Virus record (IMG/VR): IMGVR_UViG_3300025098_000012
Location: 1-64,000 of that record
DNA: 64,000 nucleotides
Direction: 5' to 3' (one strand)
In this document: piece by piece, positions 1-64,000 of the stretch
How the letters are laid out: each line of letters begins with the position of its first letter
Position numbering within the stretch: position 1 is the stretch's first letter
Notes under the pieces: generated by a model
What the model was told of the DNA's origin: nothing
Seen by the model: the letters and a program-made list of their open reading frames with translations, nothing else
The model's database searches: none
Program-made: the position numbers and the translations under genes

Positions 1-2162
1 CTAAGACCACGATCAATAGATGGGTAGTCAAAGATCAGCTCGATAAAGATTTCTTTATCGCTTCCTGTAGACACTCCATTAGTCGCATCACCTACTAAAT
101 CGTAATCTCCTGCACCACTGATACCACCGTTGACTTTCAGTAAGGGGTTTGCGTCTAAAGTGAGAACGACTTGGTTTGACCCTAGACCTGTAATGCTTTG
201 AATACGAACTTGTTGCTCAATAGCGTTAACAAAATGTCCATCATTGTGCCAGCAATACCCGATGTCAATGAGCTTCGGTAGTATCGTGTTATTGTCAGCA
301 GGTAAGGGGTCATTATTGTTCTGAACCCAACCTAGATGCCCCGATATATCAAGAGTAGTCAGATCAATGGTGATCTGATCTCCCTCATACCAAAAGTTTC
401 CAGTACCCCCTACATGAGCAACAGATATACCTGTTGATGGTTGAGGGTTAGTGTTTGCAGGTTTGGCGATGATGTAAATTCGTTCTGTAGTAGGTTCGTT
501 TGACCATCTACGAGCGATGTGGTCAAAGTTCTGTCTCCATTGACCTAAGTTTGGAGCTATGTTTGCGTCATTCCTACCATACGCATCACACACAAGTGGT
601 GTATGACTGATACCACTCGAACCATCTCCTGTGGCTTGTAAGTTATGTGCCTTAGCATACCAAGTCTTATTCGTGTCATCTAACAGCGAGTGGTACTGAT
701 AGTCTAGCTCTGCCGAGAAATCAATTCCTCTAGGGTACACCCTTCGCCTTAAATCAAGGACATCGTATTCCGAGATTTGATCTGCGAATAGTCCATCGGG
801 TCGATCAGAACTTCCTACAGTGACATTACCCACATAGTCGTTATCTGCCAAAGTAGTACCGTCATGGTCATGTAATGCACCTGTATTAAAAGCACCTAGA
901 GTATTGAACCCATCAGCACCTAGATTGTCTGCTGTCCATCTACGAAAGACATAACAGATAGGGATAGCGTAGACATACCCATCAACAGTTCCGAGAGCAG
1001 TAGCGTCAGCCGAAGAACCTGTTCCTGCATACCATAGACCAGTATCGGTAGGGTGTTTAATAAAGTTGTATCCTCCGACAGTCCCACCTTGTGAGCCTTG
1101 AGCTTCAACATTGACATTCTCAAATCCAAAGATATGTTGAGACAAGTCAGTTGAAAAAGTGTCCATTCTAAGTCGGTATTGAACTTGGACTCTACGGGTA
1201 GAGGACACTGCTACATTTGGATCTTGGATTTTATCATCAAGGTATGTCGAGGAGTCTGAGAGTACATTCCCTGCAAAGTAAACTTTATTTGCGTTGGGTT
1301 TACCCTCGCCATTAGACCCACCTGCTGGCTGATTAAGAACCCTCATACCAGCATTATTTGAGCTTATAAGAGTGAAACTATCTGCTGTGCCATCATGGTT
1401 TCCATCTATTCCTCCATTATGGTTGAGGAATAGGTATTCTGTACCTCTAGTTTCAGCGAATGTGGTGACACCATCAACAGTCAGTCCAAGATTAGCACCG
1501 TCATAATCATTGATGGCTTGAGCTAGGTTGCGAGCTGTTTCGGCAGGGGTAGCACCAACTTGAAACTCATTTACCCCAATAACACCATTAGGGTCATCAA
1601 ATGCAGTTAAGATTTTGGTATCTTGGTTTTGCCCATTTAGAGGTGGTGGGTTGGATTGCCCATTTATTTGAAATTTGAATGTATCATTATGGAGAGGTGC
1701 GATGACCTTGATCCTAGACTTAGATTGCATAGCAGGAGTGACTTCTCTCCTCCATACTTCAAGGAATACAAATTCGCCTCTGTTTCCAGCACCAGCACCA
1801 GGTATGGGTCCAGGTAAAGTGATCTTGTTCGTACCATCAGTAGCATCGGTATTGCGAACATCAATGACCATTCCATTAACCATAGCTTTGAATGGGTTAA
1901 TGACGAAGCTGTTTGCTGTAAAGTCAGCGTTTAAGACTCCACCGACATAAGGATCTTCAAAAGAGAATGATCCTATAGTGTCATCTTGTCCTTGATAAGA
2001 AATCATGCCACTAGGGAGCGTGTTCTTCTTATTGAGGATGTCTTGGGTAAGGTTGAGTTCACTATCAAGCATAGGTCTACCTGCTTGATATACGACACTA
2101 TCCCACGCATAGTTTGTAGGGTCGAGATCCCGACTTGTAGAGGGAAGGTATTTTTTAGACAT
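1..2162 (-). CDS. Large virion tail/baseplate-associated structural protein (DUF4815-like N-terminus), truncated by the window edge
   Basis: Not in the ORF track; hand-translated from ATG at 2162 (SD-like AAGGGGAG upstream): MSKKYLPSTSRDLDPTNYAWDSVVYQAGRPMLDSELNLTQD...GEFVFLEVWRREV. The same frame is also open at positions 3-59 (...ELIFDYPSIDRGL); the middle was only spot-checked. Confidence 0.7.
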   Translation of the reverse strand, partial: MSKKYLPSTSRDLDPTNYAWDSVVYQAGRPMLDSELNLTQDILNKKNTLPSGMISYQGQDDTIGSFSFEDPYVGGVLNADFTANSFVINPFKAMVNGMVIDVRNTDATDGTNKITLPGPIPGAGAGNRGEFVFLEVWRREVTPAMQSKSRIKVIAPLHNDTFKFQINGQSNPPPLNGQNQDTKILTAFDDPNGVIGVNEFQVGATPAETARNLAQAINDYDGANLGLTVDGVTTFAETRGTEYLFLNHNGGIDGNHDGTADSFTLISSNNAGMRVLNQPAGGSNGEGKPNANKVYFAGNVLSDSSTYLDDKIQDPNVAVSSTRRVQVQYRLRMDTFSTDLSQHIFGFENVNVEAQGSQGGTVGGYNFIKHPTDTGLWYAGTGSSADATALGTVDGYVYAIPICYVFRRWTADNLGADGFNTLGAFNTGALHDHDGTTLADNDYVGNVTVGSSDRPDGLFADQISEYDVLDLRRRVYPRGIDFSAELDYQYHSLLDDTNKTWYAKAHNLQATGDGSSGISHTPLVCDAYGRNDANIAPNLGQWRQNFDHIARRWSNEPTTERIYIIAKPANTNPQPSTGISVAHVGGTGNFWYEGDQITIDLTTLDISGHLGWVQNNNDPLPADNNTILPKLIDIGYCWHNDGHFVNAIEQQVRIQSITGLGSNQVVLTLDANPLLKVNGGISGAGDYDLVGDATNGVSTGSDKEIFIELIFDYPSIDRGL

Positions 2163-2174
2163 ATTCCACTCCCC

Positions 2175-2849
2175 TTAAAAAGTCAATCGCCAAGTGATTG
2201 CTAAGATTGCACCACTTGGTTTATTGATCACAGGGAATGTGAGGTAGTTTACGAGGATGTCGCTATTTGTAATGTTAATGTTCAGATCACGATCTGGAAA
2301 TACTTCAGCGATTTGACTAAACTCATTAGCCCCTCCCGACACACCCGAAACGGTACACATCAGACCCATCTCTGTTAACGCACCCACAGCGTCTGCCGAC
2401 TCAAATGTGGTTGTAAAGTCAACGATGTTTGTAGGTACAGCACTCAAATCACCATTTGGTTTGCGATATACACGACTCGTAAATATCTTTCTAAACAGAG
2501 GTGTGTTGAGATTGCGTTGTCTGTAATCTGCAATGTCGGGGCTTGCAGATGAACCCGAAGCACCTGTACCAACAGCGAGCATATCAATACCACGAGCGAA
2601 CCCTGCTCCTAAGTTCTTGGAGAACAAGACAGCCGCTAAGATACCACCATCGAGGGTATAGACATTCGATTTGTCTAAGACTATTTCTTCTCGTCCATCC
2701 TCATATTGGAGGACACCAAAGACATCACCTTTGACCCTAACTCCGAGCGTTTCCTCAAAGCCAAACCCAAAGTTAACAGCAGTTGTTTTAGGGGGTGGGA
2801 TTTTTGTAGAGATCATATTTTCCTCCATTTGAAGATATGGGGCTGACAA
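2175..2849 (-). CDS. Baseplate/tail-collar fibre attachment protein (DUF3751/P2 gpH N-terminal-like)
   Basis: Motifs AVGTG, FTTTF, LTEMGL, LVNYLTFPVINK, ITWRLTF; sits in the baseplate operon. Likely true start is ATG 2816 (GGAGG 6 nt upstream). Confidence 0.6.
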   Translation of the reverse strand: MSAPYLQMEENMISTKIPPPKTTAVNFGFGFEETLGVRVKGDVFGVLQYEDGREEIVLDKSNVYTLDGGILAAVLFSKNLGAGFARGIDMLAVGTGASGSSASPDIADYRQRNLNTPLFRKIFTSRVYRKPNGDLSAVPTNIVDFTTTFESADAVGALTEMGLMCTVSGVSGGANEFSQIAEVFPDRDLNINITNSDILVNYLTFPVINKPSGAILAITWRLTF

Positions 2850-2896
2850 TGGAGGGTTATTTAAGACTTACAAATCTCCCACCCTCCTACCTTAAT

Positions 2897-3613
2897 TTAC
2901 GCACCGAAAGTTAAGGTGTAGCTGATGTCTAGTGTACCATCATCAGTCTTTGTGATCGTGTTACCGAGAACTTTTCTTGCGAACAACCTCATGTTAGTAG
3001 TTTCTGTAGGCACTTCTGCTGATACGAAGCCCTCAATGTCAACATTGTCTCCTACTGTCCAGAGAGCGATTTCTGAAATACCTTGAGCTATATTTCCTTG
3101 GGCTGTTCCAAAAGTGGTGGTGAACCTAATGGATTTAGCAGAGGGGAAAGTAACAGAGTCTATAATCCGACTTCTGACTGCGGCATCGGTATGATCGTGG
3201 TTTGTGTCTACCATATCAACTTGTTTTGCAGGTTGTGCTACATCAGCATTAGCGTTAGCGTGTGGGTTATTGAGTGAGTCAGCACCGTTGTTATTTCCCA
3301 CACAGATATAACCGATTTGGTTTATGTTTGAGGTCTCTTGAGTATGAAGTAAACCATTACCAATCCCAGTAGGGCCGATGTATAGACCACCAGTAGGATG
3401 AGTGGCATTATTAGTTATCGGTGCAGTAACAGGTCTTACAGCGGCGGCAATTCCATTACCAGCAGTTCCAAGTCTGGGGTAGATAGCGTCCATAACGATG
3501 TTATTCGACATCTCTACGACAGTGTTTTCACCTTTTTCATAGGCGATAACATTCCCATCAAGGTCTCTGAGTGTTGCTTCTACGAAGCCTTTGATTACGA
3601 GTGTACTTTTCAT
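2897..3613 (-). CDS. Paralogue of the neighbouring tail-collar/baseplate protein
   Basis: Same motif order: ICVGN, RFTTTF, ISEIAL, LFARKV, DISYTLTF. Confidence 0.6.
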   Translation of the reverse strand: MKSTLVIKGFVEATLRDLDGNVIAYEKGENTVVEMSNNIVMDAIYPRLGTAGNGIAAAVRPVTAPITNNATHPTGGLYIGPTGIGNGLLHTQETSNINQIGYICVGNNNGADSLNNPHANANADVAQPAKQVDMVDTNHDHTDAAVRSRIIDSVTFPSAKSIRFTTTFGTAQGNIAQGISEIALWTVGDNVDIEGFVSAEVPTETTNMRLFARKVLGNTITKTDDGTLDISYTLTFGA

Positions 3614-3670
3614 GGTTGATTCCTTCAGTTAAGGGTTGTTTGCATTATACTGACCATAATAAATAAAGTA

Positions 3671-6600
3671 TTAAGGTCTTGAAGCTGGATCATGTTCCCA
3701 TGCTACAAATCCATCATCTCTAATGTAGAAATAATGCCTATATGTAACAGTTCCAGTATTTACATCCTTTTGGAACAGGTTTGTGTATGTGAGTGTGTCA
3801 GAAGAGTTATATACAGTGTTGTAAGAAGCTCCAGTATCAATGACTGGATTAGCTCTGATGAACAATCCCACATCTACACCTGGGTGGTCTGCTGATACTG
3901 CGATCATTTTATACCTCTTCGCTCTGAGAAGTGAATAAGACAAAGGGGCTATATTGTCTGGGTTTGAGTAAGTTCTATATCCATATGTGGACAGGAAAGT
4001 ACCATTGACTACTTGGTTGTTAAATGCATTTATCCCATTAACAGGGGTTGTGTGTACAGTAGGCTCAATGAAGTTTGTCTCATTATTGAGGTTAGAGCTT
4101 GAAGCTACCTCTGTGTTGTCTGCTTCACATATTCGTATTGACCAAAACTCATTATTAGCGTTTGCGTTCACAATCATGTAAAAGTAAACAGTAGTAAAAT
4201 CGTTCCCATAATTTACAGAAGGTTCTGATACATAAGACTGATCTTCTGTAAACAAGAGGTCTTGTTCCACAGACCTTAGTCTGAATGTGTGGTACTTGAA
4301 ATAGCGATCATCAGCGTTCAGTGTACCTGTACCAGTCGGTGAGTTTCCTAAATCTGTATAAGTTTCCCCACTCAAGTAGTTGACTGGATCTGTGTTCGCT
4401 CTACCCCTTTTCATTGCTAACGGGCAGATCTCTGCCACATCAGAAATAGCAGTGGCTTGGAAGAAGATCGTGTAATCTTTATCCTCATCAAGAGGTCCTA
4501 TTCTCATCGTAGTTGTATCGTCTGCGTTATCATACTCCACCCAAGCGTTCAGTGAAGGAATTGAGTAAGGATTTACAGGACTGACTACCTGTCTTGACCT
4601 CCCTAAAGTAGTCTCTTGAGTCCAAGTATAAGTATTTTGTCCTGCGTCTACATAGTTTACATAACTATTTACATAAACGAGGCTGTCCATATATGTCCCA
4701 GCTTCATATATGTGCAACTCGAACCCAAACCATCCATTTGGGTATTTAAGTGCCATATAAACATAATCCCCTGCAATCACATTGTAAACAACATCGACAT
4801 CATCAACCACAGTAATTGGGTTTTCTGAATTGCTCTGGTTTGTTGAAGAGATAAAGGCAATAGCATCTGCATTAAAAGTGAAGGTATCTTCTAAGGGGAT
4901 GCCAATACCTAAGAGACAAGAATCAGTGGTTGTTGAAACTGTATCACCAGTAAATAACCTTAAGAATGATTCAATGTTACCATCCAGAACTTGGGGTGTT
5001 GTATCGTCTACATAAAGAGCTAGACTCGTGGCGATAAGATCACCAAGGGCTGGTATATCTCCCTTCATATCAAGAGACATATATCTTGGAACAATCAGTG
5101 AGTCGAGGATCTCTTCGGTCACATCCTCGATTGTGATTGATCTGCTTAGGCTAATACTATCTTGCAACGCACTAAAAGTGTCTTGGGCATTGAATGATGA
5201 AATATGAGAAGTTAAAGCGTCTTCTATGGGGTCAACGACATCATTAAAGTTGATGCTAGAGATATAAGAGATAACAGAGTCCTCACTAGCAAGAACATCA
5301 TCATTCAAGAACACTGGTACAAATCCTTGTTGTGTACTTACCTCATCTGTGATGTCTGGTATCAAACTGCTTGTTGATCTAGGCAAGAACAGGTAACTGG
5401 CTAAGAACCCATCTTCATCTGAGATCTGCCTAAACTCACTAGACACACCAATGCCAGATATGTAAGTGGATACTTCGTCTGTAATCAGAGAGATTGTTGA
5501 AGAAGGAACTACCCTCATGAATACAGGAGCATTTACTTCATCTTGAATCTCTGGGTAAATGTCCGAAACATTCCCATCGCTAAGTATATAGCTGTACTCA
5601 ACAATTTCTTCTATTTGAGGGAAATCAGATTGTTCGAGGACGGCAATATAATTTAACGCCCAAAGCACACTGTCTTCAATGTCTGGGATACTTTGATTGA
5701 TGTGTGATGGTGTAAGCAATAAGGTTGTTGTGAGAGCATCTGTGGGTAGATTAAATGAATCTGATAGATGTGTCCCAGGTATGATGATTTTATTTGCTTC
5801 AAGTTCTGCTATGATCGAGGGGAATCTGTCATCTACGCTTGTAAAGAAGAAACCAGTCGTTTCAAAAGACCCTTTCCACCCTAGATTTATTGAGGGTGGA
5901 GTTGCATAGTTATCGTTAGCCGAGTACCCAATGTTTTGGGAGTTATCTTCGATTAGATTAGTCGTTCTCCGATTGCTCCTCGTCAAAGATTCAAAAGATC
6001 TGATTTCACCTGGATTGAGTGTGAATGTAATCTCATAGGTATAGGTCACATTATTGACGGGAACCACAGCAGTGGATTGGTCTAGTCTGTACGCATGGGG
6101 AGATGTAGTCCAAGATGACTCAAGATCAAAGTTTGCATCAGTACCGCTTGTGAGGAAGTAAAGGTAATCAGCCCCATTATCTTCTTCCATGAAAACTTCA
6201 AGGAAGTATGTTTCATTAGCGAGGTGGTTAAATGATGCGTTGATTTCTGCTAGGAAGTTTGGTGCTGGGGCATTGTCATAATCTATAGTGTTTGGTGAAC
6301 CAAGACTGTCATCCCTAAACCTATAGGCGAGTGGTGATCCATTAGGTACAGGGTTGGGGTATTGTTCGAGGGCTGTAAACCCATTAGAGTCAGCTCTCAG
6401 TGATAGAGTTTGGTATTGTCTGTTTCCTTGAGCGTCTATCCTATATAGACTGAAATAGAATCCATCTCCACCCGAAGTATTTAGGTTGCTGTACCCGAAG
6501 AAGAAATGAGTGGGGATGTTGATTGGTCCTAATATGTAAAGTGATGGGTCTGGATATAACCATTCATCTTGTGGTACATGGGGGTTGTAGTCGTTTGTAA

Positions 6601-9298
6601 ACCCATCTCGTCCGTCTAGGTCGTAGCCTGTAATGACATCCTCATAAAAAGTCAGCTCTCCTTCAACACCCGAAGTTTGAGTGTCCTCCATTGAATAGAT
6701 AGATCGGATTTGATCTGGTGCTAGACCTAGAGGGTTGGTCATGTATTCTTCGGGAGTGGACTCGGTGAACGCACCTAAATCAACATTTACCTCTCCATTT
6801 ACCTCATTGATTGTTGAGGTATGTTTAAAGAACGCTTGCCCCTCTGCTAACTTTTCACCCTTGTACCAATCGAGATTCGAGTCAAAAGGGTTGGAAGAAA
6901 TACCAGATAGTGTTAGTGTCTTTTCTTCGGTAAGCCCATTAATAAGTACATGATCTTTATTGAGTTGGTATGTGTAGCTGACTCCATCACTATCTATGAC
7001 AGATGTGATATATGAAGGTCGGAAGCCTAACTGATAGAAAGAAATGTTAGGGTTGGCTGTATTGACTGTGCTAGAAGCAGGCTTGAATACCTGTTCTTGA
7101 GTAGCTGTTTGATTGAGTGAGAAGTTATTGAGTGTGTATGTGGTATTGAGCGTTTGATTGCTTGTATTGAGGAGGTCAGAACTACCTGCTGAATAGGTGG
7201 CAATCTTTTGCTCTTGCGTATAGGGAGTGATTGGTTGTGGTTCATTCAAGACATAAGAAATCGGGGATGTTGTCTCAATGATTCTGTTTTGCCTATCACC
7301 ACCCCGACCAGACATAGAGACTTTACGAGTTGGTCTAGTAGCGTTGAGTGTCATTTCAATGCTATTTAGCTCTCTAAAGCGTCTGATCTCTGACTTGGCT
7401 TTAGGGTATGTAAGAGTGATCCTGTCATCAGCTTGAGCAAGAGGAATATAGCTTGGGTTTGCTTCGTGTGAAGTGTCGTATATCCTCAACACATGAAGAT
7501 GAGGGTTTGTTATATTGGCATCTTCGGAGGTGTTCGTGTGTTCTAAAGATAGGGTGTGATAACTATAATCTACATCGACACCATTAACCTTAATCGTTAA
7601 GTCCTCAATACTAACAGGCAGTCCATCTTTAACCTTGAGCATATCTTTAACGATGTATGCAGGTAGATTGATTGCGTAGTTATAAACTAAACCTAGTGCT
7701 GGCCACATCGGATCGGGGTTGTTTACAAACTCTACAGTCTCATAAGCCACTTGATCTCTAGTAGACCATACAGACGAGTCATTCTTCACAACCTGTAGAC
7801 CAGTAGAGGTGATCTGAGCGTCAACTTCTACTTCAATATGGCTTAGTTTGATTGTGTGTCCACCTAATGATGTTTGTATGTTCCCTAACTCAGCGTCATC
7901 ATTATCAGACATTAGATCACAGAAATAAACAGAGCCATTAAAGTCGATAGGCTCTCCGTCATTTAAGACTTCTGATCTTGTTAGTTCACCTCTGAAAAAA
8001 GGCGGCCCAATGTTCTCTGGTAGAAATGTGCCATTTATTACCTCAATGTTGCTCGATGTAATTCTTTTATGTTTTTGAGGTCCTTTTTTTAAGTCTCTTA
8101 TTGTCCTGTAGGTGTATGCTTCACCATTAGAGTCTACAATAGAGGAATAAATCCCATCTAGTGGGAATATGCGTTCAGAGACAGAGATGACCCTTAGCTT
8201 TTGTGTGCCGATGACAAGGGTATCTGCGACCTTAATGTTGGTTCTCCAAAAGCGTATGGTCTTACCCTCTACATAACCATAGTTGTTCGGCTCAAAAACA
8301 CCCTCTCTCGCCTTTCTCATGTCCTCTTGGTACAAACTACCTAGTGAGACACCAACGAGTCCATACTGAGCGTTTTGGTTGTAATATGGGAGTGATGGAT
8401 CAATCTTGTTAGCTTCGATTATCTGCTCATCTGTCTGAGCAGGGTCGATACCGAGAATAGGACTAAATACATCCCCTTTGCCTTGAGCGAGGATAGGTGT
8501 GTCCTCATCAACGATAGAGGCAACTTCCCCTGTCTTAATGTGAGCAGGCTTGGTGATGTTGAGAACTTTGCGTAAGTTATTCTGTAGTCGAATAATGTTC
8601 TCTGGAATACCAAGATAAACTTCGTGAGAGTGGGAGTTCCCATCGGCATCAATGTACGGTTGAATGACACCATCCACTATGTCGTGCGTATGGAGTTCAT
8701 CTCCCCATTTGTACTCAATAGGTTTGTTGGTAGAACCGAGGCCAGACTCGTCAGTGAAAGCAAAGTGTCTGTGTGTCCTAAAAACTCCATCTGTATTGTA
8801 TTCTGTTGTCGCTAGGATGGAAGATTTGAGGTTAGCTATATACCCCTCAACGGTGCTGACAACTACAGCGTTTCCTTCTGCGATGTCATTCAACACTTCA
8901 TCCACAGAGTTCTTGGTAGCCCCTTGTAGTAGAGCTTCATAAGTCTGTAGAAGAAACGAGATAGTCTCTTCATGTGTATCACCGACAGGTACAGATTCCT
9001 CATCGGGGAATACGAGATACAAGAGTCGAGTGGCTACGAACTCAGCTCGTAGTTGGGTGTATTCTACATCTTCAAGATTATCTAAGGTGTCTACTAATAG
9101 CTCTGCGAGGAGTCGTCCTACACCTTCATAAATGATCCTATGATTCGGTCCATAACTACGAGTGAAGTAGTTTGAAGCTGTACCGAAAGACATAGAGTCT
9201 ACGATTTTATTGGTGAGGATGTCTTCTAAGAGTCGTCTAGGATAGGACTTTGAGTTTAGATTTTCTCTGTTTGTGCGAGGGTCGAAATCATAAACCAT
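3671..9298 (-). CDS. Large baseplate wedge/tail structural protein (1875 aa)
   Basis: Directly follows the baseplate-J-like gene (TAATG overlap). Helical wedge-like N-terminus, three HxH motifs, beta-rich body with degenerate repeats. Confidence 0.65.
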   Translation of the reverse strand: MVYDFDPRTNRENLNSKSYPRRLLEDILTNKIVDSMSFGTASNYFTRSYGPNHRIIYEGVGRLLAELLVDTLDNLEDVEYTQLRAEFVATRLLYLVFPDEESVPVGDTHEETISFLLQTYEALLQGATKNSVDEVLNDIAEGNAVVVSTVEGYIANLKSSILATTEYNTDGVFRTHRHFAFTDESGLGSTNKPIEYKWGDELHTHDIVDGVIQPYIDADGNSHSHEVYLGIPENIIRLQNNLRKVLNITKPAHIKTGEVASIVDEDTPILAQGKGDVFSPILGIDPAQTDEQIIEANKIDPSLPYYNQNAQYGLVGVSLGSLYQEDMRKAREGVFEPNNYGYVEGKTIRFWRTNIKVADTLVIGTQKLRVISVSERIFPLDGIYSSIVDSNGEAYTYRTIRDLKKGPQKHKRITSSNIEVINGTFLPENIGPPFFRGELTRSEVLNDGEPIDFNGSVYFCDLMSDNDDAELGNIQTSLGGHTIKLSHIEVEVDAQITSTGLQVVKNDSSVWSTRDQVAYETVEFVNNPDPMWPALGLVYNYAINLPAYIVKDMLKVKDGLPVSIEDLTIKVNGVDVDYSYHTLSLEHTNTSEDANITNPHLHVLRIYDTSHEANPSYIPLAQADDRITLTYPKAKSEIRRFRELNSIEMTLNATRPTRKVSMSGRGGDRQNRIIETTSPISYVLNEPQPITPYTQEQKIATYSAGSSDLLNTSNQTLNTTYTLNNFSLNQTATQEQVFKPASSTVNTANPNISFYQLGFRPSYITSVIDSDGVSYTYQLNKDHVLINGLTEEKTLTLSGISSNPFDSNLDWYKGEKLAEGQAFFKHTSTINEVNGEVNVDLGAFTESTPEEYMTNPLGLAPDQIRSIYSMEDTQTSGVEGELTFYEDVITGYDLDGRDGFTNDYNPHVPQDEWLYPDPSLYILGPINIPTHFFFGYSNLNTSGGDGFYFSLYRIDAQGNRQYQTLSLRADSNGFTALEQYPNPVPNGSPLAYRFRDDSLGSPNTIDYDNAPAPNFLAEINASFNHLANETYFLEVFMEEDNGADYLYFLTSGTDANFDLESSWTTSPHAYRLDQSTAVVPVNNVTYTYEITFTLNPGEIRSFESLTRSNRRTTNLIEDNSQNIGYSANDNYATPPSINLGWKGSFETTGFFFTSVDDRFPSIIAELEANKIIIPGTHLSDSFNLPTDALTTTLLLTPSHINQSIPDIEDSVLWALNYIAVLEQSDFPQIEEIVEYSYILSDGNVSDIYPEIQDEVNAPVFMRVVPSSTISLITDEVSTYISGIGVSSEFRQISDEDGFLASYLFLPRSTSSLIPDITDEVSTQQGFVPVFLNDDVLASEDSVISYISSINFNDVVDPIEDALTSHISSFNAQDTFSALQDSISLSRSITIEDVTEEILDSLIVPRYMSLDMKGDIPALGDLIATSLALYVDDTTPQVLDGNIESFLRLFTGDTVSTTTDSCLLGIGIPLEDTFTFNADAIAFISSTNQSNSENPITVVDDVDVVYNVIAGDYVYMALKYPNGWFGFELHIYEAGTYMDSLVYVNSYVNYVDAGQNTYTWTQETTLGRSRQVVSPVNPYSIPSLNAWVEYDNADDTTTMRIGPLDEDKDYTIFFQATAISDVAEICPLAMKRGRANTDPVNYLSGETYTDLGNSPTGTGTLNADDRYFKYHTFRLRSVEQDLLFTEDQSYVSEPSVNYGNDFTTVYFYMIVNANANNEFWSIRICEADNTEVASSSNLNNETNFIEPTVHTTPVNGINAFNNQVVNGTFLSTYGYRTYSNPDNIAPLSYSLLRAKRYKMIAVSADHPGVDVGLFIRANPVIDTGASYNTVYNSSDTLTYTNLFQKDVNTGTVTYRHYFYIRDDGFVAWEHDPASRP

Positions 9299-12200
9299 TA
9301 TCTTCTCTCCTCTTCATAAGTGAAGCTGAGATCGCCCACTTGAAAGTAACTAAAGTTGTTTAATCTAATCTCACCCACCACACCTGTTCCATTGCCACAA
9401 GTGTAGTTCACCTCAATGTCGTAATCCAAAGGTGTTTTACCTAACGGTAATGAGATCAGAAGTTTCCGAGCAGAGTTAGGGATCTCTGTTAGAACTCCGT
9501 TAGTGCTGATGTAGGCTTTCTCCAAACCTACGATGCTTCCTTTCACTCCGATCCAGTTAGAGGCATTTTCTCTTTGTCCTAGCGATAGCGTTTCGATTTC
9601 TGTTCGGTTCAAAAACACCCGAACATTTGATCCACCGCTAGTGGCAGGAACATGGTCTAGTTGCACATCCATGAGCCACACTTTATGACTAGAGCTTGTA
9701 AACTCTGTAATCTCTATCGGCACTGTGGGGTTCACTTCTTCACGAAGGATTTGATCTCCTTCGGTCAATGAAAGCTCTGTCAAAGGAACAGACACATAAG
9801 AAACACCTCGTACAGAGTCAATCGCCCGAATGAAATCGGAGGGGTAAAGATTACCCCCAAGAGTTGTTTCTGTTATGAGGTTGAACAATGAGGCTTTGAT
9901 GATCGAGTCAACACTCGTAGCAGATACCCCTTGTTCTAAGTAGACAAGACCTTTCACATTCACTCGAACAGGGGTCACTTCTTTTACGAGGACATCTGCT
10001 CCCATGTGCTTTTGCTCATCAACCTCTAGCTGTAAGTTAGAGACTACGAGGTTTGTCTGATAAGTAACTGTAATGTTTTCTAGGTACTCATAATCGACAA
10101 ATACCGTCTGACCCGATGTGATTGTGCTTGTTGTAGTCCTCTTAATCGTTGTCAGATCACCATTCACTTCAATCACATAATCTGGTGTCGTAGAGGTGAG
10201 AGGGCTAGAAAAGGTATTGCCATTTGAGTCTTTGGCTACGATGGTTGTGATGTCGATCCCACGATTAGATAGGGTTTCGGTGTAGAGTTCATTGAGGGTC
10301 TGTTGTTCGGCTGTGATTGAGATGATCTTCTCTAATCCGTCATTATCAATGATGATGTAGTCTTGAGCTTTTGATGACTGTCCTTGCACAAGAGGATCTT
10401 CAGTTTTGTAAAAGGTGTAGCTGAGATCAGTACCGTCTGCTTTACGAACAGAAATCACTTGTCTGACAGGTTGTCTATCTAGCACGACTTTATTAGTCAC
10501 ATCGGTTCGATAATCACCTAAGATAATGTCGGTCATACGATATGTGGGTTGAGGTATGGTGTCATCGAGGATAAGGGTTTTACCCTCAGAAATAGTTGCT
10601 CCTGTAAGGTCAAAGAACTGACCATTTGTTTGGTTTTTAAGTCCGAATGTACCTGCTCGATCAATCATTTGAAATAGGGGGTTCTCTGTGGTGGCATCAG
10701 ATGCTTGGAACTTGTACGCACCCTCTGACTGTATCGGGATGAACCTTGAGTCTCTTCTTGATTTGTAAGACGGAGCATATACATCGGTCACTCGGCTCAA
10801 CAGCTCTCCCCTAACCCAAATGTCTACCTTACCTCCTTGATCGTTGTCTCGGAGCATATATGGGTTGTCTGCATCTATAACCTCATAACCTAAGACACCT
10901 GCTGACTCTCTAGCTACTCGTTCATAACCAGCTCTTGTACCTACATCTACAGAAGATATGTAGGTCATTGCTCGTGTCATCAGTTCTTGGTTTGTCTCTC
11001 TTGTAGACCCACCGAATGTAGGTGCATTGTTAATCACACTTAACCCCAATGGAGCACCTGTTGTGATTTGACCCGATGTTACATTCCCACTCAGACCAGC
11101 TGTGTCAGCTTGAATAGGTAAGGTGATTTCATATCTGCGTGTGATAGGGTTGTAAAAGTTAGGTGCTTCAGAAACTGTGATCGTTCCAGCTTGAACAGTC
11201 CGAAATCTGACACCACTACTAGAGATGAGTTGTCCAATAGGTACGATAAGGTCAAATGTAGGCAGACTCCTTGAGAAAAAAGTAGCTTCACCTCTCGCAA
11301 CTTGCCCCGACAGTCTGACGATCCCTAGATTAGATGCTAGGCGATCAAAACAGATGTCGATAAGGTTTTGTACCTGTGTGTCGGTATCTAAGAAGTATGC
11401 CTCTTTTAAGAGCTGTTTGTAGCTAGAGTTTGATACAAAGATGGAATCCCCTAATCCTGTAGGGTCATCTATATCGTTAAGAGACACAAAGTTGGTCGCC
11501 TTGTAACAGAAATCTAAGAGGACTCTAATACGAGAAACCTCAGAGACAACAGGGTCAATGAATAAGTCTCTTATAGCTGACCCTGCTTGAACAGACGCTG
11601 TGGGATCTGTATCATAAATAGCTGAGATCATACTTTCTGTAATCTGTGAGTCAGTCACATTTGGTAAGGTCGTGTTGATGAGTTGTAAGTTGATAGGTGC
11701 TGACCCGACCTCAACACTAAATGCAGACTCCACTGATTGGTTTTCTACAACTTTGACTGCTGTAATGACATAATAAAGAGGTGTGTTTACATTGAGAGAA
11801 GAAAATTCACCAATCTCTATTGTGTTCGCAGAGTTAGGACTAGTTCGATTGTGTCTGAAGGATACCTTTGTCTCCAACTCGATTGAGGAGACACTTGTTG
11901 CGACCCTTAATCGAGCCACGCTCTCAGCGATCTCTTGTGTTCCAACATCGCTCTCTGTCGTGTTCTGTAGGGCTTTTATAGTGAGAACATTCGGATCTTC
12001 TTCGATGGCTTCGATGTCACTTGAGAAATCTACTAAGGGGGTAGCCTTCTCCGACTTGAACCCATAGGTGATCGGGTCGATAGGTATCTTGTTGACCTGT
12101 TGATAACCATTCCCTCCACCACTTACAGTTGAAGCGTACACATTATAAAAGCTAATCTCGGAGTCAGTATGCACCCAACTAAGGACTACATTATTATCAG

Positions 12201-12570
12201 CTCTTTCAGCTTTTATGTTGATGGGAGGTTGGGGTTTAGCTGTGTTTGAGTCTAAGCTAGAGATAACAATCAGTGTTAAAGAGGTCGTATTTGATCCATC
12301 CGTAGCTGAGATAAGGAAGCTGTTAGCTCCTTGATTTAAGTCAATCCCCTCTGAGGTATCGGGGTCTGGAAACACCCATGAACCATTACTAATAACGATG
12401 TCTGCGTCTACACCTACGGATGTAAACTCCTCATCTAAGAATGACACTGTGATTTGGTCATACCCTTCAACAAGACCATGAATGAATACTTCTTCTTTGT
12501 CGGTTGAATAGCTAGTTGATGTTGTGGAGCTGACCCCATCTGGCTTTACGATTTTTAAGCTATAACTCAT
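9298..12570 (-). CDS. Baseplate J-like wedge protein (T4 gp6/P2 gpJ family) with N-terminal Ig/FN3-like domains
   Basis: gpJ-type motifs GSAIRDLFIDP, ADTAGLSGNV, GGSTRETNQELMTRA; FN3-like segment (VVLSWVH...FYNVYAST). Confidence 0.85.
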   Translation of the reverse strand: MSYSLKIVKPDGVSSTTSTSYSTDKEEVFIHGLVEGYDQITVSFLDEEFTSVGVDADIVISNGSWVFPDPDTSEGIDLNQGANSFLISATDGSNTTSLTLIVISSLDSNTAKPQPPINIKAERADNNVVLSWVHTDSEISFYNVYASTVSGGGNGYQQVNKIPIDPITYGFKSEKATPLVDFSSDIEAIEEDPNVLTIKALQNTTESDVGTQEIAESVARLRVATSVSSIELETKVSFRHNRTSPNSANTIEIGEFSSLNVNTPLYYVITAVKVVENQSVESAFSVEVGSAPINLQLINTTLPNVTDSQITESMISAIYDTDPTASVQAGSAIRDLFIDPVVSEVSRIRVLLDFCYKATNFVSLNDIDDPTGLGDSIFVSNSSYKQLLKEAYFLDTDTQVQNLIDICFDRLASNLGIVRLSGQVARGEATFFSRSLPTFDLIVPIGQLISSSGVRFRTVQAGTITVSEAPNFYNPITRRYEITLPIQADTAGLSGNVTSGQITTGAPLGLSVINNAPTFGGSTRETNQELMTRAMTYISSVDVGTRAGYERVARESAGVLGYEVIDADNPYMLRDNDQGGKVDIWVRGELLSRVTDVYAPSYKSRRDSRFIPIQSEGAYKFQASDATTENPLFQMIDRAGTFGLKNQTNGQFFDLTGATISEGKTLILDDTIPQPTYRMTDIILGDYRTDVTNKVVLDRQPVRQVISVRKADGTDLSYTFYKTEDPLVQGQSSKAQDYIIIDNDGLEKIISITAEQQTLNELYTETLSNRGIDITTIVAKDSNGNTFSSPLTSTTPDYVIEVNGDLTTIKRTTTSTITSGQTVFVDYEYLENITVTYQTNLVVSNLQLEVDEQKHMGADVLVKEVTPVRVNVKGLVYLEQGVSATSVDSIIKASLFNLITETTLGGNLYPSDFIRAIDSVRGVSYVSVPLTELSLTEGDQILREEVNPTVPIEITEFTSSSHKVWLMDVQLDHVPATSGGSNVRVFLNRTEIETLSLGQRENASNWIGVKGSIVGLEKAYISTNGVLTEIPNSARKLLISLPLGKTPLDYDIEVNYTCGNGTGVVGEIRLNNFSYFQVGDLSFTYEEERR

Positions 12571-13607
12571 GTCAAACTCCCATCTAATGAAATGCTACCT
12601 GGTACTTCAAAAACTATATTTACGCTTACTTGACGGTTAGCACCACTACGAACTACGACATTACACAATAATGCAGTCGCATTGTCATTGAGTGCTGAAA
12701 CCTCCACAGATTGAACGCTCATTAATCTTTCTTCTTGGCTGAGGTATTGTACCCTCTTGAGGTCTTGTTGCATTTTCTGCAACTTATCTAGTGCTTGTTG
12801 AACGCTCATCCTTAATGCGACACCTACCGAAGCATTGTTCTTTTGACCGATGAGTCGGTTAGCATTTGATCCATACCAAGCGTGATATGGGTTAGATCCG
12901 ATCTCTGTAAGTAGAGTCTTAGCTATATTCTGATATAGAAGGTCTGTATCTTGTACCTTTTTAATGTCTCCATCTGTGCCGAACCTAAAGTCGTTCTCTA
13001 CTCCTGTTCCTCCACATCGCCTACAGTATCGCTTTTCGGTCGTGTAAGAGATTTCTAGTAGCCCCTCTGGTTCTAGTTCACTCTTGAACTGTATGTCGTG
13101 TCCGTTGAGTCGTGAAACCAGCCCCCAAGAAGGTGTGGTCTTTTTGGTCTTAGCGACTTGCTTTTGCCTCTTGAAACCTAGTGCTTTTAAAAGACTTCCT
13201 GTGAGGGTGAACCCAACCCCAAGTTTTTGGTCTGAAAACCTCAACGCTTTTGATGTAGTCTCTTCAACAAGGATAGCTCCGATTTGGTTTTGTATTACGG
13301 AGATGAGTGTCTTTGAGTTGTATATCTTTGGGGGTAAAGTGATTGTGTTGGAGAACCCTTCCGTAGTGGTGATTGTAAGCACATTAGATGTGCTTCTCAC
13401 CCTAAAGGGAGACACATTAGGAGTGGTGATAGTAGCCTCTCGGTTATTGCCTTGAGGTTCAAGGACGACACCATCTCGTTTAATCACTACAAGTCCAGCA
13501 CCATTGATCGGTGATGCTGGCATAATGTAGATACCATTTTGTAGCCCAACCCTCTCATATCGAATATAATGAGGGCAAGAATAAGAAATCTGTAGGTCTT
13601 CGCTCAT
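12567..13607 (-). CDS. Baseplate gp25/gpW-like sheath-initiator protein with N-terminal extension and a CxxC motif
   Basis: C-terminal gp25-like segment (LLTEIGSNPYHAWYGSNANRLIG...LMSVQSVEV...CNVVVRS); CRRCGGTG motif; first gene of the baseplate operon. Confidence 0.8.
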   Translation of the reverse strand: MSEDLQISYSCPHYIRYERVGLQNGIYIMPASPINGAGLVVIKRDGVVLEPQGNNREATITTPNVSPFRVRSTSNVLTITTTEGFSNTITLPPKIYNSKTLISVIQNQIGAILVEETTSKALRFSDQKLGVGFTLTGSLLKALGFKRQKQVAKTKKTTPSWGLVSRLNGHDIQFKSELEPEGLLEISYTTEKRYCRRCGGTGVENDFRFGTDGDIKKVQDTDLLYQNIAKTLLTEIGSNPYHAWYGSNANRLIGQKNNASVGVALRMSVQQALDKLQKMQQDLKRVQYLSQEERLMSVQSVEVSALNDNATALLCNVVVRSGANRQVSVNIVFEVPGSISLDGSLT

Positions 13608-13666
13608 GTTATCACCAGTAGTCTAGTGGTTATTTACTAGACTACCGATGATAAATAAACTAACGA

Positions 13667-15997
13667 TTAGTCTAAATCCATAAATGCTTGGTAAAGCTCT
13701 GTGTCCTCTTTTATTCCCAACGCTTTAAATAGCTCTTTAGCTTGGTTATTGAATGTTCTCCTCTCGTCCCATTTGAGTCGTACCCTAGCATTCAACGCAT
13801 CTTGTACTTCCTTCCCCCATTGAGTTAAAACTTCACCGTTATAAATCTCTTCTTTAACTTCGTTAATCGTAGAGGTAGGGATTGGACCCATTAATGAACG
13901 AACAGTATTATCACAATCGACCTTGCCTAGACCTTTTGGTACTAGAGGACTAGTTGACTCGGTTAAGCCAAGATCAAGGTAAAAACGATAGCGAACAAGT
14001 TCACTAGCAATAGCCCCAAAGAACGCTCTTAACTTGTTACCGCCTTTTGCACCTTTACCGACAATTTTTATTGCTTGGTTTCGATCTTTTTGGTTGGCGA
14101 GTTTTTCAACCCACATTTGACCGTTCATCTTGCTTGCTTTTGGTATAATCGGCTTGACTATTTGGTCAATCTTTCTAGCTAGTTCTTCTCTCTCTTTCTC
14201 ACTCATCATCTTAACGAGATCGTAAAACCCTTTCTCTTTATTAGGGAGTGTTCCAATAGTGTGAGGTATAAAGTAGGTCAGGCTGTCAACTGTCACCTCT
14301 TTTTCAGATCCTGCTACATCGAACTTTAAACTTCCTCCATTCAACAGAATGGCACACTCTACATACCAAGAGAAAGGACCTGTATCACTAAGGAATAACT
14401 TAGAGACATCCATACAGTTATCAGCGAACTTTTTGATCGCCTTAACTTTATCTTCGTCTATGAATGTCTGTGAGTTTAAGATATATCTCAGACCGACAGG
14501 GAGGAGAGGTGCTTGATGTTCTTTGATGGTATTTTGAAGGGCTACCATCGCATCTTTGTTGAAATAACGAATAGCGTAAGCCCATTCATCGTCCTTTAGA
14601 TACAGATTGGAGTCAATCATCCAATGGAATTGATCGTCCGAGAACAGCTTAGATAGCTTCTCTAACTCTACGATCTGTAGGTCGAGTTTGATTTTTTCTT
14701 CGACTACTTCTTGAAGCTCACCCTCACCCAAGTCCATACTATCAACTACAGCCTCAGCTCTTTCTTCGGCTGTTTCCACAATCATGTCAGCGGCTTCTTG
14801 AGCTTCGATAGAAGGCTCTATATTATTTATGACCCAACCACTTTCGATGAGATTTTCTTTCATCTCTTCTTTGAGTTGAAGATCTTCATCAAATTCGCCT
14901 GCTTCAAAACGAGAGAGTAGATCAAGACCATCAGCAGTTGAAAGAGTGAGTTCACCTACTTCGACTAATATGTCTCTATATGCGTCTTTTAAATCCCCAT
15001 CAAAACGACCTTCAGAGAAATCGTCATATAAAGTTTCAAAGTATTCGTGTCCAGACTTGAGGTTTCCATTTTTGACGAGTTGGTTGAGAATGACGAGCTT
15101 CTCATACAGATAATCCTCATCATCAAACTCACCACTAATCAGACGAGCCTTTAGTCTCTCTAACTCTTCGTCAGTCATTTCGTTGAGTTCGTTTTTAGAA
15201 TAGGTCTCAACCTGTTTTCTTGCGAGTCCTGGATTGTCGAAAGTTTCATCCCCTTTGCTTACCTCAAGACCTACAGGTCTGTTAATACCACCTTCATTTT
15301 TAACAACACCGAACTCAATCCTTTGTGTCTGCGTTAAAAACCTCCCCTCATAAGACATGACATTAAAAACACCTTTTTTGATAGCGTCCATCACAGATTC
15401 TGCTACGCTGGATGACCTTTGGGTTTTCTTTTGTATAGACGGGAACACATACGCATCAGATCTCATCGTCCTGCCTTCTTCAACCCGATCAATGACATCA
15501 GTGTTGTGCGACATAGACCATGAGGTTGCGGTGAGCCACAAGTCCTCAAGTGTAGTACCCACATTATAGCGTCTGTTGTTTCCTATGAAATTAGAATAGG
15601 TATCGTCTATTCCTATTTTAAGATTATTTTTAACCTTTTCATATAGGTCATTAACCATCACTGCGTGAGCATTTTTCCTTCTTAAACCTCTCATGACTTT
15701 CGACCCAAATTCAATCGCCTTATCCCCTGGATGTGGTTCGAGTATATCAAGGCTTTGTAAACTTGGTTCTCCTAGCTCTTTGAGCTTAAGCAAAGACGCA
15801 GTAGCCCAATATGCGAAGATATGGAGAAGGCTATTCTCATCTTCCTTGATAAGCCTCAGATCGGCTTGCTTTTTCATGCCAGCCGATCTGATGTAAAGCT
15901 CAAGCTCTCTTACAAGTTCTTGAGCAACTTTAGTCTTGGAGTGCAGATCAGATTTCTTGATCTGATCCAACATCTGTGTCGCTTGTTTTATATTCAT
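13667..15997 (-). CDS. Large acidic protein of unknown function, paralogue A (putative virion/internal protein)
   Basis: 776-aa ORF; first ~50 aa nearly identical to 16059-18449; preceded by the late-type motif. Confidence 0.8.
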   Translation of the reverse strand: MNIKQATQMLDQIKKSDLHSKTKVAQELVRELELYIRSAGMKKQADLRLIKEDENSLLHIFAYWATASLLKLKELGEPSLQSLDILEPHPGDKAIEFGSKVMRGLRRKNAHAVMVNDLYEKVKNNLKIGIDDTYSNFIGNNRRYNVGTTLEDLWLTATSWSMSHNTDVIDRVEEGRTMRSDAYVFPSIQKKTQRSSSVAESVMDAIKKGVFNVMSYEGRFLTQTQRIEFGVVKNEGGINRPVGLEVSKGDETFDNPGLARKQVETYSKNELNEMTDEELERLKARLISGEFDDEDYLYEKLVILNQLVKNGNLKSGHEYFETLYDDFSEGRFDGDLKDAYRDILVEVGELTLSTADGLDLLSRFEAGEFDEDLQLKEEMKENLIESGWVINNIEPSIEAQEAADMIVETAEERAEAVVDSMDLGEGELQEVVEEKIKLDLQIVELEKLSKLFSDDQFHWMIDSNLYLKDDEWAYAIRYFNKDAMVALQNTIKEHQAPLLPVGLRYILNSQTFIDEDKVKAIKKFADNCMDVSKLFLSDTGPFSWYVECAILLNGGSLKFDVAGSEKEVTVDSLTYFIPHTIGTLPNKEKGFYDLVKMMSEKEREELARKIDQIVKPIIPKASKMNGQMWVEKLANQKDRNQAIKIVGKGAKGGNKLRAFFGAIASELVRYRFYLDLGLTESTSPLVPKGLGKVDCDNTVRSLMGPIPTSTINEVKEEIYNGEVLTQWGKEVQDALNARVRLKWDERRTFNNQAKELFKALGIKEDTELYQAFMDLD

Positions 15998-16058
15998 ATA
16001 TATCTCTCTCTCTTTCCGATAGTTTACAAGAGAGATATGAATATAAATAAACTAACGA

Positions 16059-18449
16059 TTAACCTAACTGAACAAATGCCTCATATAGCTCAGTACCTTC
16101 CTCGATGCCGAACTCTTTGAATACCTTTTTAACTAAGGTGTTTAAGTCCGATTTCTTCTTGATCAAGACAGACTCTCTCGCACTTATAGCACTTTGTACT
16201 TCATTAGTCCAGTGCGGTAAAATGAGCTGATCATAACTTTCGCTCTTAACAGCGTTTAGTTCTTTTGTAGGGATGGGTCCGATGAGGTATAGGACACGAC
16301 TATCGCAGTCATTATTACCTAGACCCTTTGGTAAGTTAGTTCCCTCAGTCAGACCAATGTCGAGATAGAAACGATAACGAACAAGCTCACTAGCGATACC
16401 ACTGTAGAAGCCTTTAAGTTTACCACCACTGTTTGTGACGGTTTTATGAGCTTGCCCTGCTTTCGCTGGTATAGTTTTGTACTTTGGATTATTGTATATA
16501 GTAATGATGTTCTCCACAAAGTCAGACATCTTATAATCCAAACCGTTTGGCCTATACGGAGCAATAAGATCTTCAAGGTCTTTCGTAATCTTTGCAACCT
16601 CAGCGTCAGATGCCACAGAAAGTGCTTCAACCAATCCTTTATAAACGGATCTCGTGACTTTGAAGAACCTTAATCCCTCGACTTCAACTTTGAAGGTCTT
16701 TCCACCTGCTTTTAAAGAGACAGACCCACCGTTTAAGACGATTGCTAACTCAAGATACCAACCTAGAGGTCCTTTATTGCCACCGATAATCTTTTCAACG
16801 ACACCTTGATCCATACATTGGTCGGCAAACTCTTTGATCGCTACCACCTTTTTTTTGTCAGCAAAGACAGCAGGGTTAAAGATGTGCTTCAAACCTAGAG
16901 GTAAAAGAGGCTCTTGATGCTCTTCGATTGTGTCTTGGATAGCTCTCAAGGCTTGAGGGTCGGACTCTCTAAGAGCTAAAGCCCACTCTGTGTCATCAAG
17001 ATACAGGTTAGCATCGAGCATCCAATGAAAGCCCTCTTCGGTGAACATCTTTGACAGCTTTTTCATTTGGTCTAACTTTAGGTTGACCTTAGCGAGATCA
17101 GCAATAGCTTCTCCGAGCTTACCATCGGGTAAACTCATACCACTTACAGCGACTTCTGCCATCTCTTCAGCTTGATCTTCGATCATCTGAACAGCTTGAT
17201 CGGCATCAGTAGAGACTTCGATGTTTTCAATCAACCAACCATCATTAATGAGGTCATACTCTGCATCAGTACGATCAAGCTCATCGAGTTCACCCGAATG
17301 ATAGCTTCTGATAAGCTCATCAAGTTCATCGGTGACTGGGTTCCCTGTCAGTTCAAGAAGCTCTCTAGCGAGAGCATTTGACTCGACACTATCATATACA
17401 CCATTAAAGAAATTTGGCTTCAAGGAGTCTGAGATCAGAGCGTCATTCTTATTAATATGGTCAGATAACAAAAGCCCCTGTAGCCCCTTGAGCCACTTTA
17501 GATGTTGGTTATCAAGACTTCCATCAGTTAACTTTCCTTCGATTTCTTCCAAAGTCTCATCAGACAACCCTTGTTGTTCCATGTACTTTTGGCTGTCGGA
17601 CACACCGAGTAAGTTTTCAAGATGTCCCTCAGCAGAGAGTTGATCAAGTCTGCTGTATTCTTCGCCAGAAGATGATTGACCCTCTGTGGACTCTTGTCTT
17701 ATTTTCTTTCCGTCTACGAGAGCTATTCCTAATGCCCTTCTCTCCTCAAGACTTAGGTAGCGTCCTTTAGAAGCCATCGCACTGAATACACCCTTACGAA
17801 TAGCTTTCATAACTCTCTCAGCGATAGAGCTTCCCCCCTCGACCTTTTCCTCGATCCTTTTCCAAGGGGTTATATATGTTTCCCTACTTTCACTAGACTT
17901 AGGTATTCCACTTTTGCCTGTGACAGCCCACATCGTAGATCTCTGCCAAAGATCGTCAAGAATGTCGCTTCTTAGTCGCCTAAATTCTTTGTTATTTTTA
18001 ACAAATTGATTGAAGGTGATGTTGATGCTTTTAGAGAGAGCTGGTTTGATTTGCTCATAGAGACTGTTCAAGAAGTTTGCGTATCTTGCAACGCTTGCTT
18101 GTCGCCTTCTCATTCGACTTCTAAAACCACCTCCACCTCCACCAAGTTGGTTGAGGATCTTTGTCCCATACTCTGTGGGGGTATCAGAACCAACAGGAGG
18201 GATAGTCATCCCTTGTAACTCTGGTTCACCTGTCATCTGAGAAAGAGCGGCACTCGCCCAATAGAAGAAGATCTTCTTAAGATCTCCATCACTTTGAAGG
18301 TACAGCCTCAGATCAGCTTGCTTTTTCATTCCAGCCGATTTGATATACAGTTCAAGCTCTCTTACAAGCTCTTGAGCAACTTTAGTCTTGTTGTGGAGGT
18401 TAGATTTCTTGATCTGATTTAACATCTGATTTGCTTGTTTTATATTCAT
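16059..18449 (-). CDS. Large acidic protein of unknown function, paralogue B
   Basis: 796-aa ORF colinear with paralogue A (shared ELVRYRFYLD(L/I)GLTE, FHWM.D.NLYL, EHQ.PLLP.GL). Confidence 0.8.
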   Translation of the reverse strand: MNIKQANQMLNQIKKSNLHNKTKVAQELVRELELYIKSAGMKKQADLRLYLQSDGDLKKIFFYWASAALSQMTGEPELQGMTIPPVGSDTPTEYGTKILNQLGGGGGGFRSRMRRRQASVARYANFLNSLYEQIKPALSKSINITFNQFVKNNKEFRRLRSDILDDLWQRSTMWAVTGKSGIPKSSESRETYITPWKRIEEKVEGGSSIAERVMKAIRKGVFSAMASKGRYLSLEERRALGIALVDGKKIRQESTEGQSSSGEEYSRLDQLSAEGHLENLLGVSDSQKYMEQQGLSDETLEEIEGKLTDGSLDNQHLKWLKGLQGLLLSDHINKNDALISDSLKPNFFNGVYDSVESNALARELLELTGNPVTDELDELIRSYHSGELDELDRTDAEYDLINDGWLIENIEVSTDADQAVQMIEDQAEEMAEVAVSGMSLPDGKLGEAIADLAKVNLKLDQMKKLSKMFTEEGFHWMLDANLYLDDTEWALALRESDPQALRAIQDTIEEHQEPLLPLGLKHIFNPAVFADKKKVVAIKEFADQCMDQGVVEKIIGGNKGPLGWYLELAIVLNGGSVSLKAGGKTFKVEVEGLRFFKVTRSVYKGLVEALSVASDAEVAKITKDLEDLIAPYRPNGLDYKMSDFVENIITIYNNPKYKTIPAKAGQAHKTVTNSGGKLKGFYSGIASELVRYRFYLDIGLTEGTNLPKGLGNNDCDSRVLYLIGPIPTKELNAVKSESYDQLILPHWTNEVQSAISARESVLIKKKSDLNTLVKKVFKEFGIEEGTELYEAFVQLG

Positions 18450-18626
18450 ATCTATCTCGCTTTCTGATGGGAATGAAGTTTACAGAAGATACCGACTATA
18501 AACGAACTATAAATATCTGAAAGAGGATAAAAGTCTTGTCCTGTCGGGTTGTGTGTGATAAGGTAGGGGCTGACTTGGATAGATGTCCAATAAGTCAACC
18601 TTTAACCCGATAACTCGGAGACACAA

Positions 18627-19499
18627 ATGAATAGAATAACTAAGGGTTTACAGTACCCTATTAGGAGTGGTGCGAGTACCCACTTCGACATGATGTTTGG
18701 AGTGTCAGCAGACGACCACTTCGACTTGATCTTCTCATATTTACAACCCAAAAAGGCAAAGCCTGTTGAGGTAGTGCGTAATGAGACTGAAAATTGGCTC
18801 TATGACGCACGATGTGAGAACTATGAGCGTGTGCTTGAGATGGTTCAGAGAAGAACCCCTTACAACAAGCGTTTCACGCTACCAGAGGATCAGATCGTAA
18901 GCTACTTCCATAGCTTCCTTACCGAACACTTCATCGAGAAAAATCAGCTCAAAAAAGAGCTTGATAAAGGCAAGACGGTGAAGCCATCGGTGGTCTATGA
19001 GTGGTTCTTGCAGTATGTGGTGCGTGAAAAGTACCAAGAAGGTCAAGATGCTCTCCAACGGACTCGTGGTGCGAGGACTCAATCAGAGGTGAATAAAATC
19101 AAGGCTTACGAGACAAAGCAGACTACGACCCCTTATGCTCCTGTCCATCATATCCAAAACCTTGAGTCAGAAGGTTGGCAGGTTGCTCAAGTGGTTTCCA
19201 AGACCGACTCTGAAACAGGTGTGCAAGTGGGAGAACCCGACTACTATGTAGATGGTGATACTCACAGTAGCGTTGAGGAGCGTTCGGAAAATGCGTACAT
19301 GAAAGAGCTGTTGCTTGATCGCTTTGGTAAAGACAAACTGAATATGTACTACTCGCTGTGGCTTGAGCTTCGCTATGATGAATACGAGAGCAAGAGGATG
19401 TGGGCTTCGGCTCGTAAGGTGTCATATAAAGTCTTGAATGCTCAAATCACTCAAGTCCGAGAGGTCTTTAAGGATAACCTAGAAGCCTTCGGTCATTGA
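18627..19499 (+). CDS. Possible divergent sigma-factor-like/HTH transcription protein
   Basis: Helical region-2-like segment (EDQIVSYFHSFLTEHF...VVYEWFLQYVVREKY) and C-terminal HTH-like segment (KRMWASARKVSYKVLNAQITQVREVF); SD GGAG. The ORF looks real; function is weakly supported. Confidence 0.35.
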   Translation: MNRITKGLQYPIRSGASTHFDMMFGVSADDHFDLIFSYLQPKKAKPVEVVRNETENWLYDARCENYERVLEMVQRRTPYNKRFTLPEDQIVSYFHSFLTEHFIEKNQLKKELDKGKTVKPSVVYEWFLQYVVREKYQEGQDALQRTRGARTQSEVNKIKAYETKQTTTPYAPVHHIQNLESEGWQVAQVVSKTDSETGVQVGEPDYYVDGDTHSSVEERSENAYMKELLLDRFGKDKLNMYYSLWLELRYDEYESKRMWASARKVSYKVLNAQITQVREVFKDNLEAFGH

Positions 19500-19518
19500 C
19501 GCTCTGAGAGCGTATAGG

Positions 19519-19890
19519 CTATCGCTTACCACCATCGTAAGCGACAGCATGACCCATACGGATCATCTCATCATTAAGAGACTCACCTAGCTCATTCATG
19601 TCCTCTTCATAAGCCCATAGGACACCGAGCCATCGACCAAACTTACCTTTTTTAACGGTATGAACGACAACCGTTTTACCCTCGATGCGAGATTTAAGGT
19701 ACTCTTTGGCTTCATATCCTCTAGCCTTTTCATCTAGGTCTTTGGTTCTGATCTCTGGTGTGTTGATCCCCACCATACGAACCTTGACTCTCGCAAAGTG
19801 TTTCATGCCTTGATCTATCATGAGGGTGACGGTATCTCCGTCATATACTGATAAAACTTCTGCTTTGTAGTGATATAAATTAAGCGACAT
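19519..19890 (-). CDS. Thermonuclease (staphylococcal nuclease family)
   Basis: VLSVYDGDTV, VRMVGINTPE, GKFGRWLG, LNDEMIRMGHAVAY. Confidence 0.92.
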   Translation of the reverse strand: MSLNLYHYKAEVLSVYDGDTVTLMIDQGMKHFARVKVRMVGINTPEIRTKDLDEKARGYEAKEYLKSRIEGKTVVVHTVKKGKFGRWLGVLWAYEEDMNELGESLNDEMIRMGHAVAYDGGKR

Positions 19891-19899
19891 ATATTCCTC

Positions 19900-20268
19900 C
19901 TACGGTCTTAAGCCTAAATCTAACAGGGTCTTGTAAACGACTTTATTGACTTCTTTAAGGTCATCAGTCTTTTTAATGACCCGACCATTGACCTCTACGA
20001 TTAAGTTTTTGTAGTCATATCCAGATCCACTGCTAGTGAAACCACTGATAGAAATCTTAGTCTTTGAGGCTTCAACTTTGATAACCTTCTCTCCCTTTCG
20101 GTCGAGGACACTAGTTACTTTGTGTTGCCCTTTCTTGAACATCCACTGTAGCTGTTTCTCAAATCGGCTGAGATCTTGCCACCCAATGTGGTTACTTAGT
20201 AGTCCAAAGAGCTTTGCTTCCATGTACCTAGAAGCGACTCTTTTACTAGAATTTTGATTACTCATCAT
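19900..20268 (-). CDS. Small basic protein with RVASRY leader
   Basis: N-terminal SKRVASRYMEA; overlaps the upstream gene. Confidence 0.7.
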   Translation of the reverse strand: MMSNQNSSKRVASRYMEAKLFGLLSNHIGWQDLSRFEKQLQWMFKKGQHKVTSVLDRKGEKVIKVEASKTKISISGFTSSGSGYDYKNLIVEVNGRVIKKTDDLKEVNKVVYKTLLDLGLRP

Positions 20269-20818
20269 CTGCCTCTTTCTTAGGTTCGGGTGTATCTTCT
20301 ACACCTAGTGATTTCTTGACCTTTGCTTTGAACATCTTGATTACGAACGCATTGATTGCACCAGCACAAGCACCCATATACACATCAATCATCATAAATG
20401 GCTTTGATAAGGTATAGGCGATCCCTGCTCCTGTTAGGACTGCAAAGAGTCTTATTACAGCGTCTGATTTCTCATTGCAGGTTTTGAAGATGAAAGGCTT
20501 AATGATCTGAGTCAGAGCGAGACTCAAGATAGCCGCTACCACTACAAGATAAGCATGACCTACAAAGACATCTTGCATCGTTGGTCTAGTTTCTGATTTC
20601 AAATCAATCGACTCTGCTATGTGTTTACAGGAAACACCACTTTCAGTGATCTCACATTCTTGGTTTTCTGATCCACACAGAAGTTCATTCCCCTCGATGA
20701 TTTCGCAGAGGTCAGCTCCTTCTTCCCCTTTACTACAGAGGATTGTATGAAGATCAACGAACTGACAGTTATCTGGTAGATTAACTAGTGGCTCACTTAT
20801 TGGGATATACTTTTCCAT
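20258..20818 (-). CDS. Membrane protein, holin-like candidate (Cys-rich N-terminus, ~3 TM segments, basic/acidic tail)
   Basis: Hydrophobic stretches YLVVVAAILSLALTQII, AVIRLFAVLTGAGIAYTL, VYMGACAGAINAFVI; charged C-terminus; late motif and SD hairpin upstream. Confidence 0.45.
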   Translation of the reverse strand: MEKYIPISEPLVNLPDNCQFVDLHTILCSKGEEGADLCEIIEGNELLCGSENQECEITESGVSCKHIAESIDLKSETRPTMQDVFVGHAYLVVVAAILSLALTQIIKPFIFKTCNEKSDAVIRLFAVLTGAGIAYTLSKPFMMIDVYMGACAGAINAFVIKMFKAKVKKSLGVEDTPEPKKEADDE

Positions 20819-20878
20819 GTTTTTACCTCGCTTCGATTTTTCAATAAAGCGAGGCGATAAAGAAACTATTAAGCTCTC

Positions 20879-21412
20879 TTACAAATGAGGGGTTCTGTCT
20901 ATTACGATGACATCACCCTCTGAGTGATACTTTTTAGCGAATGACTTCCATACCCTTAGAGCCTTATCAGAGGTAGACTTTTTGTGGCAGTAGTTAGGCA
21001 TGAACAGCAAAGGCAACCTACCATGTTTAAGGAACACTTCTTTGACCACCTCAACATACATTTGAACTCCACACCTCTGGCCTTGTAGGTCTGGGTGGAG
21101 ATAAGAATTGACAACCTCTACAACAAGAACCACAGGTTCATCTTTACTGCTATCATATCGAAACATCTCGTCCTCAAACCAATACTCTTCGGATAACTTT
21201 TCAATGTCATCTGCACAAGCAAAGTGTCCTCTACCCATCTCCTCAAGAGTGTAAGTGCCTACATGGGCTTCACAGTGTCCTCTGTATTCACCATCGACTC
21301 TTAACTCAACACTAACTTTACCACCATCGCTAGACACAACTTCGATAGTGATGTTGCCCTTTTGGTATTTAGCTTTCATGTAGCGACTAGCGACTCTTTG
21401 ATAAGGCTTCAT
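20879..21412 (-). CDS. GNAT-fold acetyltransferase-like protein with RVASRY leader
   Basis: GNAT motif-A-like SYLHPDLQGQRCGVQMY followed by SDKALRVWKSF. Confidence 0.55.
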   Translation of the reverse strand: MKPYQRVASRYMKAKYQKGNITIEVVSSDGGKVSVELRVDGEYRGHCEAHVGTYTLEEMGRGHFACADDIEKLSEEYWFEDEMFRYDSSKDEPVVLVVEVVNSYLHPDLQGQRCGVQMYVEVVKEVFLKHGRLPLLFMPNYCHKKSTSDKALRVWKSFAKKYHSEGDVIVIDRTPHL

Positions 21413-22314
21413 ACTGGTTGTCCCTGTTCGTTTACTAAACCTTTAGTGTAGAGGGCATATAACTGTATGCCAACAGCAGGAACTAAGATAGCGTTCCAAC
21501 CGATTGATAGAGACTTAGCGAGCCAACCACCAGGTATGCCTGGGAATAAAAGACTTACGATAAATCCAATCCCACTTTCGGGTAGACTTTCAAGTAAGTC
21601 CGTCCACGAGATCATGCCTAGAAATCCTTTTATCAAGTCTGAGATCTTCCAACTGATCTCTGTAACATTGATCCATATGACCCAATAGAGATATGCTTTA
21701 GCAGGCATCGTAATGAGCTTCAGCAAAGGGTGCTTCTCTAAAAAGTTATCTATCCATTCCGACATATTTTTTGCTCTGCCGACCACAGGTGTGATCGTCT
21801 TTGACAACCATTTACCTAGTTCACCTGTCTTTCCTCCATGCTTTTCAAGTACGCTTTCAATAATGGAAGTGAAGGTAGGAGCGTTAGATGCGTATAGGAA
21901 CAGAAAGTGAATGATCTTACTGTCTTTCTTCATCTTCTTCTTTAGATTACCCCACCATCTCGCACCCTCGTCTAAGAGGTTTTGAAACTTCTTCGATAGT
22001 TCAAAGTAGAGCTTTGCAGGGTTCGTTGATGTGATCCCTAAAACCTCTTTGAACTTTTCCCAAAGTTTAGGAGCTTTTTGAAACGCTTGGTACAGCTCTC
22101 TTAGCTTCTTACCTAGACCTTTGATGATCGCTGTTTTGTTGTGAGCTTGTCGGAGCATACCCTCGCCAAACACGCTCAATACTCGGACATCTATCTCACG
22201 AGTGATTGTGCTTGAGACTCTAGTGTTGGGGCTGTTTTGGATCGCCCACATTGACGCTCTTAATGAAACATTTCTATGGTAATGTCGAGTAGCGACTCTC
22301 TGATATGGCTTCAT
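21409..22314 (-). CDS. Putative virion protein with RVATRHY leader and hydrophobic C-terminal helices
   Basis: MKPYQRVATRHY; C-terminal AYLYWVIWINV and GIGFIVSLLFPGIPGGWL...AILVPAVGIQLYAL; SD AAGGAG. Confidence 0.7.
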   Translation of the reverse strand: MKPYQRVATRHYHRNVSLRASMWAIQNSPNTRVSSTITREIDVRVLSVFGEGMLRQAHNKTAIIKGLGKKLRELYQAFQKAPKLWEKFKEVLGITSTNPAKLYFELSKKFQNLLDEGARWWGNLKKKMKKDSKIIHFLFLYASNAPTFTSIIESVLEKHGGKTGELGKWLSKTITPVVGRAKNMSEWIDNFLEKHPLLKLITMPAKAYLYWVIWINVTEISWKISDLIKGFLGMISWTDLLESLPESGIGFIVSLLFPGIPGGWLAKSLSIGWNAILVPAVGIQLYALYTKGLVNEQGQPV

Positions 22315-22377
22315 ATTTATACTCCTTTAATAAGTACAATAGGATGCTCATAAATAAGTTATTGAAAGGAGTCGGTC

Positions 22378-22752
22378 ATGGGAGCAGGTGTAATGCTATT
22401 ATGTGGAAACAAAACCCTCATAATGAAGAGGGACCACTACAAACACGATAAATGGTCGGGTTATTGGAACTTTCCAGGAGGTCAAGGAGAGCCAAATGAA
22501 ACGACCTATCAGACAGCTCTAAGAGAGACTGAAGAAGAGACAGGCATCACACCCGATCAATATAAAGTTGTAGATCATGTAGAGGACAAGATTTACACGA
22601 TGTATGTCGGGGTGTGTAAGGAAGAGATCGTACCTGTTTTAGATCACGAGCATACGGAGTGGGAGTGGATAGTCATCTCTAAGATACCTAGTATGACTCG
22701 TGAGATGCACCCCAAAGATTGGCGAGGGTTTAAGAAGTATTATCGGCTTTAG
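22378..22752 (+). CDS. NUDIX hydrolase
   Basis: Nudix box GGQGEPNETTYQTALRETEEETG. Confidence 0.93.
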   Translation: MGAGVMLLCGNKTLIMKRDHYKHDKWSGYWNFPGGQGEPNETTYQTALRETEEETGITPDQYKVVDHVEDKIYTMYVGVCKEEIVPVLDHEHTEWEWIVISKIPSMTREMHPKDWRGFKKYYRL

Positions 22753-22755
22753 AAA

Positions 22756-23853
22756 TCACCAGACTTGAAAGTGAACACCTAAAGACCAAGTGTTCGACCC
22801 ATCAGTTCCGTAAACCCAACCAATACCAGGAGCGATGTTGAGGTTTTTACCCATGATGTAAGGATGCCATGTACCCATCAATCCTAGATACTGATTGGAC
22901 TCGGTTAGAGAAAAGTTAGCACCTAAACGATACTGACCTTTAACAAAGTTGACGAAACTCCCCCCTATAGATAGCCCAAACTCCCCCCCTTGATAAGTTG
23001 ACCCTACAAGTAAGCTCGGCTCGAACATCTTTAGCGTTAACCCTAAACCACCTGCGGGTACTTGGGGTATATAGATGAGTTGAGGATCAAGATTGGGATC
23101 ACCAGAATACATTTCGGACTCAAGACCCTCTATATTAATAAACTTTCCTTGATCATCAAAGTACCCACCATAAATGTGTATGCCTTGGTTCTGTACAGCA
23201 CCACTACCTAAACGAGATTGGTCTTCGCCATAACTAATCGCTACTACTTTAAACGCTAAGTTGAAGTCTACACCCGAACCTTCACCAGTCCAAAGATTTC
23301 TACTTGTAAACGAGTAAACAGGTTTACCATGTAAACGGAAAGGTGATTCCCATGTAAACTTGAAAGGTTGACACCTTTCGTCTGTTCGGTTCTCACACCA
23401 CTGTTGATCTTGTGTACTTACACCTCTCCAATCTTGAGGTGGTGGGGTTGTGGGTTTTTCTCTGTCTGTGAAGTCTCCGATGCGTGTTACACCTGCTTCT
23501 ACCCTTGACTCCATACGAACAAATCTTCGACTAATCGCATTGATTTTCGCTCCTGTCTCAGAGGTGTATCTGTCTATAGCCTGTTGTGTTCTTTGATCAA
23601 GACCACTAATGATTTCTGACGCTCTTTGTTCAAGCGTAGCTCGATCAACCATCTGAGACTGCACAGTTCCTAGTTTGGTATTTATCGCCGCAATTTTCGT
23701 AGCGTTATCATTAAGAACTCCATTTAGCTGATCTTGGATCGTAGCGTCCATCTGTTGCATTTTGTAGACAGACCAAGCGTTGCCCCCTACAGAAACCAAG
23801 AACAGGCTCAATAGAGCGTAAATACCATATTTTAGGTTCGCCAACTCAACCAT
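22756..23853 (-). CDS. Membrane-anchored coiled-coil protein with C-terminal beta-barrel-like domain (spanin-like candidate)
   Basis: N-terminal TM (YGIYALLSLFLVSVGGNAW), heptad-rich helical region, C-terminal amphipathic strands ending WSLGVHFQVW; SD AAGGAG. Confidence 0.6.
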   Translation of the reverse strand: MVELANLKYGIYALLSLFLVSVGGNAWSVYKMQQMDATIQDQLNGVLNDNATKIAAINTKLGTVQSQMVDRATLEQRASEIISGLDQRTQQAIDRYTSETGAKINAISRRFVRMESRVEAGVTRIGDFTDREKPTTPPPQDWRGVSTQDQQWCENRTDERCQPFKFTWESPFRLHGKPVYSFTSRNLWTGEGSGVDFNLAFKVVAISYGEDQSRLGSGAVQNQGIHIYGGYFDDQGKFINIEGLESEMYSGDPNLDPQLIYIPQVPAGGLGLTLKMFEPSLLVGSTYQGGEFGLSIGGSFVNFVKGQYRLGANFSLTESNQYLGLMGTWHPYIMGKNLNIAPGIGWVYGTDGSNTWSLGVHFQVW

Positions 23854-23894
23854 AGTAAATCTCCTTCGTTTAGATGGAGATACTATACCATGTC

Positions 23895-24227
23895 TTAATG
23901 AGCAAACACTCGTAGAACTGTTGTCCCCTCAATAAGATAGAGTCCACCTAGTCGTAGATTTTGTGTAGTACGCTGAAGGCTGTGAACCATATCTTTGAAG
24001 GTATTCATCTCTTTTGGGTCTACTTTTAGTACAATAAAACCACCATCGTGAATACCATCGTATGCAGACATAGTGGTCTTTTCCACAGAGATGAGATGAG
24101 GGTATGTGTGATCTTCAATGTAGTCTTGAGCATGGAGTCCAAGCTCGTTGAGTTTTTCTTCAAAAGAAGCGTCCTGCATCGTGTTTACTTTTCTCGATCT
24201 ACTCTCAAAGCGATTTATCATAGACAC
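23895..24227 (-). CDS. Hypothetical protein
   Basis: 110-aa ORF, last of a closely packed minus-strand run. Confidence 0.6.
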   Translation of the reverse strand: MSMINRFESRSRKVNTMQDASFEEKLNELGLHAQDYIEDHTYPHLISVEKTTMSAYDGIHDGGFIVLKVDPKEMNTFKDMVHSLQRTTQNLRLGGLYLIEGTTVLRVFAH

Positions 24228-24228
24228 C

Positions 24229-24474
24229 CTATTCTTTATCTTCTACGACAATGATCTCTCGTGTCGTCTTACCTGTGTTGTAGTCGATGTTCTCTCGAAC
24301 CCGAAAGACAGGTTCGGGGGCAGGCTGTGGTGGTCGGCTGTAGTAGCGAACTTCATTTCGCCACCGACCACCAACTTCGACCCATACAGTCTCTCCATTT
24401 TCCATTCGTTTGTAAGGCATATTCATTCTCCTTTTTAGATTGTTTTGATAACTTCCCACCAGCCTGGACCACAT
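24229..24474 (-). CDS. Small hypothetical protein
   Basis: Closely packed in the operon; real start probably the internal ATG after AAGGAG (~24426). Confidence 0.5.
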   Translation of the reverse strand: MWSRLVGSYQNNLKRRMNMPYKRMENGETVWVEVGGRWRNEVRYYSRPPQPAPEPVFRVRENIDYNTGKTTREIIVVEDKE

Positions 24475-24671
24475 TGTTCGGTACGCTGTAGGACTAAGGT
24501 TTGTGAGCCAAGAGGTTCAAGGTATTCACGATGTGTTTTGTCATATCCATCGCCACCTTTGGAGCGTAAGAGAGCGTCTGCTGAACAGACAAGCATCTCG
24601 TTAAGCCCAAAGTATTTAGCTCCGAATAATCCACACTGATCGACATCTGTGTAGATCTGCATACTCGCCAC
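24435..24671 (-). CDS. Small hypothetical protein
   Basis: Immediately downstream of the DUF1874-like gene. Confidence 0.5.
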   Translation of the reverse strand: MASMQIYTDVDQCGLFGAKYFGLNEMLVCSADALLRSKGGDGYDKTHREYLEPLGSQTLVLQRTEQCGPGWWEVIKTI

Positions 24672-24674
24672 CTG

Positions 24675-25067
24675 TCAATGCTGAAGCATTGAGAGGGGGA
24701 TCTGCTGGATCACTTGGAAGATACACTCTTTAAAGTGTTCGACTACGAACTCTGTGTCGTTTCGTGAACTTGCTGAGGGCTGTATGATGACCACCACATC
24801 ACCGTCAGAGAGGCTGACATTACCACCGACACACTCGCTCTTGGTCAGACCTTGAGCGAGAGCCACAGTAGACTCATGGCGAGGGTTGATAGCGTTGGAG
24901 AAGGTTATGTTCGACCCCATTTCAGCGAGACTGACGATAGCCTTAGCTTGGTCAACATCAATGTTGACTTTGTGGCATAGAGCTTCATCAATTAGCATCC
25001 GATTGCTGAAAGCCGAGCTGAGGATGATTCGTGATGTAGGTGCTTTGAAGATGTTTGCGATTGTCAT
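24675..25067 (-). CDS. DUF1874 / AcrIII-1-like cyclic oligoadenylate ring nuclease candidate
   Basis: RIILSSAFSNRML and NAINPRHESTVALAQGL match the family signatures (YLxNAFSxNML; SxGHxSTxxL); VSLSDGDVVVIIQ follows; SD AAAGGAG. Confidence 0.62.
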   Translation of the reverse strand: MTIANIFKAPTSRIILSSAFSNRMLIDEALCHKVNIDVDQAKAIVSLAEMGSNITFSNAINPRHESTVALAQGLTKSECVGGNVSLSDGDVVVIIQPSASSRNDTEFVVEHFKECIFQVIQQIPLSMLQH

Positions 25068-25112
25068 GTGGTTCTCCTTTCAAGAGAGAGATTGTGTTGA
25101 TGACATAAAGGT

Positions 25113-25128
25113 ATAAATAAGGGGTTAC
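25113..25128 (-). promoter_or_regulatory. Early-type motif copy 1 (GTAACCCCTTATTTAT)
   Basis: 61 nt upstream of the DUF1874-like start; near-identical copies at 35157, 35386 and 36028. Confidence 0.6.
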
Positions 25129-25188
25129 GCTTTGCCTTTTCTCATATAATAAGAGGATGCAAGCTGTACTTATAAGGAGGTGCGACAT

Positions 25189-27918
25189 ATGTTTGCCGAT
25201 ATGCTTGAGTCATTAAGACGACCAAATATACAACCCAAGTTGTGGATGAAAGATTGCGAGTTAATCTTAGGCACAAAGGAAAACCTAGACCAATGTATTG
25301 ATGAGTGTATCAACAGCGTTGCGTATGGGCTTGACCTTGAGACAACAGGTCTTGATAATCGTGTGTTCAACGGACGCACAAGAGATACGATTGTAGGGGT
25401 CTGCTTGTCAGCCCATAAGGATAAGGGGTACTATTTCCCTGTTGGTCATCAAGAGGGTGTGGAACATAACATTCCTTGGAGATTGATGTATCCTGCACTT
25501 GAGCGTCTGCTTGACCTCTCTGTGAAAGCAGAGCCTATATTCCACAACGCCGCTTTTGACCAAGAGTTTTTGGAGTTCAACGAGTACAAGTCGGGTCTTG
25601 GTGAGGAGCGTTGGGACTCATTTGAATGGCACGACACCTATATCATTCAGTATCTCTTGAACCCTCGTGAAAAAGGTGGTCGAGGACTAAAGCATTTAAC
25701 TAATGCCCACCTTGAGCGAGAGATGATTGAGCTATCAGATCTTATGCCCGATGCTCCCGACAAGAACTACTCCAAACTTGATGTGAGTTGGGAACCATGT
25801 GTTTGGTATGCCGCTAGTGATGCAATGTGTACGCTTGGACTATGGGAAGTACTTTATAAGAAGTACACCGAAGCTAAAGAACACACTAACTCGATGTATA
25901 AGTTAGAGCGTATGTGTCTACTTTCAACTCGTTGGATGCACAGAAATCGTGTCTACATTGATCGAGACACAGCCTTAAAGTATAGCCAACAGGGGCAGAA
26001 GCTATGGTTCGACTCTCTGATTGATGTCTATGATGGAGCAAAAGAAATCTTAGGTCGAGACATTACCCCTAACTATGTTCGAGTCCTTAAAGGAGATCTG
26101 AAGGGAGAAAACAAGTTTAACCACATGGAAGTGGAGGGGATGAGCTATAAGACTCGTGTAGACGAAGCTCGTAAAGAAGCCTCTCGACTTTACCCCGATG
26201 AAAAGGGAGTAGTCACTAAGGCTGTGAAGATTATCGGTAAGAGTGTAGGTACAGAGGAGATTGAGTTTCCACTTACTTATGACATCCTATCCCCTCAAAA
26301 GCTCGGCTTGTTATTTAGAGAGTTGAGTGTTCCAGGTCTTAAGGCGAGTGAAAAATCGGGTCAGGTCGTTACTTCCAAAGACATTCTTGAAGAGGTCATT
26401 GAGAAGGCTTCTGATGACTTTCCATTTATGGCTAAGGTTAAGACCTTTCGTGAGCTTGGGAAGGCAATGGGTCAGTATCTCATTCCATTTGTAGAAGATG
26501 TTGGACCAGATGGGACTCTCAAGCCTAAGTTTGATCAGTTTGCCGCTGACACAGGTCGTTTTTCATGTAAGACGAATAGTAAGCCTTGGAAAGTTAAAGA
26601 TGGAGGGTGTCGTGTTCCCTTTCAAGGCATACCTGCTACCTATGACCCAAATAAACCCGAAGCTGTTGCTAAGATGCGTTCTTGTGTGGCTGTGCGTGAT
26701 GACGATTGGTGGTTAGCGGCCATTGATTACGCAGGTGTAGAGCTTCGGCTAGTTACGAACTTGAGTCTTGAGCCTAAGTGGATCAAGGCTTTCTTTGAAT
26801 GTTCAGAATGTGGCACAGCTTACCCACAAGAAATTCAAGAAGACGGATTCGCCAAAGCACCTCCATCTAACTGCGTGAACTGTGGGTCTGATAAGATTGG
26901 AGACTTACATACGATCACAGCAGTTGCGTTTTATGGCGAGGGAGCTAAGAAGCGTGATGATTGGAAAGCGTTAAGAGGTAATGGTAAGGGTTGCAACTTT
27001 GCTTTGTCTTATGGTGGTACAGGTAAGGCTGTTCAGCGTACTATTGGTTGTTCAGCCGAAGAAGCAGATGAGAAGTTCAAGAAGTTTACATCAACTTATA
27101 GTGAACTGACTAAATGGTGGTCTAAGCAACACAACTTTGGTCGTAAGCATGGATATGTAAAGACAGGTATGGGTCGTGTTCAACCATTACCCGACATCAA
27201 GTCTGATGACTTTAGGTTTAAATCCAAAGATGAGCGTAAGGCTGTTAATGGTCCAGTACAGGGTACGAGTGCTGATGTCACCAAGTTGGCGATGAGCTTC
27301 ATCTACCAAGAGACTAAGAAGCGTGGTTGGCAAGATAAACTGATGATGATCTTGACCGTCCATGACGAAATCGTGTTCGAGATCCATAAGTCGATCTTGA
27401 AAGAGGCGATTGATATGATCTCCGAGATGATGACTCGCAACAAAGTGATTAAGCGTCTAGGTTGGCGAGTGCCTTTACTTGTCGATGTTGAGCTTGGTAA
27501 GGATTGGACTGTTCCTTTTGATGTGAAAGATGTGATTGCAGGAGAAGCAGGGGATAAGGTCATTAACGCTAAGTACAAGTGCAAGGATTGTGGTGAAAAG
27601 ACTCCTCGTGACCCTAAACCGACTGCGTGTATGCACTGTGGTTCGACTAACATTAAAATTGATTACAAAGATGACTTCATTGCCAAGATCAAGAAGCAGA
27701 CGGAACAACTTTATGCCGACTATGGGGTAAATCCCGATGAAGTTGTCAAAGAGGTGGTTGTAGAAGACCCTGTTGAGAAATCGTCCGATAAGCCCACCTT
27801 TTGTGTTGAGGGACTGACGGAAGAAATCGCAAAAAACCTGTCCGATTGGATTAAATCGCAAGATGGTGAGTATGATGTGGTATATGAAGGACGGAGTATT
27901 ATTGCATTATTAGAATGA
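25189..27918 (+). CDS. polA: Family A DNA polymerase with 3'-5' exonuclease and two zinc-ribbon insertions
   Basis: Exo motifs DLETTG, HNAAFD, YAASD; polymerase motifs A (IDYAGVELR), B (RGNGKGCNFALSYG), C (TVHDEIV). ATG 25189 has AAGGAGG 8 nt upstream (the track uses GTG 25180). Confidence 0.96.
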   Translation: MFADMLESLRRPNIQPKLWMKDCELILGTKENLDQCIDECINSVAYGLDLETTGLDNRVFNGRTRDTIVGVCLSAHKDKGYYFPVGHQEGVEHNIPWRLMYPALERLLDLSVKAEPIFHNAAFDQEFLEFNEYKSGLGEERWDSFEWHDTYIIQYLLNPREKGGRGLKHLTNAHLEREMIELSDLMPDAPDKNYSKLDVSWEPCVWYAASDAMCTLGLWEVLYKKYTEAKEHTNSMYKLERMCLLSTRWMHRNRVYIDRDTALKYSQQGQKLWFDSLIDVYDGAKEILGRDITPNYVRVLKGDLKGENKFNHMEVEGMSYKTRVDEARKEASRLYPDEKGVVTKAVKIIGKSVGTEEIEFPLTYDILSPQKLGLLFRELSVPGLKASEKSGQVVTSKDILEEVIEKASDDFPFMAKVKTFRELGKAMGQYLIPFVEDVGPDGTLKPKFDQFAADTGRFSCKTNSKPWKVKDGGCRVPFQGIPATYDPNKPEAVAKMRSCVAVRDDDWWLAAIDYAGVELRLVTNLSLEPKWIKAFFECSECGTAYPQEIQEDGFAKAPPSNCVNCGSDKIGDLHTITAVAFYGEGAKKRDDWKALRGNGKGCNFALSYGGTGKAVQRTIGCSAEEADEKFKKFTSTYSELTKWWSKQHNFGRKHGYVKTGMGRVQPLPDIKSDDFRFKSKDERKAVNGPVQGTSADVTKLAMSFIYQETKKRGWQDKLMMILTVHDEIVFEIHKSILKEAIDMISEMMTRNKVIKRLGWRVPLLVDVELGKDWTVPFDVKDVIAGEAGDKVINAKYKCKDCGEKTPRDPKPTACMHCGSTNIKIDYKDDFIAKIKKQTEQLYADYGVNPDEVVKEVVVEDPVEKSSDKPTFCVEGLTEEIAKNLSDWIKSQDGEYDVVYEGRSIIALLE

Positions 27919-27928
27919 GAGTAAGCAT

Positions 27929-28516
27929 ATGAAGCCCAATAAAGATTTCTTTTTAGAGTGTAATGAGGGTGGGTTAATGAGTCCACCAGAGTTTGAACGC
28001 ACTTTTTGTAATCAATGTAAGAACCGACAATGTGTTCGAGCTGATTGGGCTTTTAGCACTTGGGATAAGCGTATCCTTACTCAAGTAGATCGCTTATTAA
28101 CAAACCCTAACATCGTACTTCAAGCAGAAGCGAGTCGATGGGAAGGTGTTTCAGACTTTGAGGGTTTTCAAGAGCCACAAGAGATAGAGGTGTGGGGTGT
28201 CCCTCAAGAACCACAAGCACCTTTGATTGTAGATGATGAGGAAGATACAATCCCTGCTCCTCCTGTAGAACCTCCAGAGATTGAAGAGGAAGAAGATGCT
28301 GTGGTAACCTCAGCACCTAAGATCGACTTACAGCCTCAGCCGATACCTCAACCACAGGTGTATCATAACCCTTTGAATACACCTCCACAAGAAATCACGA
28401 TAGGTGAAGCACCTAAGCCTGCTCAAACACAGTCTCGCCCTAAGAGGTTTCAAGAAGACCCCTGGGCAGTTTCTGAAACGCTACCTGTAGGTGGCAAGTT
28501 TAAGATGGGGAAGTAA
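27929..28516 (+). CDS. Hypothetical protein: Cys-cluster N-terminus, Pro/Glu-rich disordered C-half
   Basis: CNQCKNRQC motif; PAPPVEPPEIEEEED linker. Confidence 0.7.
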   Translation: MKPNKDFFLECNEGGLMSPPEFERTFCNQCKNRQCVRADWAFSTWDKRILTQVDRLLTNPNIVLQAEASRWEGVSDFEGFQEPQEIEVWGVPQEPQAPLIVDDEEDTIPAPPVEPPEIEEEEDAVVTSAPKIDLQPQPIPQPQVYHNPLNTPPQEITIGEAPKPAQTQSRPKRFQEDPWAVSETLPVGGKFKMGK

Positions 28517-28518
28517 GT

Positions 28519-28722
28519 ATGATAGAGCTAGTAATATGTAAACACATCCGTAATGGGTACAAAGTCGTTTTACCTAAAAGCATGAATGTAAAGGTCTTAC
28601 CTAAATACACTAAAGGGATTGTATCTAGCCCATCCGAGTTGAAGCCTAATGATAAGATTAAGTTTGTAGGGTGGGTGTCAGCTTCAAATGATGATCGTTC
28701 ATTATGGCGAGATTATCTTTGA
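28519..28722 (+). CDS. Small hypothetical protein
   Basis: Fills the gap in a tightly packed operon. Confidence 0.45.
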   Translation: MIELVICKHIRNGYKVVLPKSMNVKVLPKYTKGIVSSPSELKPNDKIKFVGWVSASNDDRSLWRDYL

Positions 28723-29072
28723 AATATGAGCGTCTTGTTAAGCCATCTAAAGTCCTTCCTCCCGACCTTATAAGAGGCTATTATGAACAAGACCTTAAGA
28801 GTATTAAAGAGATCGAGGCTTGGCTCTCTAAGAATGGGTTGACCATATTATTTACGCTTGGGGAAGCCTACGGAAATGAGAGTGTTTATTTAGGTGAAGA
28901 TAGTCGTGTCTATATAGGAACTGAAAAGATCCCTCGCATTGACTGGTTAAAGAAACAGATCTTAAGAGTAAGTACAGAGCTTTTACAACAAGCGATTAGA
29001 GAGGGTTGGACTCGCAAAAAAATGTTTGAAGTGCTTAAAAAAAGGTCTGAAGAAGAGAACAAGATAGTATAA
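28704..29072 (+). CDS. Hypothetical protein
   Basis: 122-aa ORF in the polymerase operon. Confidence 0.6.
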   Translation: MARLSLKYERLVKPSKVLPPDLIRGYYEQDLKSIKEIEAWLSKNGLTILFTLGEAYGNESVYLGEDSRVYIGTEKIPRIDWLKKQILRVSTELLQQAIREGWTRKKMFEVLKKRSEEENKIV

Positions 29073-29134
29073 TGAGCGTGTTGAGTGGGCGATCCACTCA
29101 TAAACTCAAACCATACACAACAGGAGAAATCACT

Positions 29135-29323
29135 ATGAGTGGTATCGCTGATCGTATTGCAAATCTAAAGCAACTTCTCACTGACCTTGAGTCAGACGCA
29201 ACCAAGACAGACAGTGGTAATAAGGCCGCAGGTACTCGTGTTCGTAAGACACTTCAAGAAGTGGTCAACGAGTCTAAAGAGATCCGTAAGGCTGTCATCG
29301 AGGCTCGTAATAGCGACAGCTAA
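29135..29323 (+). CDS. Histone H1-like nucleoid protein (Hc1 family)
   Basis: Signature GNKAAGTRVRK within a helical hairpin; ATG 29135 follows AGGAG (in frame with track ORF 29072). Confidence 0.8.
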   Translation: MSGIADRIANLKQLLTDLESDATKTDSGNKAAGTRVRKTLQEVVNESKEIRKAVIEARNSDS

Positions 29324-29338
29324 TCGAACCTCTATACA

Positions 29339-29355
29339 ACACACACACACACACA
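29339..29355 (+). repeat. (AC)8A dinucleotide microsatellite
   Basis: ACACACACACACACACA just upstream of the SD of 29371-29679. Confidence 0.9.
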
Positions 29356-29370
29356 GAAAGGACATGACCT

Positions 29371-29679
29371 ATGTCTAACTTAAAAGGCGATCTAGCCCCT
29401 AAGCCAAATAAGACACCTTATGAGCTTCGGCTTGAGATTTTACATCTCGCTCAACACATCGTTGAAGACAATGTTGAAAAACAAATTCAGTATATGCACT
29501 CACAAGGCGACATTGCAGGTAGCTTTTATGATCGTCATGAAGATACGATTGGTGTAGCTGCCGCTGAGTTGATTGCCTCAGCGAAAGAAAACATTGAGGG
29601 TTTGAAAATGCCCCCAATGGGGGTTGACGAAGTTTTGAGTATTGCGAAAAAGTTAAATAACTTTGTCTCCAATGGGTGA
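29371..29679 (+). CDS. Phage hypothetical protein (KTPYELRLEIL motif)
   Basis: N-terminal PYE(L/I)RL motif of a kind I recall from myovirus hypotheticals; last gene before a terminator. Confidence 0.65.
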   Translation: MSNLKGDLAPKPNKTPYELRLEILHLAQHIVEDNVEKQIQYMHSQGDIAGSFYDRHEDTIGVAAAELIASAKENIEGLKMPPMGVDEVLSIAKKLNNFVSNG

Positions 29680-29717
29680 CAAGTCATATAACTAAAGCAT
29701 ATTCATTTGTGTCGGAG

Positions 29718-29756
29718 AAACCCTCGATTGCCCCAGTGGTGGTCGGGGGTTTTTCT
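29718..29756. terminator. Probable (bidirectional) intrinsic terminator
   Basis: AAACCCTCGATTGCC-loop-GGTGGTCGGGGGTTTTTT stem with G-U pairs and a U tract, between convergent genes. Confidence 0.7.
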
Positions 29757-30113
29757 TTAGAGGTCGCAGAACTGACCCCACCAATCAGTATAGGTGACTT
29801 TGACCACATTAGATTTCTCGATGTGCCTTCGGCAATACTTACAAGGTCGAGCCATTGTCATCGTACCGTCTTTGAGAAATCTAATGACCTCAAGGCGATC
29901 TCCTTTTTGAGTATGCCTAAGAGCATCCATTTCAGCGTGTAGGTTGGAAACGAGAGTTCCGTCTTTAACCCTCCGAGCAAACCTTAAGTCTGTCTTGCTT
30001 GAGTTTACACCGATGTAAACAGGCTTCTTTTTTCTGAATACAATACAAGCGACATGGTACTTTTCACCATTAGACAATGCCATTCTCATAGCTTGTTTAT
30101 AAATGCGTTTCAT
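29757..30113 (-). CDS. Zinc-dependent cytidine/dCMP deaminase-fold protein
   Basis: HAEMDAL and RPCKYC motifs; YIGVN. Confidence 0.85.
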   Translation of the reverse strand: MKRIYKQAMRMALSNGEKYHVACIVFRKKKPVYIGVNSSKTDLRFARRVKDGTLVSNLHAEMDALRHTQKGDRLEVIRFLKDGTMTMARPCKYCRRHIEKSNVVKVTYTDWWGQFCDL

Positions 30114-30182
30114 AATAGGAGGTACATTATGTGTTATTATGACCCGATACTTTTGATGTGTATATGCGAGATTATTGAAGAG

Positions 30183-30611
30183 CTACTTGTAGTTTGATTT
30201 ATCGAGAGCGTCCTCTAAGGCTTTCGCATTGAAGCCATAGTCGTGATACTTTTTAAGGACTCTCCAAAGATACTCTTCTTCTGGAGATATGAGATTTTTG
30301 TTCTCGGTGTAATAGACATGGGCTGTTACATATTCACCATTATCACACATGACATCCATGATTGAACAAGAACACCCTTCAAATGGTTCGGGTAGCTCCC
30401 AATGATCTACGGTATAGAGGACACCCTCTAAGTAGTCGTTCATCTTCCCTGCTATCATAGAGCAGAAGCCTTGCTCCCCTTCGCTTTTGTTCGAGAAGAT
30501 CAGTTTGAACCCTCTAATCATTGCAAACTTATAAAATCGTGCTGATGGGTATTGATCGACCATAGTGTGTTCTTCGAGGCTTAATCCGTAAGCAAAGTAG
30601 AGTGCTTTCAT
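30183..30611 (-). CDS. Gamma-glutamylcyclotransferase (AIG2-like)
   Basis: LYFAYGLSL, LEGVLY, FEG, AHVYY, PEEEYL; start ATG 30611 after GAAAGGA (track start 30662). Confidence 0.8.
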   Translation of the reverse strand: MKALYFAYGLSLEEHTMVDQYPSARFYKFAMIRGFKLIFSNKSEGEQGFCSMIAGKMNDYLEGVLYTVDHWELPEPFEGCSCSIMDVMCDNGEYVTAHVYYTENKNLISPEEEYLWRVLKKYHDYGFNAKALEDALDKSNYK

Positions 30612-30622
30612 CGCATTTCCTT

Positions 30623-30943
30623 TCAGTGATGAACGACAAGGGCTGCCGCTCCGCATAGACAAAGTGCTAAAACACCTTTCCAGTTAAACCCGAAAAAGTA
30701 GCAGTTAAGAATAAGGTCTACAGTTAAGCTACACAATCCCCAAGTAACTCCTGCTTTCCACACATCACCCATTTCAATAAGTTTCCACCAAGCGTACAGG
30801 GTCATATAGTTGGTGAACAAGCTCGTGTAGAGCCACCATTTAAATGGCGACCAATCGAACCCATAAATGACTTTGGCATTTCCTTTGAACCAAAACACTA
30901 TATTAGCGAGGCATAACAGACCCACAGGGATGATATAATTCAT
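30623..30943 (-). CDS. Small four-TM membrane protein (SMR/DMT-like)
   Basis: Four hydrophobic segments in 106 aa. Confidence 0.55.
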   Translation of the reverse strand: MNYIIPVGLLCLANIVFWFKGNAKVIYGFDWSPFKWWLYTSLFTNYMTLYAWWKLIEMGDVWKAGVTWGLCSLTVDLILNCYFFGFNWKGVLALCLCGAAALVVHH

Positions 30944-31450
30944 TTAATGCACCAGACAGTCTACTTCAAAATCGTACCCCAAGAAAGAGGGTACAATCTG
31001 ATGTGGGTCTGTTAACAGTGAAGGTTCTGATTGAAAATCTATGTCCGATAGAAATCCCTCGAACCCTTCTCCTTTAAAGTAAGACATCCCAAAAATTGAC
31101 TGTTCTCCACTCCTGCTATCTTCAATCAAGCACCAAAAAACGAAACCTATACTTTTTTCTTCTTCGTACATTTTTTGATGTGCTATAAAAGACCAAAATT
31201 CAGGATTAACATCTTGCAGGATTTCTGGTAAAGAGAATCCGAGCATAACTTTATTATGAAGTAAATCATCACCTGTCATAATAGACAAATGAGGAGGTAA
31301 AGTAGATACATCAAGACCGTAATCTCTAGCACCCGTTACCGTTGTGCTTATCATGTTATAGGCTTCGTTATGAAAGTCAAAAGGGGAAATGTTCATGTCA
31401 ACTCCATTAAGATCTGCTAGGTCTATCCAACAAAAACTCCTCACAAGCAA
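30944..31450 (-). CDS. Hypothetical protein
   Basis: AT-rich ORF; true start probably ATG ~31396 after GGAG. Confidence 0.55.
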   Translation of the reverse strand: MLVRSFCWIDLADLNGVDMNISPFDFHNEAYNMISTTVTGARDYGLDVSTLPPHLSIMTGDDLLHNKVMLGFSLPEILQDVNPEFWSFIAHQKMYEEEKSIGFVFWCLIEDSRSGEQSIFGMSYFKGEGFEGFLSDIDFQSEPSLLTDPHQIVPSFLGYDFEVDCLVH

Positions 31451-31649
31451 GGAAGCTATCAGATCAGTTATTTCTTATTGTACTTATAGAAAAGACGATA
31501 GGGTATGCTCCGATAAAGATTTAGCGAAAAAACTCAAGCAAGTAGATCGAGAGATTGGTAGATTACTAGAGTATGTTCAATCCTTAGAGGGTCAAACTCG
31601 AAGAACACTGCGAGAAGAACGACTTAAAAAAGAAAGAGAGAATAGATAA
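31389..31649 (+). CDS. Small coiled-coil hypothetical protein
   Basis: Coupled (TAATG) to the FmdB-like gene. Confidence 0.5.
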   Translation: MFMSTPLRSARSIQQKLLTSKEAIRSVISYCTYRKDDRVCSDKDLAKKLKQVDREIGRLLEYVQSLEGQTRRTLREERLKKERENR

Positions 31650-31831
31650 TGCCTACTTATAACTACAGATGCAAAAACGAAGAGTGTAAACATGAGTTTC
31701 AAGCGATGCACAAGATGAGCGACCCACCACCCCCATGCCCTAAATGTAGTGGTGAACAGGTTGAGAAGCTGATAAAGGGTATGAACTTTGTCTTAAAAGG
31801 TAGTGGATGGTTCAATTCTGGTGGATACTGA
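31649..31831 (+). CDS. FmdB-family zinc-ribbon protein
   Basis: MPTYNYRC...C...PCPKC...VEKLI...FVLKGSGWF. Confidence 0.9.
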   Translation: MPTYNYRCKNEECKHEFQAMHKMSDPPPPCPKCSGEQVEKLIKGMNFVLKGSGWFNSGGY

Positions 31832-32111
31832 TCTGCTTAAGTCTCTTGTCAACCATCCCAAATGGGTATGGCAAATGGGCCTGCTAGGTTTCCCCTACTT
31901 TAAACCGACACAGAGGGTTAGGAAGATAGGAGTTGGGGATGACTCTTGGCTTCCTGCTTTAGATGATCCTGTGACTCTCGGCTACTTACACCACCTGTAT
32001 GTAATCAATAATGGGTCTGTAAGGCGAGATGGTGAGCTATGGGTAAGCTCACATGGGGTTGAGGGAAAAGACTTAGCAGATGTGCTTGTAGAGTCTTTCC
32101 TCAAACTTTAA
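31803..32111 (+). CDS. Hypothetical protein
   Basis: Overlaps the FmdB-like gene; protein-like composition. Confidence 0.55.
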   Translation: MDGSILVDTDLLKSLVNHPKWVWQMGLLGFPYFKPTQRVRKIGVGDDSWLPALDDPVTLGYLHHLYVINNGSVRRDGELWVSSHGVEGKDLADVLVESFLKL

Positions 32112-32115
32112 TAGT

Positions 32116-32442
32116 TTAAAATCTAGGTTCTCTACCTCGACACCACTTAGACTGTTCCTCTGTCCAATAGAGCCTAGCCTTACCACGCTTCTTCTTTAGA
32201 GCCATTTCAGCTTTCATGGCTTCTGATCTGTTAGCGTATGGACCATAGGTACACATTAACACCCAAGGTCGGTGCTTTGATGTGTACTTAGCACCACCTT
32301 TGATTTCTCCCTGGTGCTGTCTCAGCCTACGGTTAACATCTGTAGTGCAACCCACATAGAAAAAACCTGGTAGTTGTTTACCTGTCTTAGCTGATCTTCT
32401 CATCTGCTGACTCTGAATAACATATACGACCCATTCGCTCAT
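32116..32442 (-). CDS. GIY-YIG endonuclease (SLX1/YhbQ-like)
   Basis: WVVYVI...FYVGCTTDVNRRLRQH.G..KGGAKYT...RPW...EAMKAE; start ATG 32442 after AAGGA (track start 32550). Confidence 0.9.
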   Translation of the reverse strand: MSEWVVYVIQSQQMRRSAKTGKQLPGFFYVGCTTDVNRRLRQHQGEIKGGAKYTSKHRPWVLMCTYGPYANRSEAMKAEMALKKKRGKARLYWTEEQSKWCRGREPRF

Positions 32443-32469
32443 TTGTAGTTCCTTTATACACTGCTTTAG

Positions 32470-32949
32470 GTGATCTATTATACTAAAGGAAATATGATGA
32501 GAAATCATAACAAGATGGCAAGTCGAGTTGCATATCGCTACATGAAACAAGCAGGTCTATTGAGTAAGATCGTAGATTTCTTTACCGAGAGTCCTCGTGA
32601 GAAAGAGAAGAAGCCTGTGTTTGATGTCGCTAAAGTCTGGGTGACAGCAGGTATCTATGGGGCTACTATGGGTTGGGTATCAAAGACTCTTAAGCTCAAA
32701 GGCAAAGATACTGCGATCATTGACTACAAAGGGGATAATCTCAAGCTCTCCATCTCACAAGAACGAGTTAGGGGGATGAAGGACAATGGGGGCATCAAAG
32801 GAGACTTCTTTGTAGTGATTTCTTTGACTGGTGTTGATAAGAACATACCTAAGAGTCAGTTAGATAAAGTCTTAGCAGGTATTCTTAGAGAGGTTCGGCT
32901 TGAACCCGACTTTACCGAAACTCCTGTTGAACACCCCAATATGCGTTAG
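32470..32949 (+). CDS. Small basic protein with RVAYRYMKQA leader
   Basis: Leader shared with the 19900/20879/21409 genes; likely ATG ~32494. Confidence 0.7.
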   Translation: MIYYTKGNMMRNHNKMASRVAYRYMKQAGLLSKIVDFFTESPREKEKKPVFDVAKVWVTAGIYGATMGWVSKTLKLKGKDTAIIDYKGDNLKLSISQERVRGMKDNGGIKGDFFVVISLTGVDKNIPKSQLDKVLAGILREVRLEPDFTETPVEHPNMR

Positions 32950-33545
32950 ACCTCTAAGCTCACTCCAAAGAGCCGACCCTCTGATACCCTGTCGATCTTA
33001 ATTGACTTCATTCCTTGCAGGTTCAGTGACTCTGTGGACAGCTCACCAATCGTGAGGCTTGACCCTTTAGTGAGGGTGAACATTAGACCCCCGATGTTCA
33101 CCTCTTTAGTGCTTGTATCAGTAGGCTCTTGTGGTGAGAGGAGTACAGGTTCTTCGCTAGAGGATGCCTCACCACCTTCCATGATGTTATACATCTGATC
33201 CCTAAACTTCTTTGGAAGCTCACAACCGTACAACCCTTTGAGGTGGTAGTTGAGCTGATTGACCGATTTAAACTTGTGGCATACCATCTTTGAGTATTTG
33301 AGGATTGAGGTATGGATGAGGTCTTTCTCCTCTCCCACAGCACCCCTCTGAGAAGCGTACTTACGGATAGACATAAGTGCTTTCACAAAGACCTCTTTAC
33401 TGAGGACACCTGTTGCTAGATAGTTCTTGCGATGCTTGAGAGTCCAAATGTGCGTGGAGTCTACAACATCTTTTTGACCATGATTAAGGTCGAGGTATTT
33501 CATTGGTTCATTTAAGAGGAGGCAAGCCTCTGAGGATAGGTTCAT
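32946..33545 (-). CDS. Hypothetical protein
   Basis: 199-aa ORF; its C-terminal beta segment resembles that of 33548-34786. Confidence 0.65.
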   Translation of the reverse strand: MNLSSEACLLLNEPMKYLDLNHGQKDVVDSTHIWTLKHRKNYLATGVLSKEVFVKALMSIRKYASQRGAVGEEKDLIHTSILKYSKMVCHKFKSVNQLNYHLKGLYGCELPKKFRDQMYNIMEGGEASSSEEPVLLSPQEPTDTSTKEVNIGGLMFTLTKGSSLTIGELSTESLNLQGMKSIKIDRVSEGRLFGVSLEV

Positions 33546-33547
33546 GT

Positions 33548-34786
33548 TTAACCTTTCTTGATCTTAACCCCATACAGGGTGTTGTTTTCAATGCGATCTA
33601 CTTCGAGGTTGATGCCACCATAGATGTGGACTCCCCCTTCAATCTGTACCTCCCCAATACAGATCACATTGTCGTTGGGAGTGAGTTTAAGAGTACCGAG
33701 CAGGACATAAGGCTCTGCCGATGATTGTTCTTCATTTGAGACAAGAGGCTCAACAGGAGGTTGCTCCACTTCCACTTTGGGGATTGGGTTTTGAGCCATT
33801 AAGTCATCGCATTCCTCTTGAGTCATAGGTACGACCATGTTCTCCTCTGCTGTGGCTTCAATGACAGCAACAAAGCTATCTTCTCGCTCTTGCCTGTTCT
33901 TCTTAGCCTTCTTTGGACGACCAGGCTTTGGGAAGTGTTCCTCAATAACCTCTAAGGTTTCAGCCGACAAGTTATCAAGGCTCAAGCCAAAGATCAGTTT
34001 CAAAGCGTAGTTGAGGTTGTTCTTAGCTGTAAAGTCTCGTAGGTTCGTTCCTAGATAAGCATCTCGCACCCATTGATCAGCGATCATCTTTACTTGACCT
34101 CGACCTAAGCTATCCTCTTTGAAAGACTTAAAGACATCAAGGAGTTTGATGTACGGAGACTTGCCTTTATTGACCATATGGAGAGGTTGAAGGGTTGCCT
34201 TTCGACCTTCGAGCGATGCTACACGATTGAGCATATTCCGAGTTTCCTCTGAACTCTCTTTGGAGTAGCTGACCCAAAGTCGATCCCACTTGGAGATCAT
34301 TTTTTTCTTGCCCTCTCGAACCCAAGGCATACGCTCATAGGCATCTTTACCGTTAAACACACCCTCATCTTCCATGCCGAGAAGGGGTAATATGAAGGTG
34401 TGTTCGCCTAGAAACTCGTTCCAAGTCTCATAAAGGTCAAGCTCCTCTTGAGTGGTATCGAGGTCGGTGTTTATTGGTAGCTGATAACAGTGTCGTATGT
34501 CTGTTTCTGCGATAGCTGTCTTATGACTGCACTCGATAAACTTGACATTGGACTTAGTAGCCTCTTGTCTAGCCCAGTTTCTTAAACTGTGGTTGCAGTT
34601 GGATTTGAGAACCAACACTAAGTCAGTGTTAGATGGGATGTTCTCTCTTCGATCTGCCGACTGATCCCAAGTCTTGTGGTTGCTGATGATGAGCTTTAGC
34701 TCTTTGCCGAAACGCTTGTTAAGACGCTCAACAAACTTAGAGGCGAACTTAGACTCGCCACCTATAACGAATGTGTTTTGTTGCAT
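33548..34786 (-). CDS. Protein with N-terminal DUF2325-like alpha/beta domain
   Basis: VIGG...IPSNTDLVLVLKSNCNHSLRNWARQEA...VKFIEC pattern; SD AAAGGAG. Confidence 0.55.
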   Translation of the reverse strand: MQQNTFVIGGESKFASKFVERLNKRFGKELKLIISNHKTWDQSADRRENIPSNTDLVLVLKSNCNHSLRNWARQEATKSNVKFIECSHKTAIAETDIRHCYQLPINTDLDTTQEELDLYETWNEFLGEHTFILPLLGMEDEGVFNGKDAYERMPWVREGKKKMISKWDRLWVSYSKESSEETRNMLNRVASLEGRKATLQPLHMVNKGKSPYIKLLDVFKSFKEDSLGRGQVKMIADQWVRDAYLGTNLRDFTAKNNLNYALKLIFGLSLDNLSAETLEVIEEHFPKPGRPKKAKKNRQEREDSFVAVIEATAEENMVVPMTQEECDDLMAQNPIPKVEVEQPPVEPLVSNEEQSSAEPYVLLGTLKLTPNDNVICIGEVQIEGGVHIYGGINLEVDRIENNTLYGVKIKKG

Positions 34787-34826
34787 AATACTCCTTTCGA
34801 GAGTCGTTGAAGGTAAGGTACTTATA

Positions 34827-35105
34827 TTATTCGGACTCGATTACTGCCGAACATTTGCTCGCAAACACCGACCTTCCGTCTGTGGTCAAGAACTTCCACA
34901 CACCCGACCTGTACACACTAGCGTTTGTAGGGTGTCGGAGGGTCTGAAAGTTGACCCACCCATTCGGCATCTCGCACGAGATGGTGTAGACCTTACCTGC
35001 TTCGACCGAAGTCGATGGTTTGGTTTCGAGATGGTTCTCGTATTGTGGGCTTCTTCCACAGCCCACAGCGAGTAAGGCTAAGAGTGTAAAAGTAAGGGCT
35101 TTCAT
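34827..35105 (-). CDS. Small lipoprotein
   Basis: Signal peptide MKALTFTLLALLAVG-C with lipobox; two further Cys. Confidence 0.75.
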   Translation of the reverse strand: MKALTFTLLALLAVGCGRSPQYENHLETKPSTSVEAGKVYTISCEMPNGWVNFQTLRHPTNASVYRSGVWKFLTTDGRSVFASKCSAVIESE

Positions 35106-35156
35106 GTATAATGTCCTTTCAAGACTATTAAGAGCAAGATCGCTCGATACTAGACG

Positions 35157-35172
35157 ATAGATAAGGGGTTAC
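35157..35172 (-). promoter_or_regulatory. Early-type motif copy 2
   Basis: GTAACCCCTTATCTAT, 67 nt upstream of the lipoprotein ATG. Confidence 0.6.
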
Positions 35173-35174
35173 CC

Positions 35175-35408
35175 ATGTATTATGTTCAGAATAAATCTAC
35201 AGGACAACCACTCTACTACACGCATAAAGGCAAGGTAGAGAAGGTCTATTCGCTACGCATCGTGGCAGAAATCGAAGCCGAGAAGGTGGATCAAGCAACT
35301 CACTTAAAGACAGCTAGGGTTGATGTCGTTGAGTTATCTAAGTCAGCTCGTCTATATATGGAGAATCAATCAAGAATGTGTGGTTGTAACCCCTTATCTA
35401 GCACTTAG
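35175..35408 (+). CDS. Small hypothetical protein
   Basis: AAGGGG 7 nt upstream of ATG; protein-like sequence. Confidence 0.5.
   Translation: MYYVQNKSTGQPLYYTHKGKVEKVYSLRIVAEIEAEKVDQATHLKTARVDVVELSKSARLYMENQSRMCGCNPLSST
35386..35400 (+). promoter_or_regulatory. Early-type motif copy 3
   Basis: GTAACCCCTTATCTA, 73 nt upstream of ATG 35459. Confidence 0.6.
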
Positions 35409-35458
35409 TGTCGAGGGCAATGAAGCCCACCAACTTCCACTCCACTAAGGAGAACGAA

Positions 35459-36016
35459 ATGACAGCAACCCCAACATACATCATCGGTGATCCATGCTAC
35501 TCTCTGCACACAGTTGAGGCAGAGGGTACTCCACACTCTGAGGGTCTTTGGGTCAAGAGCTTCTGCGAGGCTCTTTGGTCTGCTCAAGAAACAGAGGACT
35601 TTGACGGACACTTCACCTACATGGGTCATCCCATCTTTGTGCATAGCACAGCGTATGGTGATGGTCAGTATGAGGGTAGTGATGGTCGATCTTACTCTGT
35701 TGACGCAGGGATCATCGGGGCAATCCCTGTGGATCTGATCGAAGATGAGGTCGCTCAAGAGATGCTCAAACAACCTTATGTCCGAACAGTGAGCATGACC
35801 AAGAGTCAGCTTAGTAAGGCTGACTACTATGATGGTACTTTCACCTTCCACACAAGCGAGGGTCGCCTTGAGATCGAGACTGATCCAGAGGAGGAGTACG
35901 AGTGCGAGGACTGTGGCTCAGAGATCAGCGAGTACGAGTACAACGATGATGGTGTCTGTAAGTGGTGTCGAGCTGACCGAGAGGAGCAGGAGCGAGAGGA
36001 GAAAGATGAGGACTAA
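35459..36016 (+). CDS. Acidic phage hypothetical protein (IGDPCY motif, C-terminal CxxC...CxxC)
   Basis: YIIGDPCY; CEDCG...CKWC; SD AAGGAG before ATG 35459 (track start 35408). Confidence 0.75.
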   Translation: MTATPTYIIGDPCYSLHTVEAEGTPHSEGLWVKSFCEALWSAQETEDFDGHFTYMGHPIFVHSTAYGDGQYEGSDGRSYSVDAGIIGAIPVDLIEDEVAQEMLKQPYVRTVSMTKSQLSKADYYDGTFTFHTSEGRLEIETDPEEEYECEDCGSEISEYEYNDDGVCKWCRADREEQEREEKDED

Positions 36017-36027
36017 GGGAGGAAACC

Positions 36028-36043
36028 GTAACCCCTTATCTAT
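36028..36043 (+). promoter_or_regulatory. Early-type motif copy 4
   Basis: GTAACCCCTTATCTAT, 67 nt upstream of ATG 36095. Confidence 0.6.
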
Positions 36044-36094
36044 AACCTTACATGAGGAATGAACCTCACCAACTACTCTTACAAGGAGAACAAT

Positions 36095-36487
36095 ATGAGC
36101 ATGGCTTGGGATCACTATCGTGAAGTAATGGCTGACAATGGGTACTTTGATGACGATGGACTCGTTCGTGGTCATCTCGCTGACAATGGGTATTACTACG
36201 AGGACGGTTATTGGGTATCCACCTTTGTTAACAAAGTGGTGGTCGCTCGTAAAGATCACCCGAAGTTCGGGGTCGTCAAGGGCGAGAAGCATCGCTTCAT
36301 CAAGACTAAGTACATCTGTGATGAGACAGGTTGTAGCTCTTGGGAGGTACAGCGTAAGACTCTTGGAGTGGTTGTAAATATAACCCCAAGAGAGGATCCA
36401 GCTCCTGTCAAGTCAAGTTGGGGAACACCACCTACGACACCGAACCTTTGGAACACCCGAAGTTGGTTTCAAAAAGAGGACAAATAA
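36095..36487 (+). CDS. Hypothetical protein
   Basis: SD AAGGAG before ATG 36095 (track start 36059); internal duplicated ADNGYF/HLADNGYY. Confidence 0.7.
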   Translation: MSMAWDHYREVMADNGYFDDDGLVRGHLADNGYYYEDGYWVSTFVNKVVVARKDHPKFGVVKGEKHRFIKTKYICDETGCSSWEVQRKTLGVVVNITPREDPAPVKSSWGTPPTTPNLWNTRSWFQKEDK

Positions 36488-36564
36488 TGCCATACGCTTT
36501 AATCTGTGGACTAATAGAGGTGGCTATTATTGTAGCCTTAGTGAAATCTTGGAGATCACCATGA
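36487..36564 (+). CDS. 25-aa hydrophobic peptide (not in ORF track)
   Basis: MPYALICGLIEVAIIVALVKSWRSP; TAATG overlap upstream and ATGA overlap downstream. Confidence 0.5.
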   Translation: MPYALICGLIEVAIIVALVKSWRSP

Positions 36565-36815
36565 GAGAGATCGAAGCTATCAGTTATCTTGTAGGACTCG
36601 ATCCAGAACCAAATGGTTCAAACTTCAACTGGTTTGCCATGACTCATTCGGGCATTCCACTTAGCCTCTATTATGAGGTCAATCGTAAACCTTGTGATCT
36701 TCATTGGGTCGAGGTCATGGACTCTAAAGGAATACTAGGGCTACCCACAGACCAAGATGGTCTAGTAGGGATCGACATCAAAGACTTACCCAAATACTTC
36801 AAACAAGGAAGGTGA
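36561..36815 (+). CDS. Hypothetical protein
   Basis: ATG 36561 after GGAG (track start 36549). Confidence 0.6.
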   Translation: MREIEAISYLVGLDPEPNGSNFNWFAMTHSGIPLSLYYEVNRKPCDLHWVEVMDSKGILGLPTDQDGLVGIDIKDLPKYFKQGR

Positions 36816-36819
36816 ATAA

Positions 36820-37152
36820 ATGGGACTAGATCAATATGCGTTGACTCGCAAAAAAAACGAAAAGGACACCCAAATCATGCAGTGGCGTAAACACGCTAAT
36901 CTTGAAGGGTGGATGAGCGACCTATACTATGAAAAGGGAGGTGATGCCGAAGTGTTTAACTGTGTTGAGCTTTCCCTAGACAAAGATGACTTGTTAAGAC
37001 TCTTGGCAGAGTATCAAAGTCTACAAACAGCAACAGGCTCGTTTTGGGGTGTGAGCAATAGCCACGATCTTGAGCAGACTAAGGTATTCATCGAGTCGGC
37101 TATAAAGGCTATAGATGATGGTTATGAGGTCATATACGCATCGTGGTGGTAG
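36820..37152 (+). CDS. Conserved phage hypothetical protein (MGLD...WRK family)
   Basis: MGLDQYA, QWRKHANLEGWM, FNC, YASWW pattern. Confidence 0.75.
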   Translation: MGLDQYALTRKKNEKDTQIMQWRKHANLEGWMSDLYYEKGGDAEVFNCVELSLDKDDLLRLLAEYQSLQTATGSFWGVSNSHDLEQTKVFIESAIKAIDDGYEVIYASWW

Positions 37153-37177
37153 TCTCGTCTAAAGCACTTAACCTTGA

Positions 37178-37525
37178 TTAAGATTTCCACCAATCATCGA
37201 ACGCACCCCATTCGATCATCTCATATAGATCAGTAGGGATCGACCCGACACAATCATGGTGAAACCACTCACCATTTTGCCTTATACGCCACCTTTTAAG
37301 GTCTTCATGTAGGTGTGGTTCTCTCCACCCTAAACCTTCAAAAGAGGCTATAAGACGAAGCGTATTTGAGTTTCCTGTTTGAAGTTGCTTGAGTCTCTTC
37401 TTTGGGTGCTTAGAGCGACCTATCTTAATCATCCCTGTTTTGCTTTACTGGATGAAGTACAGATAGTCGCCCTGCTTTCGTTGCTTCTGCTCACGATTTC
37501 TATTTAACATTTCTTCTAAAGTCAT
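37178..37525 (-). pseudogene. T5orf172/GIY-YIG-like nuclease with in-frame TAA at codon 27
   Basis: From ATG 37525 (SD AAGGAG): MTLEEMLNRNREQKQRKQGDYLYFIQ*SKTGMIKIGRSKHPKKRLKQLQTGNS; stop at 37445-37447 falls inside the conserved first motif. Confidence 0.75.
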
Positions 37526-37573
37526 ATTTTACTCCTTACTTACATTATATGAGATTAGAAGAATGGAGTCTGT

Positions 37574-38749
37574 TCAGAAAAAATACTCATTATCATTCCA
37601 TTTAGGTTCGGGTGTTAAACCCTTACTCCAAATGAAGATCGGCTCACAAGTTGGTTGGTCTGTTTTCTGACCACCTCGCTCGGACATACGATAGCCAACC
37701 ACACCCTCATAGGTCGCTCCTAAGTTCTTCATGTGGTCAAGCATTGGTGTGCAGATGTCCTCTCCTTTTTTATCTGCAATGTTGATTGCTATCCGACCAC
37801 CTTCTTTGAGTACAGACCAACATTTAGTGAGGGTAGCGAGTAAGAAATCATTCACCCAATCATTAAGGTTTGGATAACGCTTCCACGATTGAGTCTCCTC
37901 CTCACTATATCTCTCGATGTCGAAGTAAGGAGGACTCGTGAAAACGAAGTCTACACTTATGTCAGATAAATCAGCATCCTCAGCAGGGGAACAGATAAAC
38001 CTAGTCGTTTTGCCTGTATCACAGAGGCTGACGATTTGCTTGTATGGCTCATGGAGCTGAGTATTAGGATCTATACCTATGTACGACTCAGCGTTCGAGG
38101 CGAGGAAGCCTACAAGCCTATCACCCCAACCAGCCGAGAAATCTAAGACGCTTTTGGGTTGGAACAGGTCATAGAGAGCTTTAGCCGACTCAGCTTTAAA
38201 CTGACTCGCAGTATAGGTGTGCATCTTTAAGGCTCTTCTGAGGGTTTGCTTATTGACTCCACCTCTCTCATAGATGTCTCTTTCACAAATGCCGAAGAAG
38301 CATCTTAGGAACGAGTTGCTTCTACTCGCATTGACCCACTCATCATAGGGTGAGTTTCCTTGTTTACGATAGCTACATTTCATTCTCTGTTCTTGGGTGA
38401 ACAGATTGGAAACAGTTTTCCCTCTATAGTAGTTATCAAGGTAGACTGACTTGCCTAGATAACTTGTGTCTAAGGGTTTAGCTTGACGAGGAGCGACCCA
38501 CCCTTCAAAGCAGAATGGATCTTTCCTTGCTTTGAGGGATTTAAAATCCTCGATTGCCATCTCTCTTGTGTACTCGAAGTACGGATAGGGCAAAGACTCA
38601 ATAATGGGTGCTAGATGGTCTTTGATCTGTTCCTTACTATATGTCTCACGAAGCATACTCCATTCGTTAGGGAGTATGTGAAGATACCCATCTTTAATGT
38701 ACTCGATGTCATCTAGCGAATTAAGATTGGTCTTATATTCAAAGTACAT
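37574..38749 (-). CDS. SAM-dependent amino (N4-C/N6-A) DNA methyltransferase, paralogue 3
   Basis: Motif I VLDFSAGWGDRL and motif IV FTSPPYF. Confidence 0.88.
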   Translation of the reverse strand: MYFEYKTNLNSLDDIEYIKDGYLHILPNEWSMLRETYSKEQIKDHLAPIIESLPYPYFEYTREMAIEDFKSLKARKDPFCFEGWVAPRQAKPLDTSYLGKSVYLDNYYRGKTVSNLFTQEQRMKCSYRKQGNSPYDEWVNASRSNSFLRCFFGICERDIYERGGVNKQTLRRALKMHTYTASQFKAESAKALYDLFQPKSVLDFSAGWGDRLVGFLASNAESYIGIDPNTQLHEPYKQIVSLCDTGKTTRFICSPAEDADLSDISVDFVFTSPPYFDIERYSEEETQSWKRYPNLNDWVNDFLLATLTKCWSVLKEGGRIAINIADKKGEDICTPMLDHMKNLGATYEGVVGYRMSERGGQKTDQPTCEPIFIWSKGLTPEPKWNDNEYFF

Positions 38750-39610
38750 TTAAGCACCTAAGTTCCAGAATAGGGTTTTCCCTTTTAACTTGTAAGGGTT
38801 TTCAGTGATCCACTCCCACGCTTTTTTATCCCAAAGTTTATTGCAAGGGAAAGGGGTTGTGAAGTGATCCATCTCATCGTAGAAATCAAACTCTGACTTA
38901 TAAATCTTGAGGCAAGATGGAACGCTACCAAGATTAGAGATCAGAGCATTTTGTATTGTCTTAACGCTAGAAGTAGCAACGATTACAATCTTCTTGCCTT
39001 CAAAGTCTGGCTCAAACATCGCTCCTGCAATGTAATCAACACCTAAGAAACCTTTAATCAGCCCAACACTTGTGATCCCACTTCCGCCTTGAATGACTAG
39101 GGTGTTGTACTCATTTTGAGAAAAGAACTCTTTAGAACGCTCTGTCCAATAGTTGATATAGACAGGGTGGTTGAACGCATCTGGACTCATTTGCCAATTA
39201 TTTTTTCTAGCCATCTTCTTTGTCTGAGAAGACAAGATAGCTACCATGTTGTGTCTTAAGGGGATCAGCTCTCCACCGTACAGCTCGATCTTCTTAAGAA
39301 TTTCTTGAGAGTACGCTTTTGTGTTTGGGTAAGCTATTTTGATGTCATAACCTAGCTCTTTGCCCCAATAGGCTAACGCCCAGCCTGTATATGATCCTCT
39401 AACTGTGAGATGTACGATGGGCTTATCTTTTGTGAAATAGTCTGAGGAGAGAAGTCTCCTTATGCCTTCAAGTTTAGCCCAAGGGGGGAGGTCGAGAGTT
39501 CCGTTGAGCAGATCATCTCTTTTGACATCGACATTTTTGTGTTTGACTTTGTAAGTTTCAATCGGTGTATTAAAATTTAGCACTAAACATTGCCTTTTCT
39601 TCAAACTCAA
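38750..39610 (-). CDS. Fold-type II PLP-dependent enzyme (ACC deaminase/D-Cys desulfhydrase/Cys synthase-like)
   Basis: TPIE...VKRDD...PPWAK (candidate PLP lysine), GSYTGWALAY, LVIQGGSGITSVGL, YD.KAW-like WDKKAWEW, LFWNLG. Start may be GTG ~39583. Confidence 0.82.
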   Translation of the reverse strand: MSLKKRQCLVLNFNTPIETYKVKHKNVDVKRDDLLNGTLDLPPWAKLEGIRRLLSSDYFTKDKPIVHLTVRGSYTGWALAYWGKELGYDIKIAYPNTKAYSQEILKKIELYGGELIPLRHNMVAILSSQTKKMARKNNWQMSPDAFNHPVYINYWTERSKEFFSQNEYNTLVIQGGSGITSVGLIKGFLGVDYIAGAMFEPDFEGKKIVIVATSSVKTIQNALISNLGSVPSCLKIYKSEFDFYDEMDHFTTPFPCNKLWDKKAWEWITENPYKLKGKTLFWNLGA

Positions 39611-40481
39611 TGTCCTTGAGTATTTGGTTATATATTGCTCTTGTGTCTTTATATGAAGTGCCTTTTAACAGCACTCTTCTATGTAAACCTTTTAGACCAC
39701 CGTCAGTGCCTGTAGTATGGAAGTTTGATCTGTTCGTATTGTGTTTATCAAAGTATTCTTTATGTGTATGCTGAGTAATGAACCATTTAGGTTGGATCTT
39801 ATTATTTGCAGGATTAATGAGTAGCTGATCCCATAGTAAAGTCTTACATAAAGATTCTATTTGAGGTGTGCGAAAAGGACACAACACTTCAACCCCTGTT
39901 TTTTTTAAAAATTGTCTTATCACCCACAAGTTGTGTGGGCTACCAGAGAGGTACTTTTCCTCTAACTGTTTCTCTACTAAGTTTTTAAAATAGTTATCGA
40001 GGGAAGCCCTAGACCCACCTTTTTTGTATGCACCCCAAAGGCTGTTGATTTTAGCTCCTGTATGAGCAAACATCGTAGTGTAAAAGCCTGTTACTAGATA
40101 AGGTGTAGTTATCAACTGTCTCATGTAAGTATAAGCATGACAAACCTGTGTCTCTATATTCCTCGTTGTGCGTGTAATCTTAATGACTTCTTTAACTTCC
40201 CTTAACAGGTCATCACGAATGGGATTTGAGGGTATCACTGCAACTTTCAAAGGTAGGTCATAATGCTTTGCTATTTGTCGAGCATACTCAAGGTCTTTGG
40301 AATACTCACCTTCAATCTCAAAGGTAATCAACTCTTTTGGTGGCCTTCCTAGTTCTATCATTGTGAACAAAAGCATGGAAGAGTCTATCCCACCAGAAAA
40401 CGATAAACTGATTTCATTGGGAAGGTTTTTCACAGAGTCATAGATTGCTTCTTTAAAGTCTTGTACCCATGTGTGTGTCAT
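39570..40481 (-). CDS. Stand-alone asparagine-synthetase-like PP-loop ATP pyrophosphatase (no glutaminase domain)
   Basis: LSFSGGIDSS, DLEYARQIAKHY, LVTG, LCPF; lacks the N-terminal Ntn domain and the QueC Cys cluster. Confidence 0.8.
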   Translation of the reverse strand: MTHTWVQDFKEAIYDSVKNLPNEISLSFSGGIDSSMLLFTMIELGRPPKELITFEIEGEYSKDLEYARQIAKHYDLPLKVAVIPSNPIRDDLLREVKEVIKITRTTRNIETQVCHAYTYMRQLITTPYLVTGFYTTMFAHTGAKINSLWGAYKKGGSRASLDNYFKNLVEKQLEEKYLSGSPHNLWVIRQFLKKTGVEVLCPFRTPQIESLCKTLLWDQLLINPANNKIQPKWFITQHTHKEYFDKHNTNRSNFHTTGTDGGLKGLHRRVLLKGTSYKDTRAIYNQILKDIEFEEKAMFSAKF

Positions 40482-41160
40482 ATCTTCTCATCAACTCTCT
40501 TGAGTTTTTTAACTCATTGTTTTGAGTTCTTACATGACAAGAATGAGCAAACGAGGTTACGAGTCCGAAATCTAAACAGCCACTCTCTTTACAGAGAAAA
40601 TCACAGAGATCAACGAGTGCCATATAGTCTGCGTATCCAGACTTAGATACAGCTTGGCTTCTAAAGTTAGCTGTTAAGTTAAGTTTCCCACCTCTAGGTT
40701 TCAAGTCGATTGTCAGTAAGCAAGGCAAACCGCCCATTACTTTTTTACCATCCGATTGAGGATCATACACACCAATAACGATTGTTTTAGCTTGCTTGTT
40801 CTCTCTTAGTCTCTTGATCGCCTGCTCGATTTGATTAAATCCACCGTTCCAAGAAATCATGCGACCCCAATAACTATTTGTCCATTTCCCCTCTTTGTTC
40901 TGTTTATACTCCAACATTTGTGGGAACAACATATTCGGTTCTGGCTTCACAAATGTAACAGACTTAGCGTAGTCGATACGCTCATCTCCAAAGATGCCTC
41001 TGAACTCCCGATCAAATACAGGACAAACATCGGATGATTTGATCTCGATACCCATGTTCAAGATCTCATAAAGACCACCCATATTCATGCCTTTGTCAAG
41101 AATGTCTTGAGTCGCTTTGACCCATGCTTCTGCACAGTTATTTGCTGTTATATGGTACAT
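40453..41160 (-). CDS. Thymidylate-synthase-fold pyrimidine-modifying enzyme, dCMP-hydroxymethylase-like (divergent)
   Basis: NQIEQAIKRL, catalytic LPC, KLNLTANFRSQAVSKSGYADY (Asp at the TS Asn177 position), AHSCH. Confidence 0.82.
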   Translation of the reverse strand: MYHITANNCAEAWVKATQDILDKGMNMGGLYEILNMGIEIKSSDVCPVFDREFRGIFGDERIDYAKSVTFVKPEPNMLFPQMLEYKQNKEGKWTNSYWGRMISWNGGFNQIEQAIKRLRENKQAKTIVIGVYDPQSDGKKVMGGLPCLLTIDLKPRGGKLNLTANFRSQAVSKSGYADYMALVDLCDFLCKESGCLDFGLVTSFAHSCHVRTQNNELKNSRELMRRYDTHMGTRL

Positions 41161-41163
41161 ATC

Positions 41164-42369
41164 TTATACTCCAAAGTAGCTATCTTGAGTCCACTTAGGT
41201 TCGGGGGCTGAACCCTTACTCCAAATGAAAATCGGCTCACAGAATACATCCATCTTGGATAGCTCATCATTTAATGAGTGATGGTTTCCTGGTCTCTTTG
41301 CCATACGATAACCAATCACTCCCTCATAGTTTGCCCCTAATGAATTCATATACTCGATCATGGGCTGACACACTCGGATGTTTCCTCTTACTTTATCGGA
41401 GATGTTTACGCATATCCTCCCTCCCTCTTCTAAGCAATCCCAACATTGCTTGAGGGTTGGGTAAAGAAACCCATTCAGCCAATCGTCAGTCTCTGGATAA
41501 CGCTTCCATGATTGAGTCTCTTCTTGACTATATTTCTCGGTGTCGAAATAAGGTGGACTCGTGAAAACGAAGTCTACTTTAACATCGGACAGGTCAGCAT
41601 CTTCGGCAGGTGAACAGATGAACCTAGTGGTCTTACTCGTAGAACAATAATCAGCGATCTTCTGATAAGGTTCATGTAACTTTGTGTTAGGGTCGAGTCC
41701 TACATAGGACTCGGCATCAGAAGCGAGGAATCCAACTAATCTATCGCCCCATCCCATAGAGAAATCCAATACTCTTTTAGCTCCGAAGAAGTTATACATA
41801 GCCTTAGCTAAAGTAGGTTTGAACTGTGCAGGGATATAACCAGACATACCGATAGCGTTTACAAGTATCTTGCTGTTCACACCTTTTGACGGATCATACA
41901 ATGTCCATAAAGGTCTAAGGAACGCTCTCTTTTTGGACTTGAGGTTAGTTCGTGTCCATTGTCTCATTGCACTTGGGAACTGCTTATGGTCTACCTCTAA
42001 ACGCATAGGTTCACTATATTGATTAGAGACTTTGAGTCCTTTGTTATTAGGTGCGAAGTAAAGATACTTACCTTTGTAAGTATGGTCTTCGTCTAACTGA
42101 CATCGAGGCAATCCCCAAGCACCCGATTGAGGGATCATGTAATCGGACTGAACCTCCAACCAATCTTTCTTGATCTCTTGTGGTGTGTACTTAGTGAGGG
42201 GGTAAGGTAAATCTTCAATCTTTGCAGACAGATAATCAGTGATCTCATCTCTGCTAAAGCTATCTACCATTTCTAACCACTGATGGGGTGGGATAAAGAT
42301 TTCATCCCCTTTCAAAACCTCATACTCTTCTAGGTTATCTTTTTTGGTTTTTTCATAGTCAAAGAACAT
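41164..42369 (-). CDS. Amino DNA methyltransferase, paralogue 2
   Basis: VLDFSMGWGDRL; FTSPPYF; highly similar to 42403-43608. Confidence 0.88.
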   Translation of the reverse strand: MFFDYEKTKKDNLEEYEVLKGDEIFIPPHQWLEMVDSFSRDEITDYLSAKIEDLPYPLTKYTPQEIKKDWLEVQSDYMIPQSGAWGLPRCQLDEDHTYKGKYLYFAPNNKGLKVSNQYSEPMRLEVDHKQFPSAMRQWTRTNLKSKKRAFLRPLWTLYDPSKGVNSKILVNAIGMSGYIPAQFKPTLAKAMYNFFGAKRVLDFSMGWGDRLVGFLASDAESYVGLDPNTKLHEPYQKIADYCSTSKTTRFICSPAEDADLSDVKVDFVFTSPPYFDTEKYSQEETQSWKRYPETDDWLNGFLYPTLKQCWDCLEEGGRICVNISDKVRGNIRVCQPMIEYMNSLGANYEGVIGYRMAKRPGNHHSLNDELSKMDVFCEPIFIWSKGSAPEPKWTQDSYFGV

Positions 42370-42402
42370 ACTTAAATCCTTTCAAGATACTTACTTATAA
42401 GA
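42370..42402. repeat. Duplicated intergenic spacer/RBS (second copy 43609-43637)
   Basis: Sense strand TCTTATAAGT...TCTTGAAAGGATTTAAGT precedes both 401-aa MTases. Confidence 0.85.
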
Positions 42403-43608
42403 TTATATCTTAAAGTAAGTATCTTGAGTCCATTTAGGTTCGGGAGCTGAACCCTTACTCCAAATGAAAATCGGTTCGCAAAACACATTTACCTTAGACA
42501 GATCCTCGTTCAATGAGTGATGGTTTCCTGGTCTCTTCGACATCCTATAACCAATCACTCCCTCGTAAGTAGCACCTAATGACTCCATGTATTCAATCAT
42601 GGGTTGGCATACTCGTATATCACCATAAACCTTGTCTGATATATTGACGCAGATCCGTCCTCCGTCTTCTAATACCTCCCAACATTTTTTAAGAGTCGGG
42701 TAAAGAAATCCATTGAGCCAGTCATCTGTTTTGGGGTATCTCTTCCAACTCTGAGTATCTTCTTGGCTATACTTCTCGGTATCAAAGTAAGGAGGGCTTG
42801 TGAAGATAAAGTCTACTTTAACATCAGTTAGGTCTGCATCCTCAGCTGGAGAACAAATGAACTTAGTTTCTTTGTTTGCATTACAGTACGAATCTATTTG
42901 TCCATAAGGTTCATGGAGCTTAGTGTTAGGGTCGAGTCCTACATAGGACTCAGCGTCAGAAGCCAGAAACCCTACGAGCCTATCGCCCCACCCCATTGAG
43001 AAATCTAAGACCTTCTTTGCACCGAAGAAGTTATACATAGCTTTAGCTAGTGTTGGTTTGAACTGTGCAGGTATGTAATAAGCCATATTTATAGCGTTAA
43101 AGAGCATTTTCCTATTAACCCCTTTAGACCTGTCGTATAGGGTGAAAAAGGGTCTAAGGAAGTATCTCTTATCGCCTTTCATCCCTATACGAGTCCATTG
43201 AGTCATAGCACATTTGTACTCTCGATGATCTACTAATACTCTTGCGAACTCGGTGAACTGATTAGAGACTTTGAGTCCTTTGTTATTAGGTGCAAAGTAA
43301 AGATGCCTACCTTTATAAGTATGGTCACCATCTAACTGACATCGAGGCAATCCCCACTCTCCTGTGATTAGAGGCATATAGTCCGACTGAGTATCTAGCC
43401 AATCACGATGCACTTCTTGAGGAGTATATTTAGTATATGGGAATGGCAGTCCTTCAATCTTGCTTGATAGGTAAGTGATGATCTCATCACGAGTAAACTT
43501 ATCAAGCATCTCTGACCACTGATGAGGGGGTATGAAGATCTCTTGTCCTCTTACGACATCATATTCCTCTATGTCTTCTTTGGGTTTCTTTTCATAATCA
43601 AAAAACAT
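42403..43608 (-). CDS. Amino DNA methyltransferase, paralogue 1
   Basis: VLDFSMGWGDRL; FTSPPYF. Confidence 0.88.
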   Translation of the reverse strand: MFFDYEKKPKEDIEEYDVVRGQEIFIPPHQWSEMLDKFTRDEIITYLSSKIEGLPFPYTKYTPQEVHRDWLDTQSDYMPLITGEWGLPRCQLDGDHTYKGRHLYFAPNNKGLKVSNQFTEFARVLVDHREYKCAMTQWTRIGMKGDKRYFLRPFFTLYDRSKGVNRKMLFNAINMAYYIPAQFKPTLAKAMYNFFGAKKVLDFSMGWGDRLVGFLASDAESYVGLDPNTKLHEPYGQIDSYCNANKETKFICSPAEDADLTDVKVDFIFTSPPYFDTEKYSQEDTQSWKRYPKTDDWLNGFLYPTLKKCWEVLEDGGRICVNISDKVYGDIRVCQPMIEYMESLGATYEGVIGYRMSKRPGNHHSLNEDLSKVNVFCEPIFIWSKGSAPEPKWTQDTYFKI

Positions 43609-43637
43609 ACTTAAATCCTTTCAAGACACTTATAAGA

Positions 43638-43923
43638 TTATACTCCAAAGTAAGTATCTTGAGTCCATTTAGGTTCGGATGGGTTAGAACCTTTATACCA
43701 AACAAAGATCGGTTCGCAAAACACGCACCCTCCAACAACCCCTTGATTTTCCTGGTCTCTTTTTCGTCCTGTATCCGATAACTCCCTCATATGATTTCTT
43801 TCCTTGTGTATTGATCTAGGATAGAATCCCACAGGTCAGACGGTATTGAGAACTCGTTGTTCTCATTTAATAGCTTTATCTCCTTGAGGGGTGGGAGTTT
43901 AGGCTTTTCGATTTCAAAAACAT
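43638..43923 (-). pseudogene. Internally deleted, frameshifted relic of a fourth methyltransferase paralogue
   Basis: N-terminal piece (MF-fs-EIEKPK...IPSDLWDSILDQYTRKEII) abuts C-terminal pieces (YEGVIGYRTKKRPG; VFCEPIFVWYKG...EPKWTQDTYFGV), each in a different frame; about 0.9 kb including both catalytic motifs is missing. Confidence 0.85.
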
Positions 43924-45449
43924 TACAGATCCATCAGAGCATCTAAAGGATCATCAAACACTTCGGTCTTTTTGTTCTTATTCTTGTAGGTGGTGTTCGT
44001 TTGGAACTGCAAAGGCATATTTAGAACACGACCATAGGGCCAGACGATTTGAGCGTCAAACTCCTCAAAAGGTGCTTGATCACGAGACTTGAGGCATTGG
44101 TATTTAACCATGCTGTTCTCACGCTTATCGTCACCATACCAACTTGAGATAACCACATCTGCTGAACGCTCTGCTTCATTGGCATAACTCAAGTGGGTAA
44201 GGTTGTATGACCCACCATTCTTCTCAGCCGACTTAAAACCCTCACGACTGATTTGGAATAGGCAGAGAACAGGAATGCCCTCACCCCGATTGAAGCCAAG
44301 AGCTGTCTTTTTAAGATCACGAATGACCTCATTAAGACGATCTGTAGTTGAGGCTACCCATTTACGAGGTGAAACGAGTAAGGCATGGTCTACAACCATC
44401 ATCTTGAATGGGGTTTTTTGATAAAGTAGCTCGGAACGAGTACGGATGTTCTCAACAGTAAAATCAAGCACATCTGGATCAGCTACCTCGATATGGATTG
44501 ACCCATAAACCCCATTTTTCATATTGTCATCAAGATCTTTGACAACCTCTTTCATGTATGCAACTTCGTCTACACTTAACAGACCCTTTTTGATCTTATC
44601 GGGATCTATCCCTGCGTCTGTTTGCCCTTGTTGAATACCTAGAGCAATACGCTTCTCTCGGAACTTGGGGTGCATGGAATGATACACATAGATAATGCGT
44701 CTACATTGAGGGTAGTGCATTTCAAGAGAGAAATATAGAGTGCTTGTGCCACCATAAACTGCTTGGTTGTAAACCCAGTTAAGTGATGAAGTAGACTTAA
44801 GGTGTCCTGTAAACGCCGCCATGATGTAAAGCTCTTTACGCTTAAATCCACCAATAGCATTATCAATGATCTGTAATCCTGTCTGTGGTCTTATATCTGT
44901 GGAGGCATTTTTGGTGCGTTCATATTCTTCCCAAAAGTCAGACCCATCACCTAAGATTTCTCCCCCGATACGAGAGCCGAATGTTGGTGTGTTGATCTTA
45001 GCGATCTCATTTAAGAGGAAGTTCCCTGCATCTCTTGACCCCTTAAGGATCTTCTTTTGTCTACCCTCTTTGACTTCTAGTCCTGTACGAGCGATAACCT
45101 TAGCGTCTGCCATAACGGACGCTAGTTGAGTCATGCGTCCTTCCTCTACTCGCCTTTCAATGAGCGATACAAAGTCTCCACGATAAGAGACAGGACGGTT
45201 AGCGATCTGTTGGATACGATCAGCTTCATCAAATGATTGGTTTTCTTCAAAGTGTTCACGAACAGATTGTTGTGATGGTAAATGTCCATGTTTGAGGGTG
45301 AAGTCCTCAACATACTCAAACACATTGATCTCGGCAGGTAGGTCAAAGCGTAAGACCGACTCTTTAAGAGCACAATAGTTTTGGAACATGAGCTTGGGGT
45401 CATCCCCTCTAGGCTCATCTGGAAGTACGCTTCGTAATATATCACTCAT
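43923..45449 (-). CDS. dnaB: DnaB-like replicative helicase
   Basis: Walker A-like AAFTGHLKS, Walker B MMVVDH, FQISREG, EAERSADVV, LKSRD. Confidence 0.9.
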   Translation of the reverse strand: MSDILRSVLPDEPRGDDPKLMFQNYCALKESVLRFDLPAEINVFEYVEDFTLKHGHLPSQQSVREHFEENQSFDEADRIQQIANRPVSYRGDFVSLIERRVEEGRMTQLASVMADAKVIARTGLEVKEGRQKKILKGSRDAGNFLLNEIAKINTPTFGSRIGGEILGDGSDFWEEYERTKNASTDIRPQTGLQIIDNAIGGFKRKELYIMAAFTGHLKSTSSLNWVYNQAVYGGTSTLYFSLEMHYPQCRRIIYVYHSMHPKFREKRIALGIQQGQTDAGIDPDKIKKGLLSVDEVAYMKEVVKDLDDNMKNGVYGSIHIEVADPDVLDFTVENIRTRSELLYQKTPFKMMVVDHALLVSPRKWVASTTDRLNEVIRDLKKTALGFNRGEGIPVLCLFQISREGFKSAEKNGGSYNLTHLSYANEAERSADVVISSWYGDDKRENSMVKYQCLKSRDQAPFEEFDAQIVWPYGRVLNMPLQFQTNTTYKNKNKKTEVFDDPLDALMDL

Positions 45450-46150
45450 AGTTTAACTCGCTTGTGTGAACCCATATTGGACACGCTTTTCTTAGTTGAT
45501 CGAGATGGTGAACGACTTGAAGAAGTCTTTTCATTGAGGTTTATACGATCCCAAGGATGAATAGTGTCCTCTAAAAGACGACTCCACGCAATATGCCCTT
45601 CTTCAAGAGGCTTGTCTGGATCAATGATCAACCAAGTAGGTTTCTTGAGGTGTTCTCGGATCTCGATAGTCTCGGTCACAACCTCAGACATAGCCGCGTT
45701 TCGTGCGACTTTCGTACCAAGCCGAATGACCATCAGATAAGGAGCTTCAGCAAGATCATCTAAAGAATATACCTTCAAATCTCGCTGAAAATCGGGATCG
45801 GCAATGTCTTTGCCTTGAATCATCATAGACCCAAGCCAAGCTGACATCAGCGTGTGATCTCCAATGACCTTAACGAACAGGTTTGGGTTTCTCACATTGC
45901 CTAGTGCTGATCTAAGATGTAGCCTTAGTTGATCTGTCGTAGCTGTGATGACAAGGTTCTTAGAAATCTTACCGTTAAGCATAGAACGCTTGCGTATCGG
46001 GGCAACGCTTAGATGCGTCCATGCTCTCTCAGCTTGCTCATCAATCGCTTTATCAATAACGCAATCGCATTGGACGGCTTGTGGCATACCCATGTGTCCG
46101 TTATCGGTTTGGGTATAACCTAAGCCACCACATTTTTTACATTCACTCAT
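45446..46150 (-). CDS. Zn-ribbon + degenerate AAA+ protein (DnaC/IstB-like helicase loader)
   Basis: CKKCGGLGY...QCDC; Walker-B-like position reads YLMVIRLG; directly upstream of dnaB with ATGA overlap. Confidence 0.65.
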   Translation of the reverse strand: MSECKKCGGLGYTQTDNGHMGMPQAVQCDCVIDKAIDEQAERAWTHLSVAPIRKRSMLNGKISKNLVITATTDQLRLHLRSALGNVRNPNLFVKVIGDHTLMSAWLGSMMIQGKDIADPDFQRDLKVYSLDDLAEAPYLMVIRLGTKVARNAAMSEVVTETIEIREHLKKPTWLIIDPDKPLEEGHIAWSRLLEDTIHPWDRINLNEKTSSSRSPSRSTKKSVSNMGSHKRVKL

Positions 46151-46249
46151 AGTCTTGCTGACCTCCTTTGGTTATTCCATTATATGAATGAGGGGTCAAC
46201 AAGATACAGATTAGTATAAACAGACCAAGAAAAACCACAGGAGTAAATT

Positions 46250-47125
46250 ATGATCAAGTCGCCTCTTAATTACATTGGAGGGAAATCAAAGCTGTTAACT
46301 CAAATCGTACCCAGATTCCCTACTCAAGTTGATACCTTTGTAGACCTCTTCGCAGGAGGGTGTACTGTAGGCTTAAATGTTCGCTCAAATAAAACTATCT
46401 TCAATGATAATCTAACTTACTTGATAGACCTATATCGGAAGCTACAAGATTTAAGTGCCGAAGAGGTTTTTGAACACATAAATGGAAGGATTGACACTTT
46501 AGGTCTTTCTAAAACGAATGAGACTGGATACATCGCCTTAAGGTCTGAGTACAATGCAAACAAAAATCCGTTAGACTTGTTTGTTCTAGTGGCATACTCA
46601 TTCAACCATCAAATTAGGTTCAACAATAGCCATCAGTTCAACTTGCCTTTTGGTAAAGACAGAAGCCACTTCAATAAAACAATGAAGAGAAACCTTCGCT
46701 CGTTCTTAACGAGAATTAAAGAGATGGACTGCACATTTTCAAATGTCTCTTTTGAGGACTTTGATTTCTCGGATCTGACTAAGGAGGATCTTGTTTACTG
46801 CGATCCTCCTTACTTGATCTCTACTGGAAGTTATAATGATGGAAAGCGTGGCTTTAAAGGATGGGGGAATACAGAAGAGGAATGTCTACTAGACTTGCTC
46901 GACAGTTTAAATGAGAGAGAGGTACGCTTTGCTTTATCTAATGTCGTGGAACATAAGGGAGAAGAAAACAATCTCCTCAAAGATTGGGTTGGGGATAGAG
47001 GGTACAACCTCTACCCTCTTAACTTTGACTACAAAAACAGCTCATATCAAGGTTCTTCAGAAGGTGAGACTAAGGAAGTGCTTATAACTAACTACCCAAC
47101 GAACTATTCTCTTTTGTTTTTTTGA
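46250..47125 (+). CDS. dam: Dam-like (D12 class) N6-adenine DNA methyltransferase
   Basis: SPLNYIGGKSKL, FVDLFAGG, SFNHQIRFN...FNLPFG, YCDPPY, EVLITNY. Confidence 0.92.
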   Translation: MIKSPLNYIGGKSKLLTQIVPRFPTQVDTFVDLFAGGCTVGLNVRSNKTIFNDNLTYLIDLYRKLQDLSAEEVFEHINGRIDTLGLSKTNETGYIALRSEYNANKNPLDLFVLVAYSFNHQIRFNNSHQFNLPFGKDRSHFNKTMKRNLRSFLTRIKEMDCTFSNVSFEDFDFSDLTKEDLVYCDPPYLISTGSYNDGKRGFKGWGNTEEECLLDLLDSLNEREVRFALSNVVEHKGEENNLLKDWVGDRGYNLYPLNFDYKNSSYQGSSEGETKEVLITNYPTNYSLLFF

Positions 47126-47128
47126 TGC

Positions 47129-48784
47129 TTACTTAACTTTTATAATGTCTCGTGCGTCATCGAGCAGACCATCAAACAGATCAGCGATTTCAGACTGACC
47201 CACCTCAAGAACAGCATCATCTTCTCCGTCCTCTTTAAGACGCTTACCTAAGACAGCTTCAATGAGGTTCATCTTAGCCTTTAGGGTTTTCATTACCCTC
47301 TCGTCAATCGTCTTAGGAGCACAGATATGGTAGCTATAGACTTTATCGTGAATAGACCCAATACGGATCATGCGACCAATAATCTGTAAGTAATCACCTG
47401 CTGACCAAGGAGTGTCGAAAAAGATAACAGCCTTAGCAAGTTGGAGGTTTACACCTTCGGCAGCCGCCATTGTGATGAGGCAAACCTTAGTGTCGCTCTC
47501 AGCATCTTGGAAAGCCTTCTGACTCTCAAGACGCTGTTCGCCCGACTCAGCTCCTGTGATACGACAAGTCTTGACCTTCTTGCTCTCGATTTCTGCTTCG
47601 AGGATGTCTACCATACCCCTAAAGCGAGAGAAGATGATGACCTTTTCACCCTCAAGCTCATTCTCTAAAAGGTCAAGCAAGGTGTCGAGCTTACCAGAGT
47701 CTCCATCACAGTCAATCAATGCAGGGTGGTTTACGATTTGTTGACAAACGGTGACTGCTGTCAGTTTCGTTACTTCACGCTCCATGACCTCGCCTGTTTC
47801 GGGGTCGAGATACTCAAGTAAACCTTCAAGAGCTTCTGCGTATTTGTTCTTTTGAGGCTTAGATAGCTCGCAGTTTACAACCTTTGTTGTAAGAGGGGGC
47901 AACTCCTGTGCAACCTCATGCTTAGGGCGACCTAAGAAATAAGGGTCGATGTGTTCCCTAAACGCTTCGATGTCTCGCTTACGGTGTCCGACTACGATTT
48001 GAATTCGCCTACGAGAACCAGGGATGGGTTGATCTCTAGTGATGCAATACTCACGCATAAAGTGAGTCTTTGTAGAAAACAGATGGGGAACAGTCACCTT
48101 ATAGATCGCCCATGCTTCCATAAGTCGGTTCTTAATGATGGTCGCTGATAAAGACCACACACGCTCTGCTGAACCTGCGAGATGTTTACAGACTTGGTGG
48201 ACTTGAGAGCGATCATTCTTGAAGGCTGTCGCTTCATCAAAGATCATCACATGACCTGTGATGTCTTGGAGGTGTTGGAAATCTTGGACTGCTGTCCGAT
48301 AACCCATAATGAGAGCTTTAGGGCCTTCATAAGCCTTGAACTCATTGTGGATTTTCTCACGCTTCTTCTTTGTGCCTAGACACTTAAAGACCTTAACCCC
48401 TGTGGTGAACTTATCGAACTCGGACTCCCACTGACCTACAGCCGACTTGGTAGTACAGATAAGAGCAGGTATATCGGGTCGTTTATCCCATAAGTAAGAG
48501 AGCGTAGCGATGGTTTGTAAAGTCTTACCTAGACCTGTATCATCACCAAGTACAAAGCGAGGCATAGCGAGTAAGTGCAATACACCTTGTATCTGATACT
48601 GTCTTAGCTGAAGCTCTGCCCCATTAGAGAGATGAGTGTTGAGTATCTTACAGGCAGGTGGAGTCAGATCGTCTTTGACTCTGATCTCTCTGAGCTTTTC
48701 AATCGTAGCGAGTAGTTTCTTGTTGTCCATATGAGTACACCCCTCCTTTGGGTGTGGAATGTACTTATATGATCTATCCTTCAA
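47129..48784 (-). CDS. SNF2-family helicase/translocase
   Basis: GDDTGLGKT, FDEAT, SAT, KVIIFS, AEGVNLQ, QIIGRMIRIG. Confidence 0.93.
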   Translation of the reverse strand: MKDRSYKYIPHPKEGCTHMDNKKLLATIEKLREIRVKDDLTPPACKILNTHLSNGAELQLRQYQIQGVLHLLAMPRFVLGDDTGLGKTLQTIATLSYLWDKRPDIPALICTTKSAVGQWESEFDKFTTGVKVFKCLGTKKKREKIHNEFKAYEGPKALIMGYRTAVQDFQHLQDITGHVMIFDEATAFKNDRSQVHQVCKHLAGSAERVWSLSATIIKNRLMEAWAIYKVTVPHLFSTKTHFMREYCITRDQPIPGSRRRIQIVVGHRKRDIEAFREHIDPYFLGRPKHEVAQELPPLTTKVVNCELSKPQKNKYAEALEGLLEYLDPETGEVMEREVTKLTAVTVCQQIVNHPALIDCDGDSGKLDTLLDLLENELEGEKVIIFSRFRGMVDILEAEIESKKVKTCRITGAESGEQRLESQKAFQDAESDTKVCLITMAAAEGVNLQLAKAVIFFDTPWSAGDYLQIIGRMIRIGSIHDKVYSYHICAPKTIDERVMKTLKAKMNLIEAVLGKRLKEDGEDDAVLEVGQSEIADLFDGLLDDARDIIKVK

Positions 48785-49526
48785 ATAAGTACCTAAGCAG
48801 TCTGGTGTATTCTACATTGTATTTGACATTATGAAGCGTTAAAAACTCAACCCGAATGGTACGGATCGGTATATCTCCCGATGCGACCCATACCTTAGAC
48901 CACACTTTACTCGACCAATAAATGTGGCAGTATTTACAGATCTTATAGAGGGTTTTGTAAGCTACCTTTTCTTCTTGGTAAGTGATGTCCTTTACCTTCT
49001 TCTCGTGGTGCATTAGGCTAGAAATCTTACCTAAGATGCGAGCTTCACTAGACATTCTAAACATATATGTAGGAAACTTACCATAGGTGAACATATACCA
49101 TACGAGTTGTTCTTCACGCTCTGTTGTTGTGTTGACCTTAATAATCTTAGAGATATGGTCAAGACCTTTGCTCACAAGCTGATCCAACTTACCACTGATC
49201 CTCATTGTCCTTCTTCTGATCTCTTTCTGTTCTTGCTTCGTCCAAGTCGCTTTTTTCTTCTTCCTACTAGGGAAGTATTCATCTGTCTCTTTTTTACAGT
49301 GTGGTGATCCTGGCTTCTTGTACTTACAATAAATAGACCAAGCGACTGCCCATGCCTTGCCTTCGTCTTTTTCTTTTTGCTTCTCCATGATCTCTTCTAC
49401 TTTGTCATGGACATAAGCAGGTACATTCTTGTTTCTCTCTTTTTTGTCTGCCGATCTCTCGGCATTACGCATGGGAGAGAAAGACGAATAACCCCCATAA
49501 GATTTCTCATTTGATGTAAATGACAT
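48774..49526 (-). CDS. Basic hypothetical protein (AWAVAWS motif), possibly virion-associated
   Basis: Probable ATG 49526 after GAGG (track start 49583); preceded by a late-type motif. Confidence 0.65.
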   Translation of the reverse strand: MSFTSNEKSYGGYSSFSPMRNAERSADKKERNKNVPAYVHDKVEEIMEKQKEKDEGKAWAVAWSIYCKYKKPGSPHCKKETDEYFPSRKKKKATWTKQEQKEIRRRTMRISGKLDQLVSKGLDHISKIIKVNTTTEREEQLVWYMFTYGKFPTYMFRMSSEARILGKISSLMHHEKKVKDITYQEEKVAYKTLYKICKYCHIYWSSKVWSKVWVASGDIPIRTIRVEFLTLHNVKYNVEYTRLLRYLFEG

Positions 49527-49546
49527 AGTACCTCGCATAGTCTTTA

Positions 49547-49581
49547 ATAGTTTGTTTATAGTCCGACTATAAATGAATAAC
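49547..49581. promoter_or_regulatory. Back-to-back late-type motifs around a short palindrome
   Basis: ATAGTTTGTTTAT (+, 49547-49559) and GTTATTCATTTAT (-, 49569-49581) flank TTATAGTC-C-GACTATAA between divergent genes. Confidence 0.55.
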
Positions 49582-49619
49582 AAAACTTTCCCTTAGCTCA
49601 TGTTATCTAGGAGGACATT

Positions 49620-50468
49620 ATGTCTACAAACAAAGATATGAACCCACAGGCAGGTATTGCAGGTACATCTGCCCTGTATAAGTTCAACTCATCACCTAAC
49701 ACTCGTGCTGTTGTGTCGCAAAAATGTCGTATTCTTACACCTGCTTATGGAAGTACCGATGGTCTTCTATATCAAATCGGTGTAGTTGCTTCATTCTCAA
49801 TCTCAGCTTCTTCAAGATCGGCAGAGCCATATCGTGGTGTCGGTTTCGGTGATCAGATCGCTGAACTCGTACCTGGTGTTTCTGACCCACACAGTGCTTC
49901 ATTCACTCGTACACTCCTTTACCTCTCAAACGCTCACCAAGCATTCGGTTATGCAGGTGGTGTTGATGGACCAGTTCGTACTTTGCAACAGCATAGATGG
50001 CCTTTTGACATTGAGCAACAGCTTGTGTTCTCAACTCTTGCAGACACCGAAGCACCTACAACCAGTCCAGATGGTCTTGTAAATGTCGATTTCACAGCAC
50101 AAAACGCTAGTCAAGGTATCGGACCTAATGGTGCATTAGAAGAAGGTGCTGTACCTAATGTTGATGGAGAACCAGGAACAGTAGGTTCTCAGAAGCACAA
50201 AGCTCTTATCACTTATTGTGAGGGCTGTTGGATCACCTCGATGGATCATGGTGAGATGTCAGCCGATGGTGGCATCATTCAGCAATCTATCGAAGCTCAG
50301 ATTACTGATGTGCATGACCTATACTCTACCTACGGTGAGTTCATGGCTACAGGTAATGATCCGACACTCGGTCAGAATAGTTCACTTCTTTACAATGAGA
50401 GAGCTGTTAGTGCTGATCGTAGTGCAGGAGATGATGCCGCTAGTGGTGGTTCAGAGCTTGGAGATTAA
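49620..50468 (+). CDS. Tail tube protein (contractile tail, T4 gp19-like)
   Basis: IGVVASFSIS..R.AEPYRGVGFGDQIAELVPG, HRWPFDIEQ, TYCEGCWITS; first gene before chaperones and tape measure; SD AGGAGG. Confidence 0.8.
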   Translation: MSTNKDMNPQAGIAGTSALYKFNSSPNTRAVVSQKCRILTPAYGSTDGLLYQIGVVASFSISASSRSAEPYRGVGFGDQIAELVPGVSDPHSASFTRTLLYLSNAHQAFGYAGGVDGPVRTLQQHRWPFDIEQQLVFSTLADTEAPTTSPDGLVNVDFTAQNASQGIGPNGALEEGAVPNVDGEPGTVGSQKHKALITYCEGCWITSMDHGEMSADGGIIQQSIEAQITDVHDLYSTYGEFMATGNDPTLGQNSSLLYNERAVSADRSAGDDAASGGSELGD

Positions 50469-50492
50469 TCTTTAGCCTAAGCATGGTACTAT

Positions 50493-50510
50493 GAGGGTAG
50501 CCGTACCCTC
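50493..50510 (+). terminator. Stem-loop after the tail tube gene (attenuator/stabiliser; no U tract)
   Basis: GAGGGTA-GCCG-TACCCTC. Confidence 0.5.
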
Positions 50511-50538
50511 TACAAATAAACGGACAGGATGAAATAAA

Positions 50539-51078
50539 ATGACGATCAACTTATCACAGCTCAAAGAGCTGATGTCTCCTCTTACTCAGCTTTGTCAAAG
50601 GGAAAGAGAAGTAGACCTTCAAGGCATTAAGGTTGTCATCAAGCACCTCACACCCAAAGAGGAGCTTGATGTACAAAAGATGTTACCCGAACTTGAAGGG
50701 GCTACTGCTGTAGAGTTTGCCGATGTGTTTCGTAGAGAGACACTTGCTCGGTCTATCGTTCAAGTAGGGGATCTCGATTTACGAGACACAAAAGAAATCG
50801 AGACAGGTGAAACCTTACCGAACGGTAAAGCAGTTAAAGTCTCCAAAGAAGAAGCAGTCGTTCAAGTGATGGACAACTGGTCTAAATATGTACTCGCTAA
50901 GTTATTCGAGCAGTACGGACATTTATCTGAGGAGATCGAGAAGGGTTTAGATGAGAGCTTAAAGATCAACATTGAGGACACAGAGGTAGAAAAAGAACAG
51001 TTGAAAGCTCGTATTGAAAACCTTGAAGTTTCTCAAAAGTTAGAAAATCTTGAAAGCAATGAAAAAGAAGTACCATGA
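50539..51078 (+). CDS. Tail assembly chaperone
   Basis: Between tube and tape measure; IKHLTPKEELD, LARSIVQV, LFEQY pattern. Confidence 0.7.
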   Translation: MTINLSQLKELMSPLTQLCQREREVDLQGIKVVIKHLTPKEELDVQKMLPELEGATAVEFADVFRRETLARSIVQVGDLDLRDTKEIETGETLPNGKAVKVSKEEAVVQVMDNWSKYVLAKLFEQYGHLSEEIEKGLDESLKINIEDTEVEKEQLKARIENLEVSQKLENLESNEKEVP

Positions 51079-52129
51079 AGCTATACACGACTACATTAAG
51101 ACTGGTGGTCAAGGCTTAGTAGTCTCTGTTAAAAAGGGGTACACTCTTCGGTTTAGGCTACCAATGCTTGAAGATGTACAGCGTAGTATTGACTATGCTG
51201 ACTACGATGTCGAAAAAAGCTCTTTCGTATTAGCTAGGACTTTACAGTCTATTGGTGGGTTTGATGCACCTCAAGATGTTTCTTTTGAGGTGTTAAAACA
51301 TTTCATGTCCTGCCCTCGTTTCACAAATAGGGTGATACGGTATTACTGGAGCTGTGTGAAAGAGTCTCACTCTTTTGCGAGCTTCTTTGAAGCGTTTTGC
51401 TACACAAATCAGTCTCGTGTTTTGTGGGATGAGTGGAAGCAAGCATCTCGGTTCGGAATGGCTTTTACTGCACAGAACTTTCCCCTCACCGACTTACAAA
51501 AGAGTTGGATTGCTTATAATGAAGCTGAGGACAAGAAGATCGAAATAGAGGACGAGTGGGGTAGGGCGTTCTTCATCGCTTCTTCAATGAACCCTAAAGG
51601 TGTTCAAAAAGCACAGAGAGATTGGGAAGGGCGAAAGAAAAAAGAAAATGAGTATCGAGCAAGGTTAATCGAAGAGGCGAACAAGGGTGATTTGGATGAG
51701 AAGAAGGCTGAGGATCTCAAAGCAGAGAAATCTGTGGAGGAGCTACAGGGCGAGTACTGGGATTGGGTTGATGGCAAAGAGGATGATCACGATAGGGCAG
51801 TTAAAGAATATAAAGCCCAAGTGATGAAACATATAGAAGAGAGAAAAGGTTTTTTGAGTCGTCAAGCACAAGAAGCTCGTGAAATGGCGATGCAAGTGCA
51901 GGAGATGAATAGTTTATCTATGAGTTCACCTATTAGAGCATACACTGATGAAGAGGTATCTAAGATGACTCAAGGAAGAGAACGAAGCACGATTAACTTT
52001 GACGAGGGTCAAGAATACTCGGATCACCTCTCTAAGAGATACTTTAAATCACAGCAAGTGCCAGGTGGCAAGATGCCTTCTTTACAGGAGCAGATTGCGA
52101 CTAGACCTTTACCGAAGTTAGAGAGTTAA
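51050..52129 (+). CDS. Second pre-tape-measure chaperone-like protein
   Basis: Overlaps the chaperone gene; coiled-coil C-half; probable ATG 51059. Confidence 0.6.
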   Translation: MKAMKKKYHEAIHDYIKTGGQGLVVSVKKGYTLRFRLPMLEDVQRSIDYADYDVEKSSFVLARTLQSIGGFDAPQDVSFEVLKHFMSCPRFTNRVIRYYWSCVKESHSFASFFEAFCYTNQSRVLWDEWKQASRFGMAFTAQNFPLTDLQKSWIAYNEAEDKKIEIEDEWGRAFFIASSMNPKGVQKAQRDWEGRKKKENEYRARLIEEANKGDLDEKKAEDLKAEKSVEELQGEYWDWVDGKEDDHDRAVKEYKAQVMKHIEERKGFLSRQAQEAREMAMQVQEMNSLSMSSPIRAYTDEEVSKMTQGRERSTINFDEGQEYSDHLSKRYFKSQQVPGGKMPSLQEQIATRPLPKLES

Positions 52130-52133
52130 GATC

Positions 52134-55100
52134 ATGGCTAATCCAACAGAGTTAACAAGCATATTTGAGACATTAGTTAAAGAAATCAATGAGGCTGGAC
52201 AGTCCGATTTATTAAAAGGTTCGGTAGGGTCTATTAAAGACTTACAGGCTGTCCTTAAAGAGCAAGACAAACTCATAGATAAGACTCTTAGGGCAGGTGA
52301 TCAAAAAGCGGCGATGCGTATCATCAAGTCAGCCAAACAAGCTCAAGAGGCACAAGTAGAGGCGACTAATAACCTTAGAGATGCAAAAGAAAAACTATTA
52401 AAGTTAGAGCAAGAAGGCAACACGAAAGCGAGAGATGCACAGCTCAAGGTCATTGGGAAGATCAACCAAGAAATCAACAAGTTGGCTAGAGAAGCCAAAC
52501 TCATGCAGAAGAACGCCGCTGAGTTTGGTAAGGGTGCAGAGTACAGCCTCTTGCAATACTCAAGGGTCTTGGAGAACCGAGAAGAGCGTATCAAAGAGCT
52601 TGGTAAAACAGGTGCTTTGATTGAGGAGAAGTTCTCGAACAGATTTGAAGGAGCAGTTAATGCGTTCACATCGGGAGTTGGGGATCTTAATAGTTTTGGG
52701 GATACTTTTACAGGTGGGCTTAAAACATTAGGGAGTTATTTACAGGAGAGAAAAGGTAAATTGGAGGAAAAGGGTTCCGCAGGTAAGGGTGGTTTGGGCA
52801 TAGCTAGAATGCTCGGTGGTCTGTCTAAGGTAATGAGTACACTTGCTGTTGTAGGTGGCTCTATAATGATGATGGTAAAGTTATTTCAGTTCGTAGAGGG
52901 AACTGTCCTCGAAGCAAATAAAGCACTCTTAGAGGGTGGTGTAGCGATCAATGATATTAACTTAGGGACAGGAGACACTCAGAAAAATCTTGCAAAAATA
53001 AGAGACACCTTTAGAGATCCAGATTTTGCCAACGCTATGGGTATACCTCTTGAAGACACTATGGCTCTAGTAGCAGGGTTCAATAGTTTGAATATGGGCA
53101 TTAAACAGTTTGGGGGTGGGGAAGAAAGCATGGTGAAAATGAAAGAAGCCATGAAGGACGCTAAGGGTATGGCTTATGGTCTTGGTATCTCGATGGACGA
53201 AGCCCAACAATATATGGCTAAGTTTTCACATGATTTAGGGGTGTCTGCTAAAGACGGTTCTATTATAGGCAAAATGGCAGGAGACTTTGCCAACATTAGA
53301 GATATGGCTTTACAATCAAGCTACTCTACAGGGAACTTCTTCAAAAAAGTTGAGGAACTTTCTGATAGCTTAGAGAACATGAACTATCGCTCCAAAGAAG
53401 CTGGTACTTTATTCCTTAGATTCGCTTCTGTTCTTGGTAAGAGTGGGCTAGATAAAGCTCTTCAATCTCTGTTCTCTGGGTTCAGAAGTGAAGGATACCT
53501 TGAGCAAATGAAGCGTAATATGCTGTCTAAGTCAAAGGAAGTCAAAAAGGCTTTAAAGGTAGAAGCGATTAAGTTTGGGAAATCCTTTAAAGAGTCTTTT
53601 GGTGGGGAAGACGGAGAAGGGGGGATGAATGCAAAACTGATGGCGGCGACTAAATCTTCTTCTCAAGAACAGTTGATCCAAAATTTAGCAAAAATGGACG
53701 AGAAGGGAAGACAGGACTTATTTACGAGGATGAAAAAGGAGGGTGCTGATGCAGGTATTAATACTGATGAGTTCACCGACCAACTATATAAGTTCATAAG
53801 GCTTGCTAGAGGAACAAAGGACAAAGCAACAGGGGCAGAGGTGCAAGGTGCTCAAGAAGAGATGGGGGCATCGGGTAACTTAAAGACTAAGTTTGCTCTG
53901 ATCGAGGCGAGGGTTGGAGACAAGAATATAAATGACGCAGGCGTGATTACAAAAGAAATGTTAACTAAGTTTGATGTGACTAAAGAGCAAATAGAATTGT
54001 TCGGTCAGCTCCAAACAACAATGAAGGGTGATATGAGGGAAGCCCAAAGAATCGCAAAGGACGCTAAAAAGGAGAACAGAGAACTCAATAAAGAAGAAAA
54101 AGACTTCTTAGCGAAACAAGGGTTGGAAGCAAAAGACGGTAAAATTATTTCCTTAGAAACTAAGACGGCTATTGAGAACTTCTCTGATTACTTGCAAACA
54201 CAAGACTCGGCTAAGTTTGAACCCCCCGATACAGAAGAAGCGGCTAAAACCCAAGAGCAGTATTTATCTGAGGGAGTGAATGCGACTACCTCTGTATTCA
54301 ATGTCTTGAATAACACGATTGCAGGGATCTTGAATGACATTTCGGGTGGGATATATAGTATGGTGACCTTCTTCACAAGTAAGGGCGAAGATAAAACTGA
54401 AAAAAAGAACAAGAAAGAAGCTGTGAGGATTGTAGGCGAAAGGCTGAAAGCTCTTTCAGGACAAAGAAAAGAACAGGACGCTTCTATAAAAGCTGAAAAA
54501 GAAAGACTCCACGATTTGTCTTTTAAAACAAAGGGGATGAAAGCTAAGGAGAAGGAAAAATATGAGAAGGACAAAAAAGCACTAGCTGAGAAAGAAAAAG
54601 ATCTGGTGGAGTTGAAGGCAAGAGAGAGTAGATCAAGAGAACAGTTAAGAACATTACAAACTACAACTTACGACAAGGGTTTAGGTAAAAGTTATACTAC
54701 AGAAGAGATGCTAGATAAGAGTGGTAAGGCATCATTAGAGACAAGGAAAAGGACAGGCACAGAAACGGGAGCATTAGGAGATCTTCAAGAAAAGCAGAAA
54801 CTCTTTTATGCCCCTATTGCAGATATAATAGGTGATACAACCACAAAGGCTCTTCTTGATTACCTAGCAAAAACCAACGACATCCATGTAGACTCAAAGA
54901 TTGTTGAGTTTCTGGCAAAAAACGACCTTTCAGTTAAGCGGACTCAGACTGAGACGGGGGGTAGATTTTCTGGTGAGGGTAGAGTTGAACAAAGGCTATT
55001 AAAAAATAATAATGCTGTAGCTAAATTGTCAAGAGCGTATAACAGAGAGAGTGGGAGGGAAACAGCAAGAATATACGATACACAGGAGGGTAGACTTACA

Positions 55101-55754
55101 ACAGAAACAATAAAAGAGCTGAACGCACCTCTGCCCAAGTCGCAGAGAGATAAGGAAGCCCAAGACGCTGTGAAAGCCACAGAGAAGCTACAAATAGAGA
55201 TACAGACAAAGGCTATTCTCAGAGCGGCAAAAGAAACTAAAGAAGATGAGCTAAAAGCAGTAGCGAAAGCATTGGGTCTAAGTGCCAATGCAAATCCAGA
55301 TCGGATCGCTAAACAGTATGCTAATGCAAGTGAGGCTCAAAAAGGTAAGTTAAAGGCATTGAGTATACAAGGTAATGAAACTGTTAGAAGACTAATGGGT
55401 CATTCAGAAGTACCTACACCTGCGAGTGCTACACCTGCTAAACCAGTAGGTGAACAGGAAGACTTTTGGATTGATGGGAAGGGTAATCTTTGGAGCATTG
55501 ACCCTCAAGATTTCCCTACCCCTTTAGGTGGAGGTGGATTGGCGATGACCAAGCCAGGAGGTCCTGTTGCAGAATATGTAAACACAGCGATTCGAGGTCT
55601 AACAGGTTTAGGTGGAGGTCAAAGTACTAGCCCTAGTGGAAACTTTAACATCACAGTCAATGTTGATGGATCTAAGAACCCTGTAGATACAGGTCGTCAA
55701 GTCGTACAAGAAATAAAACGATCACAAGAGAAACTTACAGGAACATCGAGATGA
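52134..55754 (+). CDS. Tape measure protein
   Basis: 1206 aa, long helical/coiled-coil Ala/Lys/Glu-rich, one hydrophobic segment, C-terminal NITVNVDG, canonical position. Confidence 0.85.
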   Translation: MANPTELTSIFETLVKEINEAGQSDLLKGSVGSIKDLQAVLKEQDKLIDKTLRAGDQKAAMRIIKSAKQAQEAQVEATNNLRDAKEKLLKLEQEGNTKARDAQLKVIGKINQEINKLAREAKLMQKNAAEFGKGAEYSLLQYSRVLENREERIKELGKTGALIEEKFSNRFEGAVNAFTSGVGDLNSFGDTFTGGLKTLGSYLQERKGKLEEKGSAGKGGLGIARMLGGLSKVMSTLAVVGGSIMMMVKLFQFVEGTVLEANKALLEGGVAINDINLGTGDTQKNLAKIRDTFRDPDFANAMGIPLEDTMALVAGFNSLNMGIKQFGGGEESMVKMKEAMKDAKGMAYGLGISMDEAQQYMAKFSHDLGVSAKDGSIIGKMAGDFANIRDMALQSSYSTGNFFKKVEELSDSLENMNYRSKEAGTLFLRFASVLGKSGLDKALQSLFSGFRSEGYLEQMKRNMLSKSKEVKKALKVEAIKFGKSFKESFGGEDGEGGMNAKLMAATKSSSQEQLIQNLAKMDEKGRQDLFTRMKKEGADAGINTDEFTDQLYKFIRLARGTKDKATGAEVQGAQEEMGASGNLKTKFALIEARVGDKNINDAGVITKEMLTKFDVTKEQIELFGQLQTTMKGDMREAQRIAKDAKKENRELNKEEKDFLAKQGLEAKDGKIISLETKTAIENFSDYLQTQDSAKFEPPDTEEAAKTQEQYLSEGVNATTSVFNVLNNTIAGILNDISGGIYSMVTFFTSKGEDKTEKKNKKEAVRIVGERLKALSGQRKEQDASIKAEKERLHDLSFKTKGMKAKEKEKYEKDKKALAEKEKDLVELKARESRSREQLRTLQTTTYDKGLGKSYTTEEMLDKSGKASLETRKRTGTETGALGDLQEKQKLFYAPIADIIGDTTTKALLDYLAKTNDIHVDSKIVEFLAKNDLSVKRTQTETGGRFSGEGRVEQRLLKNNNAVAKLSRAYNRESGRETARIYDTQEGRLTTETIKELNAPLPKSQRDKEAQDAVKATEKLQIEIQTKAILRAAKETKEDELKAVAKALGLSANANPDRIAKQYANASEAQKGKLKALSIQGNETVRRLMGHSEVPTPASATPAKPVGEQEDFWIDGKGNLWSIDPQDFPTPLGGGGLAMTKPGGPVAEYVNTAIRGLTGLGGGQSTSPSGNFNITVNVDGSKNPVDTGRQVVQEIKRSQEKLTGTSR

Positions 55755-56479
55755 TTAAATCACCAATCCCACATAAAGATATAGCCGACTCCAATCTCGG
55801 TATCAGACCTTTTGTATTCGATATAGTCGCACCCGATGGAGTAACCTCTTTACTACCCGATGATGTAAAGATGACCTTACACGCAAACCCAAAGAACATC
55901 TCATTCTCATACGAGAAGAAGCATGAGATTTCTCCTACGCTGAGTGGTTGGGTTGAATACTATTGGGGAGATAACCCTACGACCATCTCACTTGAAGCAT
56001 CTAGTGGTGCTTTCATTCGACCATATACAGGTTTAAGTGCAGTAACTGGTCCTGTGGCTATTCCAAATGAAAGAAAATCATCTCGTTTCAAACCACCACC
56101 ATCATCATCACCTCCTCCACAACAAAATAGATCTAGTAATGCTGTGGTTAGAGTTATTGGGCGAGGGCCGAAAGATCAACCAACCACAATCGGAGCAAGT
56201 ATAGGTGGAACCAGACGAGACACAATCACTTATGACAAGTATCTCGACCTTCTCGCTCTCTTTCATAACAATGGGTCTATCTATGATCAGACAGGTCGGG
56301 TCATCGTACAAGGGAAGATCAAGATGATCTTTGATGGAGGGGTGTGGTTTGGGTGGTTTCAGTCGTTCAGTGTAACCGATGACGCAAACACTCCTTACAG
56401 CTTCAATGTGAGCTTGGCTATGCAAATAGAGAGGGAGTATCATGGAGTAAGAACTCAAATGCCATCAGAAAGGTTTTAG
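55751..56479 (+). CDS. Baseplate-proximal tube initiator (gpU/gp48/gp54-like)
   Basis: LHANPKNISFSYEK...WVEYYWGDNPTTISLE; GWFQSFSVTDDA...PYSFNVSL. Confidence 0.7.
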   Translation: MIKSPIPHKDIADSNLGIRPFVFDIVAPDGVTSLLPDDVKMTLHANPKNISFSYEKKHEISPTLSGWVEYYWGDNPTTISLEASSGAFIRPYTGLSAVTGPVAIPNERKSSRFKPPPSSSPPPQQNRSSNAVVRVIGRGPKDQPTTIGASIGGTRRDTITYDKYLDLLALFHNNGSIYDQTGRVIVQGKIKMIFDGGVWFGWFQSFSVTDDANTPYSFNVSLAMQIEREYHGVRTQMPSERF

Positions 56480-56481
56480 TC

Positions 56482-57516
56482 ATGGCTAAAGCGACAGTAG
56501 ATACAAAGCCCTTTGTAGACTTACCGACCACAGAAGAGTTTATATTATTCCCCGAAGATAATCCAGGAACGATCCCTTTAGATCATGGACGCTTAGAACA
56601 TCTGAGGTCAATGTCTCCCTTCGTGTTAAGGATCAAGCCCCCTTATATCGGTGAGTACATAAAGGGTAGATCACAGACACCTTTCAGTGGAGTGATGAGA
56701 TCTAGGGGCAGGATTTCTTCAATGCAGAATAAAGAAGTGGCGATGTTCAAGCCCAACTTGCCCACTTACGCTTTAAGACCGATAGGTGGGGCGAGGAGAG
56801 ATGAGAACAACGAGCTGAGGCAAGATGCAGGTGTCACAGATCGAGATCAGATCCGTTCAATCATGGCACAGCATCGAAGAATGTTAGAGTTGCCCCCTAT
56901 TGTCTTTGCTATCAATCCCAACTCTATTGCTTTTAACTATACAGATAGGCAGAGTTATGCTGATGTGACTCGTTATGGTTTTATCTTTCATCGTTGGGGG
57001 GAGGAACAAACAGAGATCACAATCAACTGTACGATAGGTGCGTTCATAGCAGGTAGGGATAAAGTGGAGACTCCCGACTTTAACGGAAACATACAAGGCA
57101 TATCTGGCTTACAATATGTGAGTCGCAGAGATAGTTTAGCGTTCCGAAATCTAACATCCATTCTCGCTTTATATAGGAACAGTGCCACTATCGTTGATCT
57201 TCTTGGTAGGTCGAGAGCTTATCATGCTGTGGGTACACAATGTATTCACTATGATGGTCAGACTTGGGAAGGTCGTCTTAAAAGCATGGAGTATTCTTTA
57301 AGTGAAGATCAACCACATGGGGGCATAGAGTTTAGTTTGAGTTTTACAGTGTTCAAGCACACACAAGAGGGCTTTGAATATAAGTCTCAGTTATTCCCTA
57401 TGAAGCCACCTTCAGCGAGTGCCGATCAAGTAGGTAATATAAATCAGATAGGTAGTGATCTCGGTGATGTAGCGAGTGATATACTTGATCCTTTTATTGG
57501 CAATATAGGAGGTTAA
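56482..57516 (+). CDS. Second tube-initiator-like baseplate protein
   Basis: FAINPNSIAFNY...HRWGEEQTEITIN; GRLKSMEYSLSEDQP; paralogous fold to the previous gene. Confidence 0.7.
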   Translation: MAKATVDTKPFVDLPTTEEFILFPEDNPGTIPLDHGRLEHLRSMSPFVLRIKPPYIGEYIKGRSQTPFSGVMRSRGRISSMQNKEVAMFKPNLPTYALRPIGGARRDENNELRQDAGVTDRDQIRSIMAQHRRMLELPPIVFAINPNSIAFNYTDRQSYADVTRYGFIFHRWGEEQTEITINCTIGAFIAGRDKVETPDFNGNIQGISGLQYVSRRDSLAFRNLTSILALYRNSATIVDLLGRSRAYHAVGTQCIHYDGQTWEGRLKSMEYSLSEDQPHGGIEFSLSFTVFKHTQEGFEYKSQLFPMKPPSASADQVGNINQIGSDLGDVASDILDPFIGNIGG

Positions 57517-57517
57517 C

Positions 57518-60500
57518 ATGAAAGTTAGTAATAGACCATACGCAGGAAACTGGTCAGAGGACTTTGTAAATAAATACAGAAAGACTCGCTCTTGGACTCC
57601 CGATGCCATCGTTACTTTTAATGGCGAGACTACGCTACCAGGTTGTCCTACTTGCAGGAACAAGATTGATTTCTCTAGGTTCATCACTACCGTCAGTGCA
57701 AGTGGTGGCTTAGATGGTTCAAATGGTTGCGATATAAGTTTAAAGATCCCCTGGGGTTATGGAGACTCTGTATATAAAGACGGTAAGTTTATCCTCGTAT
57801 CGGGTATTGAGGTTTTCGTTTATTATAGGGGTTTCTTCCAAGTTGCAGAGCTTGCTTTAAAAGCAGATAACATCGACCTAGACGGTGGTGCTGAAACTTT
57901 ATCTGCTCCAGATGCTGAGATCCGACCTTATTATCCTGTCTTTCATGGTGTCATATCGAGTGTAGATGTTAGTCTAACAGACGGTGCGTATGATGTGTCT
58001 ATCTCCACGAGAAATATGCTCTCTTTTTGGGATAACCAACAGATCAATACACAGCAAGGGTACTTTGCCGCTGACCCTACGATGTCTCGTGGTTCAGTTA
58101 ATACTAGGGGTCATGTATATACAGGCATGACTCCACACCAAGTCATCTATGATCTGTTCTTAGATGCAGGTGGTAGTGCAGAGGGAACAGGGTTTGCTTT
58201 ATCAAAACAGTCCAATGTTAAAGCTCGATCAAGCACAGGCCCACAGCTTTATTCTTTGATGATTAGGTACTTAGAGCAACGCTTTAAGAATGGTATGTAT
58301 GGCTTACGGATGTATGGAGCATCGGGTCGTATGTACTCAGCGATAGAGACACAGATTGTAGCAAATAAAGAGATCACTAAAGGCGAAAAGAAAGCCGAGT
58401 TTAGGAAGGTGATTACAAGACAGAATAAACCTTACGCTAAAAGTAAATCGGAAGGGATTTCTTTTTCTCGTATGGTCAAAGCAGGCATGGTCGCTTTTGA
58501 ACATAACAACGCAACTAATGGTCGTGTTCAAAGGACGATGGACGCTAGGTTTTTAGGTAAAGTAACACCCGAAGATAAGACTCCCTTGAGCGTTTTTCAA
58601 CTTAAGCCTTTCGTACCAGATATAAGTGCGTTTGGTCAGATTGAGTTTTTTGAGTCTCAAATGGAGACAAAAAAGTCTATCGCAGATCGTGTATGTGAAG
58701 CGACTGGTTATGAGTTCTATCAAGACATGGATGGAGACTTAGTATTCAAACCTCCTATGTATAACATGGATACTTCGGCAGATCGGGTCTATAACATTTT
58801 TAGAGAAGATTGTATCGACATCAGCTTTACCCATGCTGAACCCGAAGCGACTTATATCACCATGAAGGGAGATCACTTTAGGAACTTTAAAGCCGCTCCT
58901 ACAGGGGAGTGGGGTGTGAAAGGTGTCTATGTAGATTATGCTTTGGTCGCTAAGTATGGATGGAAGAGTCAAGATTTCGACTCGTCTTTTTACACTTCGG
59001 GAAGGCAAGCATACTATGCGGCGGCTGTAGAGCTAGACAAACAAAATAAGACGACAGAGGGATGTAGTGTGACCATCCCTCTTAGACCCGAAATCAAAGC
59101 TGGCTACCCTGTCTACATTGAGGAGAACGACTGTTATTATTATATAGAGTCAGTTCAACATTCGTTCACCTATGGTGGATCTTGCACGACATCACTTACT
59201 TTAACCTGTCAGCGTAAAAAGTTTATTCCACCAGGAGACTCATCTGTTAAGTTTAGAGATGATCCTGCGAAAGCTGTAGACTTAGGTCGTACTGAGTTGC
59301 CCGAAAGGTATATCTACAAGAGGTATGACCGTACCGATGAAGGCAGTAGGCAAATCAACGCTCAATCACAAGACACAGATGTTGCGTACAAAAAGATTAC
59401 AGGATTTCCTAATGTGGTGATGGCATTTGATCATCAAAACGCAAGTCCGAGTATGTTGTTCTTCACACCAGACTATCAAAACATAGGGGGTAAGGGTACA
59501 AAGGAGCGTGAGCGATATAGGAACATGATTATTAACGAGGGTATACGATTGGGTGTCCTTAGAGTAGATGCAGGAAGTGAACCCGATGCTATCCGTAGAG
59601 GTCCTTGGAAACTTTTAGTTCCATCGGCAGATGGTGGATCACCAAGAGAAGTGATACTTCCTTTGGATGGGACTGACATTGCAGGTACAGAACAGTTAAG
59701 GACGATTTCAGAGGACTCTCGTGTGGCGGCACAGAAAGCGGCAAAGAGGATAGGTAAAGGTGGGAGGTCAGCTAGAGTTCAGAAAGCAAGGGAGGATGAA
59801 GCTGATAGGTTAGAAGCATTACAAGGGAACATTCAAAGAGCTGTCGGTACAGCAGGTGTATATGGTGCAACAGGTACAGAGGAAAACCCCAACCCAACAG
59901 GGTCATCTCAGACAGCTACGATCCTTGATCTCATTTATCTTATTCAATCACCACTAGGTCGCAACCCTAACAACTCACCATTACAAAACTTGATGTCTGC
60001 TTTGTCGGACAAGAAATCGAGCTTTGTCCCTAAAGCACAGGGGTACTTTAGATACTATTCATCATCACACCCTAGCCCCGAACATCAAGGTCCAGATTTA
60101 ACTGAATATAATCTTAGGAATGTGGGAAGTGTTAAAGGCAAAGCACCCGAACTTATTTTTAACGACAATGTACCCGATACAGTTAGGGATAATGTAGTTA
60201 AAGCTAAACCCGATGGTGATGGCGATACGGTCATTTTTGGTAATGACGCAGATTCTCGGCAACAGATCGTTCGTGGACTTATGACAAAGACCATGTATTC
60301 AAATGGTTTGGAGTATGTACCTACTAAAGACATTACCTCTTTATCTTTTCAAGTCAGTGGTGATTACTTGGTAGGCAGTGCAGACGGTCCTAAAGTTCAA
60401 GTGTCGCAAGTTTGGTATCAACAGAATCAGAAACCAGGAGTAGAGTTTTGGGAGGTTGCGTATAGGTCAGTAAGGACTGAGTTAAAAGGTCGGAGGGGGA

Positions 60501-61885
60501 TTACAAAAACCACTAAACTTGGTGAGTTGTTTAGGTACTTTAATAACGAGGCAACAGATGCAGTTACAAAGTTGATTATTCCTACCGTTAAACAAGACTA
60601 CCCTCCTTCAACTTGGGATAGCAATGAAGCCGAAGCGTATTTCAGTTCTGGGTATTCGGTGGATGCTTCTATTACCACGAATTTTGAGGCTAATGAAAGT
60701 CCTATTAAATACAGCCCCGATAGTGGGAGTCGTGCAAATAGGGTCATTACAAACAAAACTACACTAGCGAGTCATATAGCTTCAGTATTTTTATATACTC
60801 TTTGGAAGAAATCTAAAGAGACATATGAGGAAGCGTACAATGTTGAGATATGGCAGAGGCTAATTGCAGATCAATCTTCTGATTCTATAGCGACTCAAGA
60901 AGGTTTTGTAAATGAAGTGAGGGCATATGTGAACCAACTAGGAGGATTATTGATGGGGATACCATTCACCCCGACCATAGAGATACCTCGACAAACTTTG
61001 ACAATAGAAAAGAATGCTCAGACCATCACTCCAATCTTCCCTATCTCTGACGCTAAGGGATATGAGGTATTTGGAGCGTATCAATATGGTCGTGGATTAA
61101 AACCTGCTAGGGGTACATTGTTTGATGCTCTTTTAAGGCAAGACCCTTCTCAGATCTTTACACCAGATGAACTTAGAAGGGTGATGGATCAGTTAGATGA
61201 AGCGAGTAATCAAACAGATTTTCGAGCGAGCTTGAAGCAAATGTATATTGAAAGAGTGATGTCGTTATCAGCAGAGGATCGAGATCGTCTTAAAGTTGGC
61301 TTAGGGTTGGACGCTGAAGTACGAGACACTGATGAAAATAAGATCGAGCATGAAGCGAGTTTGTTAGCGAATAGGCTTATGACTCGTAGTGATGAGCAGG
61401 TGATCTCGAACATCCCTTCGGCTCTTTCAGAGATTTACCCTAGTGAAGATGGGAATGAGGTTTGTGAATGTAGAATACACAGTACAGACGCAATCTTATT
61501 GGAGGGGTCATTAGACTTAGACAACTTCTTAGAGATTGAGAATCCAGCAGTTAGAGGTATTAGAAACATGACCGAAAAGAAATCAGTTGAATGGAGAGAG
61601 CGTCAGACAGCTCTGCGAGGTGAAAATATAGAGCGAGTACCACCCGAAAAGAGAGGTAGCTTCGCCACATCAAATGATTTTGGTTCGAGCTTTGACTTTA
61701 ATAATCGTGGCAACAATCGCTTGTTGAACTCGTTTACCAACATAGATGAGAACAACGATCTTGAGCTTTCAAACCCATTTGCAGGGGCAGTTTCAAGTAC
61801 AAGAGCAGGTGCTGATCAGTTAAGCGATCAAGCAAAAGCCATCAAAGCGGCTGCTCAACGAGTAGGAGGAGATGACAATGAGTGA
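57518..61885 (+). CDS. Baseplate hub protein (gp27/gpD/VgrG-like) with large C-terminal extension
   Basis: YPVFHGVISSV, EFYQDMDGDLVFKPP, SVTIPLRPEIKAGYPVYI, YYIESVQHSF. Confidence 0.8.
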   Translation: MKVSNRPYAGNWSEDFVNKYRKTRSWTPDAIVTFNGETTLPGCPTCRNKIDFSRFITTVSASGGLDGSNGCDISLKIPWGYGDSVYKDGKFILVSGIEVFVYYRGFFQVAELALKADNIDLDGGAETLSAPDAEIRPYYPVFHGVISSVDVSLTDGAYDVSISTRNMLSFWDNQQINTQQGYFAADPTMSRGSVNTRGHVYTGMTPHQVIYDLFLDAGGSAEGTGFALSKQSNVKARSSTGPQLYSLMIRYLEQRFKNGMYGLRMYGASGRMYSAIETQIVANKEITKGEKKAEFRKVITRQNKPYAKSKSEGISFSRMVKAGMVAFEHNNATNGRVQRTMDARFLGKVTPEDKTPLSVFQLKPFVPDISAFGQIEFFESQMETKKSIADRVCEATGYEFYQDMDGDLVFKPPMYNMDTSADRVYNIFREDCIDISFTHAEPEATYITMKGDHFRNFKAAPTGEWGVKGVYVDYALVAKYGWKSQDFDSSFYTSGRQAYYAAAVELDKQNKTTEGCSVTIPLRPEIKAGYPVYIEENDCYYYIESVQHSFTYGGSCTTSLTLTCQRKKFIPPGDSSVKFRDDPAKAVDLGRTELPERYIYKRYDRTDEGSRQINAQSQDTDVAYKKITGFPNVVMAFDHQNASPSMLFFTPDYQNIGGKGTKERERYRNMIINEGIRLGVLRVDAGSEPDAIRRGPWKLLVPSADGGSPREVILPLDGTDIAGTEQLRTISEDSRVAAQKAAKRIGKGGRSARVQKAREDEADRLEALQGNIQRAVGTAGVYGATGTEENPNPTGSSQTATILDLIYLIQSPLGRNPNNSPLQNLMSALSDKKSSFVPKAQGYFRYYSSSHPSPEHQGPDLTEYNLRNVGSVKGKAPELIFNDNVPDTVRDNVVKAKPDGDGDTVIFGNDADSRQQIVRGLMTKTMYSNGLEYVPTKDITSLSFQVSGDYLVGSADGPKVQVSQVWYQQNQKPGVEFWEVAYRSVRTELKGRRGITKTTKLGELFRYFNNEATDAVTKLIIPTVKQDYPPSTWDSNEAEAYFSSGYSVDASITTNFEANESPIKYSPDSGSRANRVITNKTTLASHIASVFLYTLWKKSKETYEEAYNVEIWQRLIADQSSDSIATQEGFVNEVRAYVNQLGGLLMGIPFTPTIEIPRQTLTIEKNAQTITPIFPISDAKGYEVFGAYQYGRGLKPARGTLFDALLRQDPSQIFTPDELRRVMDQLDEASNQTDFRASLKQMYIERVMSLSAEDRDRLKVGLGLDAEVRDTDENKIEHEASLLANRLMTRSDEQVISNIPSALSEIYPSEDGNEVCECRIHSTDAILLEGSLDLDNFLEIENPAVRGIRNMTEKKSVEWRERQTALRGENIERVPPEKRGSFATSNDFGSSFDFNNRGNNRLLNSFTNIDENNDLELSNPFAGAVSSTRAGADQLSDQAKAIKAAAQRVGGDDNE

Positions 61886-64000
61886 TGTAAACTTAATGAG
61901 GGAACAAAACGCAATAGACAGCATGAACGCTGACTCTAGTAGAGGCTGGTCAGCTCTTTCTATGTGTCTTGCTCAGATCGTTGAGATCCATTGGGAGGAG
62001 ATGAGGTGTACTTTAGAAATGCTTCATGGTAGTGGTGCAGACACGAGGGCATTAACAGGGGTTGAGCTACTGATGCCCTGTATGGGTAATCGGCACTTCA
62101 TGGGAGGTATACCAGAGATTGGGGATAGGTGTGTTGTTGGTTGGTTTGCAAATGACACAAGAGCAGGTACATCGGGTAAGACTCCTGCGATCTTAGCGTG
62201 GTGGCCTTCAACACCTTGGATCAAACATGATTGGCACATGACTCAAGGTTTCGACCCCGATGAGAATATAATGGAGGACAATGTAAAGAGACAGATTGTC
62301 CAAAACTTCCATCAGCGTGTCCGACATAAGATGAGGCACTTCTCTCCTGGTAATATAGGTGCTAGTTCATCTCAAGGATCTGATATGGTTCTTGATGAGA
62401 GCGTCTTATTGAGCAATCGGAGAGCGAATGAGATCATCATAAGAGATCAAGACCAAGCGATTGTAATGAGGTCTTTACAGCAGTTCCATGCGATGTCGGG
62501 AGCTAGAGTCTATGCAGGTATGGTTCAAAGAGATGCTAGAACTCTACCTAGAGAGATGTTCTCTGATGGGATTAAGTGGGATGCCAACATACAGATAGAC
62601 TCTGAGGGTAATCCTTATAACCCATTCAGTGGGGGAGAGGGTTTTCAAAATCCTTTAGAGCAAGGGGAGCTACAGCCTCATCCAGTTTTTCAAAGAGATG
62701 ACTTTGAGGGAGTCGGTGTAAACATTGAGGGAGAGCGTACCAACTACAAGGGGAGCTTCCCTACTCATTTAGACCCTTATGTTTTCTTATATAACGCAGG
62801 GTTTGTGGATGATGATTATGAAGAACTGAACGAAGAGAGCGACATCATTTATGGAGGTAAGTCGATACTAAGAGTGGGTAAAGAGTTTGGTAAAAATGCG
62901 TTTGATAATGGTCAAGCCTTTACCGAGTATCGCATTGAGATGAACCATCTAACTGATGGCATCCTTCCTGTGACCGAACAAACAGATGGGTTTGACTCGG
63001 ACAGGGCGAGCAATAAACCTAACGAGAACAGGACACCTCCATTCATCGAATGGGTGTTAGGGACACCTGTAGGTAATGATGCGTTTTCATCTAAAGGCAA
63101 AGAAGAATATGGACTACCTGTCGTCCCTAGTTTAACAACTCTTGGGGTGGCGAACGAAGCAACCCCTTTTGCCGACCATGCCGCTACTCTTTTGAGGATT
63201 ACACCTGTTGTTCCTAACATAGACGAATCTTTTGTGTCATTCACGAAGGGTGGGAAGCTCAAGGCTAAGATTTCTAGTCCATCAGAAGATGCTCTTGAAG
63301 CTACAGTCGAAGGAGGAGCGTTCTTAAATGTAAATAACGAGCTGTCTGTACAGAGTGATAAGTCAACTTTCTCTAGTCTAACAAAGACGAACATTAACTC
63401 TTTAGGGTCTGTTGAGATCAATGGTTCGGGTAGTGTAGAGGGAGAGCCATTAGAGGGTTCAGATAACTCGGTGTCCGTCATCATCAAAGGCACTAAGCGT
63501 ATTAGCATACAGTCGGACACAGCAATAGCGTTCAAAGCTCCTGTCGTTGACTTCTCTCAAGTAGGTCAGTTGAGGTTAGCCTCTTCCGACCAAATGGAGT
63601 TCAATACAGGGGCAGGGTTATCACAGACAGCCGATACCATTAAGCAATCCTCAATGGGTCAGTTTGAGCAAGTATGTGGAGGACCAGCAGGGTTTAATCC
63701 CCTTGCAGGACCAGCTCGTAAAGTCACAGTAACCGAGTCTCCAGTGACAGGAGGTGCAGGTTTACCCTCTGACTCATACACCAATGCGTTTGGTGGTAAG
63801 TCAGAAATCTTTATTGGACCAGCTACGAACACTAGGACACTCGCTGTTGGCACAGAGACTAAAACTATTGTAGCAGGTTCTGATCAAACAATTGTGGGTA
63901 CGACTGTTAATATGACCGATCCCACAGGTACTAAGTTTCTTGCTCCTGCTGGAGCTGTTATAGCCACAGCAGGTACAGTCATTGCGATGACTGCGAATGT
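61878..64000 (+). CDS. Baseplate central spike (gp5/gpV OB-fold), truncated by the window edge
   Basis: Not in the ORF track; ATG 61878 after AGGAGGAG: MSDVNLMRE...LAQIVEIHWEEMRCTL...GGIPEIGDRCVVGW; Gly/Thr/Ala-rich beta repeats open to the window end. Confidence 0.8.
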   Translation, partial: MSDVNLMREQNAIDSMNADSSRGWSALSMCLAQIVEIHWEEMRCTLEMLHGSGADTRALTGVELLMPCMGNRHFMGGIPEIGDRCVVGWFANDTRAGTSGKTPAILAWWPSTPWIKHDWHMTQGFDPDENIMEDNVKRQIVQNFHQRVRHKMRHFSPGNIGASSSQGSDMVLDESVLLSNRRANEIIIRDQDQAIVMRSLQQFHAMSGARVYAGMVQRDARTLPREMFSDGIKWDANIQIDSEGNPYNPFSGGEGFQNPLEQGELQPHPVFQRDDFEGVGVNIEGERTNYKGSFPTHLDPYVFLYNAGFVDDDYEELNEESDIIYGGKSILRVGKEFGKNAFDNGQAFTEYRIEMNHLTDGILPVTEQTDGFDSDRASNKPNENRTPPFIEWVLGTPVGNDAFSSKGKEEYGLPVVPSLTTLGVANEATPFADHAATLLRITPVVPNIDESFVSFTKGGKLKAKISSPSEDALEATVEGGAFLNVNNELSVQSDKSTFSSLTKTNINSLGSVEINGSGSVEGEPLEGSDNSVSVIIKGTKRISIQSDTAIAFKAPVVDFSQVGQLRLASSDQMEFNTGAGLSQTADTIKQSSMGQFEQVCGGPAGFNPLAGPARKVTVTESPVTGGAGLPSDSYTNAFGGKSEIFIGPATNTRTLAVGTETKTIVAGSDQTIVGTTVNMTDPTGTKFLAPAGAVIATAGTVIAMTAN

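What the first reader, a model, noticed from the sequence alone, without database searches (positions are those of the whole stretch)
25113..36095. Second motif class GTAACCCCTTAT(C/T)TA heads small accessory-gene cassettes at near-fixed spacing
Seen: four near-identical copies (25113-25128 minus, 35157-35172 minus, 35386-35400 plus, 36028-36043 plus), 61-73 nt before the next ATG. Copies 3 and 4 also share a downstream leader (GAGG..AATGAA.C.CACCAACT...AAGGAGAAC). A degenerate GACCCCTCATTCATAT at ~46182-46197 precedes the helicase/modification operon. Inference: a non-sigma70 early promoter or activator site, duplicated as a portable expression cassette that may also seed recombination and gene shuffling. 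It controls the Acr candidate and the lipoprotein.
Basis: partly seen in the sequence, partly recalled or inferred. Interest (0 to 1): 0.6.

Follow-up and report, generated by a model that had tools for sequence, protein, structure and literature searches.

The report
Huge-phage promoter heading swappable gene cassettes
The repeated GTAACCCCTTATYTA word is almost certainly the promoter core of a small expression cassette that an uncultured marine huge phage places before some 40 non-structural genes, and close relatives differ by swaps, flips and gains of these cassettes.

Summary
The window holds four exact copies at the stated places (0.24 expected), and the 226.7-kb phage contig holds 42. 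All 42 point at the next gene, 40 are intergenic, and 38 lie 24-94 nt before a start codon. The full core is 17 nt, YGTAACCCCTTATYTAT, with no -35 element. It is followed by a cassette: a GC hairpin at a fixed place in 48 of 101 copies, a CA-rich leader, a CTCY anti-Shine-Dalgarno word and AAGGAGAAC.

A 375-kb relative has 59 copies. At 26 orthologous sites the core is 94% identical against 73-80% for the flanks. Between the two genomes cassettes are swapped in order, inverted, or present in one only.

A more distant relative (DNA polymerase 69% identical) lacks the word. It carries its own conserved motif before homologues of the same genes.

I read the word as a clade-specific promoter inside a portable expression cassette, closest in concept to the PeSL cassettes of T4-type phages but not sigma-70-like.

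"Early" timing and the polymerase or factor that reads it are inferred only, because no RNA data exist. The "Acr" label has no support. The "degenerate" site at 46.2 kb belongs to another motif class, TCATATAA.

The parts
25112..25129 (-). Class A core, copy 1 (YGTAACCCCTTATTTAT). It heads the 130-aa gene 24675-25067.
   Evidence: The homologous gene in G003 carries the G003-type motif instead.
25068..25111 (-). Leader of copy 1. It has no GC hairpin. It holds the anti-SD CTCTT (25082-25086) and the SD AAGGAGAAC (25071-25079).
25142..25149 (+). Class C motif TCATATAA, 39 nt before the DNA polymerase gene. It stands back to back with copy 1.
35156..35173 (-). Class A core, copy 2. It heads the 92-aa lipobox protein gene 34827-35105.
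   Evidence: The orthologous site in G001 is 278902(-).
35132..35145 (-). Leader hairpin of copy 2 (GAGCG-ATCT-TGCTC).
35175..35408 (+). Real 77-aa gene lying between the divergent copies 2 and 3. Copy 3 sits in its last codons.
   Evidence: 19 of 28 differences from G001 fall at third codon positions.
35385..35402 (+). Class A core, copy 3. It heads the 185-aa gene 35459-36016.
   Evidence: The orthologous site in G001 is 279118(+).
35415..35428 (+). Leader hairpin of copy 3 (GGGC-AATGAA-GCCC). It is followed by CACCAACTTCCACTCC (anti-SD CTCC at 35440-35443) and the SD at 35447-35455.
   Evidence: About 57 nt of promoter plus leader are shared with the unlinked copy at G000 165514(-).
36027..36044 (+). 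Class A core, copy 4. It heads the 130-aa gene 36095-36487.
36053..36068 (+). Leader hairpin of copy 4 (TGAGG-AATGAA-CCTCA). Downstream lie the anti-SD CTCT (36076-36079) and the SD (36083-36091).
46180..46197 (-). It is a class C motif TCATATAA preceded by GACCCCTCAT, 29 nt before the 234-aa gene that opens the DnaB-helicase operon.
   Evidence: Helicase call.
18637..18651 (-). Two-mismatch match (GTAAACCCTTAGTTA), 187 nt before the 796-aa gene. Membership is doubtful.

Best explanation
The word is the core of a clade-specific promoter, which I call class A: YGTAACCCCTTATYTAT, 17 contiguous near-invariant bases with no -35 element. The phage is an uncultured marine huge phage.

The core is the first module of a 45-75-nt expression cassette:
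- the core;
- a transcription start about 5-10 nt downstream (inferred; a semi-conserved T.GTRT lies there);
- in about half the copies, a GC-rich hairpin whose sequence varies but whose place is fixed, probably a stabiliser at the 5' end of the RNA (inferred);
- a G-poor, CA-rich leader;
- a CTCY word that can pair with the Shine-Dalgarno sequence;
- AAGGAGAAC;
- ATG.

The cassette heads about 40 mostly unrelated non-structural genes. Of the 42 copies, 26 lie in one 27-kb region of poorly conserved genes.

The same 15-60 nt recur on both strands, so they act as patches of homology. At these patches cassettes have been reordered, inverted, gained and lost between close relatives.

The reading enzyme is not identified. 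The most likely candidate is the host RNA polymerase steered by a phage-specified factor. That factor would read GTAACCCC next to an A/T-rich TATYTAT element that resembles a -10.
For: Shown:
- There are 42 copies against 0 for the reversed control.
- All 42 are co-oriented with the next gene, 40 of 42 are intergenic, and 38 of 42 lie 24-94 nt before a start codon. Paired copies occupy divergent junctions at 35158-/35386+, 84814-/84894+, 94892-/94983+, 101508-/101590+, 104741-/104764+ and 150844-/150912+.
- High information is confined to positions 0-17, and nothing upstream is conserved.
- Sigma-70-like sites are not enriched: 24 found against 27 expected.
- G001 has 59 copies. In 26 orthologous pairs the core is 94% identical, against 73% upstream and 80% downstream.
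- G003 (median protein identity 53%) lacks the word. It carries its own multi-copy motif before homologues of the genes headed by 8 of the 11 class A copies that have a homologue there.
- Hairpins are present in 48 of 101 copies, against 10.1 in shuffles (maximum 17) and 5 of 82 after class B. There are 30 different stem arms, and most hairpins (40 of 48) start at positions 23-31.
- CTCY stands before the SD in 26 of 34 headed genes (2.5 expected), against 10 of 140 other genes.
- The 40 headed genes include only 2 paralogous pairs, and unlinked copies share a leader.
- Cassette events against G001: g109 and g110 are swapped in order; g121 is inverted across a divergent junction; g086-g087, g111 and g130 are present only in G000.
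- Ten intergenic ends of homology fall within 5 nt of a copy, against 1.6 expected and a maximum of 8 in 1000 samples.
- The headed genes that match a Pfam family are non-structural: an SNF2 helicase, an AAA_5 plus VWA pair, and a CNNM/CBS protein.
Against: - No transcript data exist. No public RNA run holds this DNA, so no start site has been seen.
- The timing class is a guess from gene content.
- No RNA polymerase gene and no sigma region 2 were found in G000 or in the complete G001. Only helix-turn-helix proteins were found. No reader of the word can be named.
- The excess of homology ends at copies is partly expected for any conserved island inside diverged intergenic DNA. Class B shows a smaller excess too (7 ends within 5 nt).
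- Only about half of the copies have the hairpin.
Confidence: 0.8

Rival explanations
1. The conserved left half, GTAACCCC(TTA), is the binding site of a phage activator or repressor (a MotA-box-like operator). Only the right half, TATYTAT or TCATATAA, is the polymerase element. On this reading the word is a regulator site fused to a minimal promoter, not one recognition unit.
For: - Hybrid sites join GTAACCCCTTA(A/T) to the class C word TCATATAA, at G000 178306 and at G001 265146, 336082, 215450 and 357607.
- Orthologous sites switch between the two right halves (84104 against 336094; 104764 against 357595).
- Classes A and B share the frame xTAA-NNNN-TTATYTAT and differ in the middle four bases.
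- The phage encodes multi-HTH proteins of 143 aa and 249 aa and a 188-aa protein with a sigma region 4-like domain.
Against: - No binding was tested.
- The two halves abut with fixed spacing in 42 of 42 copies, as in one recognition unit.
- The 249-aa HTH protein is not conserved in G001.
- This reading overlaps with the best explanation rather than excluding it.
Confidence: 0.3
2. The word is read by an unrecognised phage-encoded RNA polymerase, as a T7-type contiguous promoter that ends in TATA just before the start site.
For: - The core is 17 contiguous near-invariant bases ending in TATA, with no -35 element.
- A sister class differs in a 4-base block, as T7 and T3 promoters do (the T7/T3 comparison is from memory).
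- Large ORFans of 3037 aa and 2181 aa have no assigned function.
Against: - Pfam RNA_pol (T7 type) and the RNA polymerase beta domain are absent from G000 and from the 100%-complete G001. The T7-family control rang in no control genome, so that absence is weak.
- No ORF of at least 500 aa in G000 has T7-like motifs B and C, and none of at least 400 aa in G000 or G001 shows the multisubunit NADFDGD motif.
- The base after TATA is not conserved.
- The 3037-aa ORFan gave only weak leads to virion muzzle or nozzle proteins.
Confidence: 0.15
3. The word is mainly a recombination site for mobile mini-cassettes (attC-like or homing-like), and its position before genes is secondary.
For: Ends of homology, an order swap and an inversion all coincide with copies.
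Against: - Orientation towards the downstream gene is strict, and the distance to the SD is constrained.
- Copies occupy both sides of divergent junctions where a promoter is required.
- A different promoter-like motif takes its place before homologous genes in G003.
- No recombinase was looked for or seen beside the copies.
Confidence: 0.05

Closest known systems
PeSL (promoter-early stem-loop) cassettes of T4-type phages (Arbiol et al. 2010, PMC2839356; Comeau et al. 2014, PMC4122927)
   Same: - Dozens of copies of a short composite regulatory cassette.
- They sit mostly in plastic regions before genes of unknown function.
- They run from the promoter to the SD and start codon.
- They include a G/C stem-loop.
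- Insertions, deletions and replacements between close relatives have their ends at the cassettes (for the PeSL description; here).
   Different: - PeSL promoters match the E. coli sigma-70 consensus with an AT-rich upstream region. Here there is no -35 element and no TATAAT.
- PeSL stem-loops lie within or upstream of the promoter, or just before the start site, and act as terminators. Here the hairpin lies 8-16 nt downstream of the core and no U-tract was seen after it.
- The CTCY anti-SD word is an added module.
- Mini-circles were not testable.
Promoters of single-subunit phage RNA polymerases (T7, T3, SP6)
   Same: A contiguous core of about 17 nt and very high information that ends in TATA. 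A sister class differs in a short internal block.
   Different: No cognate polymerase gene was detected. The position after TATA is not a conserved G. The comparison with T7 and T3 sequences is from memory, not a test.
T4 middle and late promoters (MotA box; gp55 TATAAATA)
   Same: Promoter classes that lack a normal -35 element and depend on phage factors. One phage has several classes: A, B (TTAATAGTTTATTTAT, before structural genes) and C (TCATATAA, before replication genes).
   Different: The sequences differ. TATAAATA appears only on the opposite strand of the T-variant. No gp55, MotA or AsiA homologue was identified.
Stabilising stem-loops at the 5' end of bacterial mRNAs (ompA type)
   Same: A stem-loop close to the inferred 5' end, with no conserved sequence but a conserved position.
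   Different: The 5' end itself is not mapped here, and function is inferred from position only. A lambda nut boxB-like role is not excluded.

Membership tests
PeSL cassettes of T4-type phages | Promoter identical to the sigma-70 consensus (-35 and -10) with an AT-rich upstream region | tested here: not met
   The logo shows no conservation upstream of position 0 and no TATAAT. The sigma-70 scan found 24 sites against 27 expected, none at the copies.
PeSL cassettes of T4-type phages | A stable G/C stem-loop inside the cassette that acts as terminator or attenuator | tested here: inconclusive
   A GC hairpin is present in 48 of 101 copies, but downstream of the core and without a U-tract. Only 13-19 of 101 copies have an upstream GGGG(T) that could pair with the core's CCCC. 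Terminator activity was not testable.
PeSL cassettes of T4-type phages | Concentration in hyperplastic regions, before ORFans | tested here: met
   26 of 42 copies lie in 82-109 kb. Only 11 of 51 genes there have a G003 homologue, against 139 of 231 elsewhere. Most headed genes match no family.
PeSL cassettes of T4-type phages | Insertions, deletions, replacements and rearrangements between close relatives have their ends at the cassettes | tested here: met
   An order swap, an inversion and cassettes present in one genome only. Ten ends lie within 5 nt of a copy, against 1.6 expected.
PeSL cassettes of T4-type phages | Formation of packaged mini-circles | not testable with these tools
   This needs phage DNA. 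The contig joints seen are explained by paralogous copies.
Sigma-70-type bacterial promoter | TTGACA-like -35, a spacer of 16-18 nt, and a TATAAT-like -10 with A at position 2 and T at position 6 | tested here: not met
T7-type single-subunit RNA polymerase promoter | A cognate single-subunit RNA polymerase gene in the phage | tested here: not met
   PF00940 is absent from G000 and G001, but the control rang nowhere, so the test is weak. The motif B and C regex found nothing in G000.
T7-type single-subunit RNA polymerase promoter | A contiguous conserved core of about 17-23 bp ending at the start site, with a conserved +1 purine | tested here: inconclusive
   The 17-nt core ending in TATA is met. 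The next base is A16, C4, G12, T10. The start site is not mapped.
T4 late promoter (gp55) | TATAAATA on the non-template strand at -10 | tested here: not met
   In the direction of the genes the word reads TTATYTATA.
Phage N4 virion-polymerase promoter | A conserved DNA hairpin (5-7 bp stem, 3-nt loop) upstream of the start site | tested here: not met
   The core holds only TAA/TTA arms. The GC hairpin lies downstream of the core and varies in sequence.

The most novel reading that the evidence does not exclude
The phage clade carries its own, so far unrecognised, promoter-specificity system: a factor or a polymerase. This system reads two sister promoter classes built on one frame, xTAA-NNNN-TTATYTAT. 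CCCC marks accessory genes and TAGT marks structural genes, so a four-base block would set the temporal class. On this reading the accessory-gene class evolves fast: it is replaced by an unrelated motif in a relative with 69% identical DNA polymerase. The structural-gene class is conserved in that relative.
Probability: 0.25. Interest if true: 0.7.

Novelty: new variant of a known kind. Interest (0 to 1): 0.5.

Why it matters
Huge phages from metagenomes have almost no mapped regulation. This one word, with its sister classes B and C, gives a draft transcription map for a whole marine clade of phages of up to at least 375 kb. The map needs no culture.

The map marks which genes are accessory and which are structural.

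It shows a concrete route by which new genes are plugged in and moved: homologous exchange between repeated promoter-leader cassettes. This was previously documented mainly for T4-type phages.

The core, the hairpin leader and the anti-SD word form a compact natural expression module. It could be tested in marine bacteria.

The contrast with a relative that uses a different motif before the same genes offers a system to ask how promoter specificity co-evolves with its reader.

Tried and rejected
- RNA evidence. No public RNA run holds the region. Laying DNA contigs of four runs showed only that assemblies break at the copies. The apparent joints (for example 35172 to 36028) come from paralogous copies elsewhere in the genome. 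They are not used as evidence for recombination.
- Polymerase and sigma hunt. Pfam T7-type RNA polymerase, the RNA polymerase beta domain and sigma region 2 gave no hits. Regexes for DFDGD and for T7 motifs B and C found nothing convincing. The 3037-aa ORFan matched no PHROG, Pfam or PDB entry, and the Atlas gave only weak leads (some searches were size errors). The 188-aa protein shows only sigma region 4, so I do not call it a sigma factor.
- ECF-type reading (GTAAC as -35, GTRT as -10). Rejected, because in the short-leader copies the SD would lie upstream of the start site.
- Sigma-70 reading with TAGTRT as the -10. Rejected for the same reason.
- Overlapping upstream terminator (GGGGT pairing with ACCCC). 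Present in only 13-19 of 101 copies, no more often than before class B.
- Sigma-32-like -10 (CCCCATnT, recalled from memory). There is no CTTGAA -35 element. Kept as a lead only.
- Literature. No paper holds the word GTAACCCCTTAT.
- GenBank phages. There is no near relative. LR745208.1 (DNA polymerase 45.6% identical) has no copies.
- Repeats seen in distant loci. L161 holds TTATCCAWTAA on both strands and inside genes. L168 holds a 69-nt coding tandem repeat. Neither is a promoter analogue.
Full report
**What the window is.** The window is the first 64 kb of a 226,698-bp IMG/VR virus contig (G000; CheckV completeness 73%) from marine metagenomes. It encodes a family A DNA polymerase, a DnaB-type helicase, a clamp loader, baseplate and tail proteins and several proteins of 1000 to about 3000 aa. 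No GenBank phage is close. The best match is the uncultured 485-kb phage LR745208.1, with 45.6% identity over the DNA polymerase. This is an uncultured marine huge phage.

**The observation.** GTAACCCCTTATYTA occurs exactly at 25114-25128(-), 35158-35172(-), 35386-35400(+) and 36028-36042(+). With up to 2 mismatches there are 5 matches against 0.24 expected. The distances from motif start to the next ATG are 61, 67, 73 and 67 nt, as reported.

**Scale and placement.**
- The whole contig has 33 exact and 9 one-mismatch copies. The same word read backwards has none.
- I made a simple ORF-based gene call. By it, all 42 copies point at the next gene downstream, whichever strand that gene is on.
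- 40 of the 42 copies are intergenic. 38 lie 24-94 nt before a start codon that has a strong Shine-Dalgarno (SD) sequence.
- Copies sit as back-to-back pairs at divergent gene junctions: 35158-/35386+ in the window, and 84814-/84894+, 94892-/94983+, 101508-/101590+, 104741-/104764+ and 150844-/150912+ elsewhere. Each arm of such a junction needs its own promoter.
- 26 copies lie between 82 and 109 kb, about one per kilobase.

**Anatomy.**
- The conserved block is 17 nt, YGTAACCCCTTATYTAT, usually followed by A.
- Nothing in the 50 nt upstream is conserved, so there is no -35 element. A weaker T.GTRT.R lies at positions 21-28.
- A sigma-70 consensus scan of 22-38 kb found 24 sites against 27 expected, none at the copies.
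- In the 101 copies of G000 plus G001, 48 have a GC-rich hairpin, in most of them (40 of 48) starting at positions 23-31. Shuffled sequences give 10.1 (maximum 17), and class B sites give 5 of 82.
- There are 30 different stem arms at the same place, for example GGGC/GCCC, GAGG/CCTC and GGGGA/TCCCC. No U-tract follows the hairpin; a CA-rich leader does.
- 26 of 34 headed genes with a GGAG SD have CTCY 2-6 nt before it, where shuffles give 2.5. Among other genes the figure is 10 of 140. This word can pair with the SD.
- Seven copies have a short leader, with 24-27 nt from motif to ATG and the SD starting about 10 nt after the word. This places the start site no later than about position 25 and rules out readings in which T.GTRT is the -10.

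**Other motif classes in the same genome.**
- Class B, tTTaaTAGTTTaTTTATa, has 31 copies at up to 1 mismatch. 23 of them are intergenic and lie 28-60 nt before genes. These genes include those next to baseplate and tail genes, and a family of paralogues that start MRRSASE.
- Class C, TCATATAA, has 37 copies, 19 of them intergenic and co-oriented. It precedes the DNA polymerase (25142+), the helicase operon (46180-46187-), the DNA helicase gene (48765-48772-) and others.
- Classes A and B align as xTAA|CCCC|TTATYTAT against xTAA|TAGT|TTATTTAT.
- Hybrids GTAACCCCTTA(A/T)TCATATAA exist, and orthologous sites switch between A and the hybrid.

**Close relatives.**
- The word is multi-copy in many IMG/VR contigs that are 75-100% identical in DNA to G000. 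Single hits in unrelated contigs are at the level expected by chance.
- G001 (375,691 bp, judged 100% complete; median protein identity 86%) has 59 copies.
- In 26 orthologous promoter pairs the 15-nt core is 94% identical. The 40 nt upstream are 73% identical and the leader about 80%. This shows purifying selection on the word itself.

**Cassette exchange**.
- Genes g109 and g110, each with its own copy, stand in opposite order in the two genomes.
- g121 with its copy lies on the other strand, across the divergent junction 104741-/104764+.
- The units g087-g086, g111 and g130, each headed by a copy, exist only in G000. G001 has several of its own.
- Ten intergenic ends of blastn homology lie within 5 nt of a copy, against 1.6 expected (maximum 8 in 1000 samples). 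Class B shows a smaller excess, so part of this effect is simply conserved islands in diverged spacers.
- The 40 headed genes include only two paralogous pairs. Even so, unlinked copies share leaders: 35386(+) and 165514(-) share about 57 nt before unrelated genes. The promoter-leader unit therefore moves, or is homogenised, independently of the genes.

**Distant relatives.**
- LR745208.1 and five huge-phage contigs with 43-69% identical DNA polymerase lack the word.
- G003 (290 kb; median protein identity 53%) has its own multi-copy motif: an A-tract, TTATCCCAAG, about 14 nt, then YATTAG. It clusters among small genes and forms divergent pairs.
- Eleven class A copies head a gene that has a G003 homologue. 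For 8 of them the homologue carries the G003 motif upstream. One is the gene behind window copy 1.
- A class B-like TAGTTTATTTATA and the CA-rich, CACTCC leader style are kept in G003.
- Two different conserved words before the same genes is what promoters of co-diverging systems look like.

**What reads it.**
- No T7-type polymerase, RNA polymerase beta domain or sigma region 2 was found in G000 or G001.
- Three candidate DNA-binding proteins were found: a 188-aa protein with a sigma region 4 domain next to the clamp loader (58% identical in G003), a 143-aa protein with three HTH domains (37% identical in G003), and a 249-aa protein with five HTH repeats inside the 82-109 kb region.
- My best guess is the host polymerase steered by a phage factor. 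An unrecognised phage polymerase remains possible. No tool here could decide, and no RNA run holds the region.

**Genes behind the four window copies.**
- Copy 1 heads a 130-aa protein that matches no family.
- Copy 2 heads a 92-aa protein with a signal peptide and the lipobox LLAVGC.
- Copy 3 heads an acidic 185-aa protein with a C-terminal CxxC...CxxC. It matches only phrog_20074, of unknown function.
- Copy 4 heads a 130-aa protein that matches no family.
- Nothing supports an anti-CRISPR role.
- Larger headed genes elsewhere are an SNF2 helicase, an AAA_5 plus VWA pair and a CNNM/CBS protein. None is structural, which fits an accessory, probably pre-late, class.

**Comparison with what is known.** The closest described system is the PeSL cassette of T4-type phages. 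These are about 50 copies per genome of a sigma-70 promoter plus stem-loop, lying in hyperplastic regions before ORFans, and they mediate modular shuffling (PMC2839356; PMC4122927). The distribution and the shuffling match. The promoter type, the position of the hairpin, the missing U-tract and the anti-SD module do not match. I therefore file this as something that works like a PeSL, not as a member of that family. It is a new variant of a known kind.

**Verdict.** That the word is a promoter core inside a portable cassette is well supported by comparative evidence (0.8). The 'Acr' label and the 'degenerate copy' are not supported.

Noticed in passing
window 3659-3670(-), 13651-13662(-), 16043-16054(-), 20857-20868(-), 49548-49559(+); about 30 copies in G000: A second promoter-like class, tTTaaTAGTTTaTTTATa, lies 28-60 nt before structural-region genes. 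It shares the frame xTAA-NNNN-TTATYTAT with the studied word. A similar TAGTTTATTTATA is kept in the distant relative G003.
   Followed up: partly
window 25142-25149(+), 37545-37552(-), 46180-46187(-), 48765-48772(-); 37 copies in G000: A third class, TCATATAA, stands before the DNA polymerase, helicase and other replication genes. It has no -35 element. It sometimes lies in tandem after a class A copy or is fused to GTAACCCCTTA.
   Followed up: partly
leaders of class A cassettes, e.g. window 35440-35455 and 36076-36091: A CTCY word 2-6 nt before the GGAG of the SD occurs in 26 of 34 class-A-headed genes, against 10 of 140 other genes. It is a possible SD-sequestering mini-hairpin or a nuclease or regulator target. 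The same style is seen in G003 leaders.
   Followed up: partly
window 35175-35408(+): A 77-aa gene lies between two divergent promoter copies. It is under purifying selection (19 of 28 changes from G001 fall at third codon positions). Its SD-like AAGGGG is the reverse complement of copy 2, and copy 3 lies in its last codons. A perfect TATAAT at 35108-35113(+) may be its promoter.
   Followed up: partly
G000 220890-221169(-) = L151:10890-11169: One class A copy is followed by about 270 nt without a plausible ORF. The stretch folds unusually well (z = -3.9) and ends in a hairpin just before the next copy. It has no Rfam or tRNA match and is conserved in G001. It is a candidate phage non-coding RNA.
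   Followed up: partly
G000 71149-80262(-) (L153:150-9263) and G000 155359-161904(-): A 3037-aa ORFan matches no PHROG, Pfam or PDB entry. A 2181-aa protein shows only weak SNF2/DEAD helicase signals. The second lies beside the gene for the 188-aa sigma region 4-like protein and the clamp loader.
   Followed up: partly
G000 88505-89254(-) (L144:8505-9254): A 249-aa protein made of five tandem helix-turn-helix repeats lies inside the promoter-dense region. It has no orthologue at this place in G001.
   Followed up: no
G000 124738, 136421, 153965, 165137, 167861, 212836, 219085 and others: A family of paralogous genes starts MRRSASE. Each is preceded by class B and a nearly identical leader (ACCCTATCAATAAGTGATCTCTTTAACC...). 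The family and a leader of the same style also exist in G003.
   Followed up: no
window 37.5-43.6 kb: Tandem paralogous genes (two of 401 aa and their neighbours) give multiple cross-matches to several places in G001.
   Followed up: no
G003 (L176-L190): The quasi-palindromic word TTATCCAWTAA is strongly over-represented on both strands and inside genes of G003. It is not promoter-like. It may be a binding or modification site.
   Followed up: no
L168:557-1100: A 69-nt tandem repeat with a coding-looking periodicity (TCTTGAGCGTTATGG recurs) lies in a distant relative.
   Followed up: no

Follow-up and report, generated by a model that had tools for sequence, protein, structure and literature searches.

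Three minus-strand open reading frames that overlap one another lie at positions 38750–41160 of the analysed window, the 64,000-nucleotide stretch covering positions 1–64,000 of IMG/VR record IMGVR_UViG_3300025098_000012, which derives from a jumbo phage with a genome of at least 226 kb. They encode a thymidylate-synthase (TS)-fold enzyme, a stand-alone asparagine-synthetase (AsnB)-type PP-loop synthetase domain and a predicted fold-II PLP enzyme, and are placed between paralogous SPPY-motif methyltransferases, downstream of dnaB. The features of the region are, all on the minus strand:

43923–45449 (-), DnaB-like helicase, the upstream gene on the same strand (context only, not proposed as a pathway member)
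42403–43608 (-), SPPY-motif amino-methyltransferase, paralogue 1 (401 aa), with a family-specific N-terminal domain
41164–42369 (-), SPPY-motif amino-methyltransferase, paralogue 2 (401 aa)
40453–41160 (-), TS-fold enzyme, inferred to modify pyrimidines at C5 and to be of the cytosine type (235 aa)
39570–40481 (-), stand-alone AsnB-type PP-loop synthetase domain (303 aa), a distant CmoY homologue with no glutaminase domain
38750–39610 (-), predicted fold-II PLP enzyme of the M6 gp52 family (286 aa from the TTG at 39610; more likely 277 aa from the GTG at 39583)
37574–38749 (-), SPPY-motif amino-methyltransferase, paralogue 3 (391 aa)

The TS-like and PP-loop genes overlap by 29 nt. The PP-loop and PLP genes overlap by 41 nt if the TTG start at 39610 is used and by 14 nt with the in-frame GTG at 39583, which gives the 277-aa protein called in the relative L010. 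The PLP stop abuts the start of the next methyltransferase (38750/38749), and the upstream methyltransferase ends 3 nt before the TS-like start. The region has no excess of promoter-like or terminator-like sites. DnaB was identified by Pfam DnaB_C (1.1e-15) and PHROG 19 (2.7e-34) and keeps the same position in the relatives L010–L012 and L019. The only other methyltransferase in the window is Dam-type, at 46250–47125. The arrangement described in the initial annotation is confirmed; it is far beyond chance. The same gene order recurs in dozens of independent viral contigs.

The TS-like protein matches Pfam Thymidylat_synt (PF00303) with 27.1 bits, above the cut-off of 24.3 (E 2.7e-6), and the short archaeal TS model TIGR03283 at 9e-19, its best match, although below the equivalog cut-off. 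Alignment with E. coli ThyA shows that the equivalents of the catalytic Cys146 (in a Cys-Pro pair), Arg166-Ser167, Tyr94 and His207 are kept, whereas Asn177, which recognizes uracil in dUMP enzymes, is replaced by Asp178; these residues are invariant in 79 of 79 family members. The Asn-to-Asp switch for dCMP is documented (PMC8670742), and argues against dTMP synthesis. The protein also departs from thymidylate synthase proper in lacking the Asp169 folate contact (Ala, Arg or Thr occupies this position) and the last ~55 residues of ThyA, the C-terminal closing segment, so its co-substrate is uncertain. T4 gp42 dCMP hydroxymethylase, the dCMP methylase of the Xanthomonas phage XP12 type and the Streptomyces CMP hydroxymethylase MilA share the catalytic residues and the Asp, but the protein studied here is much shorter. 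Its best PDB sequence hit is MilA, and this match is weak (E 0.04).

The PP-loop protein matches Pfam Asn_synthase (PF00733) with 33.2 bits against a cut-off of 21 (E 5.8e-8) and carries the motif SFSGGIDSS; SGGxDS is conserved in 75 of 75 members. It begins directly with the synthetase domain, without the N-terminal Ntn glutaminase domain and Cys2 of glutamine-dependent asparagine synthetases, and scores only 31.8 bits against the TIGR01536 cut-off of 267. An AF2 model (pLDDT 90.4) was compared by Foldseek, which placed carbapenam synthetase, beta-lactam synthetase and AsnB synthetase domains first (TMq 0.60–0.65, at a sequence identity of only 13–16%), against about 0.3 for TilS/TtuA/LarE. 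The expected chemistry of this fold is adenylation of a carboxylate followed by attack of an amine. The closest characterized relative, which the initial annotation had not identified, is CmoY, a proven ligase that amidates 5-carboxymethylcytosine (5cxmC) in DNA with glycine (PMC12783734). Homology to the CmoY family is distant but extends over the full length (hhalign probability 99.2%, E 7e-20, 257 columns; BLASTP 26% identity to SpCmoY, E 5e-10).

The PLP protein scores 32.1 bits against Pfam PALP (PF00291), just below the cut-off of 35 (E 9.6e-8), and matches PHROG 7093 over its full length (6e-23). It is a full-length homologue of phage M6 gp52, which decarboxylates C-alpha-glycinylthymidine in DNA (PMC8989533): a tblastn search with gp52 hit positions 38756–39586 with 27% identity over 297 aa (E 1.7e-20; 27–29% across the comparisons made). 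Lys46 aligns with the proposed PLP lysine of gp52, Lys36, and is present in 71 of 71 members, and the C-terminal motif PFPCN..D.K.W.W is shared.

We considered whether the trio could instead make a modified nucleotide or nucleoside-like small molecule that is not incorporated into DNA, for example a mildiomycin- or bacimethrin-like antimetabolite or an anti-defence or signalling compound, with the neighbouring methyltransferases acting as ordinary anti-restriction DNA methylases. The MilA match, the beta-lactam and carbapenam synthetases at the head of the Foldseek list, the frequency of AsnB-family and fold-II PLP enzymes in natural-product pathways, and the fact that carriers still avoid restriction sites would be consistent with this. 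However, the nearest characterized relatives of both tailoring enzymes act on DNA polymers, the module is found among replication genes and DNA methyltransferases in every lineage, and no export or self-resistance genes were seen. We regard this reading as unlikely.

The three flanking methyltransferases match Pfam N6_N4_Mtase (PF01555) above its cut-off (28.9–37.5 bits against 26.7), with E values of 3.3e-9, 6e-8 and 1.4e-6 for paralogues 1, 2 and 3. Motif I (DFSxGWGDR) and motif IV (TSPPYF) are invariant, as in ordinary N4/N6 amino-methyltransferases. Paralogue 2 is 32% identical over its full length to the 410-aa protein beside the trio in the relative L023, and its catalytic half is about 32% identical to a Vibrio phage N4-cytosine methylase. 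The best Foldseek matches of its AF2 model (pLDDT 82.7) are Trm11/TrmN/type I M amino-methyltransferases. As Trm11 and TrmN are tRNA m2G methyltransferases, an RNA target (phage or host tRNA) is not excluded; the Cmo system derives from tRNA modification (PMC12783734), and PP-loop enzymes are frequent tRNA modifiers. Modification of RNA by the whole module nevertheless appears very unlikely, because TS-fold enzymes act on mononucleotides, Pfam assigns the methyltransferases to the DNA N6/N4 family, gp52 and CmoY act on DNA, and the genomic context is DNA replication.

Co-occurrence of the trio in other genomes, a condition on which the initial annotation had staked its proposal, was then examined. 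The TS-like gene was found in 79 viral contigs; within 6 kb of it lies an AsnB/PP-loop gene in 75, the PLP gene in 71 and the same ~400-aa methyltransferase family in 63, with most misses at contig ends. Clustering at 70% identity gave 12 TS-like lineages, of which 11 had at least 3 kb of sequence downstream and could be scored for AsnB/PP-loop (present in 10 of 11) and PLP (8 of 11); the methyltransferase is present in 10 of all 12, and TS-like plus methyltransferase is the most constant pair. The methyltransferases are thus not mere surroundings, as they had first been treated, but a co-conserved fourth component. Orthologous TS-like (43–48% identity), PLP (39%) and methyltransferase (32%) proteins travel together while the ligase is swapped between a stand-alone domain and a full AsnB starting MCGI, and most lineages use the full-length, glutamine-dependent form with Cys2. 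A few lineages replace the PLP enzyme with a radical-SAM enzyme, and in the relative L019 a radical-SAM domain is fused to an SPPY methyltransferase. The genomic setting comprises replication and nucleotide metabolism genes: DnaB, PolA, ribonucleotide reductase (RNR), PolB and a MazG-like gene. No cultured phage and no paper was found with this module.

The conserved grouping bears on the possibility that these are unrelated auxiliary metabolic genes that merely sit together (a thymidylate or dCMP-methyl synthase, an asparagine synthetase and an ACC-deaminase/D-cysteine-desulfhydrase-like enzyme). The L023-type AsnB passes the NCBIfam asparagine-synthase cut-off (TIGR01536, 287 against 267 bits) and could be an ordinary asparagine synthetase, the PLP family gives weak hits to the ACC-deaminase/D-Cys desulfhydrase subfamily and is annotated as "threonine dehydratase" in databases, and public annotation calls the TS-like protein "thymidylate synthase". 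Against this, adjacency and overlap are conserved in 8 to 10 of 11 lineages that share only 43–57% TS-like identity while the surrounding genes differ, the window ligase lacks the glutaminase domain and resembles CmoY, the PLP protein is specifically of the gp52 family with the shared PFPCN motif, and Asp occupies the Asn177 position. We consider this explanation improbable.

The partners of the known pathways were looked for by tblastn. In the thymidine hypermodification pathway of Pseudomonas phage M6 and Salmonella phage ViI, a dUMP hydroxymethylase, a 5-hmdU DNA kinase, the amino-acid:DNA transferase aGPT-Pplase2, a radical-SAM isomerase and the PLP decarboxylase gp52/gp226 act together (PMC8989533). 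The present module resembles it in the TS-fold enzyme, inferred to pre-modify a pyrimidine at C5, in the gp52 homologue and in gene content that varies combinatorially between lineages, including radical-SAM variants. However, no homologue of gp51, gp53 or gp54, and none of the kinase, the aGPT-Pplase or the M6 radical-SAM enzyme, was found in the window, which covers only 64 kb of a genome of at least 226 kb, or within 6–10 kb of the gene used to fetch each of 86 module loci, and no other enzyme that attaches an amino acid to a 5-hydroxymethyl base was found. In their place, an AsnB-type enzyme and the SPPY methyltransferase family are core members, and the TS-like enzyme is of the cytosine type and only 235 aa long. 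In the CmoA/CmoX/CmoY system of Synechococcus phage S-B43, which makes 5-carboxymethylcytosine and its glycine amide (PMC12783734), cytosine C5 is likewise the target, as inferred here, and ligase versions with and without a glutaminase domain exist in both systems. Searches with SpCmoA, SpCmoX and the PaBG homologues, however, found nothing significant in the window (only two PaBG CmoA fragments of 20 and 42 aa at E 0.39 and 0.85) and nothing at E<=1e-3 in the 86 loci. Without the Cx-SAM synthase CmoA and the C5 carboxymethyltransferase CmoX, the C5 substituent must come from a TS-fold enzyme at the nucleotide level, and a gp52-type PLP enzyme is present that the Cmo system lacks.

Taken together, we propose that the three genes and the flanking ~400-aa SPPY methyltransferases form a dedicated and widely conserved phage module that most likely converts cytosine in phage DNA into a C5-substituted base with an amide-bearing side chain derived from an amino acid. 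What the analysis establishes is the gene arrangement, the homologies, the conserved residues and the recurrence of the gene set; the base itself and the target atom and nucleic acid of the methyltransferases are inferred only, and every enzymatic step, including decarboxylation on DNA and formation of a 5-hydroxymethyl product, is inferred from homology at 23–30% identity. In this view, the TS-like enzyme would attack C6 of dCMP with Cys147 and place a one-carbon unit on C5, giving 5-hydroxymethyl-dCMP by default or, alternatively, an exocyclic methylene captured by an amine. The modified nucleotide would then be phosphorylated and incorporated by the phage family-A polymerase. The AsnB-type enzyme would adenylate a carboxylate and turn it into an amide, using ammonia from glutamine in most lineages, where a primary amide should result, and free ammonia or an amine or amino acid in the window lineage. 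The gp52-type enzyme would form a Schiff base through Lys46 with a free alpha-amine and remove the alpha-carboxylate, and the methyltransferases, whose N-terminal halves differ between paralogues, would N-methylate either cytosine N4 in particular sequence contexts or the new amide or amine.

Amidation and decarboxylation compete for a carboxylate unless the unit is dicarboxylic; the most economical building block is therefore a dicarboxylic amino acid such as aspartate, the native AsnB substrate, which would give a beta-alanine-amide-type side chain on the C5 methylene, although this last point is a low-confidence guess. Restriction-site avoidance in carriers is strong, which argues against blanket protection and tempers the idea of a fully protective base replacement: the window has no ACGT, CCGG or GCGC in 64 kb, which is not expected if every cytosine were shielded, and other carriers lack GATC. 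For the higher-level claim of a dedicated cytosine hypermodification module our confidence is moderate. The interpretation in the initial annotation is thus partly supported: the cytosine-type TS homologue, the amide-forming PP-loop domain and the lack of a recognizable 5-hmU kinase or aGPT-Pplase agree with our findings, and the PLP enzyme is more than analogous to the M6/ViI tailoring enzymes, but the proposed order of amide linkage followed by trimming is one of several possibilities.

It is about as likely as not that a previously unknown hypermodified cytosine, carrying an amide-containing C5 side chain derived from an amino acid and possibly N-methylated, is made by a four-enzyme route that needs neither kinase/aGPT-Pplase chemistry nor Cx-SAM, and that this route is widespread among uncultured marine and freshwater phages, including jumbo phages, in glutamine-dependent, glutaminase-less and radical-SAM variants that would give a family of related new bases. 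Phage DNA hypermodifications decide the outcome of restriction, CRISPR and type IV defence and have supplied enzymes for epigenetic sequencing and DNA labelling. Known amino-acid-type hypermodifications are almost all on thymine and depend on a DNA kinase plus a transferase, and the one carboxyl-handle system on cytosine depends on Cx-SAM, whereas this module combines homologues from both (gp52, CmoY) with a cytosine-type TS-fold enzyme and its own methyltransferase family in at least a dozen phage lineages with no cultured representative. If confirmed, it would provide a new natural DNA base or a family of them, a new way to attach or build an amino-acid side chain on cytosine, possibly a DNA- or side-chain-directed use of an (S)PPY methyltransferase, and new reagents for DNA functionalisation.

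A less likely alternative is that the modification is post-replicative and sequence-specific, with the methyltransferase-like proteins as the DNA-targeting transferases. They might move a carboxyl-bearing group from SAM, such as 3-amino-3-carboxypropyl (acp), as MccD, Tyw2 or Dph2 do; the AsnB-type enzyme would then amidate that carboxylate, as Dph6 does in diphthamide synthesis, the PLP or radical-SAM enzyme would tailor it, and the TS-like enzyme would only supply a 5-substituted cytosine as the acceptor. A methyltransferase-fold acp transferase is paired with a PLP decarboxylase in microcin C synthesis (MccD/MccE), and acp with a PP-loop amidase in diphthamide. The conservation of the methyltransferase family with the trio over its full length, including the special N-terminal domain, the three or four paralogues whose N-terminal halves differ, the radical-SAM fusion in L019 and the constancy of the TS-like/methyltransferase pair would fit this scheme. 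However, motifs I and IV are those of ordinary amino-methyltransferases, the closest folds are methyl-transferring enzymes, the catalytic half resembles an annotated N4-cytosine methylase, nothing in the sequence shows a different SAM orientation, and acp has a single carboxylate, so that AsnB and a decarboxylase would still compete. The restriction-site avoidance in carriers fits partial, motif-limited modification.

The sequence is part of an uncultured jumbo phage and is identical to IMG/VR contigs of 226.7 kb and 108.9 kb, with relatives on contigs of 290-375 kb. The observation reported in the initial annotation, of three overlapping genes for a TS-like, an AsnB-like and a PLP enzyme within a run of methyltransferases downstream of dnaB, was confirmed. 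A block of genes on the same strand runs from dnaB down to position 37574 and consists of:
43923-45449, minus strand, dnaB
42403-43608, minus strand, ~400-aa methyltransferase
41164-42369, minus strand, ~400-aa methyltransferase
40453-41160, minus strand, TS-like gene
39570-40481, minus strand, PP-loop gene, overlapping the TS-like gene by 29 nt
38750-39610, minus strand, PLP gene
37574-38749, minus strand, third methyltransferase, starting right after the PLP stop

The mechanically assigned start of the PLP gene (TTG at 39610) is probably not the real one, and the in-frame GTG at 39583 is more likely, giving the 277-aa product called in relatives and a 14-nt overlap with the PP-loop gene. The region shows no excess of promoter-like or terminator-like sites, as a scan for both gave fewer sites than shuffled sequence. 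A megablast search with 37500-43700 found no DNA similarity to known phages, and sequence searches of the PDB were nearly empty for the TS-like, PP-loop, PLP and methyltransferase proteins.

The TS-like protein passes the Pfam TS threshold and matches the short archaeal TS model at 9e-19, which is below the cut-off of that model. Its best PDB sequence hit, a weak one, is the CMP hydroxymethylase MilA. Alignment with E. coli ThyA and the M6 dUMP hydroxymethylase showed that the equivalents of the nucleophilic Cys, Arg166-Ser167, Tyr94 and His207 are present, and that Asp occupies the Asn177 position, which is the documented uracil-to-cytosine switch (PMC8670742). The Asp169 folate contact and the C-terminal ~55 residues of ThyA are missing. 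All six catalytic-site residues are invariant in 79 of 79 family members. Judged from its sequence, the protein is therefore an active-looking, cytosine-type pyrimidine C5 enzyme, albeit one of uncertain product and one-carbon donor.

The PP-loop protein has the SGGxDS motif and passes Pfam Asn_synthase, but lacks a glutaminase domain. A confident AF2 model (pLDDT 90.4) superposes over its whole length on the synthetase domains of carbapenam synthetase, beta-lactam synthetase and asparagine synthetase (TMq 0.60-0.65), whereas it fits TilS, TtuA and LarE poorly (about 0.3). Its only hit among cultured phages was a hypothetical protein of Staphylococcus phage vB-SscS-F1, which lies between a small SAM-methyltransferase-like gene and a C5 DNA methyltransferase and is 35% identical to SpCmoY of Synechococcus phage S-B43. 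CmoY is the ATP-dependent ligase that joins glycine to 5-carboxymethylcytosine in DNA (PMC12783734). A profile-profile comparison of the window family with the CmoY family gave 99.2% probability over 257 columns. The protein is therefore a distant member of the clade of stand-alone, carboxylate-adenylating, amide-forming enzymes that includes CmoY. We considered whether it is simply the CmoY of a Cmo system and rejected this, because the window has no CmoA and no CmoX. Cultured phages do carry CmoA-like, CmoY-like and, in vB-SscS-F1 and PaBG, adjacent C5-methyltransferase genes, which are annotated as hypothetical protein, asparagine synthase or tRNA methyltransferase and probably make 5-carboxymethylcytosine amides, as S-B43 does. 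They were found at 7260-9778 of the locus from Staphylococcus phage vB-SscS-F1 (L001; L numbers denote the loci fetched for comparison), at 3647-6801 of that from Pseudomonas phage PaBG (L017) and at 5139-6807 of that from Erwinia phage Y3 (L018).

For the PLP protein, Pfam PALP falls just below its threshold, but PHROG 7093 matches over the full length. A tblastn search found the PLP enzymes of Pseudomonas phage M6, YuA, PAE1 and related phages at ~27% identity with 97% coverage. M6 gp52 is the biochemically proven PLP-dependent decarboxylase that converts C-alpha-glycinylthymidine in DNA to 5-(2-aminoethyl)uridine (PMC8989533). In the family alignment, window Lys46 aligns with gp52 Lys36, the proposed Schiff-base lysine, and a C-terminal PFPCN..D.K.W.W signature is shared. 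Lys46 is present in 71 of 71 members.

Close relatives of the PP-loop protein (48-100% identity) all lie in the same methyltransferase / TS / PP-loop / PLP / methyltransferase arrangement. A full HMMER profile search found about 300 more distant relatives, and the contexts sampled from these again showed the TS-like gene next door. The TS-like family is much larger. In lineages sharing only 43-48% identity, the TS-like gene is followed by a complete 501-aa glutamine-dependent AsnB, which starts MCGI and passes TIGR01536, and by a 278-279-aa protein that is 39% identical to the window PLP enzyme. Seventy-nine viral loci were then fetched with the TS-like profile and scored with HMMs built for this analysis. 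Within 6 kb of the TS-like gene, an AsnB or PP-loop gene was found in 75 of the 79 loci, the PLP gene in 71 and the ~400-aa methyltransferase family in 63, and most of the misses are contig ends. Clustering of the TS-like proteins at 70% identity gave 12 lineages, of which 11 had at least 3 kb of sequence downstream of the TS-like gene and could be scored for the downstream genes. AsnB or PP-loop is present in 10 of these 11 lineages and PLP in 8 of 11, while the methyltransferase is present in 10 of all 12. The methyltransferase beside the trio in L023, a locus of the freshwater lineage (L023-L025), is 32% identical to the window paralogues over the full length, including the N-terminal domain, which prompted us to treat this family as a fourth component of the module and not as mere surroundings. 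In the same freshwater lineage, a 390-aa protein with an ABC-type ATPase signature and a C-terminal GNAT-like motif (L023, 5766-6938) lies between the methyltransferase and the TS-like gene and could be a further tailoring enzyme, for example an acetyltransferase.

Three lineages lack the PLP gene and carry a ~450-aa radical-SAM enzyme instead (L019, 4486-6891; L103, 7899-9269; L098, 6838-8184). In L019 the radical-SAM domain is fused to an SPPY methyltransferase domain. We examined whether these proteins are homologues of M6 gp53 and rejected this; they look like B12-type radical-SAM enzymes, but only weakly, with weak similarity to B12-type radical-SAM methylases and to ArsL. A single 710-aa ORF joining the TS-like protein to AsnB in another module locus (L107, 6001-8133) had the appearance of a Rosetta-stone fusion. 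However, the junction lacks the last ~15 aa of the TS-like protein and the first ~14 aa of AsnB, including the glutaminase Cys2, so that it looks like an in-frame deletion rather than a designed fusion and is given little weight.

The partners of the known pathways were searched for by tblastn with six queries: the M6 aGPT-Pplase2, 5-hmdU kinase and radical-SAM isomerase, and CmoA and CmoX from S-B43 and PaBG. Nothing significant was found in the window and nothing in 86 module loci, while gp52 hits 77 of them. Pfam and PHROG scans of about 45 window ORFs found PolA, an SNF2 helicase, a Dam-type methyltransferase and a GIY-YIG nuclease, but no kinase, glycosyltransferase or dCTPase, although many of the ORFs have no match and the genome extends well beyond the window. 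PolA (25180-27918, plus strand) is a family-A DNA polymerase with a 3'-5' exonuclease domain and a C-terminal zinc-ribbon/HypA-like segment (residues ~795-830), and is the enzyme that would have to accept any modified dCTP. The Dam-like enzyme (46250-47125, plus strand) is a D12-class N6-adenine methyltransferase with a DPPY motif, and lies on the strand opposite to the module next to the SNF2-family helicase (47129-48784). In three other module loci, a MazG-like (PRA-PH) NTP pyrophosphatase lies two genes upstream of the TS-like gene (L026, 6221-6643; L027, 6356-6778; L028, 6356-6778), which recalls the T4 dCTPase/dCMP hydroxymethylase pairing; no counterpart was recognized in the window.

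No cultured phage in the 50,697-record collection has the TS-like family or the full-length methyltransferase family, and none was found with the module. The TS-like protein gave only ~24% tblastn hits to unrelated TS genes, the PLP protein hit only M6-like phages, and the full-length methyltransferase hit none. Full-text literature searches found no description of this gene combination, although they leave aside whatever the 2013 survey of DNA-modification systems by Iyer et al. may have predicted. The closest statement found is that amidoligases and amidotransferases of unknown function co-occur with kinase/aGPT-Pplase thymidine clusters (PMC8989533). Phage pyrimidine hypermodification as such is known, and we place the module within it, as a gene combination for which we found no precedent and with a product base that is probably new.

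The gene arrangement, the conservation of the catalytic residues, the homologies and the co-occurrence rest directly on the analysis, whereas every enzymatic step is inferred. In the inferred route, the TS-like enzyme would modify a cytosine nucleotide at C5 and the AsnB-type enzyme would form an amide on an adenylated carboxylate, using ammonia from glutamine in most lineages and free ammonia or an amine or amino acid in the window lineage. The gp52-type enzyme would carry out Schiff-base chemistry on a free alpha-amino acid, most likely decarboxylation, and the SPPY enzymes would N-methylate. The tailoring steps may take place on nucleotides or on DNA, and the unit would have to be attached by some route other than a recognizable kinase/transferase pair. 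Amidation and decarboxylation each need a carboxylate, and the simplest consistent building block is therefore a dicarboxylic amino acid such as aspartate, which would yield a beta-alanine-amide-type side chain on the C5 methylene of cytosine; this remains a doubtful guess. A serious alternative is that the methyltransferase-like proteins are the sequence-specific transferases of a SAM-derived group, by analogy with diphthamide and microcin C. Isoelectric points were calculated as a possible hint of DNA binding but were uninformative, as the DNA-acting gp52 and CmoY are themselves acidic to neutral.

The idea of a fully protective base replacement is tempered by an extreme avoidance of 4-bp palindromes in the window (1-64000), which is also seen in L005, L010, L023, L026, L042-L051, L098, L099 and L104. 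The window contains no ACGT, CCGG or GCGC and one CGCG in 64 kb, where about 105, 42, 59 and 49 are expected per strand, and GGCC (16 observed, 67 expected) and AATT (55 observed, 203 expected) are also depleted. Relatives show the same pattern. Such avoidance suggests that the DNA is still exposed to restriction at these sites, and the modification may therefore be partial, motif-limited, or not protective against those enzymes. The 6-mers AAGCTT, CCATGG and ACATGT are likewise absent from the window. Other module-bearing lineages lack GATC entirely (0 of 67, 0 of 149 and 0 of 117 expected), whereas GATC is not avoided in the window, which encodes the Dam-type methyltransferase.

Follow-up and report, generated by a model that had tools for sequence, protein, structure and literature searches.

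We analysed a 64,000-nucleotide window of viral DNA (positions 1 to 64,000 of IMG/VR record IMGVR_UViG_3300025098_000012) from a marine jumbo phage whose 226.7-kb genome record is 73% complete. Our starting point was a gene for a thymidylate synthase (TS) homologue at positions 40453-41160, which lies within a run of genes on the minus strand. The genes and remnants of this cassette are as follows:

37574-38749, minus strand: methyltransferase-like paralogue 1, 391 aa, with a motif-I-like GWGDR, a motif IV SPPY, and an N-terminal domain of about 190 aa with no known match.
38750-39610, minus strand: fold-type-II PLP enzyme, 286 aa, a full-length homologue of Pseudomonas phage M6 gp52, a PLP-dependent decarboxylase of amino-acid:nucleobase conjugates in DNA; Lys46 is invariant and is the candidate PLP lysine.
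39570-40481, minus strand: short Asn-synthetase-like PP-loop protein, 303 aa, without a glutaminase domain, of the CmoY family of ATP-dependent amide ligases; its ORF overlaps the end of the TS-like gene by 29 nt.
40453-41160, minus strand: TS-like protein, 235 aa, ATG start, the only TS homologue in the genome record.
41164-42369, minus strand: methyltransferase-like paralogue 2, 401 aa; this paralogue was modelled, and its C-terminal half is predicted to be a class I methyltransferase nearest to the Trm11/TrmN/RlmKL exocyclic-amine methyltransferases.
42403-43608, minus strand: methyltransferase-like paralogue 3, 401 aa, 78% identical to paralogue 2.
43638-43832, minus strand: 64-aa ORF whose C-terminus, compared by eye, repeats the C-terminal motif of the methyltransferase-like paralogues, and which is the remnant of a fourth copy; a near-identical phage carries five copies.

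As an initial verification, we asked whether the TS-like protein belongs to the TS superfamily. It passes Pfam PF00303 narrowly (27.1 bits, cut-off 24.3), and an AF2 model predicts a TS fold with high confidence (pLDDT 93.8, pTM 0.91). Superposition of the model with VIA-align gave Z scores of 17-20 over about 200 residues to solved TS-family structures, including TS, MilA, and AfhB. The best NCBIfam model was the methanogen-type TS, TIGR03283, but its score of 67.8 bits is far below the curated cut-off of 174.55, and all NCBIfam ThyA models also score far below their cut-offs. A search of GenBank phages for near-identical DNA returned nothing, tblastn with the protein returned only weak hits of at most 24% identity to ordinary phage TS genes, and no cultured relative was found.

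The original prediction, made by eye, was that the catalytic Cys is kept and a cytosine-type Asp is present, but that the folate Asp, the phosphate Arg pair, and the 3'-OH Tyr are replaced. HMM and profile alignments to E. coli ThyA, RB69 gp48/AfhB, and MilA reproduced every one of these substitutions, so the observation is confirmed residue for residue. Pro146-Cys147 matches P-C146; Arg167-Ser168-Gln169-Ala170 matches R166-S167-C168-D169; Asp178 (GYADY) matches N177; Gln-Ala-Lys125-Thr126 matches D-S-R126-R127; and His209-Val-Arg211 matches H207-L-Y209. Tyr97 corresponds to Tyr94. We then examined 133 relatives and found that the pattern is a property of the family, arising from neither chance nor misalignment. 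Pro146-Cys147, Tyr97, Arg167-Ser168, and His209 are invariant or at least 95% conserved, Asp178 is invariant, and the folate Asp is absent in every member. In contrast, bona fide methanogen-type TS (sequences P0152 and P0163) and archaeal MtrA-TS-pterin-domain fusions keep D169, N177, and Y209, which indicates that the substitutions are family traits and not traits of the scaffold. We note two nuances. Lys125 is invariant, so one arginine of the phosphate pair is conservatively kept. Arg211 is not conserved as such, but is one of two alternative seats of an obligatory arginine: 96 members carry Arg at position 170, the folate-Asp site, and the remaining 37, which have Ala, Thr, or Pro there, carry it at 211. 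An arginine occupies one seat or the other in 133 of 133 sequences, never both and never neither. A maximum-likelihood tree built without these two columns requires at least 4 state changes, of which at least 2 are forced by strongly supported branches; the swap rests on few independent events, and a sign test was not significant.

The closest characterised relatives are the flavin-dependent 5-hydroxy-dCMP synthases RB69 gp48, DLP3 gp80, and HY126 AfhB (Lee et al. NAR 2026, PMC13326640; He et al. Nat Chem Biol 2026). They gave the top Foldseek hit, the nearest solved structures (PDB 9iqu, Z 20.4; 9iqc, Z 20.0; against about 17.5 for canonical TS), and the best PDB profile hit (E 7.6e-10), and alignment to a gp48-family profile with hhalign gave a probability of 98.2% and E 3e-13 over the full length. 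Shared features include a small TS fold of about 235 aa, the P-C nucleophile, R-S-Q after the phosphate Arg, Asp at the Asn177 site, loss of the folate Asp, and an RI(D/S)Y motif in the N-terminal half. These enzymes are also phage-encoded and form the first step of a cytosine hypermodification. However, identity is only 16-22%, and the diagnostic D169N is present in 0 of 133 sequences. The acidic residue at the L143 site (Glu in gp48, Asp in T4 gp42) is likewise never present; the site is Gly144 in this phage and G, S, K, R, or L in the family. Their partners are glycosyltransferases, sugar-nucleotide enzymes, and a dNMP kinase, as opposed to an amide ligase, a PLP or radical-SAM enzyme, and SPPY methyltransferase-like proteins. 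The CMP hydroxymethylase MilA (PDB 5jnh/5b6d) is nearly as close structurally (Z 19.9) and by profile (E 3.7e-9), and the methanogen-type TS MJ0757 shares the compact scaffold (TM 0.74/0.78, rmsd 2.9), but MilA and the methanogen-type TS keep Asp169 and Tyr209 (and Asn177 in the TS). Alignment with hhalign to T4 gp42, which keeps Asp169, gave a probability of only 13%.

The main finding of our analysis, which did not form part of the original prediction, is that this gene sits in a conserved cassette. The TS-like gene lies beside a CmoY-family ligase in 81 of 85 loci and 15 of 16 lineages, usually with overlapping or abutting genes. The ligase matches Pfam PF00733, and a 7-member alignment of the neighbouring ligases aligned with CmoY of Synechococcus phage S-B43 over the full length (hhalign 99.9%, E 1.7e-33; pairwise BLASTP 26% identity, E 5e-10). 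Most of the ligases carry a glutaminase domain (about 501 aa). Every lineage also has either a PLP enzyme homologous to M6 gp52 or a radical-SAM enzyme, and methyltransferase-like genes, assigned to the DNA-methylase family PF01555, occur in 14 of 16 lineages. A TS-like/radical-SAM fusion was seen in three samples. One locus, L101, appeared to encode a TS-like/glutaminase/ligase fusion, which would have been Rosetta-stone evidence, but reading the joint revealed a deletion that removes the TS-like C-terminal helix and the N-terminal catalytic Cys of the glutaminase, and we excluded it as evidence. A PNPOx gene in another cassette, L015, first seemed to hint at flavin chemistry; it is a PLP-forming oxidase and supports the PLP partner instead. 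The cassette usually lies among nucleotide-metabolism and replication genes such as RNR, thioredoxin, and polymerases, and a Pfam scan of other recurrent neighbour families gave only uninformative matches or ordinary replication genes. Searches of the phage's own genome for ThyX, dUTPase, dCTPase, MazG, dNMP kinase, CmoA (TIGR00740), and C5-methyltransferases (PF00145) were negative, apart from two sub-cut-off (13-bit) stretches for thymidylate kinase; because the record is 73% complete, absence is not proven. No CmoA was found in any of the 85 loci. Full-text literature searches, including look-ups in PMC7824862, found no paper describing this cassette.

Two known systems resemble the cassette in part. 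In phage S-B43, CmoA, CmoX, and CmoY make 5-carboxymethylcytosine and its glycine amide (Yang et al. Nat Commun 2025, PMC12783734). CmoY was shown experimentally to amidate the carboxyl of 5-carboxymethylcytosine, and the C5-transferase CmoX, a C5-DNA-methyltransferase homologue with SPPC and Arg350, uses a key Arg to hold that carboxyl. Both systems combine an enzyme that attacks cytosine C6 with a cysteine (here inferred from homology) to functionalise C5 with an Asn-synthetase-like ligase, both include glutaminase-fused ligase variants (ammonia-using in the CmoY cluster of that paper), and in both an arginine matters at the active site of the C5 enzyme. The C5 enzyme here, however, has a predicted TS fold, CmoA (the Cx-SAM synthase) and a PF00145 gene were not detected, no carboxyl donor can be named from sequence, and PLP or radical-SAM and N6_N4-type methyltransferase-like components are added. 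In the thymidine hypermodification pathways of phages M6 and ViI (Lee et al. NAR 2021, PMC8989533), a TS homologue provides the handle and radical-SAM enzymes occur as alternative tailoring enzymes, and the PLP enzyme of our cassette is 27-28% identical to M6 gp52. The cassette has no 5-HMUDK kinase and no aGPT-Pplase amino-acid:DNA transferase, its base is inferred from Asp178 to be cytosine and not uracil, and its radical-SAM enzymes showed no similarity to M6 gp53 (E 1.3).

The cassette very probably builds a new chemical modification of cytosine in phage DNA. We tentatively propose that the protein is a catalytically competent, folate-independent member of the TS superfamily that starts an uncharacterised cytosine hypermodification pathway. 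In this view it would bind a cytosine nucleotide, most likely dCMP: Arg167, Ser168, and Lys125' would hold the phosphate, Asp178 would read N3/N4, and Cys147 would attack C6 and make C5 nucleophilic. Instead of taking a one-carbon unit from methylene-THF, it would install a carboxyl-bearing substituent at C5, either 5-carboxyl from CO2/bicarbonate or a carboxyalkyl group from a small oxo-acid such as glyoxylate, and the obligatory arginine would hold the new carboxylate. The ligase would then adenylate the carboxylate and convert it to an amide, using ammonia from the fused glutaminase in most lineages and ammonia or another amine in this one. After incorporation into DNA, the PLP or radical-SAM enzyme and the SPPY methyltransferase-like paralogues would tailor the base, and the likely end result would be an amide-type hypermodified cytosine that protects phage DNA from host nucleases. 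Our analysis establishes the predicted fold, the residue pattern with loss of the folate Asp, the arginine swap, the homologies of the partners, and the conservation of the cassette. The cytosine-nucleotide substrate, the lack of folate use, the activity of the ligase, and its functional coupling to the TS-like enzyme are inferred, and the identity of the C5 substituent and the order and level (nucleotide or DNA) of the later steps are speculative. In support of this model, the usual carboxyl source was not detected, which leaves the TS-like enzyme as the only C5-activating enzyme of the cassette. We note, however, that no TS-fold enzyme is known to carboxylate or carboxyalkylate a pyrimidine, and that the closest characterised relative is a hydroxylase. 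Guilt by association cannot tell which cassette member makes the carboxylate, and the ligase could also work with reversed polarity, on a free acid and an amine on the base. If the product is a primary carboxamide, a PLP decarboxylase homologue has no obvious substrate. Because no dCTPase, dUTPase, or dNMP kinase was found in the incomplete genome, a full pre-replicative replacement of dC is not supported.

The functional reading of the original prediction was partly supported. That the enzyme may not use methylene-THF is well supported, and the assignment of a cytosine-type Asp is supported. Its further suggestion, that the Tyr-to-Arg change could accommodate a 3'-phosphate and hence mean action on DNA, can be neither shown nor excluded: Arg211 is present in only 37 of 133 members, and the arginine, although essential, could bind a carboxylate, a flavin, a phosphate, or a 3'-phosphodiester. 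Direct action on cytosine flipped out of DNA after replication, as a TS-fold counterpart of CmoX, remains a doubtful alternative. In such an enzyme the arginine would bind the 3'-phosphodiester, and the lost Arg21/Arg126'/Arg127' would no longer be needed because the 5'-phosphate is a diester. The characterised homologues of two partners, CmoY and M6 gp52, act on DNA, the third partner belongs to a DNA-methylase family, the arginine can sit at the 3'-OH-contacting Tyr209 site, no dCTPase, dUTPase, or dNMP kinase was detected in the genome, and the methyltransferase-like paralogue arrays suggest sequence-context-specific work on DNA. On the other hand, every characterised member of the superfamily, including the nearest relative, acts on mononucleotides, the Arg167-Ser168 clamp of the 5'-phosphate is conserved, and net charge and pI, used as a proxy for DNA binding, gave no consistent signal (median pI 6.6). 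Structurally related small viral TS-like clusters are also fused to the nucleotide-level enzymes dCMP deaminase or thymidylate kinase, and the surrounding nucleotide-metabolism genes point the same way.

The strongest rival, possible but less likely than our model, is a flavin-dependent cytosine 5-hydroxylase that makes 5-hydroxy-dCMP from dCMP, O2, and reduced flavin, as its nearest relatives do. The 5-OH would then serve as the handle; for example, a methyltransferase-like paralogue could O-alkylate it with a carboxymethyl or amino-carboxypropyl group from a SAM derivative, on which the ligase and the PLP enzyme would work, following the logic of tRNA cmo5U and of O-seryl-thymine in phage ViI. 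An arginine near the cofactor site could stabilise a reduced flavin, and the methyltransferase-like genes are frequent in the cassette. Against this reading stand the missing diagnostic residues, and the fact that 5-hydroxycytosine offers the ligase no carboxylate and that the Cx-SAM route would need CmoA. Among the cassettes whose neighbours were annotated, glycosyltransferases appear only in one (L016), and no thymidylate-kinase-type kinase was found in the phage's own genome. A folate- or pterin-dependent dCMP hydroxymethylase or methylase that contacts the cofactor through other residues is unlikely. The nucleophile and general-base set is complete, Asp178 is as in T4 gp42 and MilA, and D169 mutants of E. 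coli TS retain some activity (a D169C structure, 1nce, exists). However, the folate/pterin-dependent relatives examined (E. coli ThyA, T4 gp42, MilA, methanogen-type TS, and the pterin-domain fusions) keep the Asp, which in 96 of 133 members here is replaced by a bulky cationic Arg projecting from that site, and the acidic L143 residue of hydroxymethylases is missing. Least likely is an ordinary TS of the small archaeal type, although relatives are annotated as such and the genome has no other TS homologue and no detected ThyX, because the family lacks Asn177, Asp169, and Tyr209, and Asp at position 177 switches TS from dUMP to dCMP (Hardy & Nalivaika 1992; Liu & Santi 1992, cited in PMC13326640). 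A non-catalytic nucleotide-binding subunit is likewise improbable given the conservation of Cys147, Tyr97, and His209.

Phage DNA hypermodifications decide the outcome of restriction, CRISPR, and other nuclease-based defences, and have supplied tools for epigenetic sequencing and DNA labelling. Two cofactor classes are documented for the TS superfamily, folate or pterin, which is long established, and flavin, reported only in 2025-2026, and this family fits neither diagnostic signature. It carries an obligatory arginine that has moved between the former folate site and the former sugar site, and it is linked to a CmoY-type ligase without a detectable copy of the Cx-SAM machinery that normally supplies the ligase's substrate. 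A bolder form of our model, also tentative, is that the TS fold has been recruited for a third kind of chemistry, the folate-independent installation of a carboxyl-type handle on cytosine C5, possibly even directly on DNA. This would feed a glutamine-dependent amide ligase, a PLP or radical-SAM enzyme, and SPPY methyltransferases to give an unknown amide-type hypermodified cytosine widespread in marine and freshwater jumbo phages. Knowledge of the product would probably reveal a new natural DNA base and a new reaction for a textbook enzyme fold, and would assign functions to three neighbouring gene families that are currently annotated as 'thymidylate synthase', 'asparagine synthase', 'threonine dehydratase', and 'DNA methylase'. 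Public sequencing runs holding the phage are represented by Logan contigs of marine metagenomes. The family is also abundant: a homologue search returned 181 hits at E<=0.001, a library of 50%-identity representatives held 12 clusters at E<=1e-30, and many of the relatives lie on 100-375-kb viral contigs from sea and fresh water.

We first examined the coding region itself and its relation to known thymidylate synthases (TS). The window is the first 64 kb of a 226,698-bp IMG/VR virus record, a jumbo phage that CheckV rates 73% complete, and the public sequencing runs that hold it are marine and seawater metagenomes. The coordinates 40453-41160 match an ORF of 235 aa on the minus strand, which passes Pfam PF00303 only narrowly (27.1 bits against a cut-off of 24.3). 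Its best NCBIfam model is the methanogen-type TS, TIGR03283, at 67.8 bits against a cut-off of 174.55. It is the only TS homologue in the record, and no ThyX was found there. An AlphaFold2 model built on 26 family members is very confident (pLDDT 93.8, pTM 0.91) and has an unmistakable TS fold. Structural comparison with VIA-align gave Z scores of 20.4 and 20.0 to the phage HY126 dCMP hydroxylase AfhB (9iqu and 9iqc, respectively), 19.9 to MilA, and about 17.5 to canonical thymidylate synthases.

As an initial verification, we aligned the protein by HMM and profile methods to E. coli ThyA, RB69 gp48 (identical to AfhB over the aligned stretch shown, residues 118-227 of 9iqu), T4 gp42, and MilA. 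Pro146-Cys147 corresponds to P-C146; Arg167-Ser168-Gln169-Ala170 to R166-S167-C168-D169; Asp178 to N177; Gln-Ala-Lys125-Thr126 to D-S-R126-R127; and His209-Val-Arg211 to H207-L-Y209. The original prediction, which had named a retained catalytic Cys, a cytosine-type Asp, and replacement of the folate Asp, the phosphate Arg pair, and the 3'-OH Tyr, is therefore confirmed in each residue. Its interpretation, that the enzyme may not use methylene-THF and that a Tyr-to-Arg change could accommodate a 3'-phosphate and hence action on DNA, is partly supported, as described below.

We next asked whether these substitutions belong to the compact scaffold or to a separate family. Relatives that pass the TIGR03283 cut-off (the proteins P0152 and P0163) keep Asp169, Asn177, and Tyr209, as do the archaeal MtrA-TS-pterin-binding-domain fusions. 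The substitutions are thus family traits rather than scaffold traits, and they define a separate family. A homology search returned 181 hits at E<=0.001, and a library of representatives at 50% identity held 12 clusters at E<=1e-30. Nearly all members are 220-240 aa, and many lie on viral contigs of 100-375 kb. Residues that are at least 95% conserved in 133 members are C147, Y97-G99-R100, N109-Q110, K125, K154-P155-R156, R167-S168, K173-G175-Y176-D178, S207-H209, E216, and an N-terminal F49-D50..F53-R54..G58..R61-I62-D63 motif. On sequence grounds, this is the profile of an active enzyme, not a relic.

The same alignment revealed an arginine swap. Position 170, the folate-Asp site, is Arg in 96 members and Ala, Thr, or Pro in 37. 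Position 211, the 3'-OH Tyr site, is Arg in exactly those 37 and never in the other 96, such that no sequence has both and none has neither. A maximum-likelihood tree built without those two columns needs at least four state changes, of which at least two are forced by strongly supported branches. The number of independent events is too small for a significant sign test, so this is a strong pattern rather than a proof. It indicates that one arginine is required in the pocket that holds the pterin and the sugar edge in ordinary TS, and that it can be supplied from either wall. Arg211 is thus real and important, but it is not the simple Tyr-to-Arg change that was first proposed. Position 144, the L143 site, is Asp or Glu in hydroxymethylases and in 5-hydroxy-dCMP synthases, whereas here it is G, S, K, R, or L.

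The closest characterised enzymes are flavin-dependent. RB69 gp48, DLP3 gp80, and diverse viral TS homologues were shown to make 5-hydroxy-dCMP using a loosely bound flavin and O2, and they carry the signatures N177D, L143E, and a diagnostic D169N (Lee et al., NAR 2026, PMC13326640); the AfhB structures are 9iqc and 9iqu. The present family is closer to these enzymes than to anything else that has been characterised. A PDB profile search gave E 7.6e-10, against 3.7e-9 for MilA and 3e-4 or worse for canonical TS, and hhalign gave a probability of 96% to gp48 alone and 98.2%, E 3e-13 (global), to a 16-sequence gp48 profile, compared with 78% for ThyA and 13% for T4 gp42. However, two of the three signatures are lacking: D169N occurs in 0 of 133 members and L143E never. 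The family therefore behaves like a sister branch that has also left folate behind, not like a member of the hydroxylase family.

The TS-like gene is one of several co-oriented genes, which in the window run as follows:

43638-43832 (-), 64-aa ORF that repeats the C-terminal motif of the methyltransferase-like paralogues and is the remnant of a fourth copy
42403-43608 (-), methyltransferase-like paralogue
41164-42369 (-), methyltransferase-like paralogue
40453-41160 (-), TS-like gene
39570-40481 (-), 303-aa Asn-synthetase-like PP-loop protein, which overlaps the TS-like gene by 29 nt
38750-39610 (-), 286-aa PLP enzyme
37574-38749 (-), third methyltransferase-like paralogue

To assess whether this arrangement is conserved, we retrieved 79 IMG/VR loci with the family profile and added six loci from other sources, giving 85 loci in 16 TS-like lineages at 70% identity, and scanned their ORFs with HMMs of the neighbours. 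The PP-loop protein is present in 81 of 85 loci and 15 of 16 lineages; it is almost always the next gene, and most copies are about 501 aa with an N-terminal class-II glutaminase domain. The PLP enzyme is present in 74 loci. A radical-SAM enzyme takes its place in other lineages, and every lineage has one or the other (16 of 16). The methyltransferase-like family is present in 70 loci and 14 of 16 lineages, often in several copies. The 98%-identical relative L025 (a 375-kb contig) has five full or partial copies; the array is expanding and decaying. Natural fusions also occur: a TS-like/radical-SAM fusion of 676 aa in three independent samples (locus L013, proteins P0127/P0271) and a radical-SAM/N6_N4 methyltransferase-like fusion of 801 aa in locus L087 (4486-6891). 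L013 also has an ATP-grasp gene inside the cassette. In contrast, an apparent fusion in locus L101 (8001-10133), in which a 710-aa ORF joins the TS-like domain, a glutaminase domain, and an Asn-synthase domain, was excluded as evidence. Its joint is a deletion that removes the last ~18 aa of the TS-like protein and the N-terminal catalytic Cys of the glutaminase, and it is probably a defective variant or an assembly artefact.

The partners have informative homologues. The PP-loop protein is a full-length homologue of CmoY of Synechococcus phage S-B43 (hhalign 99.9%, E 1.7e-33). CmoY was shown to be an ATP-dependent ligase that amidates the carboxyl of 5-carboxymethylcytosine in DNA with glycine, and glutaminase-fused relatives presumably use ammonia (Yang et al., Nat Commun 2025, PMC12783734). 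In that system the carboxymethyl group is put on C5 by CmoX, a C5-methyltransferase homologue that uses Cx-SAM from CmoA and holds the carboxyl with a key arginine. The PLP enzyme is a full-length homologue (27-28% identity) of phage M6 gp52, which was shown to be a PLP-dependent decarboxylase of amino-acid:nucleobase conjugates in DNA (Lee et al., NAR 2021, PMC8989533), and a candidate PLP lysine is invariant. One cassette, in locus L015, carries a pyridoxamine-5'-phosphate oxidase (PNPOx) gene (10402-11013) right after the PLP-enzyme gene, which appears to be a phage-borne supply of PLP. The methyltransferase-like proteins keep a GWGDR SAM-binding motif and an invariant SPPY. Their model (pLDDT 87.5) is nearest to the Trm11/TrmN/RlmKL exocyclic-amine methyltransferases, and a search with the N-terminal domain of about 190 aa gave no structural match.

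We also examined what is missing. Searches of the 73%-complete record found no CmoA and no C5-DNA-methyltransferase, and none of the 85 loci has a CmoA. No ThyA, dUTPase, or MazG was found in the record, and no thymidylate kinase above its cut-off. Two cytidine/dCMP-deaminase-family genes (PF00383, 35 and 69 bits) are present, at 29757-30113 (-) in the window and at 134702-135043 (-) in G000, the genome record, which makes an odd pyrimidine-metabolism set for a phage with a cytosine-type TS homologue.

Our analysis establishes a TS fold with an intact Cys, Tyr, and His catalytic set, an Asp at the specificity position, loss of the folate Asp throughout the family, an obligatory arginine in the former cofactor pocket, and linkage to a CmoY-type ligase gene across the family at the frequencies given. 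Mutagenesis of ThyA and gp42 has shown that the Asp selects cytosine (Hardy & Nalivaika 1992; Liu & Santi 1992; Graves et al. 1992, cited in PMC13326640). From these features we infer, without direct evidence of catalysis by either protein, that the enzyme activates C5 of a cytosine nucleotide without folate and delivers the substrate of the ligase. The ligase family needs a carboxylate on the C5 substituent, and nothing else in the cassette or genome is known to provide one. Hence, the most economical proposal is that the TS-like enzyme itself installs a carboxyl-bearing group, with the arginine binding it as Arg350 does in CmoX. C5-methyltransferases are reported to add aldehydes to C5 and to decarboxylate 5-carboxycytosine through the same Cys-C6 adduct (Liutkeviciute et al. 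2009, 2014), which makes both an oxo-acid adduct and an ATP-pulled carboxylation chemically conceivable. In this view the ligase would give the amide, the SPPY enzymes could methylate an exocyclic or amide nitrogen, and the PLP or radical-SAM enzyme would tailor further. The identity of the group and the level (nucleotide or DNA) of each step are speculative, and we hold the model as a whole only tentatively, although we prefer it to the alternatives.

Among those alternatives, flavin-dependent 5-hydroxylation is favoured by homology, but it is disfavoured by the failed signatures and by the lack of a carboxyl source, since no CmoA was found in the 73%-complete record or in the 85 loci; we consider it possible but less likely. 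Action on DNA, as first suggested, draws support from the DNA-level precedents of the partners and from the absence of dCTPase and kinase genes from the 73%-complete record. However, it is disfavoured by the invariant 5'-phosphate clamp, by all precedent in the superfamily, and by the lack of a basic surface signal, and we regard it as unlikely. Residual folate chemistry is similarly unlikely, and an ordinary TS or a dead enzyme is very unlikely. Phage pyrimidine hypermodification started by a TS homologue is already known. Full-text literature searches found no description of the present cassette or of a TS homologue paired with a CmoY-type ligase; the CmoY paper searched only contigs with CmoX, and the 5-hydroxycytosine paper selected D169N homologues. 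There is a fair chance that the chemistry is new for the fold.

A Dam-like D12-class N6-adenine DNA methyltransferase (PF02086, E 6e-39; 46250-47125, +) lies about 2.6 kb from the cassette, next to an SNF2-family helicase (47129-48784, -), and the phage thus carries at least two kinds of DNA-modification genes. Directly downstream of the cassette is an 84-aa T5orf172/MUG113-domain ORF (37178-37432, -), from a family linked to GIY-YIG-like mobile nucleases. In another of the loci, L029, a GIY-YIG/NUMOD3 homing-endonuclease ORF runs into the TS-like ORF. Mobile nucleases seem to target this locus. Elsewhere in the window are four very large ORFs of 1875, 1090, 1206, and 1455 aa (3671-9298, -; 9298-12570, -; 52134-55754, +; and 57518-61885, +, respectively), of which the two on the plus strand have no Pfam match. 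A family-A DNA polymerase of 912 aa (25180-27918, +) carries a short zinc-ribbon-like C-terminal stretch, which gives a sub-threshold HypA hit at residues 795-828.
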